Shown here: piece after piece, positions 1 through 48,392 of the stretch
How positions within the stretch are numbered: the stretch's first letter is position 1
Layout: each line of letters starts with the position of its first letter
NCBI GenBank assembly: GCA_033762295.1
Contig: JANRLW010000002.1
Coordinates: forward strand, 1 to 48,392
DNA: 48,392 nucleotides
Source: Capsulimonadales bacterium
Lineage (GTDB): Bacteria > Armatimonadota > Armatimonadia > Armatimonadales > Armatimonadaceae
Reading direction: 5' to 3'
Notes under the pieces: generated by a model
Databases searched by the model: none
Told to the model about the DNA's origin: nothing
What the model saw: the letters and a program-made list of their open reading frames with translations, nothing else
Position numbers and translations under genes: made by a program

Positions 1-369
1 AAAGACTTCGAACGGGGCGGTCGGAACCCCGCCGCGCGCCATGATCGTCTTCGCATAGACTTTCGACCCTTCGAGCATCGCCGGTTCGCGCGACGGTCCG
101 AAAATACGCAGACCCCGGCTCTCAAAGGCGTCCACAACCCCGCCGATCAGCGGTTTCTCCGGGCCGACAATCGTCAGATCGATCCCCTGATGCTCGGCGA
201 ACAGACGCAGCTTCTCCGTATCGGTCGCCGCGATCGGAACGTTCTCCGCCAACTGCGCCGTTCCTGCGTTACCCGGAGCGCAGTAGATTTTATGGACGTC
301 CCGACTCCGGGCCAACTTCCAGCAGATCGCATGTTCGCGTCCGCCGCCGCCGATGACCAGAATTTTCAA
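1..369 (-). CDS. purD: Phosphoribosylamine--glycine ligase, 5' part (runs off window start)
   Basis: Minus strand from TTG at 369 reads MKILVIGGGGREHAICWKL...APGNAG...VGPEKPLIGGVVDAF...IFGP...LEGSKVYAK; AAGGAG RBS upstream. Not in ORF track because truncated. Confidence 0.95.
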   Translation of the reverse strand, partial: MKILVIGGGGREHAICWKLARSRDVHKIYCAPGNAGTAQLAENVPIAATDTEKLRLFAEHQGIDLTIVGPEKPLIGGVVDAFESRGLRIFGPSREPAMLEGSKVYAKTIMARGGVPTAPFEVF

Positions 370-451
370 CACTCGCTCCTTAGATGCCGCGCCCTGCCCC
401 GTTTCGAAAACGATCGGTCGATGTCGAATACGCAACCGGCTTCATTATATT

Positions 452-1948
452 CTAAAAACTGCTTTCCCGGTTCTCCGCCAGATTATCGAACCGTGCGAAC
501 TTGGGGAGGAACGCCAGTTTCACGGTCCCGGTCGGACCGTTACGATGCTTGGCGATGATGATTTCCGCCTCCTCGCCCGAATAATCGTCGGACCCCGGCG
601 GCGGATCGGGAGCGTCCTGCGCCTCCTTGCTGAACTCCTGCTTCCGCTCGTAGTAGGCCGGACGGTAGATGAACGCCACCAGATCGGCCTCCGCCTCGAT
701 CGCTCCGGACTCCCGCAGGTCCGAAAGCATCGGCCGTTTGTCCTCCCGTCGCTCGACCGCGCGGGATAACTGCGAAAGCGCGATGACCGGGACGCGGAGT
801 TCGCGGGCCAGACCTTTCAAACCACGCGCGATCGTGGTGATCTCCTCGTTCCGGTTGGCATCGTTGCGGCCCGTGCCACGCATCAGCTGAAGGTAGTCGA
901 CGATCACCAGGTCCAGACCGTACTCCGCCTGCAGACGACGACAGCGGGCGCGCATCTCCAGAGCGGACATCTCGGTGGTATCGTCGATAAACAGCCGGGC
1001 ATCCCAGAGACGCTGGACGGCGGCGGAGATACGGTCCCAGTCGGAATCCTGCAGGTAACCGGTGCGCATCCGGTGCGCGTCCACCCGCGCCTCCGAACAG
1101 ATCAGACGCTGAACCAGCTGCTCCTTGCTCATTTCCAGCGAGAACACCGCCACACTACGCGCCCCATGGTGGGGCAGACACGCATTCTGCCCGATGCCCA
1201 TGGCCAGGCTGGTTTTCCCCATACTGGGCCGGGCGGCCAGAATGAACAGGTCGCCTTCCTGAAGGCCGGAGGTCATGGCGTTCAGGTCGACGTACCCGGT
1301 ATCGACGCCGGTGACGATGCCCTTGTCCTGGTAGACGGTGTCCAGCTTCTCGAAGACTTCGGTCAGCAGGGGGCGCAGCGGTGTAAAGCCCTGGCCGGAA
1401 CGCTTGCGGGCGACCTCGAAGATCAGGCGCTCGGCGCGGTCCACCAGATCGCTGACCTCCTCCGTTTCACCGTAGGCCGTTCCGGCAATCTGAGAGGCAG
1501 CCTCGATCAGACGGCGAAGGACGGCCTTTTCCGCGACGATCTGGGCGTAGTAGGCGATATTCGAGGTGGTGAACTCGACGTTGGAAAGTTGCAAAAGGTA
1601 CTCGACGCCGACCCCGTCCAGCGTCCCGAGCAGCGTCATCTCGTTCCGGAGGGTGATAATATCGATCGGTTCGCCCTTGCCGTTGAGCGATGCCATCGCG
1701 TCGAAGATACTGCCATGGGCGTCCCGGTAGAAATCGTCGCGACTGACCAGTTCCAGACCGCGTTCGACCGCCGCGCGGTCACCGAGCAGCATCGCGCCCA
1801 GAACCGCCATCTCGGCTTCGATACTGTGCGGCGGGATACGCCCGATCGGGTCCTGATCGCCGCTTCCGCCATTGCCCCCCGGAAAACGACGACGCGGCGG
1901 AACCCCTCCGCCGCGTCCGGAAATGTCACGGAACCGGTCCAGTCCCAT
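452..1948 (-). CDS. dnaB: Replicative DNA helicase
   Basis: PPHSIEAE N-terminus, AARPSMGKT Walker A, FSLEM, VDYLQL, SQLSR, SDLRESGAIEAEAD, IIAKHRNGPTG; no intein. Confidence 0.98.
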   Translation of the reverse strand: MGLDRFRDISGRGGGVPPRRRFPGGNGGSGDQDPIGRIPPHSIEAEMAVLGAMLLGDRAAVERGLELVSRDDFYRDAHGSIFDAMASLNGKGEPIDIITLRNEMTLLGTLDGVGVEYLLQLSNVEFTTSNIAYYAQIVAEKAVLRRLIEAASQIAGTAYGETEEVSDLVDRAERLIFEVARKRSGQGFTPLRPLLTEVFEKLDTVYQDKGIVTGVDTGYVDLNAMTSGLQEGDLFILAARPSMGKTSLAMGIGQNACLPHHGARSVAVFSLEMSKEQLVQRLICSEARVDAHRMRTGYLQDSDWDRISAAVQRLWDARLFIDDTTEMSALEMRARCRRLQAEYGLDLVIVDYLQLMRGTGRNDANRNEEITTIARGLKGLARELRVPVIALSQLSRAVERREDKRPMLSDLRESGAIEAEADLVAFIYRPAYYERKQEFSKEAQDAPDPPPGSDDYSGEEAEIIIAKHRNGPTGTVKLAFLPKFARFDNLAENRESSF

Positions 1949-1963
1949 TGCGCGTACCCTTAC

Positions 1964-1998
1964 TGAAGAAAAGGGCCGGACGGTATGCCGTCCGGCCC
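1964..1998 (-). terminator. Intrinsic terminator between rplI and dnaB
   Basis: 11-bp stem GGGCCGGACGG/CCGTCCGGCCC (1973-1998) followed on minus strand by TTTTCTT. Confidence 0.75.
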
Positions 1999-2012
1999 GC
2001 TGTCGGCCCGAA

Positions 2013-2465
2013 TTACGCCTGAGCGCGAACGACTTCGACGGTCACGGTCGCCGCGATATCGCGGAACAGTTTGACCGGAATCGAGTACTGACCGAGCGAT
2101 TTGATCGGATCGATCAAAACGATCTTGCGCTTGTCCACCGCGACGTTCAGATCGGTCTTGATCGCGTCCGCAATGTCCTGCGCGGTCACGGAACCGTAGA
2201 GACGACCCTCGTCCCCGGCCCGTACCGGAACCTTCACGGTCTTGTCCGTCAGTTCGGCGGCGGCCTTCTCGGCATCCGACTTCAATTGTTCCGCTTTGCG
2301 ATCCTCCGCCGCCTTGCGCGCCTGATGCGCCTTCAGCGCCGAACCGATCGCCGCGACCGCCAGGCTGCGCGGGAAAAGATAGTTGCGAGCGTAACCATCC
2401 GCGACGGTCACCACCTCGCCTTCCTTTCCGACCTTGGCAATATCCTGCTGTAAAATTACCTTCAC
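2013..2465 (-). CDS. rplI: 50S ribosomal protein L9
   Basis: MKVILQQDIAKVGKEGEVVTVADGYARNYLFP, GRLYGSVT; conserved rplI-dnaB adjacency. Confidence 0.98.
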   Translation of the reverse strand: MKVILQQDIAKVGKEGEVVTVADGYARNYLFPRSLAVAAIGSALKAHQARKAAEDRKAEQLKSDAEKAAAELTDKTVKVPVRAGDEGRLYGSVTAQDIADAIKTDLNVAVDKRKIVLIDPIKSLGQYSIPVKLFRDIAATVTVEVVRAQA

Positions 2466-2548
2466 TTTGATTCCTCTGTACGATAACGCCGTTTATCCCG
2501 TTTGATCCCGGTTGTTATACAGCGAATCCCGGCATAAGGCAACTGGCA

Positions 2549-4141
2549 TCAGCGGCGAAGCTGTACGCCGAGGGTGGCCCGGTTCTCCCGGCCGATGGCG
2601 TCCATACCGAATGTCAGCGAGGCGTCCCGATTCAGGTAGGTCTTCGTGCGCAGGTTGGCCGTCCCCCGGTTCGGATCGAAGAAATCCAGTCGCCAGTCGA
2701 GCGGACCGGTGCGCAGATCCAGCCCCAACCCCAGCTTGCCGCCGATGAATCCGTAACGGTACGCCAACCCGGCCGGAATCGCGTTCGCCTGGCCTACCTG
2801 CAGGTTCAGCCGGTTGGTCTCGCCCGCGTCGAAGATGCCGAGCCGGTAGAACGTTCCTTTTCCGCCCGTGATCAGGGTGTAGTCGAAATCGGCACGGGCG
2901 CGCTCACGGTCGGTATCGTACAGTGAGTTGATGACGAACCCCGGTTCGAGCAGCGAGGTCGAGGAGAAGTAGGTGCGGCGGGCCGGGGTGTTGTCAGTCC
3001 CTCCGTTGGCCGGGACGGGCGCGCGCCGCTCCCCCGGCAGGCGTAGCTGTTCCACCCGCGCGGCCAGGTTGCGGAACGAGGCCGTCGTCTCCCGCAGGTT
3101 GGTCACGGTCGCCCGCAGGTCGGCATTCAGTTTCTCGTCGCCGGTCAGTTTCTGCAGGTTGTCGGCGGCAGTGTCGAATTTGGCGGAGATGGCGACCAGA
3201 TTGGCGGTCGCCGCCTCGATATTATCGGTGGTCGTCACCAGGTTCTCGCGGATCGCTTTATCTCCGACCAGCCCCTTGACCTCGTTGGTCAATGCCGCGA
3301 CCGAACCGGCGGCCTCCTCCGCGCTTTCCAGTAACGAGGAGAGCGTTTTGCGATTCTCGTTGACCGTCCCGGTCAGACTCTGCGTGAGCAGCCGGGCATC
3401 GCCGGTCAATCCCTCGACCCCCTGGGCCGCGCGTTTTCCGCTCGCGGACGTCGCCCGCAGGTCGGCCAGAAGAACGTCCACCTGCATTTTGATTTCCGGG
3501 AGTTGTTCGGAAAGGCGGCGCAGGTTCTCCGTCAGAACGGTCGTGTTCGCCAGAGTTCGGTCGAGCCGGGTGTTCAGCCTCTCGGTGAGATTGGCGGAAC
3601 TGGCGATCAGACGGTCCAGATTCCGCTGACGCCGGGGATCGCCGACGAACGCGTTCAACGTGGCGACCAGTTCCTGACCCTGACGGATCAGCGCGCGGGA
3701 TTCGGCCAGCGTCTTCGCCGATTCCTCCAGAGCAAAGTCGACCGGTCGTCGGGACTCGCCCTTCACGGTCTCCCCTTCGGCGATCGGGCCGCCGGTCGGT
3801 TGGGCGGGCGGGATCACCTCGACGTTCCCCGTATTGCCCAGAACCTTGGTGGTAATCAGGAACCGCGAACCGCGCGGAATATCGAACTGCCGCCGAATGC
3901 CCAGCGTCAATTCCGCCCGGTGATCGGGCGTCAGGCGGATCGCATCGATCTGGCCGATCTGAACGCCCGCCATCCCCACTTCCTGGCCGGGTTTGACCCC
4001 CATGACGTCGGTGAAGACGACCTTGATGATCTTGTCGTTGTTGAGCTTGCCGCGCAAAAACAGAATGACGAAGATCAGGGCCGCGATCGAAACGAGCGCG
4101 GTAATCCCGACCAGGAGATTTTGGATTGTCTGTTTGTTCAT
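2549..4141 (-). CDS. mlaD: MCE/MlaD family protein with long helical region and beta-rich C-terminal domain
   Basis: N-terminal TM, MCE motif (FTDVMGVKPGQEVGMAGVQIGQI...VLGNTGNVEVIP), ~250 aa coiled-coil-like region, downstream of mlaE/mlaF. Confidence 0.88.
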   Translation of the reverse strand: MNKQTIQNLLVGITALVSIAALIFVILFLRGKLNNDKIIKVVFTDVMGVKPGQEVGMAGVQIGQIDAIRLTPDHRAELTLGIRRQFDIPRGSRFLITTKVLGNTGNVEVIPPAQPTGGPIAEGETVKGESRRPVDFALEESAKTLAESRALIRQGQELVATLNAFVGDPRRQRNLDRLIASSANLTERLNTRLDRTLANTTVLTENLRRLSEQLPEIKMQVDVLLADLRATSASGKRAAQGVEGLTGDARLLTQSLTGTVNENRKTLSSLLESAEEAAGSVAALTNEVKGLVGDKAIRENLVTTTDNIEAATANLVAISAKFDTAADNLQKLTGDEKLNADLRATVTNLRETTASFRNLAARVEQLRLPGERRAPVPANGGTDNTPARRTYFSSTSLLEPGFVINSLYDTDRERARADFDYTLITGGKGTFYRLGIFDAGETNRLNLQVGQANAIPAGLAYRYGFIGGKLGLGLDLRTGPLDWRLDFFDPNRGTANLRTKTYLNRDASLTFGMDAIGRENRATLGVQLRR

Positions 4142-4156
4142 GAAAGTGGAGCAACT

Positions 4157-4984
4157 CTACTTCTTAACCTGAATCGGTCCGTCCACGGCTCCCGTGATAA
4201 ACTGACGCACGATCGGATCGGTCGTTTCCATTATCTCGCGTGGCGTTCCGTACGCCTGAATCCGTCCCTCATAAATCATGATGATCTTGTCGGCGACACG
4301 GTAGATACTCCCCATGTCGTGAGAGACGACGATGCTGGTAGCGCATTGCTCTTTGCGCGTTGCCAGGATCAGGGCATCGATCGAAGCGGCGGTCACCGGG
4401 TCCAACCCGCTGGTCGGCTCGTCGTACAGGACGATGTCGGGCTGTGTCGCCAGGGCGCGGGCCAATCCGACGCGACGGCGCATCCCGCCGGACAGTTCGG
4501 CAGGCATCCGGCGTTCGATGCCGGCCAGACCGACCGACCGCAGCAGTTCCGCAACCCGCCGCGCCAGCTCCCGGCGCGGCATACGCCGGTTCTCCGCCCG
4601 ACGCGGTCCGCGCTGAATACCGAAGGCGATATTCTCGAAAACATTCATCGAATCGAACAGCGCGGCATACTGGAACACGACCCCGATCTTGGCGCGCACC
4701 CTGAGAAGCTGCGTCTCGGTCATCGGAACGATGTCCTCGCCGTCAATCCGCAGTTCGCCCTGCGTCGGCTTGATCAGGCCGGCAATGCAACGGGTCAGCG
4801 TCGATTTGCCCGAACCGGAGAGCCCCATCACGCACAGAATCTCTCCGGGTTCTATGTCCAGCGTGATTCCTTTGAGGATATCGAAACCGTCGACCGAGTA
4901 ATGAAGATCACGGATCGAGATTTTGGCGGACGTTTCCGGGGTGGTCGGGCCGCAGGCGTTGTCTTCTCGGGTCATCGTCATCAT
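4157..4984 (-). CDS. mlaF: MlaF-type ABC transporter ATP-binding protein
   Basis: GLSGSGKS, FQYAALFDS, LSGGMRRRVGLARA, LYDEPTSGLDP, VSHD. Confidence 0.92.
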   Translation of the reverse strand: MMTMTREDNACGPTTPETSAKISIRDLHYSVDGFDILKGITLDIEPGEILCVMGLSGSGKSTLTRCIAGLIKPTQGELRIDGEDIVPMTETQLLRVRAKIGVVFQYAALFDSMNVFENIAFGIQRGPRRAENRRMPRRELARRVAELLRSVGLAGIERRMPAELSGGMRRRVGLARALATQPDIVLYDEPTSGLDPVTAASIDALILATRKEQCATSIVVSHDMGSIYRVADKIIMIYEGRIQAYGTPREIMETTDPIVRQFITGAVDGPIQVKK

Positions 4985-5006
4985 ATACGTTATCTACGTT
5001 CGGCCT

Positions 5007-5903
5007 TTAGTTCCCCAGTCCGTTCCGGAACAGGAGATAGGACAGTACGAAATTTGCGATAAAGATCAGAACGATCGAGAGAACCACCGAGCGAGTGGTG
5101 GAATTGCCGACGCCGACCGCGCCGCCTTCCGTGCGCAACCCGGCCCGGCAGCCGACGAGAGCGACGAGCAGTCCGAAAAAGATGGTCTTCACCAGCCCCT
5201 TGGTAATGTCGGAGGCATCCGGTTCCATCAACTGGCGGACGGAGTTCAGATAGGCGGACCACGGCAGGCCGAAGTAGGACGCGAAGACGCCGCCGCCGAA
5301 CACCCCGGCGAAGTCGGCGAGAAGGGTCAGCATCGGGACCATGAGGATGGCGGCGACGATACGCGGCACGACCAGATACTCGATCGGCGAAATACCCATC
5401 GAGCGCAGGGCGTCGATCTGCTCGCTGACCTTCATCGAGGCGATTTCGGCGGTCATCGCGCTGCCCGCGCGGGCGGCGACCATGACCCCGGCGAGGATCG
5501 GACCCGATTCCCGCGTGATGGAAAGCGCGACGATACCCCCGACGAGACCGGTTGCCCCATAGGTGCGCAACGTGCCGACCGAGTAAAGCGCCAGCACCGC
5601 GCCGGTGAAGCCGACCGTGAGCAGGGCGATCGGGACCGTGTCGACGCCGATGATCGACATCTGCCGGAGCAGGTCGACGCCACGGAGGCCCCGGAGGGAG
5701 ACGATCGCCTGACCGAGCAGCGAGACCAGTTCGCCGAAATAGGCGATAACCCCGAGAACGGCCTGAAACGCAACCCGGAAAATGAGTGTCGCACCCTGCC
5801 CCAGGCTTTGCGCCGTCTCCTCGAGACCCTCCGCAGAAAGGTCGGAACGAGGCTCGGGCGGGGGCGTCTGGCCGGTATCCGTGCTGCCGATCTTCGTACT
5901 CAC
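5007..5903 (-). CDS. mlaE: MlaE family lipid ABC permease (start inferred at GTG 5903)
   Basis: RESGPILAGVMVAARAGSAMTAEIASMKVSEQIDALRSMGISP...VVPR, GGAVGVGNSTTRSVV. The upstream part of the tracked ORF overlaps Uma2, so a later start was chosen. Confidence 0.9.
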   Translation of the reverse strand: MSTKIGSTDTGQTPPPEPRSDLSAEGLEETAQSLGQGATLIFRVAFQAVLGVIAYFGELVSLLGQAIVSLRGLRGVDLLRQMSIIGVDTVPIALLTVGFTGAVLALYSVGTLRTYGATGLVGGIVALSITRESGPILAGVMVAARAGSAMTAEIASMKVSEQIDALRSMGISPIEYLVVPRIVAAILMVPMLTLLADFAGVFGGGVFASYFGLPWSAYLNSVRQLMEPDASDITKGLVKTIFFGLLVALVGCRAGLRTEGGAVGVGNSTTRSVVLSIVLIFIANFVLSYLLFRNGLGN

Positions 5904-5949
5904 TATACTGATGAGAGTATATCGCCGGGACAAAGTTCCCGAAGAAGGA

Positions 5950-6624
5950 TCAAAGCGCGGACGGATCGATCCCGAGTTCGCGCAGTCGCTCCGCCAATCG
6001 ATCGCGTTCCGCCGCCAATCGGTCCCGTTCCGCCCGGACACGATCGAGTTCACGCCGGATTTCGAGGGGAGAGCGGAACGGAGTGCCATCGGGTCGATAC
6101 AGGGTCCAGGCGCGGTCGCCGGGCACCTCGAAACGGACACCGAGGCGGGGACTGACCCAACCGTTCGGCGTCCCGATCAGTATCAGGGACTCCTGTCGGG
6201 ATGGTCGTTGCCAGATAGTCAGGTCGAATCGCTCCGGGTCGTACAGGTAGTACTCCTCCGCACCGTAACGGTCGTAGAAATCCCGTTTACGCAACATCTC
6301 GCCGATCCGGTTGCCGAGGCTGAGAACCTCGAAAACGACCTGTGGCGCGACGCCCTCCTCCTCGAACTGCCGGTAGGAGCCACGGTAACCCTTTGGTCGC
6401 CCGAACGCGACGAACACGTCCGGCGCGACACGGATTTCCGGATGACCCTCGACCGGGTACCAGAGCAGGTCCATCGCGACGAAAACATCCTCACGGTCGG
6501 CAAAAAGATCGTCCAGGTTGGTCTTCAGACCGATCATCTCCTCGGCCTGAAGGGTATTGTCCGCCATACGTTCCCCGTCACTATCGGGATAAATGGATTT
6601 TGTGTGGTAGGCTGCCATGGTCAT
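5950..6624 (-). CDS. Uma2 family PD-(D/E)XK-like endonuclease with C-terminal coiled coil
   Basis: YPDSDGERMADNTLQ, VAPDVFV, PQVVFEVLS, YGAEEYYLYDP, terminal LAERLRELGIDP. Confidence 0.9.
   Translation of the reverse strand: MTMAAYHTKSIYPDSDGERMADNTLQAEEMIGLKTNLDDLFADREDVFVAMDLLWYPVEGHPEIRVAPDVFVAFGRPKGYRGSYRQFEEEGVAPQVVFEVLSLGNRIGEMLRKRDFYDRYGAEEYYLYDPERFDLTIWQRPSRQESLILIGTPNGWVSPRLGVRFEVPGDRAWTLYRPDGTPFRSPLEIRRELDRVRAERDRLAAERDRLAERLRELGIDPSAL
5989..6051. repeat. Three imperfect 21-nt heptad-coding repeats in Uma2 tail
   Basis: ctccgccaatcgatcgcgttc / cgccgccaatcggtcccgttc / cgcccggacacgatcgagttc, encoding ELDRVRA-ERDRLAA-ERDRLAE. Confidence 0.7.
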
Positions 6625-6628
6625 ATTT

Positions 6629-7552
6629 CTATTGTACCGCTTTCCGTTCCTCCGATAAACCGGAGATTTTCAGCCAGTTTGCCAGGCGAACGGTCCAATC
6701 GGCGAGAGCGGGGTCGTCGGTCGCCAGTCCGACCCCGTGCGGGCCGTGTTCGTAAATATGCAGTTCGGCCGGAACCCCCGCCTTGCGAAGAGCGGCGAAG
6801 AATGCCAGGCTGTTCTCAACCGGAACGACCGGGTCGTCCGCGGTATGGAAAAGGAAGGTCGACGGCGTCTTCGCCGTCACCCGTCGCTCGGCGCTCAGTC
6901 GCTCCCGAAGCGAGCGGTCCGGAGCATCCCCCAGCAGGTTCCGGCGCGAACCGGCATGGGCGTACGGTTCGATCAGCGAAATGACCGGGTAGGAGAGAAT
7001 CAGGAAATCGGGACGACTGCTGACCCGGTCGATCGGGTCGGCGGCGTTCGGGTCGCCGAAATCGAACTGCGTTCCGGTTGTGGCGGCCAGATGCCCGCCC
7101 GCGCTGAATCCCCAGACGCCGACCCGGTCGGGCGCAATGCCGAACTCCGCCGCCCGTGCGCGAACCGTGCGTATCGCCCGCTGCGCATCGATCAACGGCG
7201 TCGGATGCCGGTACCGGGGGGCGACCCGGTAGGTCACCACCGCGGCGAAAACGCCGCGCGCATTCAGCCATTCCGCGATCCGGCTCCCTTCATGATCGGT
7301 CATGACCGAGCCGTATCCGCCTCCGGGAAGAACGACCACGGCCATCGGAACCGCCGTCCCGGCCGGCGGACGGAACAGGGTTATCGTCGGCCGGTCCGCC
7401 GCTTCGGAACCGGTCGCGCCGGGGGCGGTGCCCGTCCACAGCGCGACGGTTCGTCGAGAAGAGGGCGGCGGCTGCGAACGTGCCAGCATCACGCCGACGG
7501 CGAAGGCGGTGCAGAGACAGCACGAGATCGCGAGCGGGAGTCGGGATCTCAT
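6629..7552 (-). CDS. Secreted alpha/beta hydrolase (carbohydrate esterase-like)
   Basis: Start MRSRLPLA (ATGA overlap with upstream GT2 stop), signal peptide, PGGGY oxyanion motif, GFSAGG nucleophile, DDPVV Asp, GPHGVG His. Confidence 0.88.
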   Translation of the reverse strand: MRSRLPLAISCCLCTAFAVGVMLARSQPPPSSRRTVALWTGTAPGATGSEAADRPTITLFRPPAGTAVPMAVVVLPGGGYGSVMTDHEGSRIAEWLNARGVFAAVVTYRVAPRYRHPTPLIDAQRAIRTVRARAAEFGIAPDRVGVWGFSAGGHLAATTGTQFDFGDPNAADPIDRVSSRPDFLILSYPVISLIEPYAHAGSRRNLLGDAPDRSLRERLSAERRVTAKTPSTFLFHTADDPVVPVENSLAFFAALRKAGVPAELHIYEHGPHGVGLATDDPALADWTVRLANWLKISGLSEERKAVQ

Positions 7553-8775
7553 GGCCGGAGGGTCGGCGGAACCGGGGGTGGGGGCGGCGGAATCGCCCGG
7601 GTGCGCAACTCCGCCAGCGGGTAGAAAGTATTGCGCCAGGTAACGCCGCCGTTTCGCTCGGTGACGTACATCGAACGCAGGGTGACATAAAAAAGGAGAG
7701 CGGCTGATACCGGCAGGCAAAGGGCGTAGGCCATCGGGATCGCCGCGCGGCGGGCGTGATGCGCTCCTCCGGCGATCAGAGAGAGCGAGGTGACGGCGTA
7801 AGCGGCCCGTGCCCGCCGATCCGTGGCGAGCAGCGCTCCGACCGGGGGAAGGAATATGCCGACGATCATCTGCGAAAGCCCCAGAAAAACGTTCAGCGGG
7901 GAGAAATGAAAGCCGGAATAGGCGTTCTTCACAAGCCCGTTGAGCAGACCGGCAAAACTCTCCTGCCAGCGTACCCCGACCAGGCCGGAAGCGCCGACAA
8001 CGTCCGAACGAAGTCCCTCCTCCTTGATACGGTGGCCCAGTTCCATGTCGTCGGCGACCTCCAGCGCGATTCGCCGGTGGGTGCCGACCCGATCGTAGGC
8101 ATCTCGCCGAACCATATTGAACGCCCCGACGCCCAGATACTCCTTCGCTTTCGGGTCGCGGACGCGCCACGGGCGAAACTTCAAAACGAAGAAATAGGAA
8201 AACGTCAGACCGAACAGGGTTTCACGGAAGCCGCGCAGGAACAGTTCGGGAAACACGGTCAGGTGATCGAGGTTTTCCCGGCGCATCAGGCCGACCGCGC
8301 GCGCGAGAGCATCGGGAGCGAAATGGATATCGGCATCCGCGAAGAGGAGATACTCGCCGCCGGCGTTCGCCGCACCCTGGTACAGCGCATGTGTCTTGCC
8401 CAGCCAGCCGGGCGGAAGATGCTCGATATGCAGGACGATCGCCGCCTTCCCGTGATCCGTGGCCTCGATCGCCAGCGCATCGGCCAGAGCCGGAGTGGTG
8501 TCGGTCGACCGATCCTCGGCGACGATCAACTCCAACCGTCCGGGGTACTCCTGAGCGATCAGCGTACGGAAGGCGTCCGGGAACTTCTCCTCCTCGTTGC
8601 AGGCGGCGATCACGACGGAGACGGTCGGGACGTCGTCGGTGTCGGGCGACAGAGGCGGTTCCTCGCGCAACTCCCGTGCGTTCCGATTTCCGAGGAAGTA
8701 GTCCGTGATGACCAGAGCCATCCCGACGGCGAGCAGACCGCCGACAAGATGAAACGCGGCTTGAAAAATACGCAT
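7549..8775 (-). CDS. Membrane glycosyltransferase family 2 (HpnB/CrtQ-like)
   Basis: VSVVIAACNEE, EDRSTDTT, PPGWLGKTHAL, FADAD DxD, GAFNMVRR, ADDMELG, C-terminal TM helices. Confidence 0.88.
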   Translation of the reverse strand: MRIFQAAFHLVGGLLAVGMALVITDYFLGNRNARELREEPPLSPDTDDVPTVSVVIAACNEEEKFPDAFRTLIAQEYPGRLELIVAEDRSTDTTPALADALAIEATDHGKAAIVLHIEHLPPGWLGKTHALYQGAANAGGEYLLFADADIHFAPDALARAVGLMRRENLDHLTVFPELFLRGFRETLFGLTFSYFFVLKFRPWRVRDPKAKEYLGVGAFNMVRRDAYDRVGTHRRIALEVADDMELGHRIKEEGLRSDVVGASGLVGVRWQESFAGLLNGLVKNAYSGFHFSPLNVFLGLSQMIVGIFLPPVGALLATDRRARAAYAVTSLSLIAGGAHHARRAAIPMAYALCLPVSAALLFYVTLRSMYVTERNGGVTWRNTFYPLAELRTRAIPPPPPPVPPTLRP

Positions 8776-8949
8776 ACGGTCGGATGATACCCGTCCGACC
8801 GCCGGTCGCGCCCGTCTTTTTCCTGGTGTGTAAGTGTGCTTTTATGCACGCAAATTGTTTGTGAAAAATTTAAAAACGATGTTAAAGGCGCAAACAGGTA
8901 TGGCAAGACGAATACGGAAATCAATCCACTCTTACAGGAGAATCGAACT

Positions 8950-9309
8950 ATGCTGAACAAAGCTCGACGCGCCTTTACGCTCATCGAAATCATGATTGTC
9001 GTTCTGATCATCGGCATCCTGCTGGCGATCGCCGTTCCGAACTTCGTCAAGGCCCGCGAGTCCTCCCGCGCTCGCGCCTGCGTCTCCAACCTGAAGCAGA
9101 TCAACTCGGCCAAGCAGCAGTGGGCCATGGACAACAAGAAGAACGGCGCCGACACCCCGGCCATGGCCGACCTGGTCGGAACCACCGCCACCGCGGGCTA
9201 CCTGCAGAGCACCCCGACCTGCCCGTCCAGCGGTTCCTACACCGTCGGCAACCTGGACACCCTGCCGACCTGCAGCGTCACCGCCCCGATCGCGCACGTT
9301 CTGCCGTAG
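8950..9309 (+). CDS. Type IV pilin / pseudopilin, probable major pilin
   Basis: MLNKARRA|FTLIEIMIVVLIIGILLAIAVPNF class III signal, C-terminal Cys pair, CAGGAG RBS, strongly C/G-ending codons, own terminator. Confidence 0.9.
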   Translation: MLNKARRAFTLIEIMIVVLIIGILLAIAVPNFVKARESSRARACVSNLKQINSAKQQWAMDNKKNGADTPAMADLVGTTATAGYLQSTPTCPSSGSYTVGNLDTLPTCSVTAPIAHVLP

Positions 9310-9336
9310 TCAATCGAACTTCGGTCGTTTCAAAGG

Positions 9337-9374
9337 CGGCCGTGCATTCCGGGCGGAATGCACGGCCGTTTTTT
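9337..9374 (+). terminator. Intrinsic terminator after pilin gene
   Basis: 14-bp stem CGGCCGTGCATTCC/GGAATGCACGGCCG followed by TTTTTT. Confidence 0.9.
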
Positions 9375-9447
9375 GTTTGCCGCACGGATACCGGGAACCC
9401 TGATCCCCTCCGCGGACGTTTCGAGTCCGGGAAGGGAGTTTACCCCG

Positions 9448-10080
9448 ATGCTGTCCGACGCCCGCCTTGCGTGGTTCCGACGTTATGATGAAACGCCCGA
9501 TGAACTCTTCTACCGGTCGCCGCGCCTGGTAACCCATATCGACGATCAAGCCATCCGGGCGGTGACGCAGCTTTACCGGGAGTTCTTTCCGCCCGGCGGA
9601 GCGATCCTGGACCTGATGAGCAGCTGGGTCAGTCACCTGCCGGAGGAGGTCCGCTATTCAAGGGTGGTCGGACTCGGCATGAACCGGGAAGAGCTGGCCG
9701 CCAACCCGCGACTGGACGAGTTCCTCGTTCAAAGTCTGAACGCGGACCCGGGTCTGCCGTTCGAGGACCACGCCTTTGACGGCTGCGGTATCTGTGTCTC
9801 CATCCAGTACCTGACCGATCCCGTCACCGTGCTGCGCGAGGTCGGACGCGCGCTCAACCCCGGCGCGCCGGTCGGGATCACTTTTTCCCACCGCTGTTTT
9901 CCGACCAAGGCGGTCGCCGTCTGGCAGCATCTCGACGATGCGGGGCATCGTGAACTGGTGATGCGCTATCTGTCGGACGCCGGACTCTGGGAACATATTC
10001 ACTCTCAGGACCGCTCGCCCGGACCGGGGTCCGATCCCCTTTACGCTGTCACGGCCCATCGGAAAAAAACGGGGGCATAA
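9448..10080 (+). CDS. Class I SAM-dependent methyltransferase
   Basis: DELFYRSPRLVTHIDD, ILDLMSSWVSHLP, GLGMNREEL, FSHRCFPTKA; AAGGGAG RBS before ATG 9448. Confidence 0.85.
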   Translation: MLSDARLAWFRRYDETPDELFYRSPRLVTHIDDQAIRAVTQLYREFFPPGGAILDLMSSWVSHLPEEVRYSRVVGLGMNREELAANPRLDEFLVQSLNADPGLPFEDHAFDGCGICVSIQYLTDPVTVLREVGRALNPGAPVGITFSHRCFPTKAVAVWQHLDDAGHRELVMRYLSDAGLWEHIHSQDRSPGPGSDPLYAVTAHRKKTGA

Positions 10081-10176
10081 AGGCCCATGTCGCGCCCGGA
10101 GCGATTGAGACTTCCGCCTCAGGTACGGCCGCGGCCCCGTTCGTAAAATAGGGGCATCCTGACATGGGCGGAGGGG

Positions 10177-10929
10177 ATGACCGTGAAGCATATCGGTTCG
10201 GTATTCGGGGTGCTGGTCGGTGTCGGCGTGATCGTGATCGCGTCCTGGGTCCTGGGGCTGGATGATCTGATCCGGGAGAGCCTGCTGCGCGGCCATCTTC
10301 CGGAGTGGGTTATGGGCGTGTTCTGCCTGCTCTGGCTGCTCCTGATCCTGAAAGCGCCCTGGGATCTGTATTTTCAGGCGCATGCGGTCGCGTTCGAACA
10401 GATGCGTTCACGGGAACGGGGAATGCGATTGCAACAGGGGCGCGAGGAGTACGTACGCACGGTCCGGGGGCGTCTGCTGGCGTTCGCCATCGGCGCACAC
10501 CTCTTGTCCGCCGCGTTCGTCACGACGGTAACGTACTTTCTGGGCGGGACCATCGGGTACTGGTTCGCCGGGTTCTATCTGGTATCCACACTGTTCCGAC
10601 CGGCGATTGCCGGGTATGCCTACCTGTGGGAGCGGCTGAAAGCGATCGGTCAGGAAGCCCGGTACCCGCGCGAGGATGTCGAGGAGATGCGGCAGCGACT
10701 GAACCACGCCGAGGCGAGCCTGGAACGGTATCGGGAGCAGGCCGCCGAACTGCAGACCGGTATCGCCGCTCTGCGGAGCGAAAAGGAGCGGGAGATCGTC
10801 GATCTGAACCATCGCCTGACCGATCTGTCGCACGAGTTCGAGCGGACGGTAGCTCGACTGACCGACAACCAGGAGGTCATCAAGGGAATCCAGGCGTTCG
10901 TCCGCCTGATCTCCCGTTCGGCGGCATAG
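10177..10929 (+). CDS. Hypothetical membrane protein with C-terminal coiled coil
   Basis: About 4 hydrophobic segments then E/R/L-rich heptads; GGAGGGG RBS. Confidence 0.75.
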   Translation: MTVKHIGSVFGVLVGVGVIVIASWVLGLDDLIRESLLRGHLPEWVMGVFCLLWLLLILKAPWDLYFQAHAVAFEQMRSRERGMRLQQGREEYVRTVRGRLLAFAIGAHLLSAAFVTTVTYFLGGTIGYWFAGFYLVSTLFRPAIAGYAYLWERLKAIGQEARYPREDVEEMRQRLNHAEASLERYREQAAELQTGIAALRSEKEREIVDLNHRLTDLSHEFERTVARLTDNQEVIKGIQAFVRLISRSAA

Positions 10930-10948
10930 GTGGGGCAGGCGGCGCCGA

Positions 10949-12325
10949 TCAGGCCGGCTTCCGACCGGACACCGGAATCGCGGGGAGGCTGCGCGCGCCC
11001 GTCCTCCCGACGGCGCGAACCGCGAAAAGATAATCGTCCTTCGCGAGGGGGAGAACCGCCTGCCCCACCGTCGCCGGGCAGAGACGGCTTCCCTCCCAGT
11101 CCGGAGCGGTCGTCTTACGCCAGAGGATTTCGATAAACGCGGATTCGACGGGCGATTCCCAGGAAAGGGTCGTGTCCGGCGAGAGGTCGCCTCTCAGGGT
11201 GACGCGTTTCGGAACCGGTGGCGCGGTCGCCAGGTCCGCGATGACGGCCAGATTCGCCCGGGCGACCTGCGCCAGATAACCGTAATCGACAAACTCCGGC
11301 AGATCGCCGTAGACGATCCCGTTCTCCGTCCTCAGGTCCTGGTGCTGGTGACGCCAGTCCTCGTTCGGTTCGGTGAAGCGGCAGGCGGCGAAACCCCGGT
11401 TCAGGAACGGAGTGTGGTCCCCGCCGCGCCCGTACCGGTCGTTCCGAAAGATCAGGGTCAGGGAAAACCCGCGCAGGTAGCGGCGCACGCTGTCGGCGGC
11501 GGCCCGTGCCAGGGTGCGCGAGCGTGTGTCGGCGTCCGTTCCGGTGGCGCGACGCCGCGCGGTTTGTGCCGTCGTCTCGGCGGGGTCGTATCCTGCGGAG
11601 AAGAGACGGAGTCGGTGGCTCTCCTTTTTACCGTTCTCGCCGCGCGAGTTGCCGACGATGTCGTTGGTGAACATGGCAACGACGTTCTTCCTTTCCCCGA
11701 CCATCCGTTCGGCCAGATGGTTCGCGCCGAGAAGGCCCTGTTCCTCGCCCGTCACCGCCGCAAAGACGATCGTACAGGGGTAGCGACGACCGGCCATCAG
11801 GCGCGCCAGTTCGAGCGTCACCGCGACCCCGGAGGCGTCATCGTTCGCGCCCGGGGCGGGGGCGGTCGCGTTCATCACATCGGTGACACGGGAATCGTAA
11901 TGTCCGCTGACCACGATCACGTCGTTCGGACGGCTCTCACCCGGAAGGATTGCCAGGACGTTGGTCAGAACCGCCGGCTCGGGAACCCGGGTTCCGGCGG
12001 GCTCGGTCCAGGTGTCCTTCTCCACCTGAAGACGATGACCATTGGCTTCCGAGACGGCTTTCAGCTCCCGATACAGCCAGTCCGCGGCGGCATCCGCTCC
12101 CGAGGCGCCGGAGAGCGTGTGTCGCGTCGGAAAGGCGGCCAGGGCGCGGACGGTCTTTTCCAGTCGGTCCCGACGGACGTGGCGAACGGCGTCCGCGACC
12201 CCCGGGTCAGTTTTGGGTGGCCGATCGTCGGCACGGACGAGGACACCGGTCGAAACAAAGAGCCATACGGACAGCCATACGAGCATGAAGGAAACGGACG
12301 ATACGAAGCGATAGGGAGCGCGCAT
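10949..12325 (-). CDS. Secreted M28 family metallopeptidase
   Basis: Signal peptide; SGHYDS, PGANDDASG, GEEQGLLG, NDIVG, GGDHTPF, HQHQD motifs. Confidence 0.9.
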   Translation of the reverse strand: MRAPYRFVSSVSFMLVWLSVWLFVSTGVLVRADDRPPKTDPGVADAVRHVRRDRLEKTVRALAAFPTRHTLSGASGADAAADWLYRELKAVSEANGHRLQVEKDTWTEPAGTRVPEPAVLTNVLAILPGESRPNDVIVVSGHYDSRVTDVMNATAPAPGANDDASGVAVTLELARLMAGRRYPCTIVFAAVTGEEQGLLGANHLAERMVGERKNVVAMFTNDIVGNSRGENGKKESHRLRLFSAGYDPAETTAQTARRRATGTDADTRSRTLARAAADSVRRYLRGFSLTLIFRNDRYGRGGDHTPFLNRGFAACRFTEPNEDWRHQHQDLRTENGIVYGDLPEFVDYGYLAQVARANLAVIADLATAPPVPKRVTLRGDLSPDTTLSWESPVESAFIEILWRKTTAPDWEGSRLCPATVGQAVLPLAKDDYLFAVRAVGRTGARSLPAIPVSGRKPA

Positions 12326-12457
12326 TCACAGGAGCCTTTCCGATGTTTGCGATTGTACTCGGAAACATCGGAAAAGCGGTTCTACGGGGAGGAATCCGAC
12401 ACGGGGCCGGGGAAATTCCGGTAAACGGTCGTTTACCAGGAACCGTCTCCGCTCGCC

Positions 12458-13657
12458 ATGCCTGATTATCTCATGCCGGGGGCATCGCCCGAAACCCTGA
12501 TCCGTGCGAATGCCGCCAACCATTTCGACTGGTTCGGCGACGGATTTCGGCGCGAAGACGGCGTCCGCTGGAAGGACGGACTGATCGCGTTTCCCCGTCC
12601 TCCCGCCGCCGTGGCCGGGGAACGCCTCGACGCGATCCTTGCCCGTCACCGGACACAGGAACCGCGGGAGATCGCCTGCTGGTCGCTTCTTCCGACCGTC
12701 CCGCGCGACCTCGGCGCACGCCTCCTCGCCCGCGGGTTCGACCGGGGCTGGCAGCCCCACTGGATGGCGCTGGACCTCGCCCGGAGGACCGATTTTGCCG
12801 CCCCGCCCGGCGTCACGATCACGCTCGATCACGAGGGCGAATGGGACGTCGAGGAACTGCCCTATCTTCGTAATACCCGTTTGCCACCGACCTCGCCGCG
12901 TCAGTATCGATTTGCGGCCCGAAAAGACGGGAGGATTGTCGGCCAGACTCTGCTCCACGTCACGACGGGAAGACTCGGCGTCGGCGGCATCTATAATGTC
13001 GGGGTGGTGCCGTCGGAGCGGGGTCGGGGGATCGGGCGGGCGATCACCGCGTTCGCCTGTCGTCATGCCGCCGCCCTCGGGTGTCACTATGCGGTGCTGA
13101 ACGCCGCCACGCATATCTACGACCGGATCGGATTCGTTTCGCTCGGGTACGGGCAGACGTGGTTCCTCCGTCCGGAAGTGCTTGTCGCCGAACCGCCGAC
13201 ACCGACACAGGTCGCCTTCTTCGAGGCAGCCGGTCGGGGAGATCGTCGCGCCCTCGGCATCCTGCGGGAAGCACATCCCGGTTTCGATCTCGATGCCCCG
13301 CTCGCCTCCGGAATGACCCTGCTGGAGACCGCCGTCCTGAGCGGGAAACCGGCGGCAGCCCGCTGGCTGATCGACCGGGGCGCGACTCCCGACATCATTT
13401 TCCTCTGGGAGTTGGGCCGGAGGGACGAGGCGGCGGCGACACTGGCCGCGCGTCCCGAACTCGCGAACCGCCCGGTCGGGCGGGACGGAATGACCCTGCT
13501 CCACTTTGCCGCCGCCCGCGATGACCGTGACCTGGCTCTGCTCGCCCTGTCGGCGAACCCTGACCGGACCGCGCGGGACCGTCGCTATAACGGCACCCCG
13601 CTCAACTGGGCCGAAATCCTCGGTCGCCACGAAATCGCCGGGCTGATTCGGGTATAA
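12458..13657 (+). CDS. GNAT acetyltransferase fused to ankyrin repeats
   Basis: YNVGVVPSERGRGIG acetyl-CoA motif, YDRIGF; GMTLLETAV, GMTLLHFAA, NGTPLNWA ankyrin motifs. Confidence 0.85.
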   Translation: MPDYLMPGASPETLIRANAANHFDWFGDGFRREDGVRWKDGLIAFPRPPAAVAGERLDAILARHRTQEPREIACWSLLPTVPRDLGARLLARGFDRGWQPHWMALDLARRTDFAAPPGVTITLDHEGEWDVEELPYLRNTRLPPTSPRQYRFAARKDGRIVGQTLLHVTTGRLGVGGIYNVGVVPSERGRGIGRAITAFACRHAAALGCHYAVLNAATHIYDRIGFVSLGYGQTWFLRPEVLVAEPPTPTQVAFFEAAGRGDRRALGILREAHPGFDLDAPLASGMTLLETAVLSGKPAAARWLIDRGATPDIIFLWELGRRDEAAATLAARPELANRPVGRDGMTLLHFAAARDDRDLALLALSANPDRTARDRRYNGTPLNWAEILGRHEIAGLIRV

Positions 13658-13687
13658 CCTGCCGGGAAACGGAAGGAGACGAAGGGA

Positions 13688-14674
13688 ATGGAGTACGTTC
13701 GACTGGGCAAGACCGGCATGAAGGTTTCACGTATCTGCCTCGGATGCATGAGCTATGCCGTCGGGGAACTCGGGGCGCACCCCTGGGCGTTGCCCGAAGA
13801 GGAGGGACGCCCGTTTCTGAAACGCGCGCTCGAACTGGGGATCAACTTCTTCGACACGGCCAATGTCTATTCGGCGGGTACCAGTGAGGAGATTCTCGGT
13901 CGCGCGATCCGGGACTTCGCCCGGCGCGACGAGATTGTCCTCGCCACCAAGGTCCACGGACGGATGCGTCCCGATGTCAACGGAGCGGGACTTTCCCGGA
14001 AAGCGATCCTGACCGAGATCGACCACAGCCTCCGCCGCCTCGGGACCGATTATGTCGATCTCTACCAGATCCACCGCTGGGACGCCGAAACCCCGATCGA
14101 GGAGACTCTGGAAGCCCTGCACGATGTCGTGAAAGCGGGTAAGGCGCGGTATATCGGAGCCTCGTCGATGCATGCCTGGCAGTTCTGCAAGGCGCTCTAT
14201 CTGGCGGACCTGCATGGCTGGACCCGTTTCGTCTCGATGCAGAACCACTATAACCTGCTCTATCGCGAGGAAGAGCGGGAGATGATGGGCCTCTGTCAGG
14301 CGGAAGGGATCGGGGTGATTCCGTGGAGTCCGCTGGCGCGCGGTCGGCTGGCCCGGCCCTGGGACGAACGCGGGAGCACCGAGCGCGCGGAGACCGATCA
14401 GTTCGGCAAGACGCTCTACCGGCGCACCGAGGACGCGGATCGCGAGGTGGTGACCCGTTTGCAGCAACTTTCCGAGACACGGGGCCTTCCGATGGCACAA
14501 ATCGCGACCGCCTGGATCCTGCAAAAGCCGTATATCACCGCGCCGATCCTCGGGGCGACGAAACCGCACCATTTGGAGGATGCCGTCGCCGCTCTGTCCG
14601 TCACGCTGACACCGGAGGAGGTCGCCTCGCTCGAGGAGCGGTACGTGCCTCATCCGGTGCTCGGGTTTTCGTAA
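13688..14674 (+). CDS. Aldo/keto reductase (YajO-like)
   Basis: CLGCMS, FFDTANVYS, SLRRLGTDYVDLYQIHRWD, SMQNHYNLLYREEE, IPWSPLARG; AAGGAG RBS. Confidence 0.95.
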   Translation: MEYVRLGKTGMKVSRICLGCMSYAVGELGAHPWALPEEEGRPFLKRALELGINFFDTANVYSAGTSEEILGRAIRDFARRDEIVLATKVHGRMRPDVNGAGLSRKAILTEIDHSLRRLGTDYVDLYQIHRWDAETPIEETLEALHDVVKAGKARYIGASSMHAWQFCKALYLADLHGWTRFVSMQNHYNLLYREEEREMMGLCQAEGIGVIPWSPLARGRLARPWDERGSTERAETDQFGKTLYRRTEDADREVVTRLQQLSETRGLPMAQIATAWILQKPYITAPILGATKPHHLEDAVAALSVTLTPEEVASLEERYVPHPVLGFS

Positions 14675-14677
14675 AAG

Positions 14678-16450
14678 TTACGGGGTTACAGGCGACAGGG
14701 TGACTTTTCCGGTTTTTCGGTCGATTCGCACCTCGGTTACGCCGTTCGGGGCAAGATTGGCTCCGGTACGGTCGAACGCACCGGTGAAACGACCGCGCAG
14801 AAGGACGGAGTCATCCTGTCGGGTCACCGTTGGCGCGCCGCCGACCGCTTTGGTCGCGTTGTACGGAAGCACCGTCACCACCTCGCCGCTGACCGGATTG
14901 AAGTAAATCAGCGCACCGGCAACGGGACCGGAATCGTTTCCACCGATCGCGTAGATGACATTATTTTCCCGCTTGTTGAGATAGCGCAGCGACGTGATGT
15001 TACTGGTTCCGGCAGTCACCGAGAACAGGAGAATGCCGTTGGTTCCCGTTTCATCGCTGAGAACCGAATTGATCCGCATGTCCTGGCGCGCGCCGGAGGC
15101 CGTATCCACCGATACAAAGCTACTGAACGCCGCGTCCCAGGTACCCGCCATTCCGTAAAGGAAGCCCGCGCAAGCGGAGGCGACTCTCCCACCGCTACCG
15201 ATCAATGTGCGAACGGTAGCGCCCGGTGTGGGTAACGGGGTTGGCGTCGGTGGGAATACCGGCAGGGAGTGAAGGGGCGAGAGCGAGACCGATCGTGCGC
15301 CATCGGCGATCAAACGTGTGCCGGAAGGCGAAAGAAGATTGTTCAAATAGGCTGCATATTGTCCGTTCTGATAGTCGGTCAGGTAAAGGAGCGGTGTATT
15401 AAAAGAAGAGTTACTCAACTGGTTTGCCCACTGCGGGCGGAAGTAGTTCGCTTCTCCGGGGAAGCCGGTTATGGCTTGCTGATCCTGTCCCTGTGAATCC
15501 ATCGTCCACATCTGACGGAACGATCCGGGCGTCGGGCTCTGCCGGATATAGACGACCGAGAAGCCGCTCAGGATATTTCCGATGTTGGGCACGCCCGGCT
15601 CGAATTCGTTGGCATCGGCGGTGGCGCTCAGGTTCCGGAGTTGAGAACCATCCGTGTGAATCCGCCAGATATCGTAGGTACCGCTACGGTTGCTACTGAA
15701 GAAGAGCGCCTTCCCATCCGGCGACCAGACGGGGTTTCGGTCCTCGCCCGCGTTATTGGTGAGGTTCGTGGCCCCGGTCCCGTTCGTATTCATCAAAAAG
15801 ATATCGCTATTTCCGGAGCGTCGGGAGACGAACGCGATTTTTGTTCCGTCCGGCGACCAGACGGGTTCGGTATCCACGGCGGCGTTATCGGTCAATCGGC
15901 GAACGTTGGTTCCGTCCGAGTTCATCGCATAGATTTCCGAATTGCCGTTTCGGTCGGAAACGAAGACGATTTGTTTGGCGTCCGGGGACCAGGCGGGAAG
16001 CGAATCGTTGGAGGATCCGTCGGTCAATCGATCGAAATCCAGGCTCGGATTACTCTGGTAAATTTCGGTCGGGTTTTTGCTGACGAAGATCGATTCCTTT
16101 CCAAACTGAACGGAGGAAAGTGCGTAGCGAGATCCGGACCAGGTGGTGGGTGTCGGGGAGGGAGTAGGATTGTTCGCCGTTCGCTCTACAATCGAGGTAA
16201 AGGTGGCACCGGCGATACCGGTGACGATGGAAGCGCCCCCGCGCTGAATGACCGGTGTCTGGGTGGTTCCTTCGGCGCGGGTTATAAAGGGGCCGATCGT
16301 TCGCTCCGTGCCCGAGACGGTCGGAGCGGAGGAGGAACCGCTCGAACCGCCACACCCGGCGACGAGCGAGACAGTGACGGCAATACTGACGGTGACCAGC
16401 GCGGCTTCCGGAAGCCAGCGCATCCGGCCGGAATCGATACGAAAAGGCAT
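14678..16450 (-). CDS. Lipoprotein with TolB-like PD40 beta-propeller
   Basis: Lipobox LVAG|C; repeats [42 protein letters not shown]; Pro/Thr linkers; CAGGAG RBS. Confidence 0.85.
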
Positions 16451-16618
16451 GCTTGTCTCTCCTGGGCAGTAACGCGGAAGAAAAGAAATTGGGAATACTG
16501 GAAAAGCGGCGAGCTATGGGGATGCGTTGATAAGACGTCCTGAGAAGTATTGTAGCGAATAAGAAGACTTGCTGCCAGTTGACAAATTTTCGAAGGGGGG
16601 AAAATTTATCGATCCTGG

Positions 16619-18202
16619 TCAGGGACCGAGGGCGATGGCTTCCTGCAAGGTGCGGGTATAGAGGCGGTTGTTGGCGAGAGCGAACGGGGTCAGACTCCAG
16701 GTGCGCCCGGCCGGCCCGAGATCGTTGACCGAAAGCAACGATCCGGCATCCAGAGTTTTCGCGTTGCCGTTGATCACATAGGTCACGCCGAGCATGGTCG
16801 TGAAATAGACTTTGTTGTCCGCCGCAATCGGCGCGGGCAGAAAGTTCCAGTGCCAGCCGTCGCGCCGGGAACGCGGGTCTCCGGCCACATCGAATCCCCG
16901 TCGGTTCTTCGTCTCCGTGGTCTGCGGCGTGTTCCAGACCGGGCGGTCCGGTTCGCCGGGGTTCCGAATCACCTGCACCGGCAGTTCCAGATACTCGACC
17001 TTGCCGGTCTCGATCCCGACACGCCCGACACAGTAGGGCGGGCCGACCTTCGTCTCCGCGTCCGTGAAACAGAGGAAATAGTGCCAGCCGCCCACCGGAA
17101 GGTTCGTATACCAGGCCGGAAAGACCCGGTACGCGGGCGAACGCTTCGACAGGTCGATCCCCGATTCGAGAACGTAGGTCTCCGCTTCCGGATCGTACCG
17201 CCGGTAATCGACCTTTTCGCTCAGGGACTGCGTGCGCAATAGATTCCCGGTCTCGATGTCGAAGACCTGATGCCGGGCGTTGTCAAGGTCGAACCAGTAG
17301 GCGTACTTCGAGTCCCAGTGCATATTGTAAAGGGCTTTTCCGGTCGCTTCGAACCGTCGGATCGCCCGACCTTCCCGACCGGGCGCGAGCGAGGTCAGCG
17401 TCATGCCGACCGGCGATTCCGGGACGTCGTGATAGCCACCCCGCCCGTGCAGGATCGCCCAGGAACCGTCCTTGCGCTTGCCCGGAATCGGAGTGTTGTA
17501 GTGCGTCAGGGCGTCCTCGGAAATCCAGAGCGTTTTGCCGGTATGTTTGTCCAGTCCGCGCAGGTAGTTCCAGGGATCTTTCTCGCGTTTCGGGTCGTTC
17601 TCGTCGCGCGGTTCCATGGTGATCAGCGTCTCGCCGAGAAGAAACGGTTTGAACTGCTTGTTGAACGGCCGACCGCCGGTCGGTTTCCAGGTGCGCAGCC
17701 AGACCTTTTTGCCGTCGAGACGGTAGCAACCGACGCTGCCGCTGGCATTGAAGAACCAGACATGGACCCCGTCGGTGACCGGCGACGGAGTGGTGGAATC
17801 GCTGAACCCGTAGGCGTAGGTCGATGGCTCCGTGCCGGGCAGTGGCACCGACCAGAGAATCTTGCCGGAGAACGCGTCCAGACAGTGCCCGACGATATCC
17901 GCGCCCTCCTTCGGGGCGTCCGCCGACTCCAGAGGCTTCATGGTGGTAAGAAAGATCAGGTTTTCCCAGACGGCCAGTCCGCCCTGCCCGGCCTCGGGTA
18001 GCGGGACGGTCCAGGCGACATTGTCATTCCGGGCGACGCTCCAGAGGATCGGCGCTTTCCGTTTCGTCCGCCCGTTGCCGTCCGGGCCGAAGCCCTGCGG
18101 CCAGATGTCCGACGGCGGACCGGCGGAGACCGGCAGAAGGGCGGCGATGGCGAGGCCGAGGGTCTCGCGGCGAGTCAGGCGTTCCGAAGGAGCGGTACTC
18201 AT
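16619..18202 (-). CDS. Tat-exported PQQ-binding-like beta-propeller protein
   Basis: LTRRETLGL twin-arginine-like motif; WPQGFGP, WTVPLP, CLDAFSGKILW, SPVTDG, GLDKHTGKTLW, TPFALANNRLYTRT. Confidence 0.8.
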   Translation of the reverse strand: MSTAPSERLTRRETLGLAIAALLPVSAGPPSDIWPQGFGPDGNGRTKRKAPILWSVARNDNVAWTVPLPEAGQGGLAVWENLIFLTTMKPLESADAPKEGADIVGHCLDAFSGKILWSVPLPGTEPSTYAYGFSDSTTPSPVTDGVHVWFFNASGSVGCYRLDGKKVWLRTWKPTGGRPFNKQFKPFLLGETLITMEPRDENDPKREKDPWNYLRGLDKHTGKTLWISEDALTHYNTPIPGKRKDGSWAILHGRGGYHDVPESPVGMTLTSLAPGREGRAIRRFEATGKALYNMHWDSKYAYWFDLDNARHQVFDIETGNLLRTQSLSEKVDYRRYDPEAETYVLESGIDLSKRSPAYRVFPAWYTNLPVGGWHYFLCFTDAETKVGPPYCVGRVGIETGKVEYLELPVQVIRNPGEPDRPVWNTPQTTETKNRRGFDVAGDPRSRRDGWHWNFLPAPIAADNKVYFTTMLGVTYVINGNAKTLDAGSLLSVNDLGPAGRTWSLTPFALANNRLYTRTLQEAIALGP

Positions 18203-18203
18203 A

Positions 18204-20264
18204 TCAGGATGTGCCGGGCGGGTGCATGGTGAGATACTGACGATAAAGACTGCAGCGGAAGTCGACCGTGCCGTCCCGGCGTGGCTGGATGATACCCGAG
18301 GCGAGCAGCCGGTAGTACGACGTCTGATCGGTGTTCGGCGTCGCGCTGCCGTCCAGAACGGCGCGGACGAAGCGGGTCACTTCGGGCAGCTTGGAGACCG
18401 ACGCGTGAACGCGCTGCAGGTGATCGGAAAACGGACCGTTGTCACGGGCCGCGTCCTGAATCAGTCCGGCGAAGTCCCATTTGCCGGTCTTCAGCACGTC
18501 GAGGGCGCGTCGGGAAAGGAACGGCTGACCGCCGAGAAGGTCATGGATCTCCTCGGCCTCCTGGTAACTGCCGATCGGACTGCCGTAGCGACCGTTCAGT
18601 TCGAACAACTGTTGCAGGTTGAAGTTTTCCAGATCGAACCGGCGTCCGACATTGAACGGCGACTGGTTGAGGTCCTGAATGAAGAGATGCGCCTCGGTGG
18701 CGTAGGCGATGACCACGGTCAGTTTTTTCCAGGGGCCGTGCGGTTCGGTCGAGCGGGCGTTATGCCAGGAGCGCACCAGACCGAAGAAGTCCGAGGCGAA
18801 CGGTGCGCCGAAGAGTTTATCCACCTCATCCATGCACCAGACGAGCGGTTCGGGGGCGGCCTCGAGCAGTTCGCGCAGGAAGGTTTCCATGTTCAGATTC
18901 GCGCCGAAGATATCGTCCCATTCGTTCTCGAAGTCGTATTTGAACTTGAGCTGTCGGGCGAGGGTGGCGGCGAGAAGGCGATAGAAAACATCCTCGGACG
19001 CCATCTGGGTCGCGGTCAGTTTCTGGAAGTCGGTCAGGCCGACGCGCCAGCCGAGGTCCCGCGACTGCTGCGCCGCCCGCGCCTGCAGGGACGTTTTGCC
19101 CATCTGCCGCGCGCCCTTGATCAGCAGAATGCTTTCCCCGGCGGCGACCGCCTGCTGCATCTCCCGATCGCAGCCGCGTTCGATATAGAAGGGGGAATCC
19201 GGAGGCACCGCGCCGCCGACCGGTTCCAGCCGGATTTCGGTATCGCGCGGCTTGAGCGGTTCCCGGATGGCGGAGATCAGTTCGGCCACCAGCCGCTGGT
19301 CGTCGTCCGGACCGCTCCAGAGGAACTGGTTGAGGGGGCCGATCACGGCCGCGACCGGACCGTTGACATCCTCCTCCTCCAATCCCAGGCGAACCGGAAG
19401 GATCATCGGCTTGCCGGTCTGCTGTTGCTGATCCTGTGCGGTTTCCAGCTCGAATTCGAGCATTTCGCTCTGCAGCGACTGGGGCGAGACGACGGCGATG
19501 ACGGCGTCGGCCTCCCGAATCCGCTCCTCGACCTCCTTCAGCCAGGCGCTGCTGACCTTGCGCCCCCGGTCGACGTACACACTCAACCCGTCCGCCCGGA
19601 GACGTTCCTCCAGGTAGGCAAGCATCTGCTCGTCGGCCTGCTCCCCGCGTCGATAGAGAATGGCGACCCGGGGAACCGAACCGGCGGCGGCGACCAGGGG
19701 TTGCAGTTTGCGTGGCGTATCGGTCCGTCCGAAGCCGTCGCCATGGATCATCGAAACGGAGAGGCGCAGGTTATGTTTGGCCACACCTTCGCCGCCCGCC
19801 TTGACCAGGGGCTGGAAGTCGTCAAACTGCGTCAGCCAGGTCGCTGACAGCGCGGAGAGCAGGATGTGACCGTCATCGCCGAAATCCATCACTCGCTGGG
19901 CGGTATTCACGCCCTCGCCGACGATGTTCTCGTTGCCGGCGATGTCGAGTTGCCGGTAGACCAGGCCGCTATGGATGCCCATACGGACCGGGATCGGCGG
20001 CGGGGTTTTCAGAGCGCGGGCGATCTCGATCGCGCAGCGCACGGGGGCGGTCACATCCTCCCAGAAGAGCAGAATCATGCCGTCGCCCGTCGCCACCGGC
20101 TGTGCCGCGCCGCGCTCCCGGGCGGCGCTATACGTGGGCGCGCCGTTGACCGCGGCGTTCAGTCGCTCCATCGTCAGCGGCTGTACGGTCATGCTCAGTC
20201 GGGAGAAACCGACGATATCCAGAAACAGGACATGGGCGATCTGGGCGTTTTGGGCGTCGGACAT
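18204..20264 (-). CDS. Class III nucleotide cyclase - TIR - AAA_35 (STAND-like NTPase) fusion protein
   Basis: Cyclase FLDIVGFS/TGDG/RMGIHSG/VNTAQRV; TIR-like ILYRR..D/VYVD/ADAVIAVVSPQSLQSEMLEFEL; AAA_35 GGAVPPDSPFYIER/GARQMGKTSL/MDEVD/QSPFNVG/GGQPFL. Confidence 0.88.
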   Translation of the reverse strand: MSDAQNAQIAHVLFLDIVGFSRLSMTVQPLTMERLNAAVNGAPTYSAARERGAAQPVATGDGMILLFWEDVTAPVRCAIEIARALKTPPPIPVRMGIHSGLVYRQLDIAGNENIVGEGVNTAQRVMDFGDDGHILLSALSATWLTQFDDFQPLVKAGGEGVAKHNLRLSVSMIHGDGFGRTDTPRKLQPLVAAAGSVPRVAILYRRGEQADEQMLAYLEERLRADGLSVYVDRGRKVSSAWLKEVEERIREADAVIAVVSPQSLQSEMLEFELETAQDQQQQTGKPMILPVRLGLEEEDVNGPVAAVIGPLNQFLWSGPDDDQRLVAELISAIREPLKPRDTEIRLEPVGGAVPPDSPFYIERGCDREMQQAVAAGESILLIKGARQMGKTSLQARAAQQSRDLGWRVGLTDFQKLTATQMASEDVFYRLLAATLARQLKFKYDFENEWDDIFGANLNMETFLRELLEAAPEPLVWCMDEVDKLFGAPFASDFFGLVRSWHNARSTEPHGPWKKLTVVIAYATEAHLFIQDLNQSPFNVGRRFDLENFNLQQLFELNGRYGSPIGSYQEAEEIHDLLGGQPFLSRRALDVLKTGKWDFAGLIQDAARDNGPFSDHLQRVHASVSKLPEVTRFVRAVLDGSATPNTDQTSYYRLLASGIIQPRRDGTVDFRCSLYRQYLTMHPPGTS

Positions 20265-20332
20265 AAAAGACTTTCGCGGAACCGGGGTCACGGGAGACAA
20301 CCGTCCGGCGGAACGGTACCTCGTGCCTCCCT

Positions 20333-20361
20333 ATTTTACACGCTTCGCGTACGTAAATGAA
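20333..20361 (-). promoter_or_regulatory. Putative sigma70 promoter of the cyclase-TIR-AAA gene
   Basis: Minus strand TTCATT-N17-TAAAAT. Confidence 0.45.
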
Positions 20362-20408
20362 GATGTTTTTCAGGAAGGGCAAGCGCATCCGAAACGGGGG
20401 GGGGGCGG

Positions 20409-20437
20409 TTGACGGTCGGCACGCCGGATGATATAGT
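20409..20437 (+). promoter_or_regulatory. Sigma70 promoter of tRNA-Trp
   Basis: TTGACG-N17-TATAGT with extended TGn, 21 nt upstream of the tRNA. Confidence 0.85.
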
Positions 20438-20458
20438 GACGGAGCGGTTTCCCCATCG

Positions 20459-20530
20459 GGGGGTGTAGTTCAGTGGTAGAACGTCGGTCTCCAAAACCGA
20501 ATGTCGTGGGTTCGAGTCCTGCCACCCCCG
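20459..20530 (+). tRNA. trnW: tRNA-Trp (CCA); 3' CCA not encoded
   Basis: Acceptor GGGGGTG/CACCCCC, G discriminator, D arm GTTC AGTGGTA GAAC, anticodon arm TCGGT-CTCCAAA-ACCGA, T arm GTGGG-TTCGAGT-CCTGC. Confidence 0.97.
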
Positions 20531-20535
20531 TTGAA

Positions 20536-20565
20536 AAAAGCCGGAGCCGGAAGGCTCCGGCTTTT
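20536..20565 (+). terminator. Intrinsic (possibly bidirectional) terminator after tRNA-Trp
   Basis: AAAAGCCGGAGCC-GGAA-GGCTCCGGCTTTT. Confidence 0.9.
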
Positions 20566-20657
20566 CGTTGCTCCGACCAAAATTTAACCCCCCCTTAACA
20601 AACCTCCCCCGCTTCCATGGTAAGAAGAGAACGATTTTTGAAAGGAACCTGTTACCG

Positions 20658-21554
20658 ATGCTCCGCCTTTCTTCCGCACGTTCCGGCGGCTTTACGCTGA
20701 TCGAACTGCTCGTTGTTATCGCTATCATCGCGATTCTTGCCGCCATCCTGTTCCCCGTTTTCGCCCAGGCCCGTGAAAAGGCCCGACAGACGTCCTGTCT
20801 CTCCAACTGCAAACAGATCGGTCTCGGTCTGTTCATGTACGTCCAGGATTATGACGAACGCTATCCCGGCGCGCTGCAGTCCGTTCCGCCCATCAATGGC
20901 GGCAGCACGACGGACCGACGTATGCCGCTGGATCGACAGCTTGACCCGTACGTCAAGAACGACCAGATATGGCGATGTCCGAGCGATTCCGTGCGCGGCT
21001 TCCCCGCCAGCGATACCCGGATTCAATTCTGGGACGGAACCTACCGTGCGCGTAGCCTCTTCCGCTCCTACCAGTATGTGGCGGAAATCTACACGGTCGC
21101 CGGTGTCGCCGCCGCCGGTGGGGCCGCGGTTCGTGATACCAATACCGGTCTCAGCACCTACGCCGGGAACGCCGCCTACGATTCGCCGAACCCGGCTCGC
21201 GGCAAGGTTCTCGCCCAGATCGACCGCCCGTCGGAAACCATCGCCATTCTCGAAGCCTGGGTCAATGACCCGGCCGGGTTTACCAATGTTTCCTATGTCG
21301 GCAGCTCGCATAGCATGGTATTTACCAACTGCGATGCCTGGAAACTGGCCGGACGCGACCCGCTCCGTACCGACGGCATCCACTCGCTCGTGCCCTGCGG
21401 CCCCGATACCCGCAAGCCGACCATGGGACATATGAACGGAGCGAACTATGTGATGGCGGACGGCTCCGCCAAGTACCGCACCTGGGGAGACGTCCGCGGG
21501 AACGACTTCTACCTGTTCAAGCTGCAGAAGCCGACGACGGTCGTGACCCCGTAA
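20658..21554 (+). CDS. DUF1559 prepilin-like protein with H-X9-DG motif
   Basis: [69 protein letters not shown]. Confidence 0.92.
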
Positions 21555-21563
21555 CGCGACCGA

Positions 21564-23540
21564 TCACGGCCAGAACCCGTACATCGGGATGCCGGAAGCC
21601 ATGCTGAGCAGAGTCCAGAGGCTTCCGGCGACACACTCGCCCAGAATCACTCCGTAGAAGAGGGGCAGCAACGCGCGAAACAGCGGAAGACCGCCGTATC
21701 GCAAGATCAGAACCTTCAGGACCCAGGCGATCAGCATCGGCATCCAGAGGATGCCCATTCCCCACGACGAAGCGACGGCATACCCGACCGGATGGAAGGG
21801 GAAGCCGACGATCCGCATCCGAAGAAAATTCAGCAGAAGGGCGAACGCCGTTCCGACCCCGATAGCGATGGTCGCGCCGGTCTGGGGCGGTTGCGGGACG
21901 CGCACCTGCGAGCGAAAACGGTTCCATGGCTCGCTGCCGAAGATGGTGAAGACGTTCGGCGGACCGATGATCGCGCTTTCCGCTCCGTGGACGTAGCACA
22001 GGTGCAGGATCGCCCAGAACGCCAGCGCCGGTCCGACAAACCCCAGCACAAGCATCAAACCGAACAGAACCCGCGAAAAACTCCGCTGTTCCCGTCCGAA
22101 ACCGCCGCGTGACGCCGAGGCCAGCGCTTCCAGCTGGATCGGCATCGGATGGCCGCGATAGGCCCGGTTGAACCCGTAAAACAGTCCGAACAGAGTCAGC
22201 GTCTGCCGATCCACGCTGGTCGGTCCCATCACCTGCGGCAGGATGGTGTCGGGGCCGCCCATATGCAGATCGTGCACCGGCGGCCCTAGCTCCCCGCGCA
22301 TCCGGGTCACCGCCAGCGCGATCGCGAGGTAGATGACCCAGAACGCGGCAATATAAAAGGGCGACATTCCGGCGAACCGGCAGAACGCGCTGAGCAGGAT
22401 CATACCGATCAGGATCACCGCCGCCGCCGCGCGGTAGGAAATCGGGCTGTCGGCATCGTCCGGGGACGCGGGATGATCCCCCCAGAGATAGCCGAAGATC
22501 GTTTTCAGATGATGCCGACCGAGATAGAGCGCGGTCAGCGAGACTCCGAGATAGCCGCCGAGCGACTGCGCCGTCACATACGGAAAATTCGGGGTCCGGT
22601 CCCAGGCCATCGCCGCGCTGACGACCGCCTGCCCCTTCCAGAACCAGAAGAAGAACCAGGACGAGAACAGGAAATCCACCGGCAAAAACATCCCGAGCGC
22701 AATACCGAAGGGGTAGAACCCGATCGGAACCGTGCCGACCGCGCTCCACGGGCGATCCGAGAAGAACCGGTAGTCGGTCACTTTGATCGGCAGCATCGGC
22801 ACCGACGGATAGAGAAACGCCAGGCCGTTCCAGAACTGGAGCAGTACGGCGAGGGCGAAGCCGATCCATAAAAGCGGGCTGCGGAAGAGGGGCGTATCGG
22901 GCCGCGTGATCTCCAGCGGGATGGTCAGGATCGGAAAGGGGAGTCGTTCCCGTTCGGTCCACTGTCGGCGCAGCAGAACGTTCATCGCCAGCATTACCGC
23001 GCAGAGCACCCCGAAAAAGGCGCACCAGAACCCCAGCGGGACGATCCACGCCTGCCAGTTCTGCGGACGATAGAGCGAATCATGACCGGTATAAAAGGCA
23101 TCGAGCGCCGCCCTGTCGGTGACGACGAGCCACCGGGGAAGATGCGGCAGCAGTATCTCCGCCCAGTTGTTGGCCGCGTCCGCGTGCTGGTGCGCGTGCG
23201 ACAGGATCGGCAACAGCACCTCCGCCATGTCGTGCCCGGAAAGAGCCGAGGTCATCTGCAGGCTGAAATAGATCAGCAGCAGTTCGCCCCGGTGGAACGC
23301 CGCTTTCGGCGCGAACCGGCGCAGCAGGGCATTGACCGGGAGCAGCAGGCAGAGCCAGAAGATGCAGTTGTAGTAAAGCGAGGTCGTGGTCGGATGCCCG
23401 GCGTACCGGACGGTCTCGCTGAGAATGACCCAGTACGCGTTGAGCGGGAGCAGCACGGCTAGCGTGAGAAGCAAACGTGCGCGGAGCGGGAATCGTCCGG
23501 CCTCGTTGTCGGTCGCCATCGTCGTCGCAGGCGGTTGCAT
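21564..23540 (-). CDS. DUF6785/DUF6784 (OPT-transporter-like) polytopic membrane protein
   Basis: Many TM segments; RRQWTERERLPFP, RMRGELGPPVH, FPFHPVGY, YGGLPLFR...FYGVILGE; paralog at 37736. Confidence 0.78.
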   Translation of the reverse strand: MQPPATTMATDNEAGRFPLRARLLLTLAVLLPLNAYWVILSETVRYAGHPTTTSLYYNCIFWLCLLLPVNALLRRFAPKAAFHRGELLLIYFSLQMTSALSGHDMAEVLLPILSHAHQHADAANNWAEILLPHLPRWLVVTDRAALDAFYTGHDSLYRPQNWQAWIVPLGFWCAFFGVLCAVMLAMNVLLRRQWTERERLPFPILTIPLEITRPDTPLFRSPLLWIGFALAVLLQFWNGLAFLYPSVPMLPIKVTDYRFFSDRPWSAVGTVPIGFYPFGIALGMFLPVDFLFSSWFFFWFWKGQAVVSAAMAWDRTPNFPYVTAQSLGGYLGVSLTALYLGRHHLKTIFGYLWGDHPASPDDADSPISYRAAAAVILIGMILLSAFCRFAGMSPFYIAAFWVIYLAIALAVTRMRGELGPPVHDLHMGGPDTILPQVMGPTSVDRQTLTLFGLFYGFNRAYRGHPMPIQLEALASASRGGFGREQRSFSRVLFGLMLVLGFVGPALAFWAILHLCYVHGAESAIIGPPNVFTIFGSEPWNRFRSQVRVPQPPQTGATIAIGVGTAFALLLNFLRMRIVGFPFHPVGYAVASSWGMGILWMPMLIAWVLKVLILRYGGLPLFRALLPLFYGVILGECVAGSLWTLLSMASGIPMYGFWP

Positions 23541-23639
23541 CTGGGGCTATTGTACGGCAAAGAGCGGGCAAGAGCGGCCCTTCCTCCGAAAAAAGAGTCC
23601 GCCGAACCGAAATGCCGCCGCATGACGTATGATGATCCC

Positions 23640-24869
23640 ATGAATCGGCTTTTCCTCTGCGGACTCTGCCTGTTGTTGTTCGCGTTTCCCGTCTTCGCCC
23701 GGTCGGATGCCGAAATCGCGGCGGAACTGGAAGCGGCAGCACGGGCGTACCGCGTCCCGAGCGTCCTGCTCAAGGGATTGGCCTGGAAGCGGAGCCGCTG
23801 GCGACAGGCCGACGGCCAGGTGGGCATCCTCGGAGTGCCGGTCGAAGGACGTAAGGATGCCGACCGGTTGCGCGACGACTGGCGGTACAACCTCCGGGAG
23901 GGGGCAAAACGTCTGGCATGGATGTTCGCACGGTCACCGATCATCGGCAACGGGCGACAGGAGGACGGACGGAACATCCTCGAGTGCTGGTACTTCGCCC
24001 TCGGACGTTATGCGACCGGCAGGGAACGCGGTCCGGAGATGGAGGCGGAAGCCGATGCCGTGCTGGCCGCGATCGCATCGGGTGGGGAAGGACGCTGGCA
24101 ACCGGTCCGAATCACGCGGCCGTCGGCGGAAAAACTGGGCTGGGGACGGGGCATTCTCGGACCGCCCGCGCCGTGGCACTTCGGTGACGTGACTCCGCTG
24201 CCACCGGTCGGCGCGAAAGGCGCGGAGGTGGCGGTCGATCTGCCGATACCCTACCTGTCCCAGGTCTGGGATTCGCCGGACAACTTTGACGGAGGCGGCG
24301 CGTGCGGCCCGACCGCGATGCTGATGATCCTCGCTTTTCACGGCAAACTGCCGGAACGACCGGTCGCCATCAGGGATTCGTATCCGCACCTCAGCCGGTG
24401 GGGCGGCCATATCCCGGAGATTCAAAACGCGGTCTGCGATCCCCAACTCGGCGCCGTTCACGCCCGGATGCTCGATTACCTGCGCCCGTTCTATCCGAAA
24501 GTCGCCATTTACTATGATGCGCGGGCCACGCTCGACCGGGTGAAGCGCGAACTCGACGCGGGCCGCCCCGTTATCCTGGGGACGACCGTCACCCCGGCCG
24601 GACATCTGATAGTGGCGCGCGGCTATCTGGCGGACGGTCGGCTGCTCTGCAACGACCCGGCGGGGAACTACTATGAGGCGGCGCGGAGTGGCAGTCCCGC
24701 CGGTTCCTGGTCGCCGACCGGCAACCGCTACTGGAACGGCGGCGGCGAACGCGCGGTCTACGAGTGGGAGACGCTCGGGGTCCGCTGGGTGATGACGCTG
24801 GACGGCGCGGACCGGGAATCCGACCGCGCCGAAGACGAGGAGATGCGCCTGCCACCGAAAAAGGGCTGA
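23640..24869 (+). CDS. Secreted protein: degenerate lytic transglycosylase-like domain + C39-like cysteine peptidase
   Basis: Signal peptide; AAARAYRVPSVLLKGLAWKRSRWRQ...WRYNLREGAKRL; PYLSQ...ACGPTAMLM, GRPVIL, GHLIVARGY, CNDP. Confidence 0.8.
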   Translation: MNRLFLCGLCLLLFAFPVFARSDAEIAAELEAAARAYRVPSVLLKGLAWKRSRWRQADGQVGILGVPVEGRKDADRLRDDWRYNLREGAKRLAWMFARSPIIGNGRQEDGRNILECWYFALGRYATGRERGPEMEAEADAVLAAIASGGEGRWQPVRITRPSAEKLGWGRGILGPPAPWHFGDVTPLPPVGAKGAEVAVDLPIPYLSQVWDSPDNFDGGGACGPTAMLMILAFHGKLPERPVAIRDSYPHLSRWGGHIPEIQNAVCDPQLGAVHARMLDYLRPFYPKVAIYYDARATLDRVKRELDAGRPVILGTTVTPAGHLIVARGYLADGRLLCNDPAGNYYEAARSGSPAGSWSPTGNRYWNGGGERAVYEWETLGVRWVMTLDGADRESDRAEDEEMRLPPKKG

Positions 24870-24895
24870 CCGCGTCAAAAAAGACTTGACGGAAC

Positions 24896-24923
24896 TTGAA
24901 TATAGAGATATTTATATATTGAA
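24896..24923. promoter_or_regulatory. Imperfect palindrome, probable ArsR operator 1
   Basis: ttgaATATAgagatatttaTATATtgaa, 22/28 positions self-complementary, abutting the arsR-family ATG. Confidence 0.7.
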
Positions 24924-25253
24924 ATGAACAAGGCAATGGAAACCGAGACGACGGAACTGATCGACATGGAGACCCTGGAAAGGGTCGCCCCGATCATTCG
25001 CAATGTCGCCCACCCGCTTCGGTTGCGGATTCTGGATTACCTGAATCAGTCGGGAGAGCCGAAAACCGTCAGCGAAATCATGGAGGCGGCCGGAACCGGA
25101 CAGGCGATCGTCAGCCAGCAATTGCGGATTCTGAAGGATCAGGGGGTGCTGGTCGCAAAGCGAGAAGGCAATTTCATTCGTTACGCCATCGCCGACCGGA
25201 GCGTGCTGTTGCTGCTCGACTGTATCCGGCACCATAAAACGCGCCGAACCTGA
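24924..25253 (+). CDS. ArsR/SmtB family transcriptional repressor
   Basis: AHPLRLRIL, TVSEI, VSQQLRILK..GV...REG..IRY winged HTH; single C-terminal Cys (LLDCIRHH). Confidence 0.92.
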   Translation: MNKAMETETTELIDMETLERVAPIIRNVAHPLRLRILDYLNQSGEPKTVSEIMEAAGTGQAIVSQQLRILKDQGVLVAKREGNFIRYAIADRSVLLLLDCIRHHKTRRT

Positions 25254-25287
25254 CCGTTCAAAACGGCGCGTTCGTCGTCGACGATCA

Positions 25288-25307
25288 ACATAGGAAAATA
25301 GTTATAT
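25288..25307. promoter_or_regulatory. Probable ArsR operator 2 upstream of RND operon
   Basis: ACATA-N10-TATAT, same geometry as ATATA-N10-TATAT at 24900-24919. Confidence 0.6.
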
Positions 25308-25359
25308 CGTAATGATTGTGGGGTCCGGGAAAAGCCGACCCCGGATACATAGGTCTGCC

Positions 25360-26865
25360 ATGATAAACATCCCTTTGAACCGCTCCCAACGAGTCGCCGG
25401 CGCCCTTCTGCTGGGAGGCATCGGGGGCATCCTGTGGTATCTCCCGCGCGCCGGGAATGCCCGGGAGGAAAAGCATCCCCCCGCCGTTTCCGCAGAAGCG
25501 TCCGAAACAATCCCGGTAACGACAGCGGTCGCCGCCGAACGGGATTTTCCCCGCTGGCATGAGGCGACCGGAACCGTCCGCCCGCAATTCGAGTCGCTGC
25601 TCGCGGCAAAGGTGATGGGGCGCGTCGAGGAGGTGACCGTTCGCGAAGGCGACCGTATACGCCGGGGACAGACCCTGGTACGGCTGGATGCCCGCGATTC
25701 GGACGCAAGCATCGCCCAGGCGGATGCGGGACTGCGAACGGCGCGGGTCCGCCTGGTGAACGCGAAGGTGGCGGCACGGATGGAAACGTCGCTGAGCGCG
25801 GCGCGCATCGCCCAGGCAAAGGCGGAGCTGACCCGGAGTGAGGCCGCTTTGCAGGCCGCGATCGCCCGACGTCAACTGGCCAAGGCCGGACCACGACCGC
25901 AGGAACGCGCCCAGGCGGCGCAGGCGGTCGCCGCCGCGAAAGCCGATCTCGATCTGGCCGAAACGACCCTGAAGCGGATGACCGATCTGTTCGACCAGGA
26001 AGCGATCGCCCGGCAGTCGCTGGATCAGACGAAGGCGCAGTACGAGACGGCCAAGGCCCGGTACGAGCAGGCGGTTCAGGGGCGCGACATCGCCGAGGAG
26101 GGGACGCGAGTCGAGGAGATTCGCGCCGCCGAGGAAGGGGTGCGCCAGGCGGAGGCGGCGGTCCGTGCCGCGCGCGCGGGAGTCCGCACCGCCGAGGCCA
26201 CGGCATTGCAACAGGAGGTACGGCGGCAGGAGGTACGGCAGGCGGAGGCGCAGATCGGTGAGGCCGGAGCCGCGCTCGCTCTGGCACAGGTCAACCGGGA
26301 TTTCGCCGTCCTCGATGCCCCGTTCGACGGAACCGTCGCCGAACGACGGGTCGATCCGGGAACGCTGGTCAATCCCGGCGTCCCGCTGCTCAAGGTACAG
26401 GGCGGGGCGCGGCGGCTGGAAGCCGTCGTCCCCGAAAGCCTCCTGCCGACCATCCGAATCGGCGCGCCCGTCCGCCTGCGCTTCGATGCGTGGCCCGGGA
26501 AGACCTTCGACGGAAAGGTGGTGGAGATCGCGCCTCAGGGCGACAGCGGCAGCCATACGTTCACCGTCAAGGCGGAAATTCCGGCCGGAATCGCCGTCCC
26601 GGTCGGGATGTTCGGACGCGCGCGGTTCGATCGAGGGACGATCCGACGCCTGACCGTGCCCCGGTCGGCGATTCGCGAGCGTGAGGGACTGCAATATCTC
26701 TTTACCGTCGATCAGGAAGGAACGGCCCGGCTCCGGATGGTGACCCTGGGAACGGAGGAGGGCGAAACCGTCACCGTGCTATCCGGGCTGAACGCCGGGG
26801 AAACGGTGGTGACCGGCGGAGCGGAGCGACTGAGGGACGGCGCGCGCGTGCGGAGGGAATCATGA
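25360..26865 (+). CDS. RND efflux periplasmic adaptor (membrane fusion protein) with extended alpha-hairpin
   Basis: N-terminal [65 protein letters not shown]. Confidence 0.92.
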
Positions 26866-29800
26866 AGGAAGACGCTTCGATCGGGCTGGCCGGACGTATC
26901 GCCGCCGCCTTTATCCGCTCCAAACTGACACCGCTGATCATTCTGGCATCGCTGGCTCTCGGTATCGCGTCCGTCGTTCGCCTGCCGCGCGAGGAGGAAC
27001 CGCAGATCATCGTCCCGATGATGGATGTTCTGGTCGCGATGCCGGGAACGACCGCGCGGGAGGCCGAGCAGCGACTGACCGTGCCGATGGAAAAACTCAT
27101 CAAGGAGATTCCGGGGGTCGAATATGTCTACACGACGACGACTCCCGGTCAGTCGATGGCGATCGTCCGGTTCTACGTCGGGCAGGACCAGGAGAAGTCC
27201 CTCGTCCGTCTGCGGGAGAAACTGCAATCGCACTACGATCGGCTCCCGCCCGGCGCGTCTCTGCCGATCATCAAGTCCCGCTCCATCGACGATGTTCCGA
27301 TCCTGGCCCTGACCCTGCATAGCGAACGGTACGACGCTCGTGCGCTCCGGACATTCGCCACGCGGGTCGAGACGGCGGTGAAGCAGGTTGAGGATGTGTC
27401 CGAAACGACCCTGATCGGCGGGCGGCGTCGGGAGATGACGGTGACGCCGGATCGCGCACGACTCGCCGGATTCGGCCTCACCGTGGACGGACTGTTGCAG
27501 GCGCTGAGCGGCGCGAACGAACGGGCGCAGATCGGAACCTTTTCCGCCGGGGACGCCGATATCTCGGTCAAAGCCGGTGCGTTCCTGCGGGATGCGGCGG
27601 ATGTTGAAAGCATCGTCGTCGGAACGAACCGCGATCGACCGATCTTCCTCCGTGAGGTGGCAACGGTCGCCGACGGCCCCGACGAACTGACGGCGGACGT
27701 CCGGTTCGGCTACGGCAAGGCGGCGGAACACGGGAAAAGCGGTCTGCAGCCCGCCGTGACGATCGCGGTCGCCAAGCGGCCCGGCACCAACGCCGTCGAT
27801 ATCGCCCACCGGGTCGAGGAAAAAGTCAAGAGCCTCCGGGGGACGCTGCTTCCCGCCGATGTCGATGTCACGATCACCCGAAACTACGGCGAGACAGCCT
27901 CCGAGAAGTCCGGCGAACTGCTGTTCCATATGATGATCGCCGTCGTTTCGGTGACCCTGCTGATCGCCTTCACCCTCGGTCGCCGGGAGTCCCTGGTCGT
28001 CGCCGTCGCGATTCCGGTGACGCTGGCTCTGACACTGCTGGTGTTCTATCTGTACGGATACACCCTGAACCGGATCACGCTGTTCGCCCTGATTTTTTCG
28101 ATCGGTATCCTGGTCGACGACGCAATCGTCGTCGTCGAAAACATCGTCCGGCACTATCGGATGACCGACACGCCGCGTCGTTCCCCGCTGCAGGCGGCGA
28201 TTCAGGCGGTGGACGAGGTGGGCAATCCGACGATTCTGGCCACCTTTACGGTGATTGCGGCGATTCTGCCCCTGGCGTTCGTCGGCGGATTGATGGGGCC
28301 GTACATGCGTCCGATCCCGATCGGGGCGTCGGCGGCCATGCTCTTTTCGCTGGTGATCGCGTTCGCAGTCACCCCCTGGGCCGCCGTTCGTCTCCTGCGC
28401 CGCTCCGGGGAGACGACGGGCGGGCCCGGAGGACACGGGTCGCACGACGACGACCTGCTGACCCGTCTCTATCGGCGGGTCATGACCCCGTTGCTACGCT
28501 CGCCCGGACTGCAAATCCTCTTCTTTGTCGGCGTGATGGGGTTGCAACTGGGCGCGTTCTACCTGCTGGCGAACCGTTCGGTCACCGTCAAGATGCTGCC
28601 GTTCGACAACAAAAGCGAGTTCCGGATAGTGGTCGACATGCCGACCGGCACGACTCTCGAGCGAACCGCTGCGGCGACTCGCGCGCTGGCCGAGTTCGTG
28701 GCGACCATTCCGGAGGTGGAGAACTATCAACTGAACATCGGAACGACCGGTCCGTACGACTTCAACGGCCTGGTCCGCCACTACTACCTGCGGAATCAGC
28801 CGAATCAGGCGGATATCCAGGTCAACCTGTTGCCCAAAACGAAGCGTAAGGCATCGAGCCACGACATCGTCCGGCGGATACGCCCGGAGGCGGAGCGCAT
28901 CGCGAAGGCGTGGGGGGTCCGTCTGAAGATCGCCGAGATACCGCCCGGCCCACCGGTGCTGCAGACTCTGGTCGCCGAGGTCTACGGCCCGACGGAGGAG
29001 CGACGCGCCGAGATCGCCGCCGAGGTGAAACGGATTTTCGAGACGACCGAAGGCGTTACCGATGTCGACTGGTATCGCGATGACGATCAGACCAATGTCC
29101 GCTGGGAGGCGGACCGGGAGAAGGCGGCATTGCAGGGCGTCGATGTGCGCTCGATCAATCGGACCCTCGCGACGGCGCTCGGCGGGAATGATGCCGGTCT
29201 GTTCCACGACGAAACCTCGCCCGAACCGATCCCGGTGCGGGTACGACTCTCCCGCTCCGAACGAAGCGACCCGGATACCCTGTCCTCCGTCTTCGTCGCC
29301 GCACGGGACGGTCGACTCATCCCGCTGTCCGAACTGATCCGCCCGGTTCCCGCCGTGATGGAGAAGGCGATCTATCACAAGAACCTGATGCCGGTCATCT
29401 ACGTCACCGGCGATGTCACCGGGCGACAGGAAAGCCCGGTCTATGCCATCTTCGCGATGAATGAGAAACTGCGGCGTCTATCCCTGCCGGAGGGGGGCGA
29501 ACTGAAGATTCTGAACATCGCCATGCCGTTCGTGACCGAACGACCGGTGATGAAATGGGACGGCGAGTGGCATATCACGCTGGAGGTCTTCCGGGATATG
29601 GGAATCGCCTTCGCCGCGGTCCTGGTCCTGATCTACCTGCTGGTCGTGGCCTGGTTCCAATCGCTGAAAGCGCCGCTCGTCATCATGGCGCCGATTCCTC
29701 TGACACTGGTCGGAATCCTTCCGGCCCACGCGCTGATGGGGGCGTACTTCACGGCGACGTCGATGATCGGCTTTATCGCCGGGGCGGGCATTATCGTCCG

Positions 29801-30098
29801 CAACTCGATCATCCTGGTCGACTTCATCGAACTGCGGTTACGGGAGGGGATGCCGCTGGAGGAGGCGGTGATCGATGCCGGGGCGACCCGGTTCCGACCG
29901 ATGCTGCTGACGGCGGCAGCGGTCATCGTCGGCTCCTTTATGATCCTGTTCGACCCGATCTTTCAGGGACTGGCCATCGCGCTGATGGCGGGCGAGGTCG
30001 CTTCGACACTGCTTTCACGACTGGCCGTCCCGGTGCTCTATTACCTGGTCCGGCGGAGGGAAAGTCTTCCTGCCCCGGCCTCGGAAGGAAAGGAATGA
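26862..30098 (+). CDS. RND efflux permease (AcrB/CzcA superfamily)
   Basis: [61 protein letters not shown] overlap with adaptor. Confidence 0.95.
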
Positions 30099-30391
30099 AA
30101 ATGATCGTTCGAAACCGATACGTTCTCCCCGCAGTCCTGGGTCTGTGCGGCGTTGCGTTCCTGACCGGACCGTCGGTTCGGGCGCAAGGCGGACCACCGC
30201 CCGGACGCGGTCCCGGCGAGAAGGATATGCAGACGATCCATACGCTGTTCGCCGCGCACCTGGGAACCTGGGTCAATCCCTGGTGGTATGCGTTCACCGC
30301 CTTTGTCGGACTGAACCTGTTTCAGTCCGCCCTGACGAATTGGTGTCCGATGAAATGGCTTTTGGAAACGAGCGGAACGAAATCCGCCTGA
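30095..30391 (+). CDS. Chimeric small protein: signal-peptide N-terminus + C-terminal half of DUF2892 (YgaP-like); possible pseudogene fusion
   Basis: [31 protein letters not shown]...[12 protein letters not shown] then [35 protein letters not shown] overlap with RND stop. Confidence 0.7.
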
Positions 30392-30414
30392 CCGCTCGAT
30401 TCGTCCGTCGTCAT

Positions 30415-30454
30415 GACGTGGGGATGTGGAGAGGTGGAGATGTAGGGATGTACG
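30415..30454 (+). repeat. Five tandem degenerate 8-mers
   Basis: GACGTGGG GATGTGGA GAGGTGGA GATGTAGG GATGTACG, then GATG containing the next start codon. Confidence 0.75.
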
Positions 30455-30455
30455 G

Positions 30456-30977
30456 ATGAAGCGACCGGAATTCTTCGCGCGAGGGGGAGGATGGGTGCTG
30501 GCGCAGGCAATCGTCCTGTTGCTGGTTTTCGGACTGCCATGGATCGCCGCCGGTCCACGCTGGCCTATTCCGACCGGAGCGGTCCCCCTGTTGCGTTTGG
30601 CGGGAGGACTGACCATCGCGGTGGGGGCGTTTTTTCTGGCGGCGGGGGTAGGGGCGCTCGGTCGACAACTGACGCCTCTGCCCGCTCCCGGTGAAGGAGG
30701 GACGCTGATCACGGAGGGCATATTCGGTCGGGTACGACATCCGATGTACGGGGGTATCCTTCTGACAGGCATCGGAACGGCTTTGGGGGACCCGACGCCA
30801 CTCCGGTGGCTGCTGACGGCGCTGTTGTGGACTTTCTTCGATCGGAAAGCGGCGGTCGAGGAGCGATGGTTGCGTCAGAGGTTCGGGTCCGACCGTTATG
30901 ACGCTTATGCCGCGCGGACCGGACGTCTCCTGCCCCGGATCACGGGGCACGTTCGGGAGCGACATCGAAAACGATAG
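30456..30977 (+). CDS. Isoprenylcysteine carboxyl methyltransferase / PEMT family membrane protein
   Basis: LTPLPAP, LITEGIFGRVRHPMYGG, KAAVEERWL, YDAYAARTGRLLP. Confidence 0.88.
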   Translation: MKRPEFFARGGGWVLAQAIVLLLVFGLPWIAAGPRWPIPTGAVPLLRLAGGLTIAVGAFFLAAGVGALGRQLTPLPAPGEGGTLITEGIFGRVRHPMYGGILLTGIGTALGDPTPLRWLLTALLWTFFDRKAAVEERWLRQRFGSDRYDAYAARTGRLLPRITGHVRERHRKR

Positions 30978-31001
30978 GAACGAAAGCAGGGAACGAAGGG
31001 A

Positions 31002-31616
31002 ATGGCGACTCATTACACGACCGAGATATGGGATCAGCGTTACGGCGGGGAGGAGTTCGCCTACGGGACCGCGCCGAACGATTTTCTGCGGGAGAACGCG
31101 CACCGGATTCCGACCGGACGCGTCCTCTGCCTGTGCGAAGGCGAGGGCAGGAACGGCGTTTTTCTGGCGGAGCGAGGTTACTCCGTGGTGGGCGTCGATG
31201 GCTCGGCGGTGGGACTGGCGAAGGCGGAACGCCTGGCCGCCGAACGGAGCGTCACGATCGAAACGATCGTCGCCGACCTGAACGAGTTTGAGATTCCGCC
31301 CGCCGCCTGGTCCGGCATCGTCTCGATTTTCGCGCACCTGCCGCATGCCCTGCGCCGTCGCCTTCACCGGCAGGCGGTCGACGGCCTGATGCCCGGCGGC
31401 GTTTTCCTGCTCGAAGCCTATACCCCCGACCAGATCGGTCGCGGGACCGGCGGACCGTCCGTCCCCGAACTGCTGCCGCGCTGGGACGACCTTCGCGACG
31501 AATTGGCGGGACTGGAGTTCCTTCTCGCCCGGGAGATCGAACGAGAGATCCACGAGGGACGGTTGCACGGTGGGAACAGTGCGGTCGTGCAGGTGGTGGC
31601 CCGCAAGCCGGAGTGA
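31002..31616 (+). CDS. Class I SAM-dependent methyltransferase (TehB-like)
   Basis: WDQRY..EFAYGTAPNDFL, VLCLCEGEGRNGVFLA, GVDGS, GTGGP. Confidence 0.9.
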   Translation: MATHYTTEIWDQRYGGEEFAYGTAPNDFLRENAHRIPTGRVLCLCEGEGRNGVFLAERGYSVVGVDGSAVGLAKAERLAAERSVTIETIVADLNEFEIPPAAWSGIVSIFAHLPHALRRRLHRQAVDGLMPGGVFLLEAYTPDQIGRGTGGPSVPELLPRWDDLRDELAGLEFLLAREIEREIHEGRLHGGNSAVVQVVARKPE

Positions 31617-31684
31617 CGATCCCCGGCGGTGTGCCGGTTCCTCGCCCGGCGTTTCCGGGCGAGGAACCGGACGGGCGAAGCTTC

Positions 31685-32002
31685 CTAACGTCGAATCGTG
31701 AAGTGCAGGATCACTTTGCCCTCGACGGCCTCCACTTCGGCCCGCTTCACCAGTCCGAGAAGCGTTTTGATCGGCAGGCGGCCGCCCTTCGGCTTTTCAC
31801 CCCCGGGAGTATCGTCGCCGGTGGGCATGATGTCCGCTGCCGGGGAGGCGGAGGCCCCGGACGCATCCGACGTCGCCTCGGCCAGAAAGGCGGTGATCGC
31901 CTCGTTAAGGATCGCCTGCTTCACCGGAACGCTGCCCGTCACTTCCAGCCCTTCCAGGTCCGCCAGACCGTTCGCCAGAATTCTATCGATCAGTTCTTTC
32001 AT
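31685..32002 (-). CDS. Hypothetical protein
   Basis: AAGGAAGG RBS; shares N- and C-terminal pattern with neighbour 32039-32560. Confidence 0.75.
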   Translation of the reverse strand: MKELIDRILANGLADLEGLEVTGSVPVKQAILNEAITAFLAEATSDASGASASPAADIMPTGDDTPGGEKPKGGRLPIKTLLGLVKRAEVEAVEGKVILHFTIRR

Positions 32003-32038
32003 AAGTGCCGTCCTTCCTTAAATATCGTCCATACGGTG

Positions 32039-32560
32039 TCAGATCGAGATACCGAACAGGACATACAGGATGCCCGGTCGGGTGGTGAATTGCAATACCC
32101 GGATCAGATCGGCCAGTTCTCCGGCATCGAGAGCGATGAGCGCCTCGCGTACGTGAATGCGGAGGGTGTTGCCCTCGACGGTCACCGCAGGGTCGGGGAG
32201 TTTCATCGCCCGCAGCAGGACGGTTCGTACCAGTTGCGCGGTCGGGCCGCCCAGAAATCCCAGGGAGCGCAGAGTCAGGAGACCGTCGCCCCGAAAGTCG
32301 ACCTCGCCGGAGAGTTCGAAGTCGAGTTTGACGTTCGGATGGAAGAAGCCGACCTGCGGCTGCAGATAGAGGGTGAAGCGGTTGTCGGGCAGGAGTCGTA
32401 TCTCCAGGCGACGGGTCGGCAGGTCGCGTTCCCGGCGCACCTGAGTGAACAGGTCGTTGAGCAGACCTTCCCGAAGCGGCAGACGACCGCTGACCGCCGA
32501 TCCCCGAAGGGCGGCGAACCGGTCGGCCCGCAAAAGGTTGAGGATCGTTTCCGCGATCAT
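32039..32560 (-). CDS. Hypothetical protein
   Basis: ATGA overlap with upstream 884-aa gene, CAGGAG RBS, beta-strand-rich. Confidence 0.75.
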   Translation of the reverse strand: MIAETILNLLRADRFAALRGSAVSGRLPLREGLLNDLFTQVRRERDLPTRRLEIRLLPDNRFTLYLQPQVGFFHPNVKLDFELSGEVDFRGDGLLTLRSLGFLGGPTAQLVRTVLLRAMKLPDPAVTVEGNTLRIHVREALIALDAGELADLIRVLQFTTRPGILYVLFGISI

Positions 32561-35211
32561 GCCCGCTCCTGAACGATCGTCACGGTCGCTTTACCCCGGA
32601 CGGTGAGGATCAACCGTCCTCCTTCGCGCCGAAACGCCGCGTTCGTCCGCTCGCTTCCGATCATGACACGTATCGGCGGTTGTGTCAAGCCCGTCACGAG
32701 AACCTGATAGGGGCCGTCCGGCCAGCCGGTGACGGTGAAGGCGTATTGCTTCGGCGGTTTCGGGACGGGGACGATCCGACCGGGGGCGTGGACGAACGGA
32801 CCGCCCGGCGCGAGCATCCGGCGTTCGTACAACGGACGACCGATGCTTCGCAGGTAAGGAACCTGCTGAGTCGCCGGATTGATGGCGACATCGTTCCGTA
32901 TCTGCCCCGGCAGGTGGAAACTGTCCGGGAGCAGCCCCTGCCGCGCCCGATCGCTGCCCGGAGACCCGGCTGCCGGCCAGGTTTGCTGAATCCCGGAGAC
33001 GACGATGCCGTCCGCCAATCGTTTCCAGATGCCTTGCGGATCGTGCACCGCGAGATCGTAGAGAGCGTTGGCGTAGACCAGGCCGCACCACTGCACCGGC
33101 AGTCCGATCCAGTTCGGGGCGACCCAGTGCGTCGCCCCGAGGACCGGGGTCGTGGCATAGACGCCGACCGGATGTTCGGGCACCGGGGCGCGCAGGTAGG
33201 TGAACGGAACCCCGGTCCAGGCCCAGTAACGCGCCTGTTCGAGGAAGGTGCGCTGTCCCGATAGCTCATAGCCGAGGACGAAGGCGCGGACGAGATGAGC
33301 GGACGCCAGAATGTCGGGCGTGTGCAGCGGGACTTCCCACGTCTGCGCCCCGCGCGGGACGCTGTCCCGGTAGGCCGCCGCCACACGTTTCAGTACGGCC
33401 AGCCCGTTCCGGCGCAGTTCCGGGTCGCCGGTCAGGACCGCCGCCTCGAGCACGGTCGCGATCGCCTCCCCGGAGATGCCGTTCGCATGGTCGGCAAAAT
33501 GCGTCGAACCGAAGTCCGGTCGCTCCGCCGTTTTCTCGTAACGAACCGTTCCGTCGGGCCGAAAACGGGTCAGCGCCTCACGGCCCCTCTGCCGCACCCG
33601 GTCCAGATTCTCGGGGACCTTGCCGTGGACGAGCGGCGCGGCGAACGTTCGCACATGCCCGATGCCGGAGAACGCCCGGTCGGCGGAGGGCACCTGCCGG
33701 ATCGCCGTTCGGGCCGCGCCTGTCAGTTCGGCGACGAGGTTCGGCGCAACTCCCAGAAGACGGGCCAGAACCGCCTGACAGAGCGCGGCGTCCGCCGCGG
33801 GACCCGCCCCGAAGTCGCCGGGATAGGCGTGCCGATACGCGTTTCCGACCCGGATGCGGGATGAGAGCCAGCCGGACGCCAGCAGATGCGCGACCGTCGG
33901 AACCGAATACGTCGCCGGAGGTTTCGGCAGCCCCGTCAGAGCGACATACGCTTTGACGGCTTCGGTGACGTTCGTGCCCGTGCCGCCGAGAAGGGTCGCG
34001 CGGACGACCAGCGGCGTGTTCGCCTTGAGAAGTCGCGAGGCGTAGGGCAGGACCCCGCCCGGCGGACGTTCGTGGTCGCCGAGGTTACCGGGGAGATGCA
34101 GCGCCATCACCTGACCGCCCGAACCGAAGCGGCGGTCCGGCGTGTCGAAGTACGGGGCGACCCACTCCGTCGGCTCCCAGGCCAGCGCCAGCCACCGCCC
34201 TCCCTGAACGAGCGCCATCAGGGGCAGGGTCAGCATATGAGGCAGCGGCATCTGACGTTGGGATTGCTCACCGCGCAGGTCCGCCTCGCTGCTGCTGGTA
34301 TCGGGCGCGTCCAGGTATTCCACCCCGGCGAAAAGCCCCTGCGCCTTCTTCGTCCCGAAACCGCCCATCCCGCAAAACAGCGTCAACAGGGGAAAGAATG
34401 CGAGGAAGCGGTCGGCGGAGACGGTCAGGGTAAGTCGAAGCCGGAGAACGCCGGGGCGCGGGTCGGTATCGATCCGCTGTTCGAACGTCCAGAGTCCGCC
34501 GTCGGCGTCGAGCGCCTGCCCGGTCACGGATTCGCCCGATCGTTTCCAGCTGAAAAAGCCTTTGTCCGGAACATACCGTGCGTCCATCCATTGCAGCGGG
34601 GCGTCGGGGCGCGTCTGATAGCCGATATACGGGCGATTGTTGCCGACGGCGAACAGTTGACCGTCGACGCCGACCGCGAAATGGCCCCAGCCTTCGGCGT
34701 GTTTGACGGCGAGCGGACCGTGGAGGACCGTCTGCACGACCGTCTCCGCGTTCGTCGGAACGGTCGGCGTTGGCCATGTCGGCTCGGTCAGCAGGACGCG
34801 CGGCGTGACGTCCATCCGGGAGATCACGGTGGCATCGCCGGCCCCGCCCGGCGGATCGAAGCGGAAGCGCATGGTCGGGGCCGGCAGCGGCGGCAACGGG
34901 ACCTTGATCTCGGTCGGGCGACCGCCGCGCACGGCAAAGCGCACCGAGTCCGGTTCGGACGGGCCGCCGTCGGCTCGGAAGTGGAAGATCTGTCCGAGGC
35001 CGTTGCGGTCCGCGGTGAGGCGGACGGTCAGCCAGAGCGGGATATTGGCGGGGACCGTGACGGGCGGGCCGACGGTATAGGGATCGCCACCGTTCGCCTC
35101 GATCCGCAGGCCGTTCGGGTCCGGCTTCAGAGCGGCGATGTCGTGCGTCGCCTGCCATCCCTGTCGCCCGGCGTCGGTTGTAAAATCGAAAAGAGGCGTT
35201 GTTGATTGCAT
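32557..35211 (-). CDS. Large hypothetical protein, possibly carbohydrate-active
   Basis: 884-aa ORF with GC-rich codon usage. N-terminus resembles a CBM-like module (GGDPYTVGP, LRFDP-like FRFDP). The aromatic-rich helical C-terminal part (AYE..G...FLEQARYWA-like) suggests an (alpha/alpha) barrel. Function is inference. Confidence 0.7.
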   Translation of the reverse strand: MQSTTPLFDFTTDAGRQGWQATHDIAALKPDPNGLRIEANGGDPYTVGPPVTVPANIPLWLTVRLTADRNGLGQIFHFRADGGPSEPDSVRFAVRGGRPTEIKVPLPPLPAPTMRFRFDPPGGAGDATVISRMDVTPRVLLTEPTWPTPTVPTNAETVVQTVLHGPLAVKHAEGWGHFAVGVDGQLFAVGNNRPYIGYQTRPDAPLQWMDARYVPDKGFFSWKRSGESVTGQALDADGGLWTFEQRIDTDPRPGVLRLRLTLTVSADRFLAFFPLLTLFCGMGGFGTKKAQGLFAGVEYLDAPDTSSSEADLRGEQSQRQMPLPHMLTLPLMALVQGGRWLALAWEPTEWVAPYFDTPDRRFGSGGQVMALHLPGNLGDHERPPGGVLPYASRLLKANTPLVVRATLLGGTGTNVTEAVKAYVALTGLPKPPATYSVPTVAHLLASGWLSSRIRVGNAYRHAYPGDFGAGPAADAALCQAVLARLLGVAPNLVAELTGAARTAIRQVPSADRAFSGIGHVRTFAAPLVHGKVPENLDRVRQRGREALTRFRPDGTVRYEKTAERPDFGSTHFADHANGISGEAIATVLEAAVLTGDPELRRNGLAVLKRVAAAYRDSVPRGAQTWEVPLHTPDILASAHLVRAFVLGYELSGQRTFLEQARYWAWTGVPFTYLRAPVPEHPVGVYATTPVLGATHWVAPNWIGLPVQWCGLVYANALYDLAVHDPQGIWKRLADGIVVSGIQQTWPAAGSPGSDRARQGLLPDSFHLPGQIRNDVAINPATQQVPYLRSIGRPLYERRMLAPGGPFVHAPGRIVPVPKPPKQYAFTVTGWPDGPYQVLVTGLTQPPIRVMIGSERTNAAFRREGGRLILTVRGKATVTIVQERA

Positions 35212-35653
35212 GAGATCGTTAACGAAAAGGTATCAACAACCGGGAAGAATGACGTTCCCATCTTCGACAGGCGCGAAATGAGCGATAGGAACCGGTTGTA
35301 AGAACGTCACCATCCCGTTCCCGCAAGGTTTCCTATTTCTCCCGAGGCTATTCCTCCTATGATAGCACGGAATGACCATCGGGCGGTTACCGGTCCCTTC
35401 CTCAGGCACAGATTAAATTCGGATCGAATCCCATTCGTTCAATTTCTTCCTCCCTTACTTGAATCCTGCCGTTTCCCTCTCGACTCCATAGGAGAAATAA
35501 TACGTCTAACGTGCAGGCTATTGCGGTGCCAGAATGAAGGCGGACTGCGACGCACGGCAGCGGTGACGAATGCGTAAGGAGTGTGCTGAAGGCTCTGACG
35601 TATCCTTCAGCACTTCGTGTCACGGGTATTCAGCCGAAAGTTTTGGAAGGCAC

Positions 35654-36310
35654 ATGGCTAAGTTTTCAAACTTCTTCGTACTCCTCTCCTTTATAGCTCT
35701 GGTTAGTGCCGGCTGTCAGTCGGGAAGTGATGGTCAATCGAAAAGTGACTATGTTCCCATGTTGGATCAGGCAACTCTGGATGCTATGAAGAAAGATGCG
35801 GAAACTTATCGGTACATGCGTGGTGAAGATCTGGAGCGTTTGAAGCGGATGTCGAATGCTATCGTCAACCAGGAACGTGATCCGACAACGGAGGAGGTGC
35901 GCTACGCGCTTTCCGTCACCCGACAGGCGGAACGTTCCGTTAACGTTCTGCTTTGTAAACGGTTAAATTATGATTACTCACTCCATGTGATTACGATGGG
36001 CGATTCCGTTCCTGAGGCGGTTCGGGAGGAGGTATTTCAGTTCGGCGTTCGCCTTTCACAGATGACCTGGGACAACCAGAAGGGCGTAATGCCCAAAGAG
36101 ATACCCGACACACCCGAGAACCGAAAAGAAGTGATCGATAGTTACCTCTTCCAGGCATCAGAAATGTTGCGTGCGTCCGGCGACCCACGAGCCATACCCT
36201 ATCTCAAAAAATTGAGCGCTTTTCCGTCGCCTGTGGACGAAAAGGCTGGGAGGGAGCTTAAGAATTTGCGAACGATATTGGAGAAACGAAAGAAGGGAGA
36301 AAGCAGATGA
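35654..36310 (+). CDS. Hypothetical lipoprotein (AT-richer islet)
   Basis: GGAAGG RBS, MAKFSNFFVLLSFIALVSAG|C lipobox, HEAT-like GDPRAIPYL near C-terminus. Confidence 0.75.
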   Translation: MAKFSNFFVLLSFIALVSAGCQSGSDGQSKSDYVPMLDQATLDAMKKDAETYRYMRGEDLERLKRMSNAIVNQERDPTTEEVRYALSVTRQAERSVNVLLCKRLNYDYSLHVITMGDSVPEAVREEVFQFGVRLSQMTWDNQKGVMPKEIPDTPENRKEVIDSYLFQASEMLRASGDPRAIPYLKKLSAFPSPVDEKAGRELKNLRTILEKRKKGESR

Positions 36311-37095
36311 TTCGGTGGATTCCGCGCTTGATAACGGCGTCGGGTTTGTTGCGGACGGGCCGGAGAATGGCTACCACAAGACCATTATACCGGCAACGCA
36401 CTAAATTCTATAGCCAACCGGTAAAGCGAGGAATTGCGTTTTCGTTAATCGAATTGCTCGCGGTGGTCGCCATAATAGCTCTGGTCACCGCCATCACGTT
36501 CGCAGTTTTCATGCAAAGCCGGACAAAAAGTCGAGAAACCGTATGCCTTTCCAACCTGCGGCAAATCGGCCTGGGAATCCTCGCCTATGCTCAGGATTAT
36601 GATGGCGGATTGCCTCCATCCGGAAGTCCTATTGATCTCAAGACGACGCTCTGGAGCAGTATTTATGCGGAAATTAAGACCATGAAACCGCTACCGGAAT
36701 TATTGGCTCCCTATATAAAACAGAATGATCTTTGGCGGTGTCCGTCCGATGTCGGTTTTGACCGTAGCGGCTGGGTCGAAGAGGTGTATTTCCCGTCGTA
36801 TCCCTCGTCATTTCAGGCCCATGGGACCTCCTACTTTTACAATATGTTTGCATACCTGGAGGGAAAATCGCTCGCGAATATGCGAGTGTACGACCCTGCA
36901 CCGCCGCACGCCGAACACGGAGCATCGGTCGTCAAATTGATGGCGGATGGATCCGGACGGTGGCATGGAGGAAAAAGTCCGAAGGACCATCGTTTCGGTT
37001 GCCTGTTCGCCGACGGTCATGTCCGGTTCGTTAGCCGTGACCAGATGAGCGAGATCGAAGGACGGACGTTCGGTTCCCCCCCTCCCTCTCCATAA
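36307..37095 (+). CDS. DUF1559-like prepilin-type protein (start 36307 or 36367)
   Basis: GIA|FSLIELLAVVAIIAL, CLSNLRQIG, YAQDYD, WRCPSD, CLFADGHV. Confidence 0.88.
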   Translation: MIRWIPRLITASGLLRTGRRMATTRPLYRQRTKFYSQPVKRGIAFSLIELLAVVAIIALVTAITFAVFMQSRTKSRETVCLSNLRQIGLGILAYAQDYDGGLPPSGSPIDLKTTLWSSIYAEIKTMKPLPELLAPYIKQNDLWRCPSDVGFDRSGWVEEVYFPSYPSSFQAHGTSYFYNMFAYLEGKSLANMRVYDPAPPHAEHGASVVKLMADGSGRWHGGKSPKDHRFGCLFADGHVRFVSRDQMSEIEGRTFGSPPPSP

Positions 37096-37133
37096 CCTTC
37101 AGTGATTCCCGGGTAGTACGTCGGAGAAAAACG

Positions 37134-37634
37134 ATGCCGCTGAAAATTGGTACCCCCTTACCTGCACTGACGGATGTTTCTCGATGGTGGAATGTCAATG
37201 GGGAGTTTTCGACCCCTCCCGGTCCGATTCTCGTCCATTTCTGGGCGATGTCCTGCCCCGTGTGCAAAATGAACCTTCCGGTTTTGAACGAGTACCGAGA
37301 CCGTTATGGTCCCCTCGGTCTATCGTTTATTTCCGTTCATATGCCACGGGGACCATTCGACCTCGATACGGGAGAGTTGGAAGAGGCCCTTTGTACTTTG
37401 CAAATGACCGAACCCTGCGCTGCGGATAATCGGCATGTTCTGGGTCAACGATTCGATACCGAAGGAATGTGGCCGGTTTATTACCTTTTTGATCATGATA
37501 GTCGGTTGAAACGTTATGCCGCAGGGACAATCGGCGTTCGATTGCTGGCTCCCGTACTGGAAAGACTCTTTAGCCGAGGGATTTGTCAGGAGTTTCTGTC
37601 GCTCTTTCCCGGTCTCTTCCGCAACCTGTTGTGA
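37134..37634 (+). CDS. YkuV/TlpA-like thioredoxin-fold oxidoreductase
   Basis: HFWAMSCPVCK CxxC, SVHMPR, WPVYYLFD; GGAG RBS. Confidence 0.85.
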   Translation: MPLKIGTPLPALTDVSRWWNVNGEFSTPPGPILVHFWAMSCPVCKMNLPVLNEYRDRYGPLGLSFISVHMPRGPFDLDTGELEEALCTLQMTEPCAADNRHVLGQRFDTEGMWPVYYLFDHDSRLKRYAAGTIGVRLLAPVLERLFSRGICQEFLSLFPGLFRNLL

Positions 37635-37735
37635 ATCCTTTCGACGAATCTGACACTGATGAATCGTCCGTAGTGATGGAAGCGAACAGAGAGGCAACCT
37701 CTGTAGTACTAAAATGTAAACAATAACGGACTGAC

Positions 37736-39667
37736 TTATTGGTCCCAGCCCATTTTGCCGTTGATGCTGATGCTGTAGGTCAACTGGCGGTCGTTCAGCA
37801 TCGAGTAGACGGCCCAGATCAGTTCGGCGGTGAACTCCCCGGTCACCAGACCGATGGCGAGTTCGCGCAGTTTCAAGGTTCCTTTCAGGCCGTAATACCG
37901 CTGAACGAAAAATTTGATGATCAGGACGATCAGCAGGCCGAACCAGTAGTAGTCGACGCCGAAGTTCATCGCCAGAGCGTACCCCGCCGGATGCAGCCAG
38001 AACCCGGGTACCCGGAACCGGATGAAGTCGAGGAGCAGGACGACACCGAACCCGAGGGCGACTGCCAGCATGGCGAACGGGTTGGGCGCGCGCGGCGTTC
38101 CCTGAATCTGGGAAATGATCCCCGAAACCTCGCCCGCGACCCACGGGTTGGGCGTCCACCGGTAGCCCAGGTAGATATGGGTCAGACAACCGCAGACCGT
38201 ACCGAAAATGATGGCGATAATCAACGCCCCGAAGATCACTCCCTGAGACATCCCGACCCGGTCCGCCAGGTACTGCGCCTCCAGCAGGGTCGGCTGCGGG
38301 TGCGTCCGGTGCAGTCGGTTCATGATATGGAACGTCGTCATCGTCCGCGCCACCAGCGCCTGATTCAGTCCCGCGGTCCCGTTGAAATCGATCACCATCT
38401 GGTGCGGCCCCATAAAAGCCATCTCGTGGGTCGGCGCGCCGAGCTGAGCGCGAAGGCGGGTCACCGCGATCGAGAAGATCAGGTAGAGGCCGATATAGAA
38501 CAGAACCCATTCGAACGGCAGGCCGATCAGCAGACCGAACATCCCCAGACCGAACAGGCAAAACGCCAGAAGGAGGGCGACGAAACGGTACGAGAGGCCG
38601 TTGGGGCGTAGGTCGTCCGTCCGGTTCAGGAAGATGGCGTCGCCGATCTTTTTCCAGTGCGGGCGGGCGAGCCACATACCGGAGAGAAAGAGAGCGGCGA
38701 ACGCGCCCCAGCTCTGCTCGCTGAAGTAGGGCGGTGACGGGAAGAGACCGCCGCCGCCGAAGACGCCCTGCTCGTTGCCGAGGATATAGGCGAAGATCTG
38801 GGTGATTTTGCGGACGAAGAAAAAGAAGAGCAGCGAGAAGAGCAGATCGGTCGGCATGAAGAAGCCGAGAGCGCTCATATAGGGGAAGATGCCGATCGGG
38901 GTCCATCCGGTCTGGTTCATCGGCGGCGACGTGAAATACCGGTTCAGGTCGTCCAGAAATCGGATTTTCAGCGTCGGTATCTGCGGATAAAGAATGCTGA
39001 ATCCGTTGATCATGTCGATCGTGAAGACCAGGACGAAGGCGGTCCACAGAAGTCGGCTTTTCCAGACGCTGTTCGGGCCGCCCGCGTCGGCGATGGCGAG
39101 CGGAATCTGGACGATCGGGAAGGACAGCTTTTCCTGGTAGATCCACTGCTCCCGCAGCAGGGCGTTGATGCAGAGCATCGCCGTCGAGAGGAGGGTGATG
39201 AACGCGGTCCAGGCTCCGATTTTAGGCCACCAGAGCGGAAGCTGCGAGAGGAAGAAAGCGAACGATTTTCCGCCGTCGCGGAAATCCTTGAGGGCAGCCG
39301 GGTCCTTCAGAAAGAGCAGGTCCGAGAGAACCGGCAGCAAACGCTCCCGGTACTGGGCGTTCGTTTCCGAGTACGCGCCGAATCCGTAGATCTGGGGAGC
39401 GAACATATCCATCCATTCGCCGGACATCGCGCAGGCGACGGCGAGCATGGCGTAGAGGATGATGATCTCCGCTCCGGACAGAGCGATACGCGGCAGGACG
39501 CGCCGAAACGGGATGTTCAGCACAGCAACAACCATGGTCAGGGCGACCGGCGGAACCATGAGCGAGAAGATACGGTCGATCCCCTGATCCTGCGACCAGA
39601 AACAACAGAACGGCGTCAGCAGAATGCCAAGAAGAAGGGGCCGCAACACGCGGAACCACGAATTCAT
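37736..39667 (-). CDS. DUF6785/DUF6784 (OPT-like) polytopic membrane protein, second paralog
   Basis: Start MNSWFRVLRP; EQWIYQEKLSFP, RLRAQLGAPTH, FWLHPAGY, GLVTGE. The tracked 991-aa ORF includes a spurious extension antisense to 39776-41110. Confidence 0.8.
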   Translation of the reverse strand: MNSWFRVLRPLLLGILLTPFCCFWSQDQGIDRIFSLMVPPVALTMVVAVLNIPFRRVLPRIALSGAEIIILYAMLAVACAMSGEWMDMFAPQIYGFGAYSETNAQYRERLLPVLSDLLFLKDPAALKDFRDGGKSFAFFLSQLPLWWPKIGAWTAFITLLSTAMLCINALLREQWIYQEKLSFPIVQIPLAIADAGGPNSVWKSRLLWTAFVLVFTIDMINGFSILYPQIPTLKIRFLDDLNRYFTSPPMNQTGWTPIGIFPYMSALGFFMPTDLLFSLLFFFFVRKITQIFAYILGNEQGVFGGGGLFPSPPYFSEQSWGAFAALFLSGMWLARPHWKKIGDAIFLNRTDDLRPNGLSYRFVALLLAFCLFGLGMFGLLIGLPFEWVLFYIGLYLIFSIAVTRLRAQLGAPTHEMAFMGPHQMVIDFNGTAGLNQALVARTMTTFHIMNRLHRTHPQPTLLEAQYLADRVGMSQGVIFGALIIAIIFGTVCGCLTHIYLGYRWTPNPWVAGEVSGIISQIQGTPRAPNPFAMLAVALGFGVVLLLDFIRFRVPGFWLHPAGYALAMNFGVDYYWFGLLIVLIIKFFVQRYYGLKGTLKLRELAIGLVTGEFTAELIWAVYSMLNDRQLTYSISINGKMGWDQ

Positions 39668-39775
39668 ACTGGACAGGTTCGTTCCGGCGGCACGGCGTTC
39701 CTTCCGGGGAAGGGTTTTCGGTCCGCCGGGGGGAACGTAACGCCAAATCCCGAACCCGAATGAAGGATGCAAGCA

Positions 39776-41110
39776 ATGTCTCCGAACCGTCGACAATTCC
39801 TGGGGATGTGTGCCGCCCTCGGTCTGCCCGCCCTGCTCCCGGACGAGGTCCGCGCCGACCTGGCCGGTTACGTCGGCAAGCCCGATCCCTCCTTCGCCTG
39901 GAAACTCGTCACCAAAGAGGAGCGGGGAAGCGGCACGGTGCATCGTCTCCGGCTGACCTCCCAGACCTGGCAGGGGATCGTCTGGGAGCATGACCTCAGT
40001 CTCTATCTGGCCGAAGGAACCACGTTGCCGCAGACGATCGCGCTGTACAACACGGGGGGCGGCGCGAACGCGACCAACGACCTGATGGGAATGGACCTGG
40101 CGCGCCGGTCGAAAGTGCCGATCGCCTTTCTCTACCATGTTCCCAACCAGCCGCTGTTCGAGGGCAAGAAGGAGGATGCGCTCATCGCCGAGACGTTCCT
40201 TCGCTACCTGAAGACCGGCGACGACACCTGGCCCCTGCTGTTCCCGATGGTGAAAAGCGTCGTCCGGGCGATGGACGCGTTGCAGGCGTACGGTCGGCAG
40301 GAGATGAAATCCTCGGTCGAACGTTTCGTCGTGTCCGGGGCGTCCAAGCGCGGCTGGACCTCCTGGCTGACGGCGGCGAGCGGCGACCGGCGCGTGAAGG
40401 CGATCGCTCCGATGGTGATCGATACCCTGAACATGCCGGCCCAGATCAAGCATCAGCGGGAAGCGTTCGGAACGACCAGCGAACAGATCAGGGACTACTC
40501 CGAAACCGGCCTGACCGAGGCTTTCGCCACCGAGACCGGCCGTAAACTGATGCGGATGGTCGATCCGTTCGCCTATCGCGGTCAGTTGACCCTGCCGAAG
40601 ATGCTGATCCACGGCGCGAACGACCCCTACTGGACGGCGGACGCCATCCGGCTCTACTGGGACGAACTGAAGGGTGATAAGTGGGTCTGTTACGTTCCCA
40701 ATGCCGGTCATAACCTGATCGAGCGGACGCCCGGCAAGGACCCGAGTCCGGAACGCGCTCTGAGCGCCCTGGCTGCCTTCATCCGCAGTCAGGCCGGAGG
40801 CAGCCCGCTGCCGCGCCTGTCCGTGAAGGAGACCGAGGCGAAGGGCGAACCGTACCGACTGGAGGTCCGAACCGACCGAAAACCGGAGGCGGTGCGGCTC
40901 TGGGTCGTCCGCTCGGAGACGCAGGACTTCCGGCCGAAAACCTGGGAGGAGATGGTCGGCGCAGTGACCTCGCCCGAGGAGCGGACCCGCGTGTTTACGG
41001 TGGAACGACCGGCATCCGGATACCTGGCCTGCTTCGCCGAACTCAGTTTTTCGCTGGACGGCGCGACGTCGCCGCTTTGCACGTTACCCAAGGTGCTCGC
41101 CGGAGCGTAG
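39776..41110 (+). CDS. Tat-exported PhoPQ-activated pathogenicity-related (PqaA-like) alpha/beta hydrolase
   Basis: NRRQFL Tat motif; LTSQTWQG, VPNQPL, WPLLFPMVK, GASKRGWTSW, GANDPYW, VPNAGH. Confidence 0.88.
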   Translation: MSPNRRQFLGMCAALGLPALLPDEVRADLAGYVGKPDPSFAWKLVTKEERGSGTVHRLRLTSQTWQGIVWEHDLSLYLAEGTTLPQTIALYNTGGGANATNDLMGMDLARRSKVPIAFLYHVPNQPLFEGKKEDALIAETFLRYLKTGDDTWPLLFPMVKSVVRAMDALQAYGRQEMKSSVERFVVSGASKRGWTSWLTAASGDRRVKAIAPMVIDTLNMPAQIKHQREAFGTTSEQIRDYSETGLTEAFATETGRKLMRMVDPFAYRGQLTLPKMLIHGANDPYWTADAIRLYWDELKGDKWVCYVPNAGHNLIERTPGKDPSPERALSALAAFIRSQAGGSPLPRLSVKETEAKGEPYRLEVRTDRKPEAVRLWVVRSETQDFRPKTWEEMVGAVTSPEERTRVFTVERPASGYLACFAELSFSLDGATSPLCTLPKVLAGA

Positions 41111-41118
41111 GAAAAAGT

Positions 41119-41151
41119 AAAAAGCGGTCCGGGGGATTTCCCCCGGACCGC
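41119..41151 (-). terminator. Intrinsic terminator between convergent genes
   Basis: 12-bp stem GCGGTCCGGGGG/CCCCCGGACCGC; T-run on minus strand. Confidence 0.8.
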
Positions 41152-41176
41152 CCGGTACTCGAATCTGCGAATCGGA

Positions 41177-42091
41177 TCAGTTGGTACGGTTCCCGTTCGG
41201 CCACTCGATTCGTGGATGAACGATCGGGATGACGCCGGGAACGCCCGGTCTGCCGCCCGGCAGACGGACGATCGGCTGCGGCGGACGGGGGGTGATCGGC
41301 GCACCGGGCTGGTACCGACGGAACGGTATCCCCTGAGGGGGATTACAGTCGGGGCGGCCCGGACGACCGTACGTCGTGATCCGAATGTTATCCGACGTCG
41401 TGTAGGTCGTCGTCTCACCGCCGGGCAGCGCCGGAGGATAGACCACCGTGTAGCCCGGAACGACGTAGACCGGCGGGACGTACGGCTCGAAATAACCCGG
41501 ATTTCGAACCTGCGCCTCGTAGGCGGCGATTTCGCCGGGCGCCCAGTTCTCCCGGGCCGGCGGCGGATTCGGCGGCAGTTCGTAGGTCACGTTGCTGTCC
41601 CGATCGGTCCGTGAACGGCGGGTCGTGCGTACCGTCCGCGGCTTCGGCGGCGGAGCCGTCTCCACAACCGCCGATCTCTCGTCGGACTCGTTCGTCGTCT
41701 CCCGCGCGGCCATAAACCGTTCCATCAGGGTATCGGACGAATGCTTCCGCCAGTCGAGACGGATACCGCGTTCCCGAAGACGCGCGGCAAGGATCACCCG
41801 CTGCCGCAGGTCCTCGTCGTCGCCGGCCGCCACCAGGTCGGTCTGGGTCCTCTTCAGTTCGGCGAGGGACGCCTTTCTCCAGTCCAGGGTCAGGCCGAGT
41901 TGTCGAAGCGTGTTCGCCGCCTGTTGTCGGGCCGCCGTGTCCTCCGCCCGATCCGCCTCTCCGTCGATCGCGATATGGATTGTCTCCGCCGGGGCCGGTT
42001 CTTCCTGGGCCCGGGCCATGCTGACCGGCGCGCACGACAACGCCAGGGTCAGCAAACTCACTCCCGGGGAAAAACGATGAAATGAAAACAT
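41177..42091 (-). CDS. Secreted hypothetical protein with duplicated LDWRK motif and Pro-rich tail
   Basis: AAGGAGG RBS, signal peptide (ARA|Q), two A..LR..G..LDWRK.S...L units. Confidence 0.75.
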
Positions 42092-42449
42092 TCGAACCTC
42101 CTTCCGCTCTGTCCGAACGGACTCCACCCATTCCTTATTACGGCGGTTCCTTTTCCATCGTTCACGGAAAATCGTGAACTCTTCCGGTACAAATGCGGTA
42201 TGGGAAGAGGGTTTCCCGAAAGGGGCGACATCCCCGCCGTCGATCCGGCGTTTTGACCCCGCATTTACCGGGGACCTTCGGAAAGGCGATAGAGCCTCCG
42301 GAGAGGGAGCGAGTCACGCCCGCCATCACGGCGCAGAATTTTCCATGGAACCTCCATCCTCGCTCACGCCTCGTATAGAGAATTGGAGTATAATGGCAGT
42401 AATCCTTAAAGCGGTAGGGCCCGCCGCCGACAGGGGCCAGGACAACACG

Positions 42450-44345
42450 TTGCCGATCCTTGAAAACCCCGTCATCGTTCGTGATAATCCGGAGCGGAAC
42501 GAACCCTCCGGCCGGGACAGCGGAACCGCGATGTCCCGTGACCAGTCGCGCGGAGGACGTCCCGCGTTGACCTCCAACCAGCAGAAGATCACCGACAATC
42601 TGGGACAACTCCTCGATGTTCTCCCGCCCGCACTCCGCGTCTGCCTCGATCGAGAGGAGCGGTTGGAGGACCTGCAGGAGATCGTTCTGGACCTTGGCCG
42701 CCCCGCCGAGGCCCGACTGCCCGGTCGCGTGGTCGAACTCGCTCCGGAAGCCGACCGTAACCGCGAAATCATTGTCGGTCAATCCCTGCCGATCGTGCCG
42801 ATCGGACCGGTGCCCGGCGAGGTCACGCAGGAGGATATCGATTACGTCACCTCCCGGATCGGCGACTTCGGTCAGGATAACCGCGCGGGGATCGAGCGGA
42901 CGCTCCACCGCATCTCCGCGATCCGGAACCGGCGCGGTCGGATCGTCGGACTGACCTGCCGTATCGGGCGCGCGGTCTACGGAACCGTCGATATCATTCG
43001 CGACATCGTCGAACAGGGCAAGTCCATCCTGATGCTCGGGCGACCCGGCGTCGGCAAAACCACGAAACTGCGTGAGATGGCCCGCATTCTGTCCGATGAG
43101 TTCAAGAAGCGGGTGGTTATCGTCGATACGTCCAATGAAATCGCGGGGGACGGAGATATTCCGCACCCGGCGATCGGACGCTCGCGCCGGATGCAGGTCC
43201 GCGTTCCCGAGGAACAGCACGCGGTGATGATCGAGGCGGTGGAAAACCACATGCCGCAGGTGATCGTCATCGATGAAATCGGGACCGAACAGGAGGCGTT
43301 CGCGGCCCGCACCATTGCCGAACGCGGCGTCCAACTGATCGGAACCGCGCACGGAAACTCGCTCGAAAACCTCCTCCTCAACCCGACGTTGTCGGACCTG
43401 GTCGGAGGGATTCAATCGGTGACCCTCGGAGACGAGGAGGCGAAGCGGCGCGGCACTCAGAAGACCGTGCTGGAGCGAAAAGCCCCGCCGACGTTCGATG
43501 TCATCATCGAGATTCTCGAAGTCGACAAGCTGGCCATTCACCATGATGTCGCACGCGTCGTCGACAAGCTGTTGCGCGGGCAGCAGCCGCGCCCGGAGAT
43601 TCGCGTCCGGATGTCGTCGGGCGAAGTGGAAGTGATGCAGCGGGCGGAAATCCCGCCGGATCGTCCCGGCGAGCGCAGCGGCGGCACCTACGGAATGTCC
43701 TTCGATCCGGTCGAACCGACGCAGCGGGGGTACGGCGGAGGACGTGGCGACTTCGGTATACGTACCGACAGCGGCCGTCGCGGAGAGCGCGGCGAGCGCG
43801 GAGAGAGCGAACGGATCGAATCACGGATCGAGGGCGGGCAGGAGTCCGGCGGAATGGAACCGCCGGCCAAACGCAACCTGCCGGCGACCGTGCGTATCTT
43901 TCCGTACGGCGTCTCTCGTTCCCGTCTGGAACGCGCGATCGCCAACCTGCGGGTACCCGCCTACATCTCCAAGGATCTGCAGGAATCCGATGTCGTGATC
44001 GCCCTGAAGGCCACCTTCCGACGCGACCCCGGCAAACTGCAGGAGGCCCGGAACCGGTCGATCGGGGCGTATGTCGTCAAGAGCAATACGTACATTCAGA
44101 TCGAAAATGTCGTCCGCGAGGTGTTCGGGATCGAGGGACAGGCCATGCCGACCGATGAGGAAGCGGCCATTATGGAGGCGGAAGAGGCGATCGAGTCCGT
44201 CATCGCGACCGGCGAGTCGATCGAACTGACTCCGCAGAACTCGTTCGTTCGCCGTCTGCAGCATCAGATGGTCGAGTCGGCGAACCTGCTTTCCGAATCG
44301 GTCGGAGTCGAGCCGAAACGCCGAATCCGGGTGTCTCGCCGGTAA
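42450..44345 (+). CDS. Ycf45/SpoIIIAA-like AAA ATPase with C-terminal R3H domain (start uncertain: 42393/42450/42531)
   Basis: [61 protein letters not shown]3H motif. Confidence 0.9.
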
Positions 44346-44464
44346 AAATGTACTGAAATATTTCATCCGAACGAACGAGTTCCGGATTATAATGAAGGAC
44401 GGCTGCCGAGCAGGGCGGTCGTCCTTCGCTATTTGGGAATTGCGTCCGGCAATCTGAGGGGGAT

Positions 44465-45307
44465 ATGAGACGGACCCGGCGTATCGTAACGGGCATTCTT
44501 GCGGTAATGCTGGCGATCAGCGGCGAAACGTTCGTCGGGGCGAACTCAAAGGACTCGACGGATGCGGTCCTGCGCCGGGTCCATCGCCTCATTTTGCTCA
44601 CCAACCGTCAGCGGGCCGCGCACGGTCTGGCTCCGTTGAAACGGCAGGAGAATCTGGTGCGGGCGGCGTTCGCCCATGCCCGGGATATGGCGGCGTTCGG
44701 ATACTTCGCCCATTCGACACCGCAGGCCGCCCGAGGAACCGAGGATTACGAAGAGTATGCGCGACGTCATCGGTACCCGGGACGGGCGGGACAGAATCTG
44801 TACCGTGGCGAGGTCGGGGCGGAGCGGATCGTCGACGCCTGGATGACAAGCCCGGACCATCGCCGAAACCTCCTCGACCCGCGCTACTGTGAGATCGGCG
44901 TCGGGTTCGCCCGCAACCGGGAGGATGGCACGACCTACTGCGTTCAGTTTCTCGGTGTCCGCCCGGATTATTACGGTATCGTCATCGAAAACGAAGCCTA
45001 TCGGGTGACCGGGAGGAACGTCCGTCTGTTCCTGTACGGGAACGATCGGATGACCCGGATGCGTTTTTCCAACGATGGTGAAACCTTTTCGGACTGGGAA
45101 CCGTTCCGCAGCGAACGGGATTGGAGGATCGGGGCGGCGGAGGGCGCACACAAGGTCGTGGCGGAGTTCTCGGATACCGAGCGAATCTATCGTTGCAGTG
45201 ACTCCATCGTTCTCCTGCAACCTCACGATAGTTCCGGCGGCGTCCGCCACGTGACGGAAGCCCGCCCTTTGCCGATGAGAGCGATCAGTGGCAACGCTCC
45301 TCCATAA
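44465..45307 (+). CDS. Secreted CAP (SCP) domain protein
   Basis: LTNRQRAAHGLAPL, HARDMA..GYFAH, WMTSPDHRRNLL, EIGVG; C-terminal MRFSNDG..FSDWEPF beta module. Confidence 0.88.
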   Translation: MRRTRRIVTGILAVMLAISGETFVGANSKDSTDAVLRRVHRLILLTNRQRAAHGLAPLKRQENLVRAAFAHARDMAAFGYFAHSTPQAARGTEDYEEYARRHRYPGRAGQNLYRGEVGAERIVDAWMTSPDHRRNLLDPRYCEIGVGFARNREDGTTYCVQFLGVRPDYYGIVIENEAYRVTGRNVRLFLYGNDRMTRMRFSNDGETFSDWEPFRSERDWRIGAAEGAHKVVAEFSDTERIYRCSDSIVLLQPHDSSGGVRHVTEARPLPMRAISGNAPP

Positions 45308-45713
45308 TCGCGCGACAGCGGCGAGCCAGAATTTTCAGTTGTTTCCGTGCTCGCATCGGAAAACGGACTTTTCGACGGCTGAGCCCTCGAAAGACGGTGC
45401 GTACTGGCATGGTTCCCCCTGGATTCGAAACTCCATCCTTAACGGACAAACAGTCGATTGACGATTAATGCCACCTGTTGTTCCCTGTATACCGGTGATG
45501 ATCGGCCATTGAGCGATTTTTAAGTACGGTGAAATATTAGACAGGTGCCTGAGCGAGCGGGCGATCGGACGGACGAATCACCCGGAAGACGGAAGCAGGC
45601 ATATTTCGTGCCGTATCTCCATTGTCGGACGGAAGAGTGACAAAGACGACAGGAAAAAGAGACGGTTGCCTGACGGGAAGACGGATTTTCAACGGACAAG
45701 CGAAAAAAAACAA

Positions 45714-46139
45714 ATGCGAACGCTTCTTCTGCGGATCGGTCATTTATGGTCGCTGCCCAATACGCTGATCGGGCTGACCTTCGGCGTCGGGGGGGAATAC
45801 GGTATCGATCGTCGGAACCGGGTCGTACGGGTGCGCGGCGGCTGGATGGTTTCTATCTTCCGTAGACTGGGCTACATCGGGATGTGTGTCGGGGATGTCG
45901 TCCTCTACGCGGGCGATCTTCCCACGGACTATCCGGCGGTCTACCGCCATGAACTGGTTCATGCGGTCCAGGGCCGGATTTTCGGCCCGTTCTATCTGCC
46001 TCTGACCCTGGCCGGTTACCTCCTCGGCTTCTTGCTGGCTCCGCGAGAGGCGCACGATGCCAGCCCGCTCGAGATCTGGGCGGATCTGGCGTCGGGGAAC
46101 GGGCATCGCAACCGGTACCTGCGGCGATTCCGAAGGTGA
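45714..46139 (+). CDS. Small membrane-associated HExxH protein
   Basis: LWSLPNTLIG, VGDVVL, RHELVH..Q...GPFYLP, PLEIWAD. Confidence 0.72.
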   Translation: MRTLLLRIGHLWSLPNTLIGLTFGVGGEYGIDRRNRVVRVRGGWMVSIFRRLGYIGMCVGDVVLYAGDLPTDYPAVYRHELVHAVQGRIFGPFYLPLTLAGYLLGFLLAPREAHDASPLEIWADLASGNGHRNRYLRRFRR

Positions 46140-46236
46140 CCGGGTCCGAAGAACGCAGGATCGGAAGGAACCCGGCAGCCACGGTCTCCGACCTGTGGGA
46201 AACAGGACTTATCTCACACGTTCAGGACACACTGCC

Positions 46237-46557
46237 ATGACCCTGCCGGATACCCGGACAACATCGCGGGGGACCGCTCCGCTCCATCCGACGACCGCTA
46301 TCGGCGGAGACGAGATTACGATCCGGATCACCTTCACCGACGGAAGCGAAATCGCCCTGAAAAGCGTCGTGCAACTCGGGGAGGAGTTCACCACGGCCTC
46401 GCGTATGAACGAACTGATCAACGCCAACCTGCTCGCGTTCGATGTCGATGGGCATACGATGCTCTTTCCCGTCAGTTCCATCCGCTTCATCGAAATCTCC
46501 CCCGCGCTTAAAATTCCGAATCTGCTGATTCACTCCGCGTTTACCCTGGTTCGGTAG
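46237..46557 (+). CDS. Hypothetical protein
   Basis: CAGGA upstream; IRITFTDGS...DGHTMLFPVSSIRFIEISP globular-looking sequence. Confidence 0.7.
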   Translation: MTLPDTRTTSRGTAPLHPTTAIGGDEITIRITFTDGSEIALKSVVQLGEEFTTASRMNELINANLLAFDVDGHTMLFPVSSIRFIEISPALKIPNLLIHSAFTLVR

Positions 46558-46748
46558 ACATCAGTTTCCTTCACGGGCGCGGAGTACGCAGGATTTGACA
46601 TCGACTCCGTAGAATAGGCGAAAGTATGGAAGGTCCGGCTTCCTGAGCTGCCGCCCGTTTGACCGTTTTGGACACCGCTTCCCCGACGGTCAGGTAAACG
46701 CCGGGGGAAGGTGCGCTCATCGGTTTCGGACGGGAAAAGGAAGTGAGG

Positions 46749-48392
46749 ATGGACGCGAGGGGAGCCGAAACGGCGGAACGGCGCGTGACCGACCGATGGC
46801 CGGGTACCGAGGGAACGGTCACGGGACTGGCGCTGGCGGAGGTCGATTATGCGACCGATACGATCCACCTTTCTGACCGGGCAGCCCGGTTGTTCGGCAT
46901 CGGCGAGACCGCGAGGATCGTGCCGCGCGCCGCAATCCCCGACTATCTGCATCCCGAGGATCGAGAGACGTTTGTCCGGCTGACGGCGGAGGCGACCGAC
47001 CCGGCCGGCCCCGGATGGTTCGAGTGGGAACCGCGTGTCCTGCGCCCGGACGGACGAATCCGCTGGCTTCTCGCCCAAAAACAGGTCTTCTTCGAAGGCG
47101 AAGGGACGAACCGACGCCCCCGGCGCGCGACTCTGGCGCTGACCGAGATTACCCCGAAGAAGCAGGCGGAGACCGTCCTGCGTTCGGTCCACGATACCTT
47201 CCGGCATCTGGTCGAAAACTCCCCGTTCGGGGTTTATGTCGTCGACGCCGACTTTCGACTCGCCCATGTGAGCGCCGGAGCGCAAAAGGTCTTCCAAAAT
47301 ATCCGTCCCCTGATCGGCCGCGATTTCGCCGAAGTGCTTCGTTTCCTCTGGCCGGAACCGTTCTCCTCCGAAGCGATCGAACGTTTCCACCGGACCCTGC
47401 AAACCGGCGAACCGTACCACGCGCCCGATACCGTCGAAAACCGGCAGGACATCGAGGCGGTCGAGTCGTACGATTGGAAGATCGAGCGGGTGCTGTTGCC
47501 CGACGGACGTTTCGGCGTGGTGTGTCATTTCTACGACCTTTCCGAACGAAATCGGTACGAATCCCGCCTGCGGGAACAGCAAAAGTACGTGATGGAAATC
47601 ACCTCGCTGGTTCCCGGAGTGCTGTATGTCTTTGATCTCGCGGAGAAACGAAATGTCTTTGTCAACCGCCGGACAGGGGACGTCCTCGGGTACGGCGAGG
47701 ATGAAATCCTCGCGCTCGGAGATCGCTTCGTGCCGGAGGTCATCCATCCGGAGGATGCGCCGCGAATGGAGGCGCATATCGGGCGAGTCGCCGGCCTGGC
47801 CGACGGCGAGATCGCCGAGATCGAGTATCGTTTTCGCGACCGAAACGGCTCCTGGCGCTGGTTTCAAAGTCGGGACACGGTTTTCAAACGGGATGAGAGC
47901 GGGCAAGTGCGGCAGATCCTCGGGATTGCCACCGAGGTGACCGATCGCAAACTGGCGGAGGAACGGTTAGGCGAGTCCGAGCAGAAACTGCGTCTGGCGG
48001 TCGACGCCGGGCAGGCGGGAACGTTCCGGCATGATCTGGCCACCGATCGGGTGGAGTGGTCCCCGCAGCTCGAACGAACGATGGGACTGGCGCCCGGCGA
48101 GTTCGGCGGAACGTTTGCCGATTTCTTCGAATTCGTGCATCCGGACGACGAAGCGCAGATTCGGGAAACCATCCGGGACGCCATCGCCCGCTGCGGAGAG
48201 TATGCGTTCGAGTTTCGGATGGTGCGTCGGGATGGCGCAATCACCTGGCTTACCGGGCGGGGCTGTGCGTACGGACGCGCCGGAGTGGGCGCGGAAACCA
48301 TTACCGGAGTCACCTTCGACATCACCGAGCGCAAACGGGCCGAACAGGAGATTCGGGAGCTGAACGGCCGACTGCACCGCGCCGTCTTCGAG
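46749..48392 (+). CDS. Multi-PAS sensor, probably histidine kinase (3' truncated by window)
   Basis: Open from ATG 46749 to the window end. Four PAS/PAC-like units: HPEDR..RPDGRIRW, FRHLVENSP, HPEDA..RDRNGSWRW, HPDDE..RRDGAITW..DITERKRAE. The ending RLHRAVFE resembles the approach to a HisKA_2 H-box. Confidence 0.85.
   Translation, partial: MDARGAETAERRVTDRWPGTEGTVTGLALAEVDYATDTIHLSDRAARLFGIGETARIVPRAAIPDYLHPEDRETFVRLTAEATDPAGPGWFEWEPRVLRPDGRIRWLLAQKQVFFEGEGTNRRPRRATLALTEITPKKQAETVLRSVHDTFRHLVENSPFGVYVVDADFRLAHVSAGAQKVFQNIRPLIGRDFAEVLRFLWPEPFSSEAIERFHRTLQTGEPYHAPDTVENRQDIEAVESYDWKIERVLLPDGRFGVVCHFYDLSERNRYESRLREQQKYVMEITSLVPGVLYVFDLAEKRNVFVNRRTGDVLGYGEDEILALGDRFVPEVIHPEDAPRMEAHIGRVAGLADGEIAEIEYRFRDRNGSWRWFQSRDTVFKRDESGQVRQILGIATEVTDRKLAEERLGESEQKLRLAVDAGQAGTFRHDLATDRVEWSPQLERTMGLAPGEFGGTFADFFEFVHPDDEAQIRETIRDAIARCGEYAFEFRMVRRDGAITWLTGRGCAYGRAGVGAETITGVTFDITERKRAEQEIRELNGRLHRAVFE

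Follow-up and report, generated by a model that had tools for sequence, protein, structure and literature searches.

A cyclase–TIR–AAA_35 protein from a Capsulimonadales bacterium as the candidate output half of a split NLR-like switch

P0001, a protein of a Capsulimonadales bacterium that runs from a class III nucleotidyl cyclase domain through a TIR domain to an AAA_35 NTPase in a single chain, belongs to a family whose genes usually lie beside a second gene encoding a paralogous NTPase, and the copy described here is an orphan output half, separated from that partner. In our judgement it is about as likely as not that two proteins with AAA_35 NTPases make up a split, NLR-like switch, with P0001 as its soluble output (executioner) subunit. 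In this model, the partner (type B) would be the receptor and P0001 and its homologs (type A) the effector, with a ligand on the type-B ectodomain triggering ATP-dependent co-assembly of the B and A NTPases at the inner face of the membrane. Class III cyclase active sites form only across a dimer interface, and the induced proximity would pair the cyclase domains and pack the TIR domains into an NAD+-cleaving array. The cell would then make a cyclic nucleotide, and NAD+ would be consumed or converted.

Results

Domain architecture and conservation of P0001

The window, i.e., the whole stretch of DNA that was analysed, comprises 48,392 bases and is an entire contig; its relevant features are collected in Table 1. 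For P0001 an alternative TTG start lies at position 20300, which would extend the reading frame to 18204..20300 on the reverse strand. Full-length homologs with 52-72% identity were found across families of the phylum; one ortholog comes from Capsulimonas corticalis. An NCBIfam search of P0001 matched no family (best E 0.15). The domains and the conservation of their motifs could be read directly from the translation and from 67 homologs, and in both respects the three-domain architecture (cyclase, TIR, AAA_35) and all catalytic motifs quoted in the initial annotation held up.

Table 1. Features of the window around P0001.
Feature	Position	Strand	Basis or remark
P0001 CDS (cyclase-TIR-AAA_35, 686 aa, stop included)	18204..20264	-	ATG start; ORF, Pfam, homologs
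Class III nucleotidyl cyclase domain, residues ~8-175	19740..20243	-	Pfam, profile, Foldseek
TIR domain, residues ~198-335	19260..19673	-	Pfam, Foldseek, conservation
AAA_35 NTPase module, residues ~346-681 (nucleotide-binding, helical, winged helix)	18222..19229	-	Pfam, model, conservation
Walker A GARQMGKTS (K390)	19089..19115	-	motif, conservation
Walker B VWCMDEVD (D479, E480)	18819..18842	-	motif, conservation
Downstream PQQ_2-like beta-propeller gene, 527 aa	16619..18202	-	starts one base past P0001 stop
tRNA-Trp gene	20459..20530	+	upstream intergenic space of P0001

For the cyclase domain, the Pfam Guanylate_cyc match is limited to residues 90-146 (25.0 bits against a cut-off of 21.9), and a profile built from the 67 homologs matched the cyclase domain of Rv1900c (1ybt) over residues 8-146 with an E-value of 5.9e-11. 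The AlphaFold2 model of P0001 (mean pLDDT 93.1) contains a cyclase-homology fold, with Foldseek target TM-scores of 0.59-0.81 to solved class III cyclases. Rv1900c was the best match by both sequence and fold (target TM 0.77-0.78), although the two share only 22% identity and differ in their partner domains. The translation carries FLDIVGFS (D16), TGDG (D61), NIVG (N113) and VNTAQRV (N120, R124). As had been proposed, both metal-binding aspartates and the NxxxR motif are kept: among the full-length homologs D16 is conserved in 63/67 and D61 in 65/67, and the transition-state residues N120 and R124 in 66/67 and 65/67, with N113 present in 58/67. At the purine-selecting positions, where ATP cyclases canonically have Lys/Asp and GTP cyclases Glu/Cys, P0001 has V57 and N113, position 57 being L in 41, I in 17 and V in 4 of the 67 homologs. 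The claim that the base-selecting positions are altered was therefore correct in substance, but the residue at the adenine-selecting lysine site is V57, four positions before D61, and not P56. Considering that these residues are non-canonical, the cyclase may, judging by its sequence, make an unusual cyclic nucleotide; Rv1900c deviates from the canonical Lys/Asp pair as well.

The middle domain was assigned as TIR by Pfam (TIR_2, 62.2 bits against a cut-off of 28, residues 200-303; TIR, 32.3 bits against 21.3). In line with the expectation that it folds as such, when the complete model was searched with Foldseek, the best match was the TIR plus NB-ARC portion of the plant receptor RPP1 (7dfv/7crc; E 4.9e-12 over about 550 columns). 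RPP1 and P0001 share the order of parts, with the TIR domain immediately before a module of nucleotide-binding, helical and winged-helix domains. The putative NADase glutamate, E272 of SEMLEFEL (codon 19449-19451), is indeed retained: it is invariant in 67/67 homologs, and its counterparts in the alignment are the Glu of 'EYEL' (7uxr) and that of 'FE' (6wt6), the catalytic residues of those proteins. We regard P0001 as a predicted TIR NADase with its catalytic Glu intact.

The AAA_35 assignment is the strongest of the Pfam matches (253.1 bits against a cut-off of 27), spanning residues 351-679 and positions 4-330 of the 331-position profile. The P-loop had been described as intact, and both GARQMGKT and MDEVD are present, with K390, D479 and E480 each invariant in 67/67 homologs. 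The module also holds the family-invariant G579-Q-P581 and H615 as well as a QSPFNVG motif (residues 534-540); in the model, G579-Q-P581 and H615 map to the helical and winged-helix domains, and they are candidate counterparts of the NB-ARC GxP motif and MHD-type His. When the module was modelled alone (pLDDT 95.8) and aligned with VIA-align, the closest solved folds were PAB2304 (2qen; Z 21.6, rmsd 3.9, 308 residues aligned) and SSO1545 (2fna; Z 21.2, 307 aligned), followed by the plant NLRs wheat G10 (9h2l; Z 17.2, 290 aligned) and the TIR-NLR WRR4A (9qlv; Z 16.9). CED-4 (Z 15.3), ORC/Cdc6 (about 15), MalT (14.9), Avs5 (14.1), NAIP/NLRC4 (13.2) and Avs3 (12.5) came further down; for G10, WRR4A and CED-4 the alignments span about 290 residues. 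As modelled, the NTPase fold is thus nearest to archaeal ATPase_2 proteins and next to the NB-ARC domains of plant NLRs, and its description as a STAND/NLR-like NTPase agrees with the superposition on plant NB-ARC domains at Z 16.9-17.2. PAB2304 and SSO1545 share 11-15% identity with P0001; they are stand-alone proteins without output domains, and their entry titles name no function. P0001 itself ends 5 residues past the AAA_35 match, and neither Pfam nor the model revealed C-terminal sensor repeats in the same chain.

A paralogous type-B gene accompanies most homologs

While type-A proteins consist of output domains and AAA_35 with repeats absent, type-B proteins begin with a paralogous AAA_35 NTPase, followed by a single helix predicted to cross the membrane, then a coiled coil and finally propellers of the WD40 or another kind. 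In the loci of relatives and of a paralog in the same genome, a type-B gene adjoined the homolog in 7/7 cases. The larger set comprised 78 genome loci of homologs, of which 59 were paired, 7 orphan (at least 2 kb present on both sides without a type-B gene) and 12 uninformative, i.e., 59 of the 66 informative loci were paired. In 50 of the 59 pairs the A gene precedes the B gene, in 5 the order is reversed and in 4 the genes lie on opposite strands. P0001 falls in a 14-row NTPase clade (support 98) with orthologs that neighbour type-B genes. The initial annotation had treated P0001 as a self-contained one-protein system; at 59/66 paired loci, this description does not fit the family, whose members are the output half of a two-gene pair.

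The Walker A and B motifs of type-B proteins are invariant (30/30), and 29/30 have one hydrophobic 19-mer at residues ~330-450; P0001 has none. In one plasmid-borne type-B protein no such helix was seen in that range. This call is based on hydropathy alone (Kyte-Doolittle above 1.6 over a 19-mer), and it would place the type-B propellers on the outer side of the cytoplasmic membrane. Among five longer homologs, three (P0269, P0270, P0271) contain both modules and are, like the pairing counts, a direct observation, namely of apparent single-chain A-B fusions. Across three genome pairs, the identities of type A, the type-B NTPase and the type-B C-terminal part were 96.6/81.6/61.5%, 84.0/75.9/43.3% and 64.0/61.9/23.9%; in other words, the receptor part evolves fastest of the pair.

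These results bear on the alternative that P0001 senses a trigger itself and homo-oligomerises through its NTPase without any partner. In its favour, the window copy keeps every motif although its neighbourhood lacks a partner, and the 7 orphan loci among the 66 informative ones are in keeping with it. Against it, the chain stops at the winged helix with no repeat or candidate sensor domain, the large majority of informative loci are paired, apparent fusions of the two halves exist, and the genome that encodes P0001 holds three orphan type-B genes of its own. We consider this explanation unlikely.

P0001 is an orphan copy with candidate partners elsewhere in the genome

No type-B ORF or remnant was found on the whole 48,392-base contig, which, together with the end of the protein shortly after AAA_35, bears out the earlier remark that neither sensor repeats nor a second AAA_35 partner are adjacent. 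The intergenic space upstream of P0001 that houses the tRNA-Trp gene is where orthologous loci have the type-B partner gene. A genomic island at this tRNA gene was considered; P0001 is located to the 5' side of it.

Two propeller genes lie downstream of P0001. The first encodes the PQQ_2-like protein, whose N-terminus (RRETLGLAIAALLPVSAG) resembles, by eye, a twin-arginine export signal, and it is probably co-transcribed with P0001; the second is a PD40 gene at 14678-16450. We rejected both genes as conserved partners that might stand in for the sensor, because homologs occurred in 0 and in only 2 (L025, L106) of 92 fetched loci, respectively. The best relative that carries the PQQ-like gene (71% identity) shares nothing further with the window over 19.9 kb (G010).

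Since the window copy has no partner of its own, the split-switch model needs an interaction in trans. The same genome has 5 type-A genes and 6 of type B, dispersed among housekeeping genes; they include an adjacent pair on contig C70 (20964-23165 with 23107-28170), and besides C73 and C42, contigs C48 and C71 carry type-B genes. The type-B proteins of C73 and C42 group with those encoded beside P0001 orthologs in G006 and in an Armatimonas MAG, in a clade of 4 rows (SH-like support 99). In this model P0001 would most probably act in trans with an orphan type-B protein, the best candidate being that at 47387-51697 of contig C73, whose hydrophobic segment lies at about residues 379-397. A predicted complex of P0001 residues 340-686 with residues 1-490 of the C73 protein scored 0.41, in the weak band, compared with 0.00 for the best of 3 controls; runs agreed in at least 73% of contacts, partner pLDDT was at least 80, and analyst-built alignments served as input. 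The mark for such scores is reached by 116/157 solved complexes and 2/215 mismatched pairs, and the range from the mark up to 0.60 holds only 18 of the 157 solved complexes together with both passing mismatches. The passing score may reflect likeness only, because A and B are paralogs from families with solved oligomers.

The missing partner gene also raises the possibility that P0001 is a decaying, functionless leftover of a broken pair. The frame, however, is open over 686 codons and its third-position GC (0.81) is typical, none of the catalytic or family-invariant residues has been lost, and the NTPase module is 69% identical to that of the nearest ortholog, which makes decay the least probable of the explanations we weighed, and a very improbable one.

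Relation to known defence and receptor systems

P0001 matched no system model in PADLOC, the only hits being weak TIR (best Aga_TIR, 1.6e-7) and P-loop (PDC-S01, 5.6e-4) matches, and the statement that it is not recognisable as a characterised system stands; the Avs/NACHT models of PADLOC gave no match to it. An analogy with Pycsar had been suggested, and one could imagine Pycsar- or Pucsar-like logic within one chain, in which the product of the cyclase would bind and activate a TIR domain, either in the same molecule or in a sister one. Pycsar and Pucsar likewise combine a class III-type cyclase with a TIR NADase, an effector that binds cNMP (for PucsarTIR, see 10.64898/2026.08.12.744502), and a paralog of P0001 on contig C18 weakly matches PycC (E 1.3e-6). 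P0001 itself, in contrast, has no PycC match at E <= 1, Pfam scans of P0001 and of 31 window proteins found no cNMP-binding domain, and the cyclase is just one of many swappable N-terminal modules in the wider family. Where Pycsar and Pucsar link their parts by a diffusible signal, cyclase and TIR are here fused to an NTPase. The analogy is accordingly weak, and we consider one-chain Pycsar logic very improbable.

Like P0001, Avs and bNACHT proteins place the effector N-terminal to a STAND-type NTPase; they are single chains, however, whereas P0001 would depend on a sensor carried by another protein and predicted to face away from the cytoplasm. The sensors of Avs proteins and classical NLRs work intracellularly. 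The proposed Avs/NLR likeness is thus borne out for the fold of the NTPase but not for the predicted location of the partner propellers.

In plant TIR-NLRs, oligomerisation of the NTPase creates the TIR NADase. Compared with RPP1 and WRR4A, P0001 is bacterial, has no repeats in the same chain and has an extra N-terminal cyclase; its NTPase belongs to Pfam AAA_35 rather than NB-ARC, and its sensor would be supplied by a separate, predicted membrane-anchored paralog. A division of labour between two paralogous NTPase proteins, one sensor and one output, is known from paired and helper NLRs (NAIP-NLRC4, 8fvu; RRS1/RPS4; NRC networks), and the A/B pair has this division in common with them. It differs from paired NLRs in that its sensor is predicted to span the membrane and that the genes are usually adjacent in bacteria, and the complex prediction lends weak support to co-assembly. 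The presence of orphan A and B genes in one genome suggests a network, as in helper NLRs.

Family breadth and biological role

The family is broad, with 12,817 matches at E <= 0.001 among 50%-identity cluster representatives, and its members come from at least Armatimonadota, Acidobacteriota, Verrucomicrobiota, Bacillota, Actinomycetota, Pseudomonadota and plasmids of cyanobacteria. The TIR-AAA_35 core stays constant across the wider family while the N-terminal module varies, the cyclase being one choice among many in a repertoire of the conflict type: 58 TIR-AAA_35 representatives carried a second TIR (15), a protein kinase (13), SARP/BTAD (7), DUF4145 (3), a cyclase alone (2), CHAT (1), a caspase (1) or no recognised further output (16), and the outputs of relatives also include HTH DNA-binding domains. 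Full-length matches were patchy, occurring in 7/40 relatives. Of plasmid records, 51/72,556 had a match, while 0/50,697 phage records did.

We found no experimental study of the AAA_35 A/B family in the literature, nor any paper in full text that names an AAA_35 pair; 'PF14516' occurred in 0 papers, and Table S1 of the Pucsar preprint may list the family. That preprint (10.64898/2026.08.12.744502) reports fusions of cNMP cyclases to STAND NTPases, which it terms 'immune clade 1'. The available parts of PMC7159879 and PMC8195603 treat other conflict systems that contain cNMP cyclases, TIR and STAND modules, and do not describe the A/B pair; those of the Thoeris preprint 10.64898/2025.12.03.692087 hold nothing relevant to it. 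Seven supplementary files of PMC13581612 contain none of 'AAA_35', 'PF14516' or 'cyclase'.

The most serious alternative for the role of the pair is ordinary outside-in signalling, in which type B would sense a cue from the envelope or environment, type A would set second messengers (cNMP and perhaps one derived from NAD) or gene expression, and the TIR domain would be a scaffold or signal generator and not a killer. The partner, with its predicted membrane anchor and propellers outside the cytoplasm, suits this explanation, as do SARP/BTAD, HTH, kinase and cyclase outputs, which are typical of signal transduction, and the several A and B genes set among housekeeping genes. The same genome also encodes a PASTA-domain fusion with a related cyclase domain (41% identity), and at 52-72% identity type A is well conserved, unlike many immune proteins. 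A link to defence islands was not clear either: PADLOC found only 2 weak P-loop-type matches among 16 window proteins, i.e., no defence context in the window. In the first 16 of 85 homolog loci flanked on either side by 5 kb or more (129 neighbour proteins), 12 proteins in 8 loci matched at E <= 1e-5, and matches below 1e-20 occurred in 5/16 loci, one probably a DNA polymerase I, all these counts being without a background control. On the other hand, the TIR Glu never varies, which is what an enzyme would show; some relatives have caspase, CHAT or double-TIR outputs; presence is patchy even within a genus (2/10 in g14); the genes are carried by plasmids, with one pair between two recombinase genes; and the receptor part diverges fast. 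Weighing these points, we hold outside-in signalling to be a possible but less probable account. As to the role of the split switch, routine physiology seems to us slightly less probable than a response to conflict or stress (abortive-infection-like, or signalling for dormancy), and an immune role of the A/B pair is plausible.

Discussion

The broadest reading of these data, which we put forward tentatively and do not consider probable, is that the A/B genes constitute an undescribed class of transmembrane, split NLR-like receptors with interchangeable executioners, of which P0001 would fire NAD+ cleavage together with a non-canonical cNMP. A propeller receptor outside the cytoplasm would relay its signal through the membrane as its NTPase assembles with that of a cytoplasmic executioner. 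The executioners would include TIR, cyclase, kinase, caspase and DNA-binding outputs, and the orphan A and B genes of this genome would form a many-to-many set of receptors and executioners comparable to plant sensor and helper NLRs. The value of the window itself is more modest: it provides one intact orphan member of the family and thereby a test case for pairing in trans. If the split-switch model holds, it would amount to a bacterial NLR-type switch in which sensor and executioner are separate proteins and the sensor faces the outside of the cell, a hybrid of Toll-like-receptor and NLR logic.

Domain architecture, catalytic residues and fold of P0001

The frame of P0001, the cyclase-TIR-AAA_35 protein, is open over 686 codons from the ATG used in the initial annotation, with an alternative TTG start 12 codons upstream. 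Its third-position GC of 0.81 is typical for genes of the contig (C2), the whole of which makes up the window; the assembly comprises 5.16 Mb in 132 contigs and is 94% complete. Pfam recognized all three domains, the cyclase through a short match. A profile of 67 full-length homologs matched solved class III cyclases across at least residues 8-146, most strongly Rv1900c (1ybt, E 5.9e-11); for the AAA_35 part it yielded no solved relative except P-loop matches.

Features of the window contig, P0001 and related loci
Feature	Location	Strand	Evidence or remark
P0001 gene	18204-20264	-	cyclase-TIR-AAA_35
Guanylate_cyc, short match	P0001 residues 90-146		Pfam, 25.0 bits (cut-off 21.9)
TIR_2	P0001 residues 200-303		Pfam, 62 bits
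AAA_35	P0001 residues 351-679		Pfam, 253 bits
Sigma-70-like promoter match	20409-20437		just upstream of the tRNA-Trp gene
tRNA-Trp (CCA) gene	20459-20530	+	between P0001 start and DUF1559 gene
Large membrane protein	21564-23540	-	DUF6785 + DUF6784
Low-GC stretch	35001-38000		GC 0.52-0.53
246-aa ORF	35570-36310		no Pfam match
Large membrane protein, paralog	37736-40711	-	DUF6785 + DUF6784
Cyclase-PASTA protein	C77 60122-61447 (L035:5126-6448)	-	441 aa
Tandem type-B genes of G035	L024:11428-14895 and 15015-19433	-	upstream of one cyclase-TIR-AAA_35 gene
Plasmid-borne pair (L121)	AP024153.1, 23792-28178		Abditibacteriota plasmid

All motifs quoted in the initial annotation were found in the P0001 translation, and their conservation was counted over 67 homologs that are 33-72% identical to it. 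The cyclase metal Asp residues are kept in 63 and 65 of these, Asn120 in 66 and Arg124 in 65; all 67 keep TIR Glu272, Lys390 of Walker A and Asp479/Glu480 of Walker B. In the solved TIR proteins 7uxr and 6wt6, the equivalent motif contains a Glu, their catalytic residue, with which Glu272 aligns. Given these kept residues, the cyclase and TIR domains both look active. The Lys position of the cyclase is non-canonical throughout the homologs (L, I or V; V57 in P0001), as is the second base-selecting position (Asn113 in 58/67). The cyclase product is not predictable from sequence.

An AlphaFold2 model of the whole protein on the 67-homolog alignment (mean pLDDT 93.1, pTM 0.62) found as its top Foldseek matches the plant TIR-NLR RPP1, over ~550 columns covering TIR and NB-ARC (E 4.9e-12), behind which ranked class III cyclases (target TM 0.59-0.81), then PAB2304, an archaeal ATPase, and ORC2. 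The NTPase module was also modelled on its own (pLDDT 95.8, pTM 0.92) and compared structurally with 48,161 PDB representatives. Its highest-scoring matches were PAB2304 (Z 21.6, rmsd 3.9, 308 aligned), SSO1545 (Z 21.2), the wheat G10 NLR (Z 17.2), the TIR-NLR WRR4A (Z 16.9), Cdc6/Orc1 (Z 15.5), CED-4 (Z 15.3), MalT (Z 14.9), Avs5 (Z 14.1) and NAIP/NLRC4 (Z 13.2). By fold, therefore, "STAND-like" in the initial annotation is a fair label; on this model the module, which has no repeats on its own chain, is placed at the junction of ATPase_2, ORC and STAND NTPases.

A family with interchangeable N-termini and paired genes

Among 1.84 billion cluster representatives, 12,817 matched P0001 at E <= 0.001, of which 2,101 also reached E <= 1e-30; many of the matches extend only over residues ~198-681 (TIR and AAA_35), with differing N-termini. 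A Pfam scan of 58 TIR-AAA_35 representatives with other N-termini recovered a second TIR (15), a protein kinase (13), SARP-type BTAD with or without a DNA-binding domain (7, two of them also with a cyclase), DUF4145 (3), a cyclase alone (2), CHAT (1), caspase (1) or no recognized module (16). In a word-indexed search, all of the best 120 rows had AAA_35 and TIR_2 (52-72% identity, 82-100% coverage), with an N-terminal kinase added in 6. In the ESM Atlas, one cluster of 201 members shares the P0001 architecture, and AAA_35 clusters with HTH N-termini, cyanobacterial for the most part, are also present. Among named homologs, the best belong to Armatimonadota (Chthonomonadaceae, Fimbriimonadaceae and Capsulimonas). 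The cyclase subfamily itself serves another receptor-like context in the same genome, where a cyclase domain sharing 41% identity with the P0001 cyclase is joined to a PASTA domain.

The own genome contains 12 further matches to P0001, and two types can be distinguished. Type A (five proteins including P0001) consists of an N-terminal output and a full AAA_35 module; the others are a cyclase-TIR paralog 52% identical to P0001 (contig C70), a cyclase-AAA_35 protein (C18), a SARP-AAA_35 protein (C116) and one with an unrecognized N-terminus (C42). Type B (six proteins) has AAA_35 at the extreme N-terminus, covering about Pfam positions 3-250 of 331, and then a long tail, usually with WD40 propellers. 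At 7/7 loci, comprising homologs in relatives and the C70 paralog, a type-B gene directly adjoins the type-A gene. When ORFs at 78 loci of named genomes were classed by two HMMs made from type-A and type-B proteins, 59 loci were paired (in A-then-B order at 50, B-then-A at 5, and on opposite strands at 4), 7 were orphans flanked on both sides by 2 kb or more, and 12 were interrupted by contig ends; B-then-A order prevails among close orthologs of P0001. Walker A, Walker B and the family motif SPFNxG are invariant in 30/30 type-B proteins; as these motifs are kept in both types, each partner appears to be an active NTPase.

Three of five longer homologs (P0269, P0270 and P0271) carry both modules in a single predicted polypeptide, in the order kinase, A, B, hydrophobic segment and WD40 in P0269, and trypsin, TIR, A, B and TPR in another. 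These would be either true A-B fusions or read-through, of overlapping genes or by sequencing error. Three ortholog loci (L023, L025 and L036) hold a second type A (SARP-type or with unrecognized N-terminus), a type B and a cyclase-TIR type A, and one receptor may there serve two outputs. Near-identical type-A and type-B genes (tree branches 0.003-0.04) occur in a Blastocatellia MAG (L104) and a Clostridia MAG (L110), bins assigned to different phyla, which indicates recent transfer or a binning error.

Type B as a putative membrane receptor

In 29/30 type-B proteins, exactly one strongly hydrophobic 19-residue segment lies just past the NTPase (~residues 330-450), preceded by an Arg-rich stretch. 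One plasmid-borne type-B protein lacks a segment at this place. In the C73 protein an Ala/Arg/Glu-rich, coiled-coil-like stretch follows. No segment of this kind was found in P0001. With the NTPase necessarily in the cytoplasm, a single pass, predicted here from hydropathy, would place the propellers outside the cytoplasmic membrane.

Across three genome pairs, identity was 96.6, 84.0 and 64.0% for type A, 81.6, 75.9 and 61.9% for the type-B NTPase, and 61.5, 43.3 and 23.9% for the type-B remainder, the last values being rough because repeats align poorly. By these alignments the receptor part clearly changes fastest. The two tandem type-B genes of G035, a relative's genome, have NTPases 78.9% identical and tails 25.5% identical, a pattern suggesting that a receptor gene was duplicated and its copies then diverged.

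Conflict role or ordinary signalling

We consider a role of the family in conflict slightly more probable than one in ordinary signalling. Conflict is favored by the invariant TIR Glu, the fast-diverging receptor part and the caspase, CHAT, double-TIR and kinase modules of relatives, and an "immune clade" described in a recent preprint (10.64898/2026.08.12.744502) includes cNMP cyclases fused to STAND NTPases. On the other hand, further members carry DNA-binding outputs of the kind usual in regulators, and the predicted outward-facing sensor is unlike the known cytoplasmic NLR-type phage sensors. Presence is patchy, as a conflict role would have it: full-length P0001 matches occur in 7/40 relatives, 4 of which reach at least 61% identity, and by genus (E <= 1e-50) in 2/10 genomes of g14, 0/5 of g6 and 4/4 of g7. 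Carriage of the family on plasmids (51/72,556 records) also favors conflict; its absence from all 50,697 phage records searched speaks against it. On one plasmid the pair is flanked by two XerC genes; there, the TIR-AAA_35 gene overlaps the type-B gene, each annotated "hypothetical protein". Ordinary signalling is further favored by PADLOC, in which no model matched type A or type B, a scan of 16 window proteins found no defence genes, and a strong PADLOC neighbour appeared at only 5/16 scanned homolog loci, a raw count in which one of the five is probably polymerase I.

The window copy is an orphan output half

No type-B ORF or remnant was found across the entire window contig. Upstream of P0001, ~195 bases precede the tRNA-Trp gene and a divergent pseudopilin-like DUF1559 gene. 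One base 3' of P0001 begins the gene for an exported-looking PQQ-like propeller, followed by one for a PD40 lipoprotein; these were rejected as family partners, not being conserved neighbours at homolog loci. Elsewhere on the contig, GC falls over one stretch from 0.58-0.69 to the values in the table, and this stretch, with its 246-aa ORF, may be foreign DNA. Two large membrane proteins of uncharacterized families are paralogous, the one at the higher coordinates having an additional ~350-residue N-terminus.

Three orphan type-B genes lie in housekeeping surroundings elsewhere in the genome (C73, C48 and C71). Among 64 type-B NTPase modules placed in a FastTree tree, those of C73 and C42 fall inside a 4-row clade (SH-like support 99) whose remaining rows are the partners of P0001 orthologs from G006 and from an Armatimonas MAG. 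The tree of type A, with 93 rows, groups P0001 with those orthologs in a 14-row clade (support 98). A predicted complex of P0001 residues 340-686 with C73 type-B residues 1-490 scored 0.41 (best of three controls, 0.00), which supports this pairing weakly and may show likeness only, because the two chains are paralogs and oligomers of their families have been solved. Runs on custom alignments agreed in at least 73% of contacts, with partner pLDDT of at least 80. In the benchmark, the mark was reached by 116/157 solved complexes and 2/215 mismatched pairs; passes at scores of 0.60 or below comprised only 18 of those 157 complexes and both of the passing mismatched pairs.

Of known systems, Pycsar/Pucsar is closest by components, and P0001 does not belong to it; plant TIR-NLRs and paired/helper NLR systems are closest by fold and logic, and P0001 agrees with them only in part. 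A limited literature search, including the accessible portions of PMC7159879, PMC8195603 and PMC13581612 with its supplements, returned no paper describing the pair. Within that search, the AAA_35 A/B pair would be a previously undescribed variant of the NLR/STAND-like switch; the gene described here is real and intact, yet it represents only the orphan output half.
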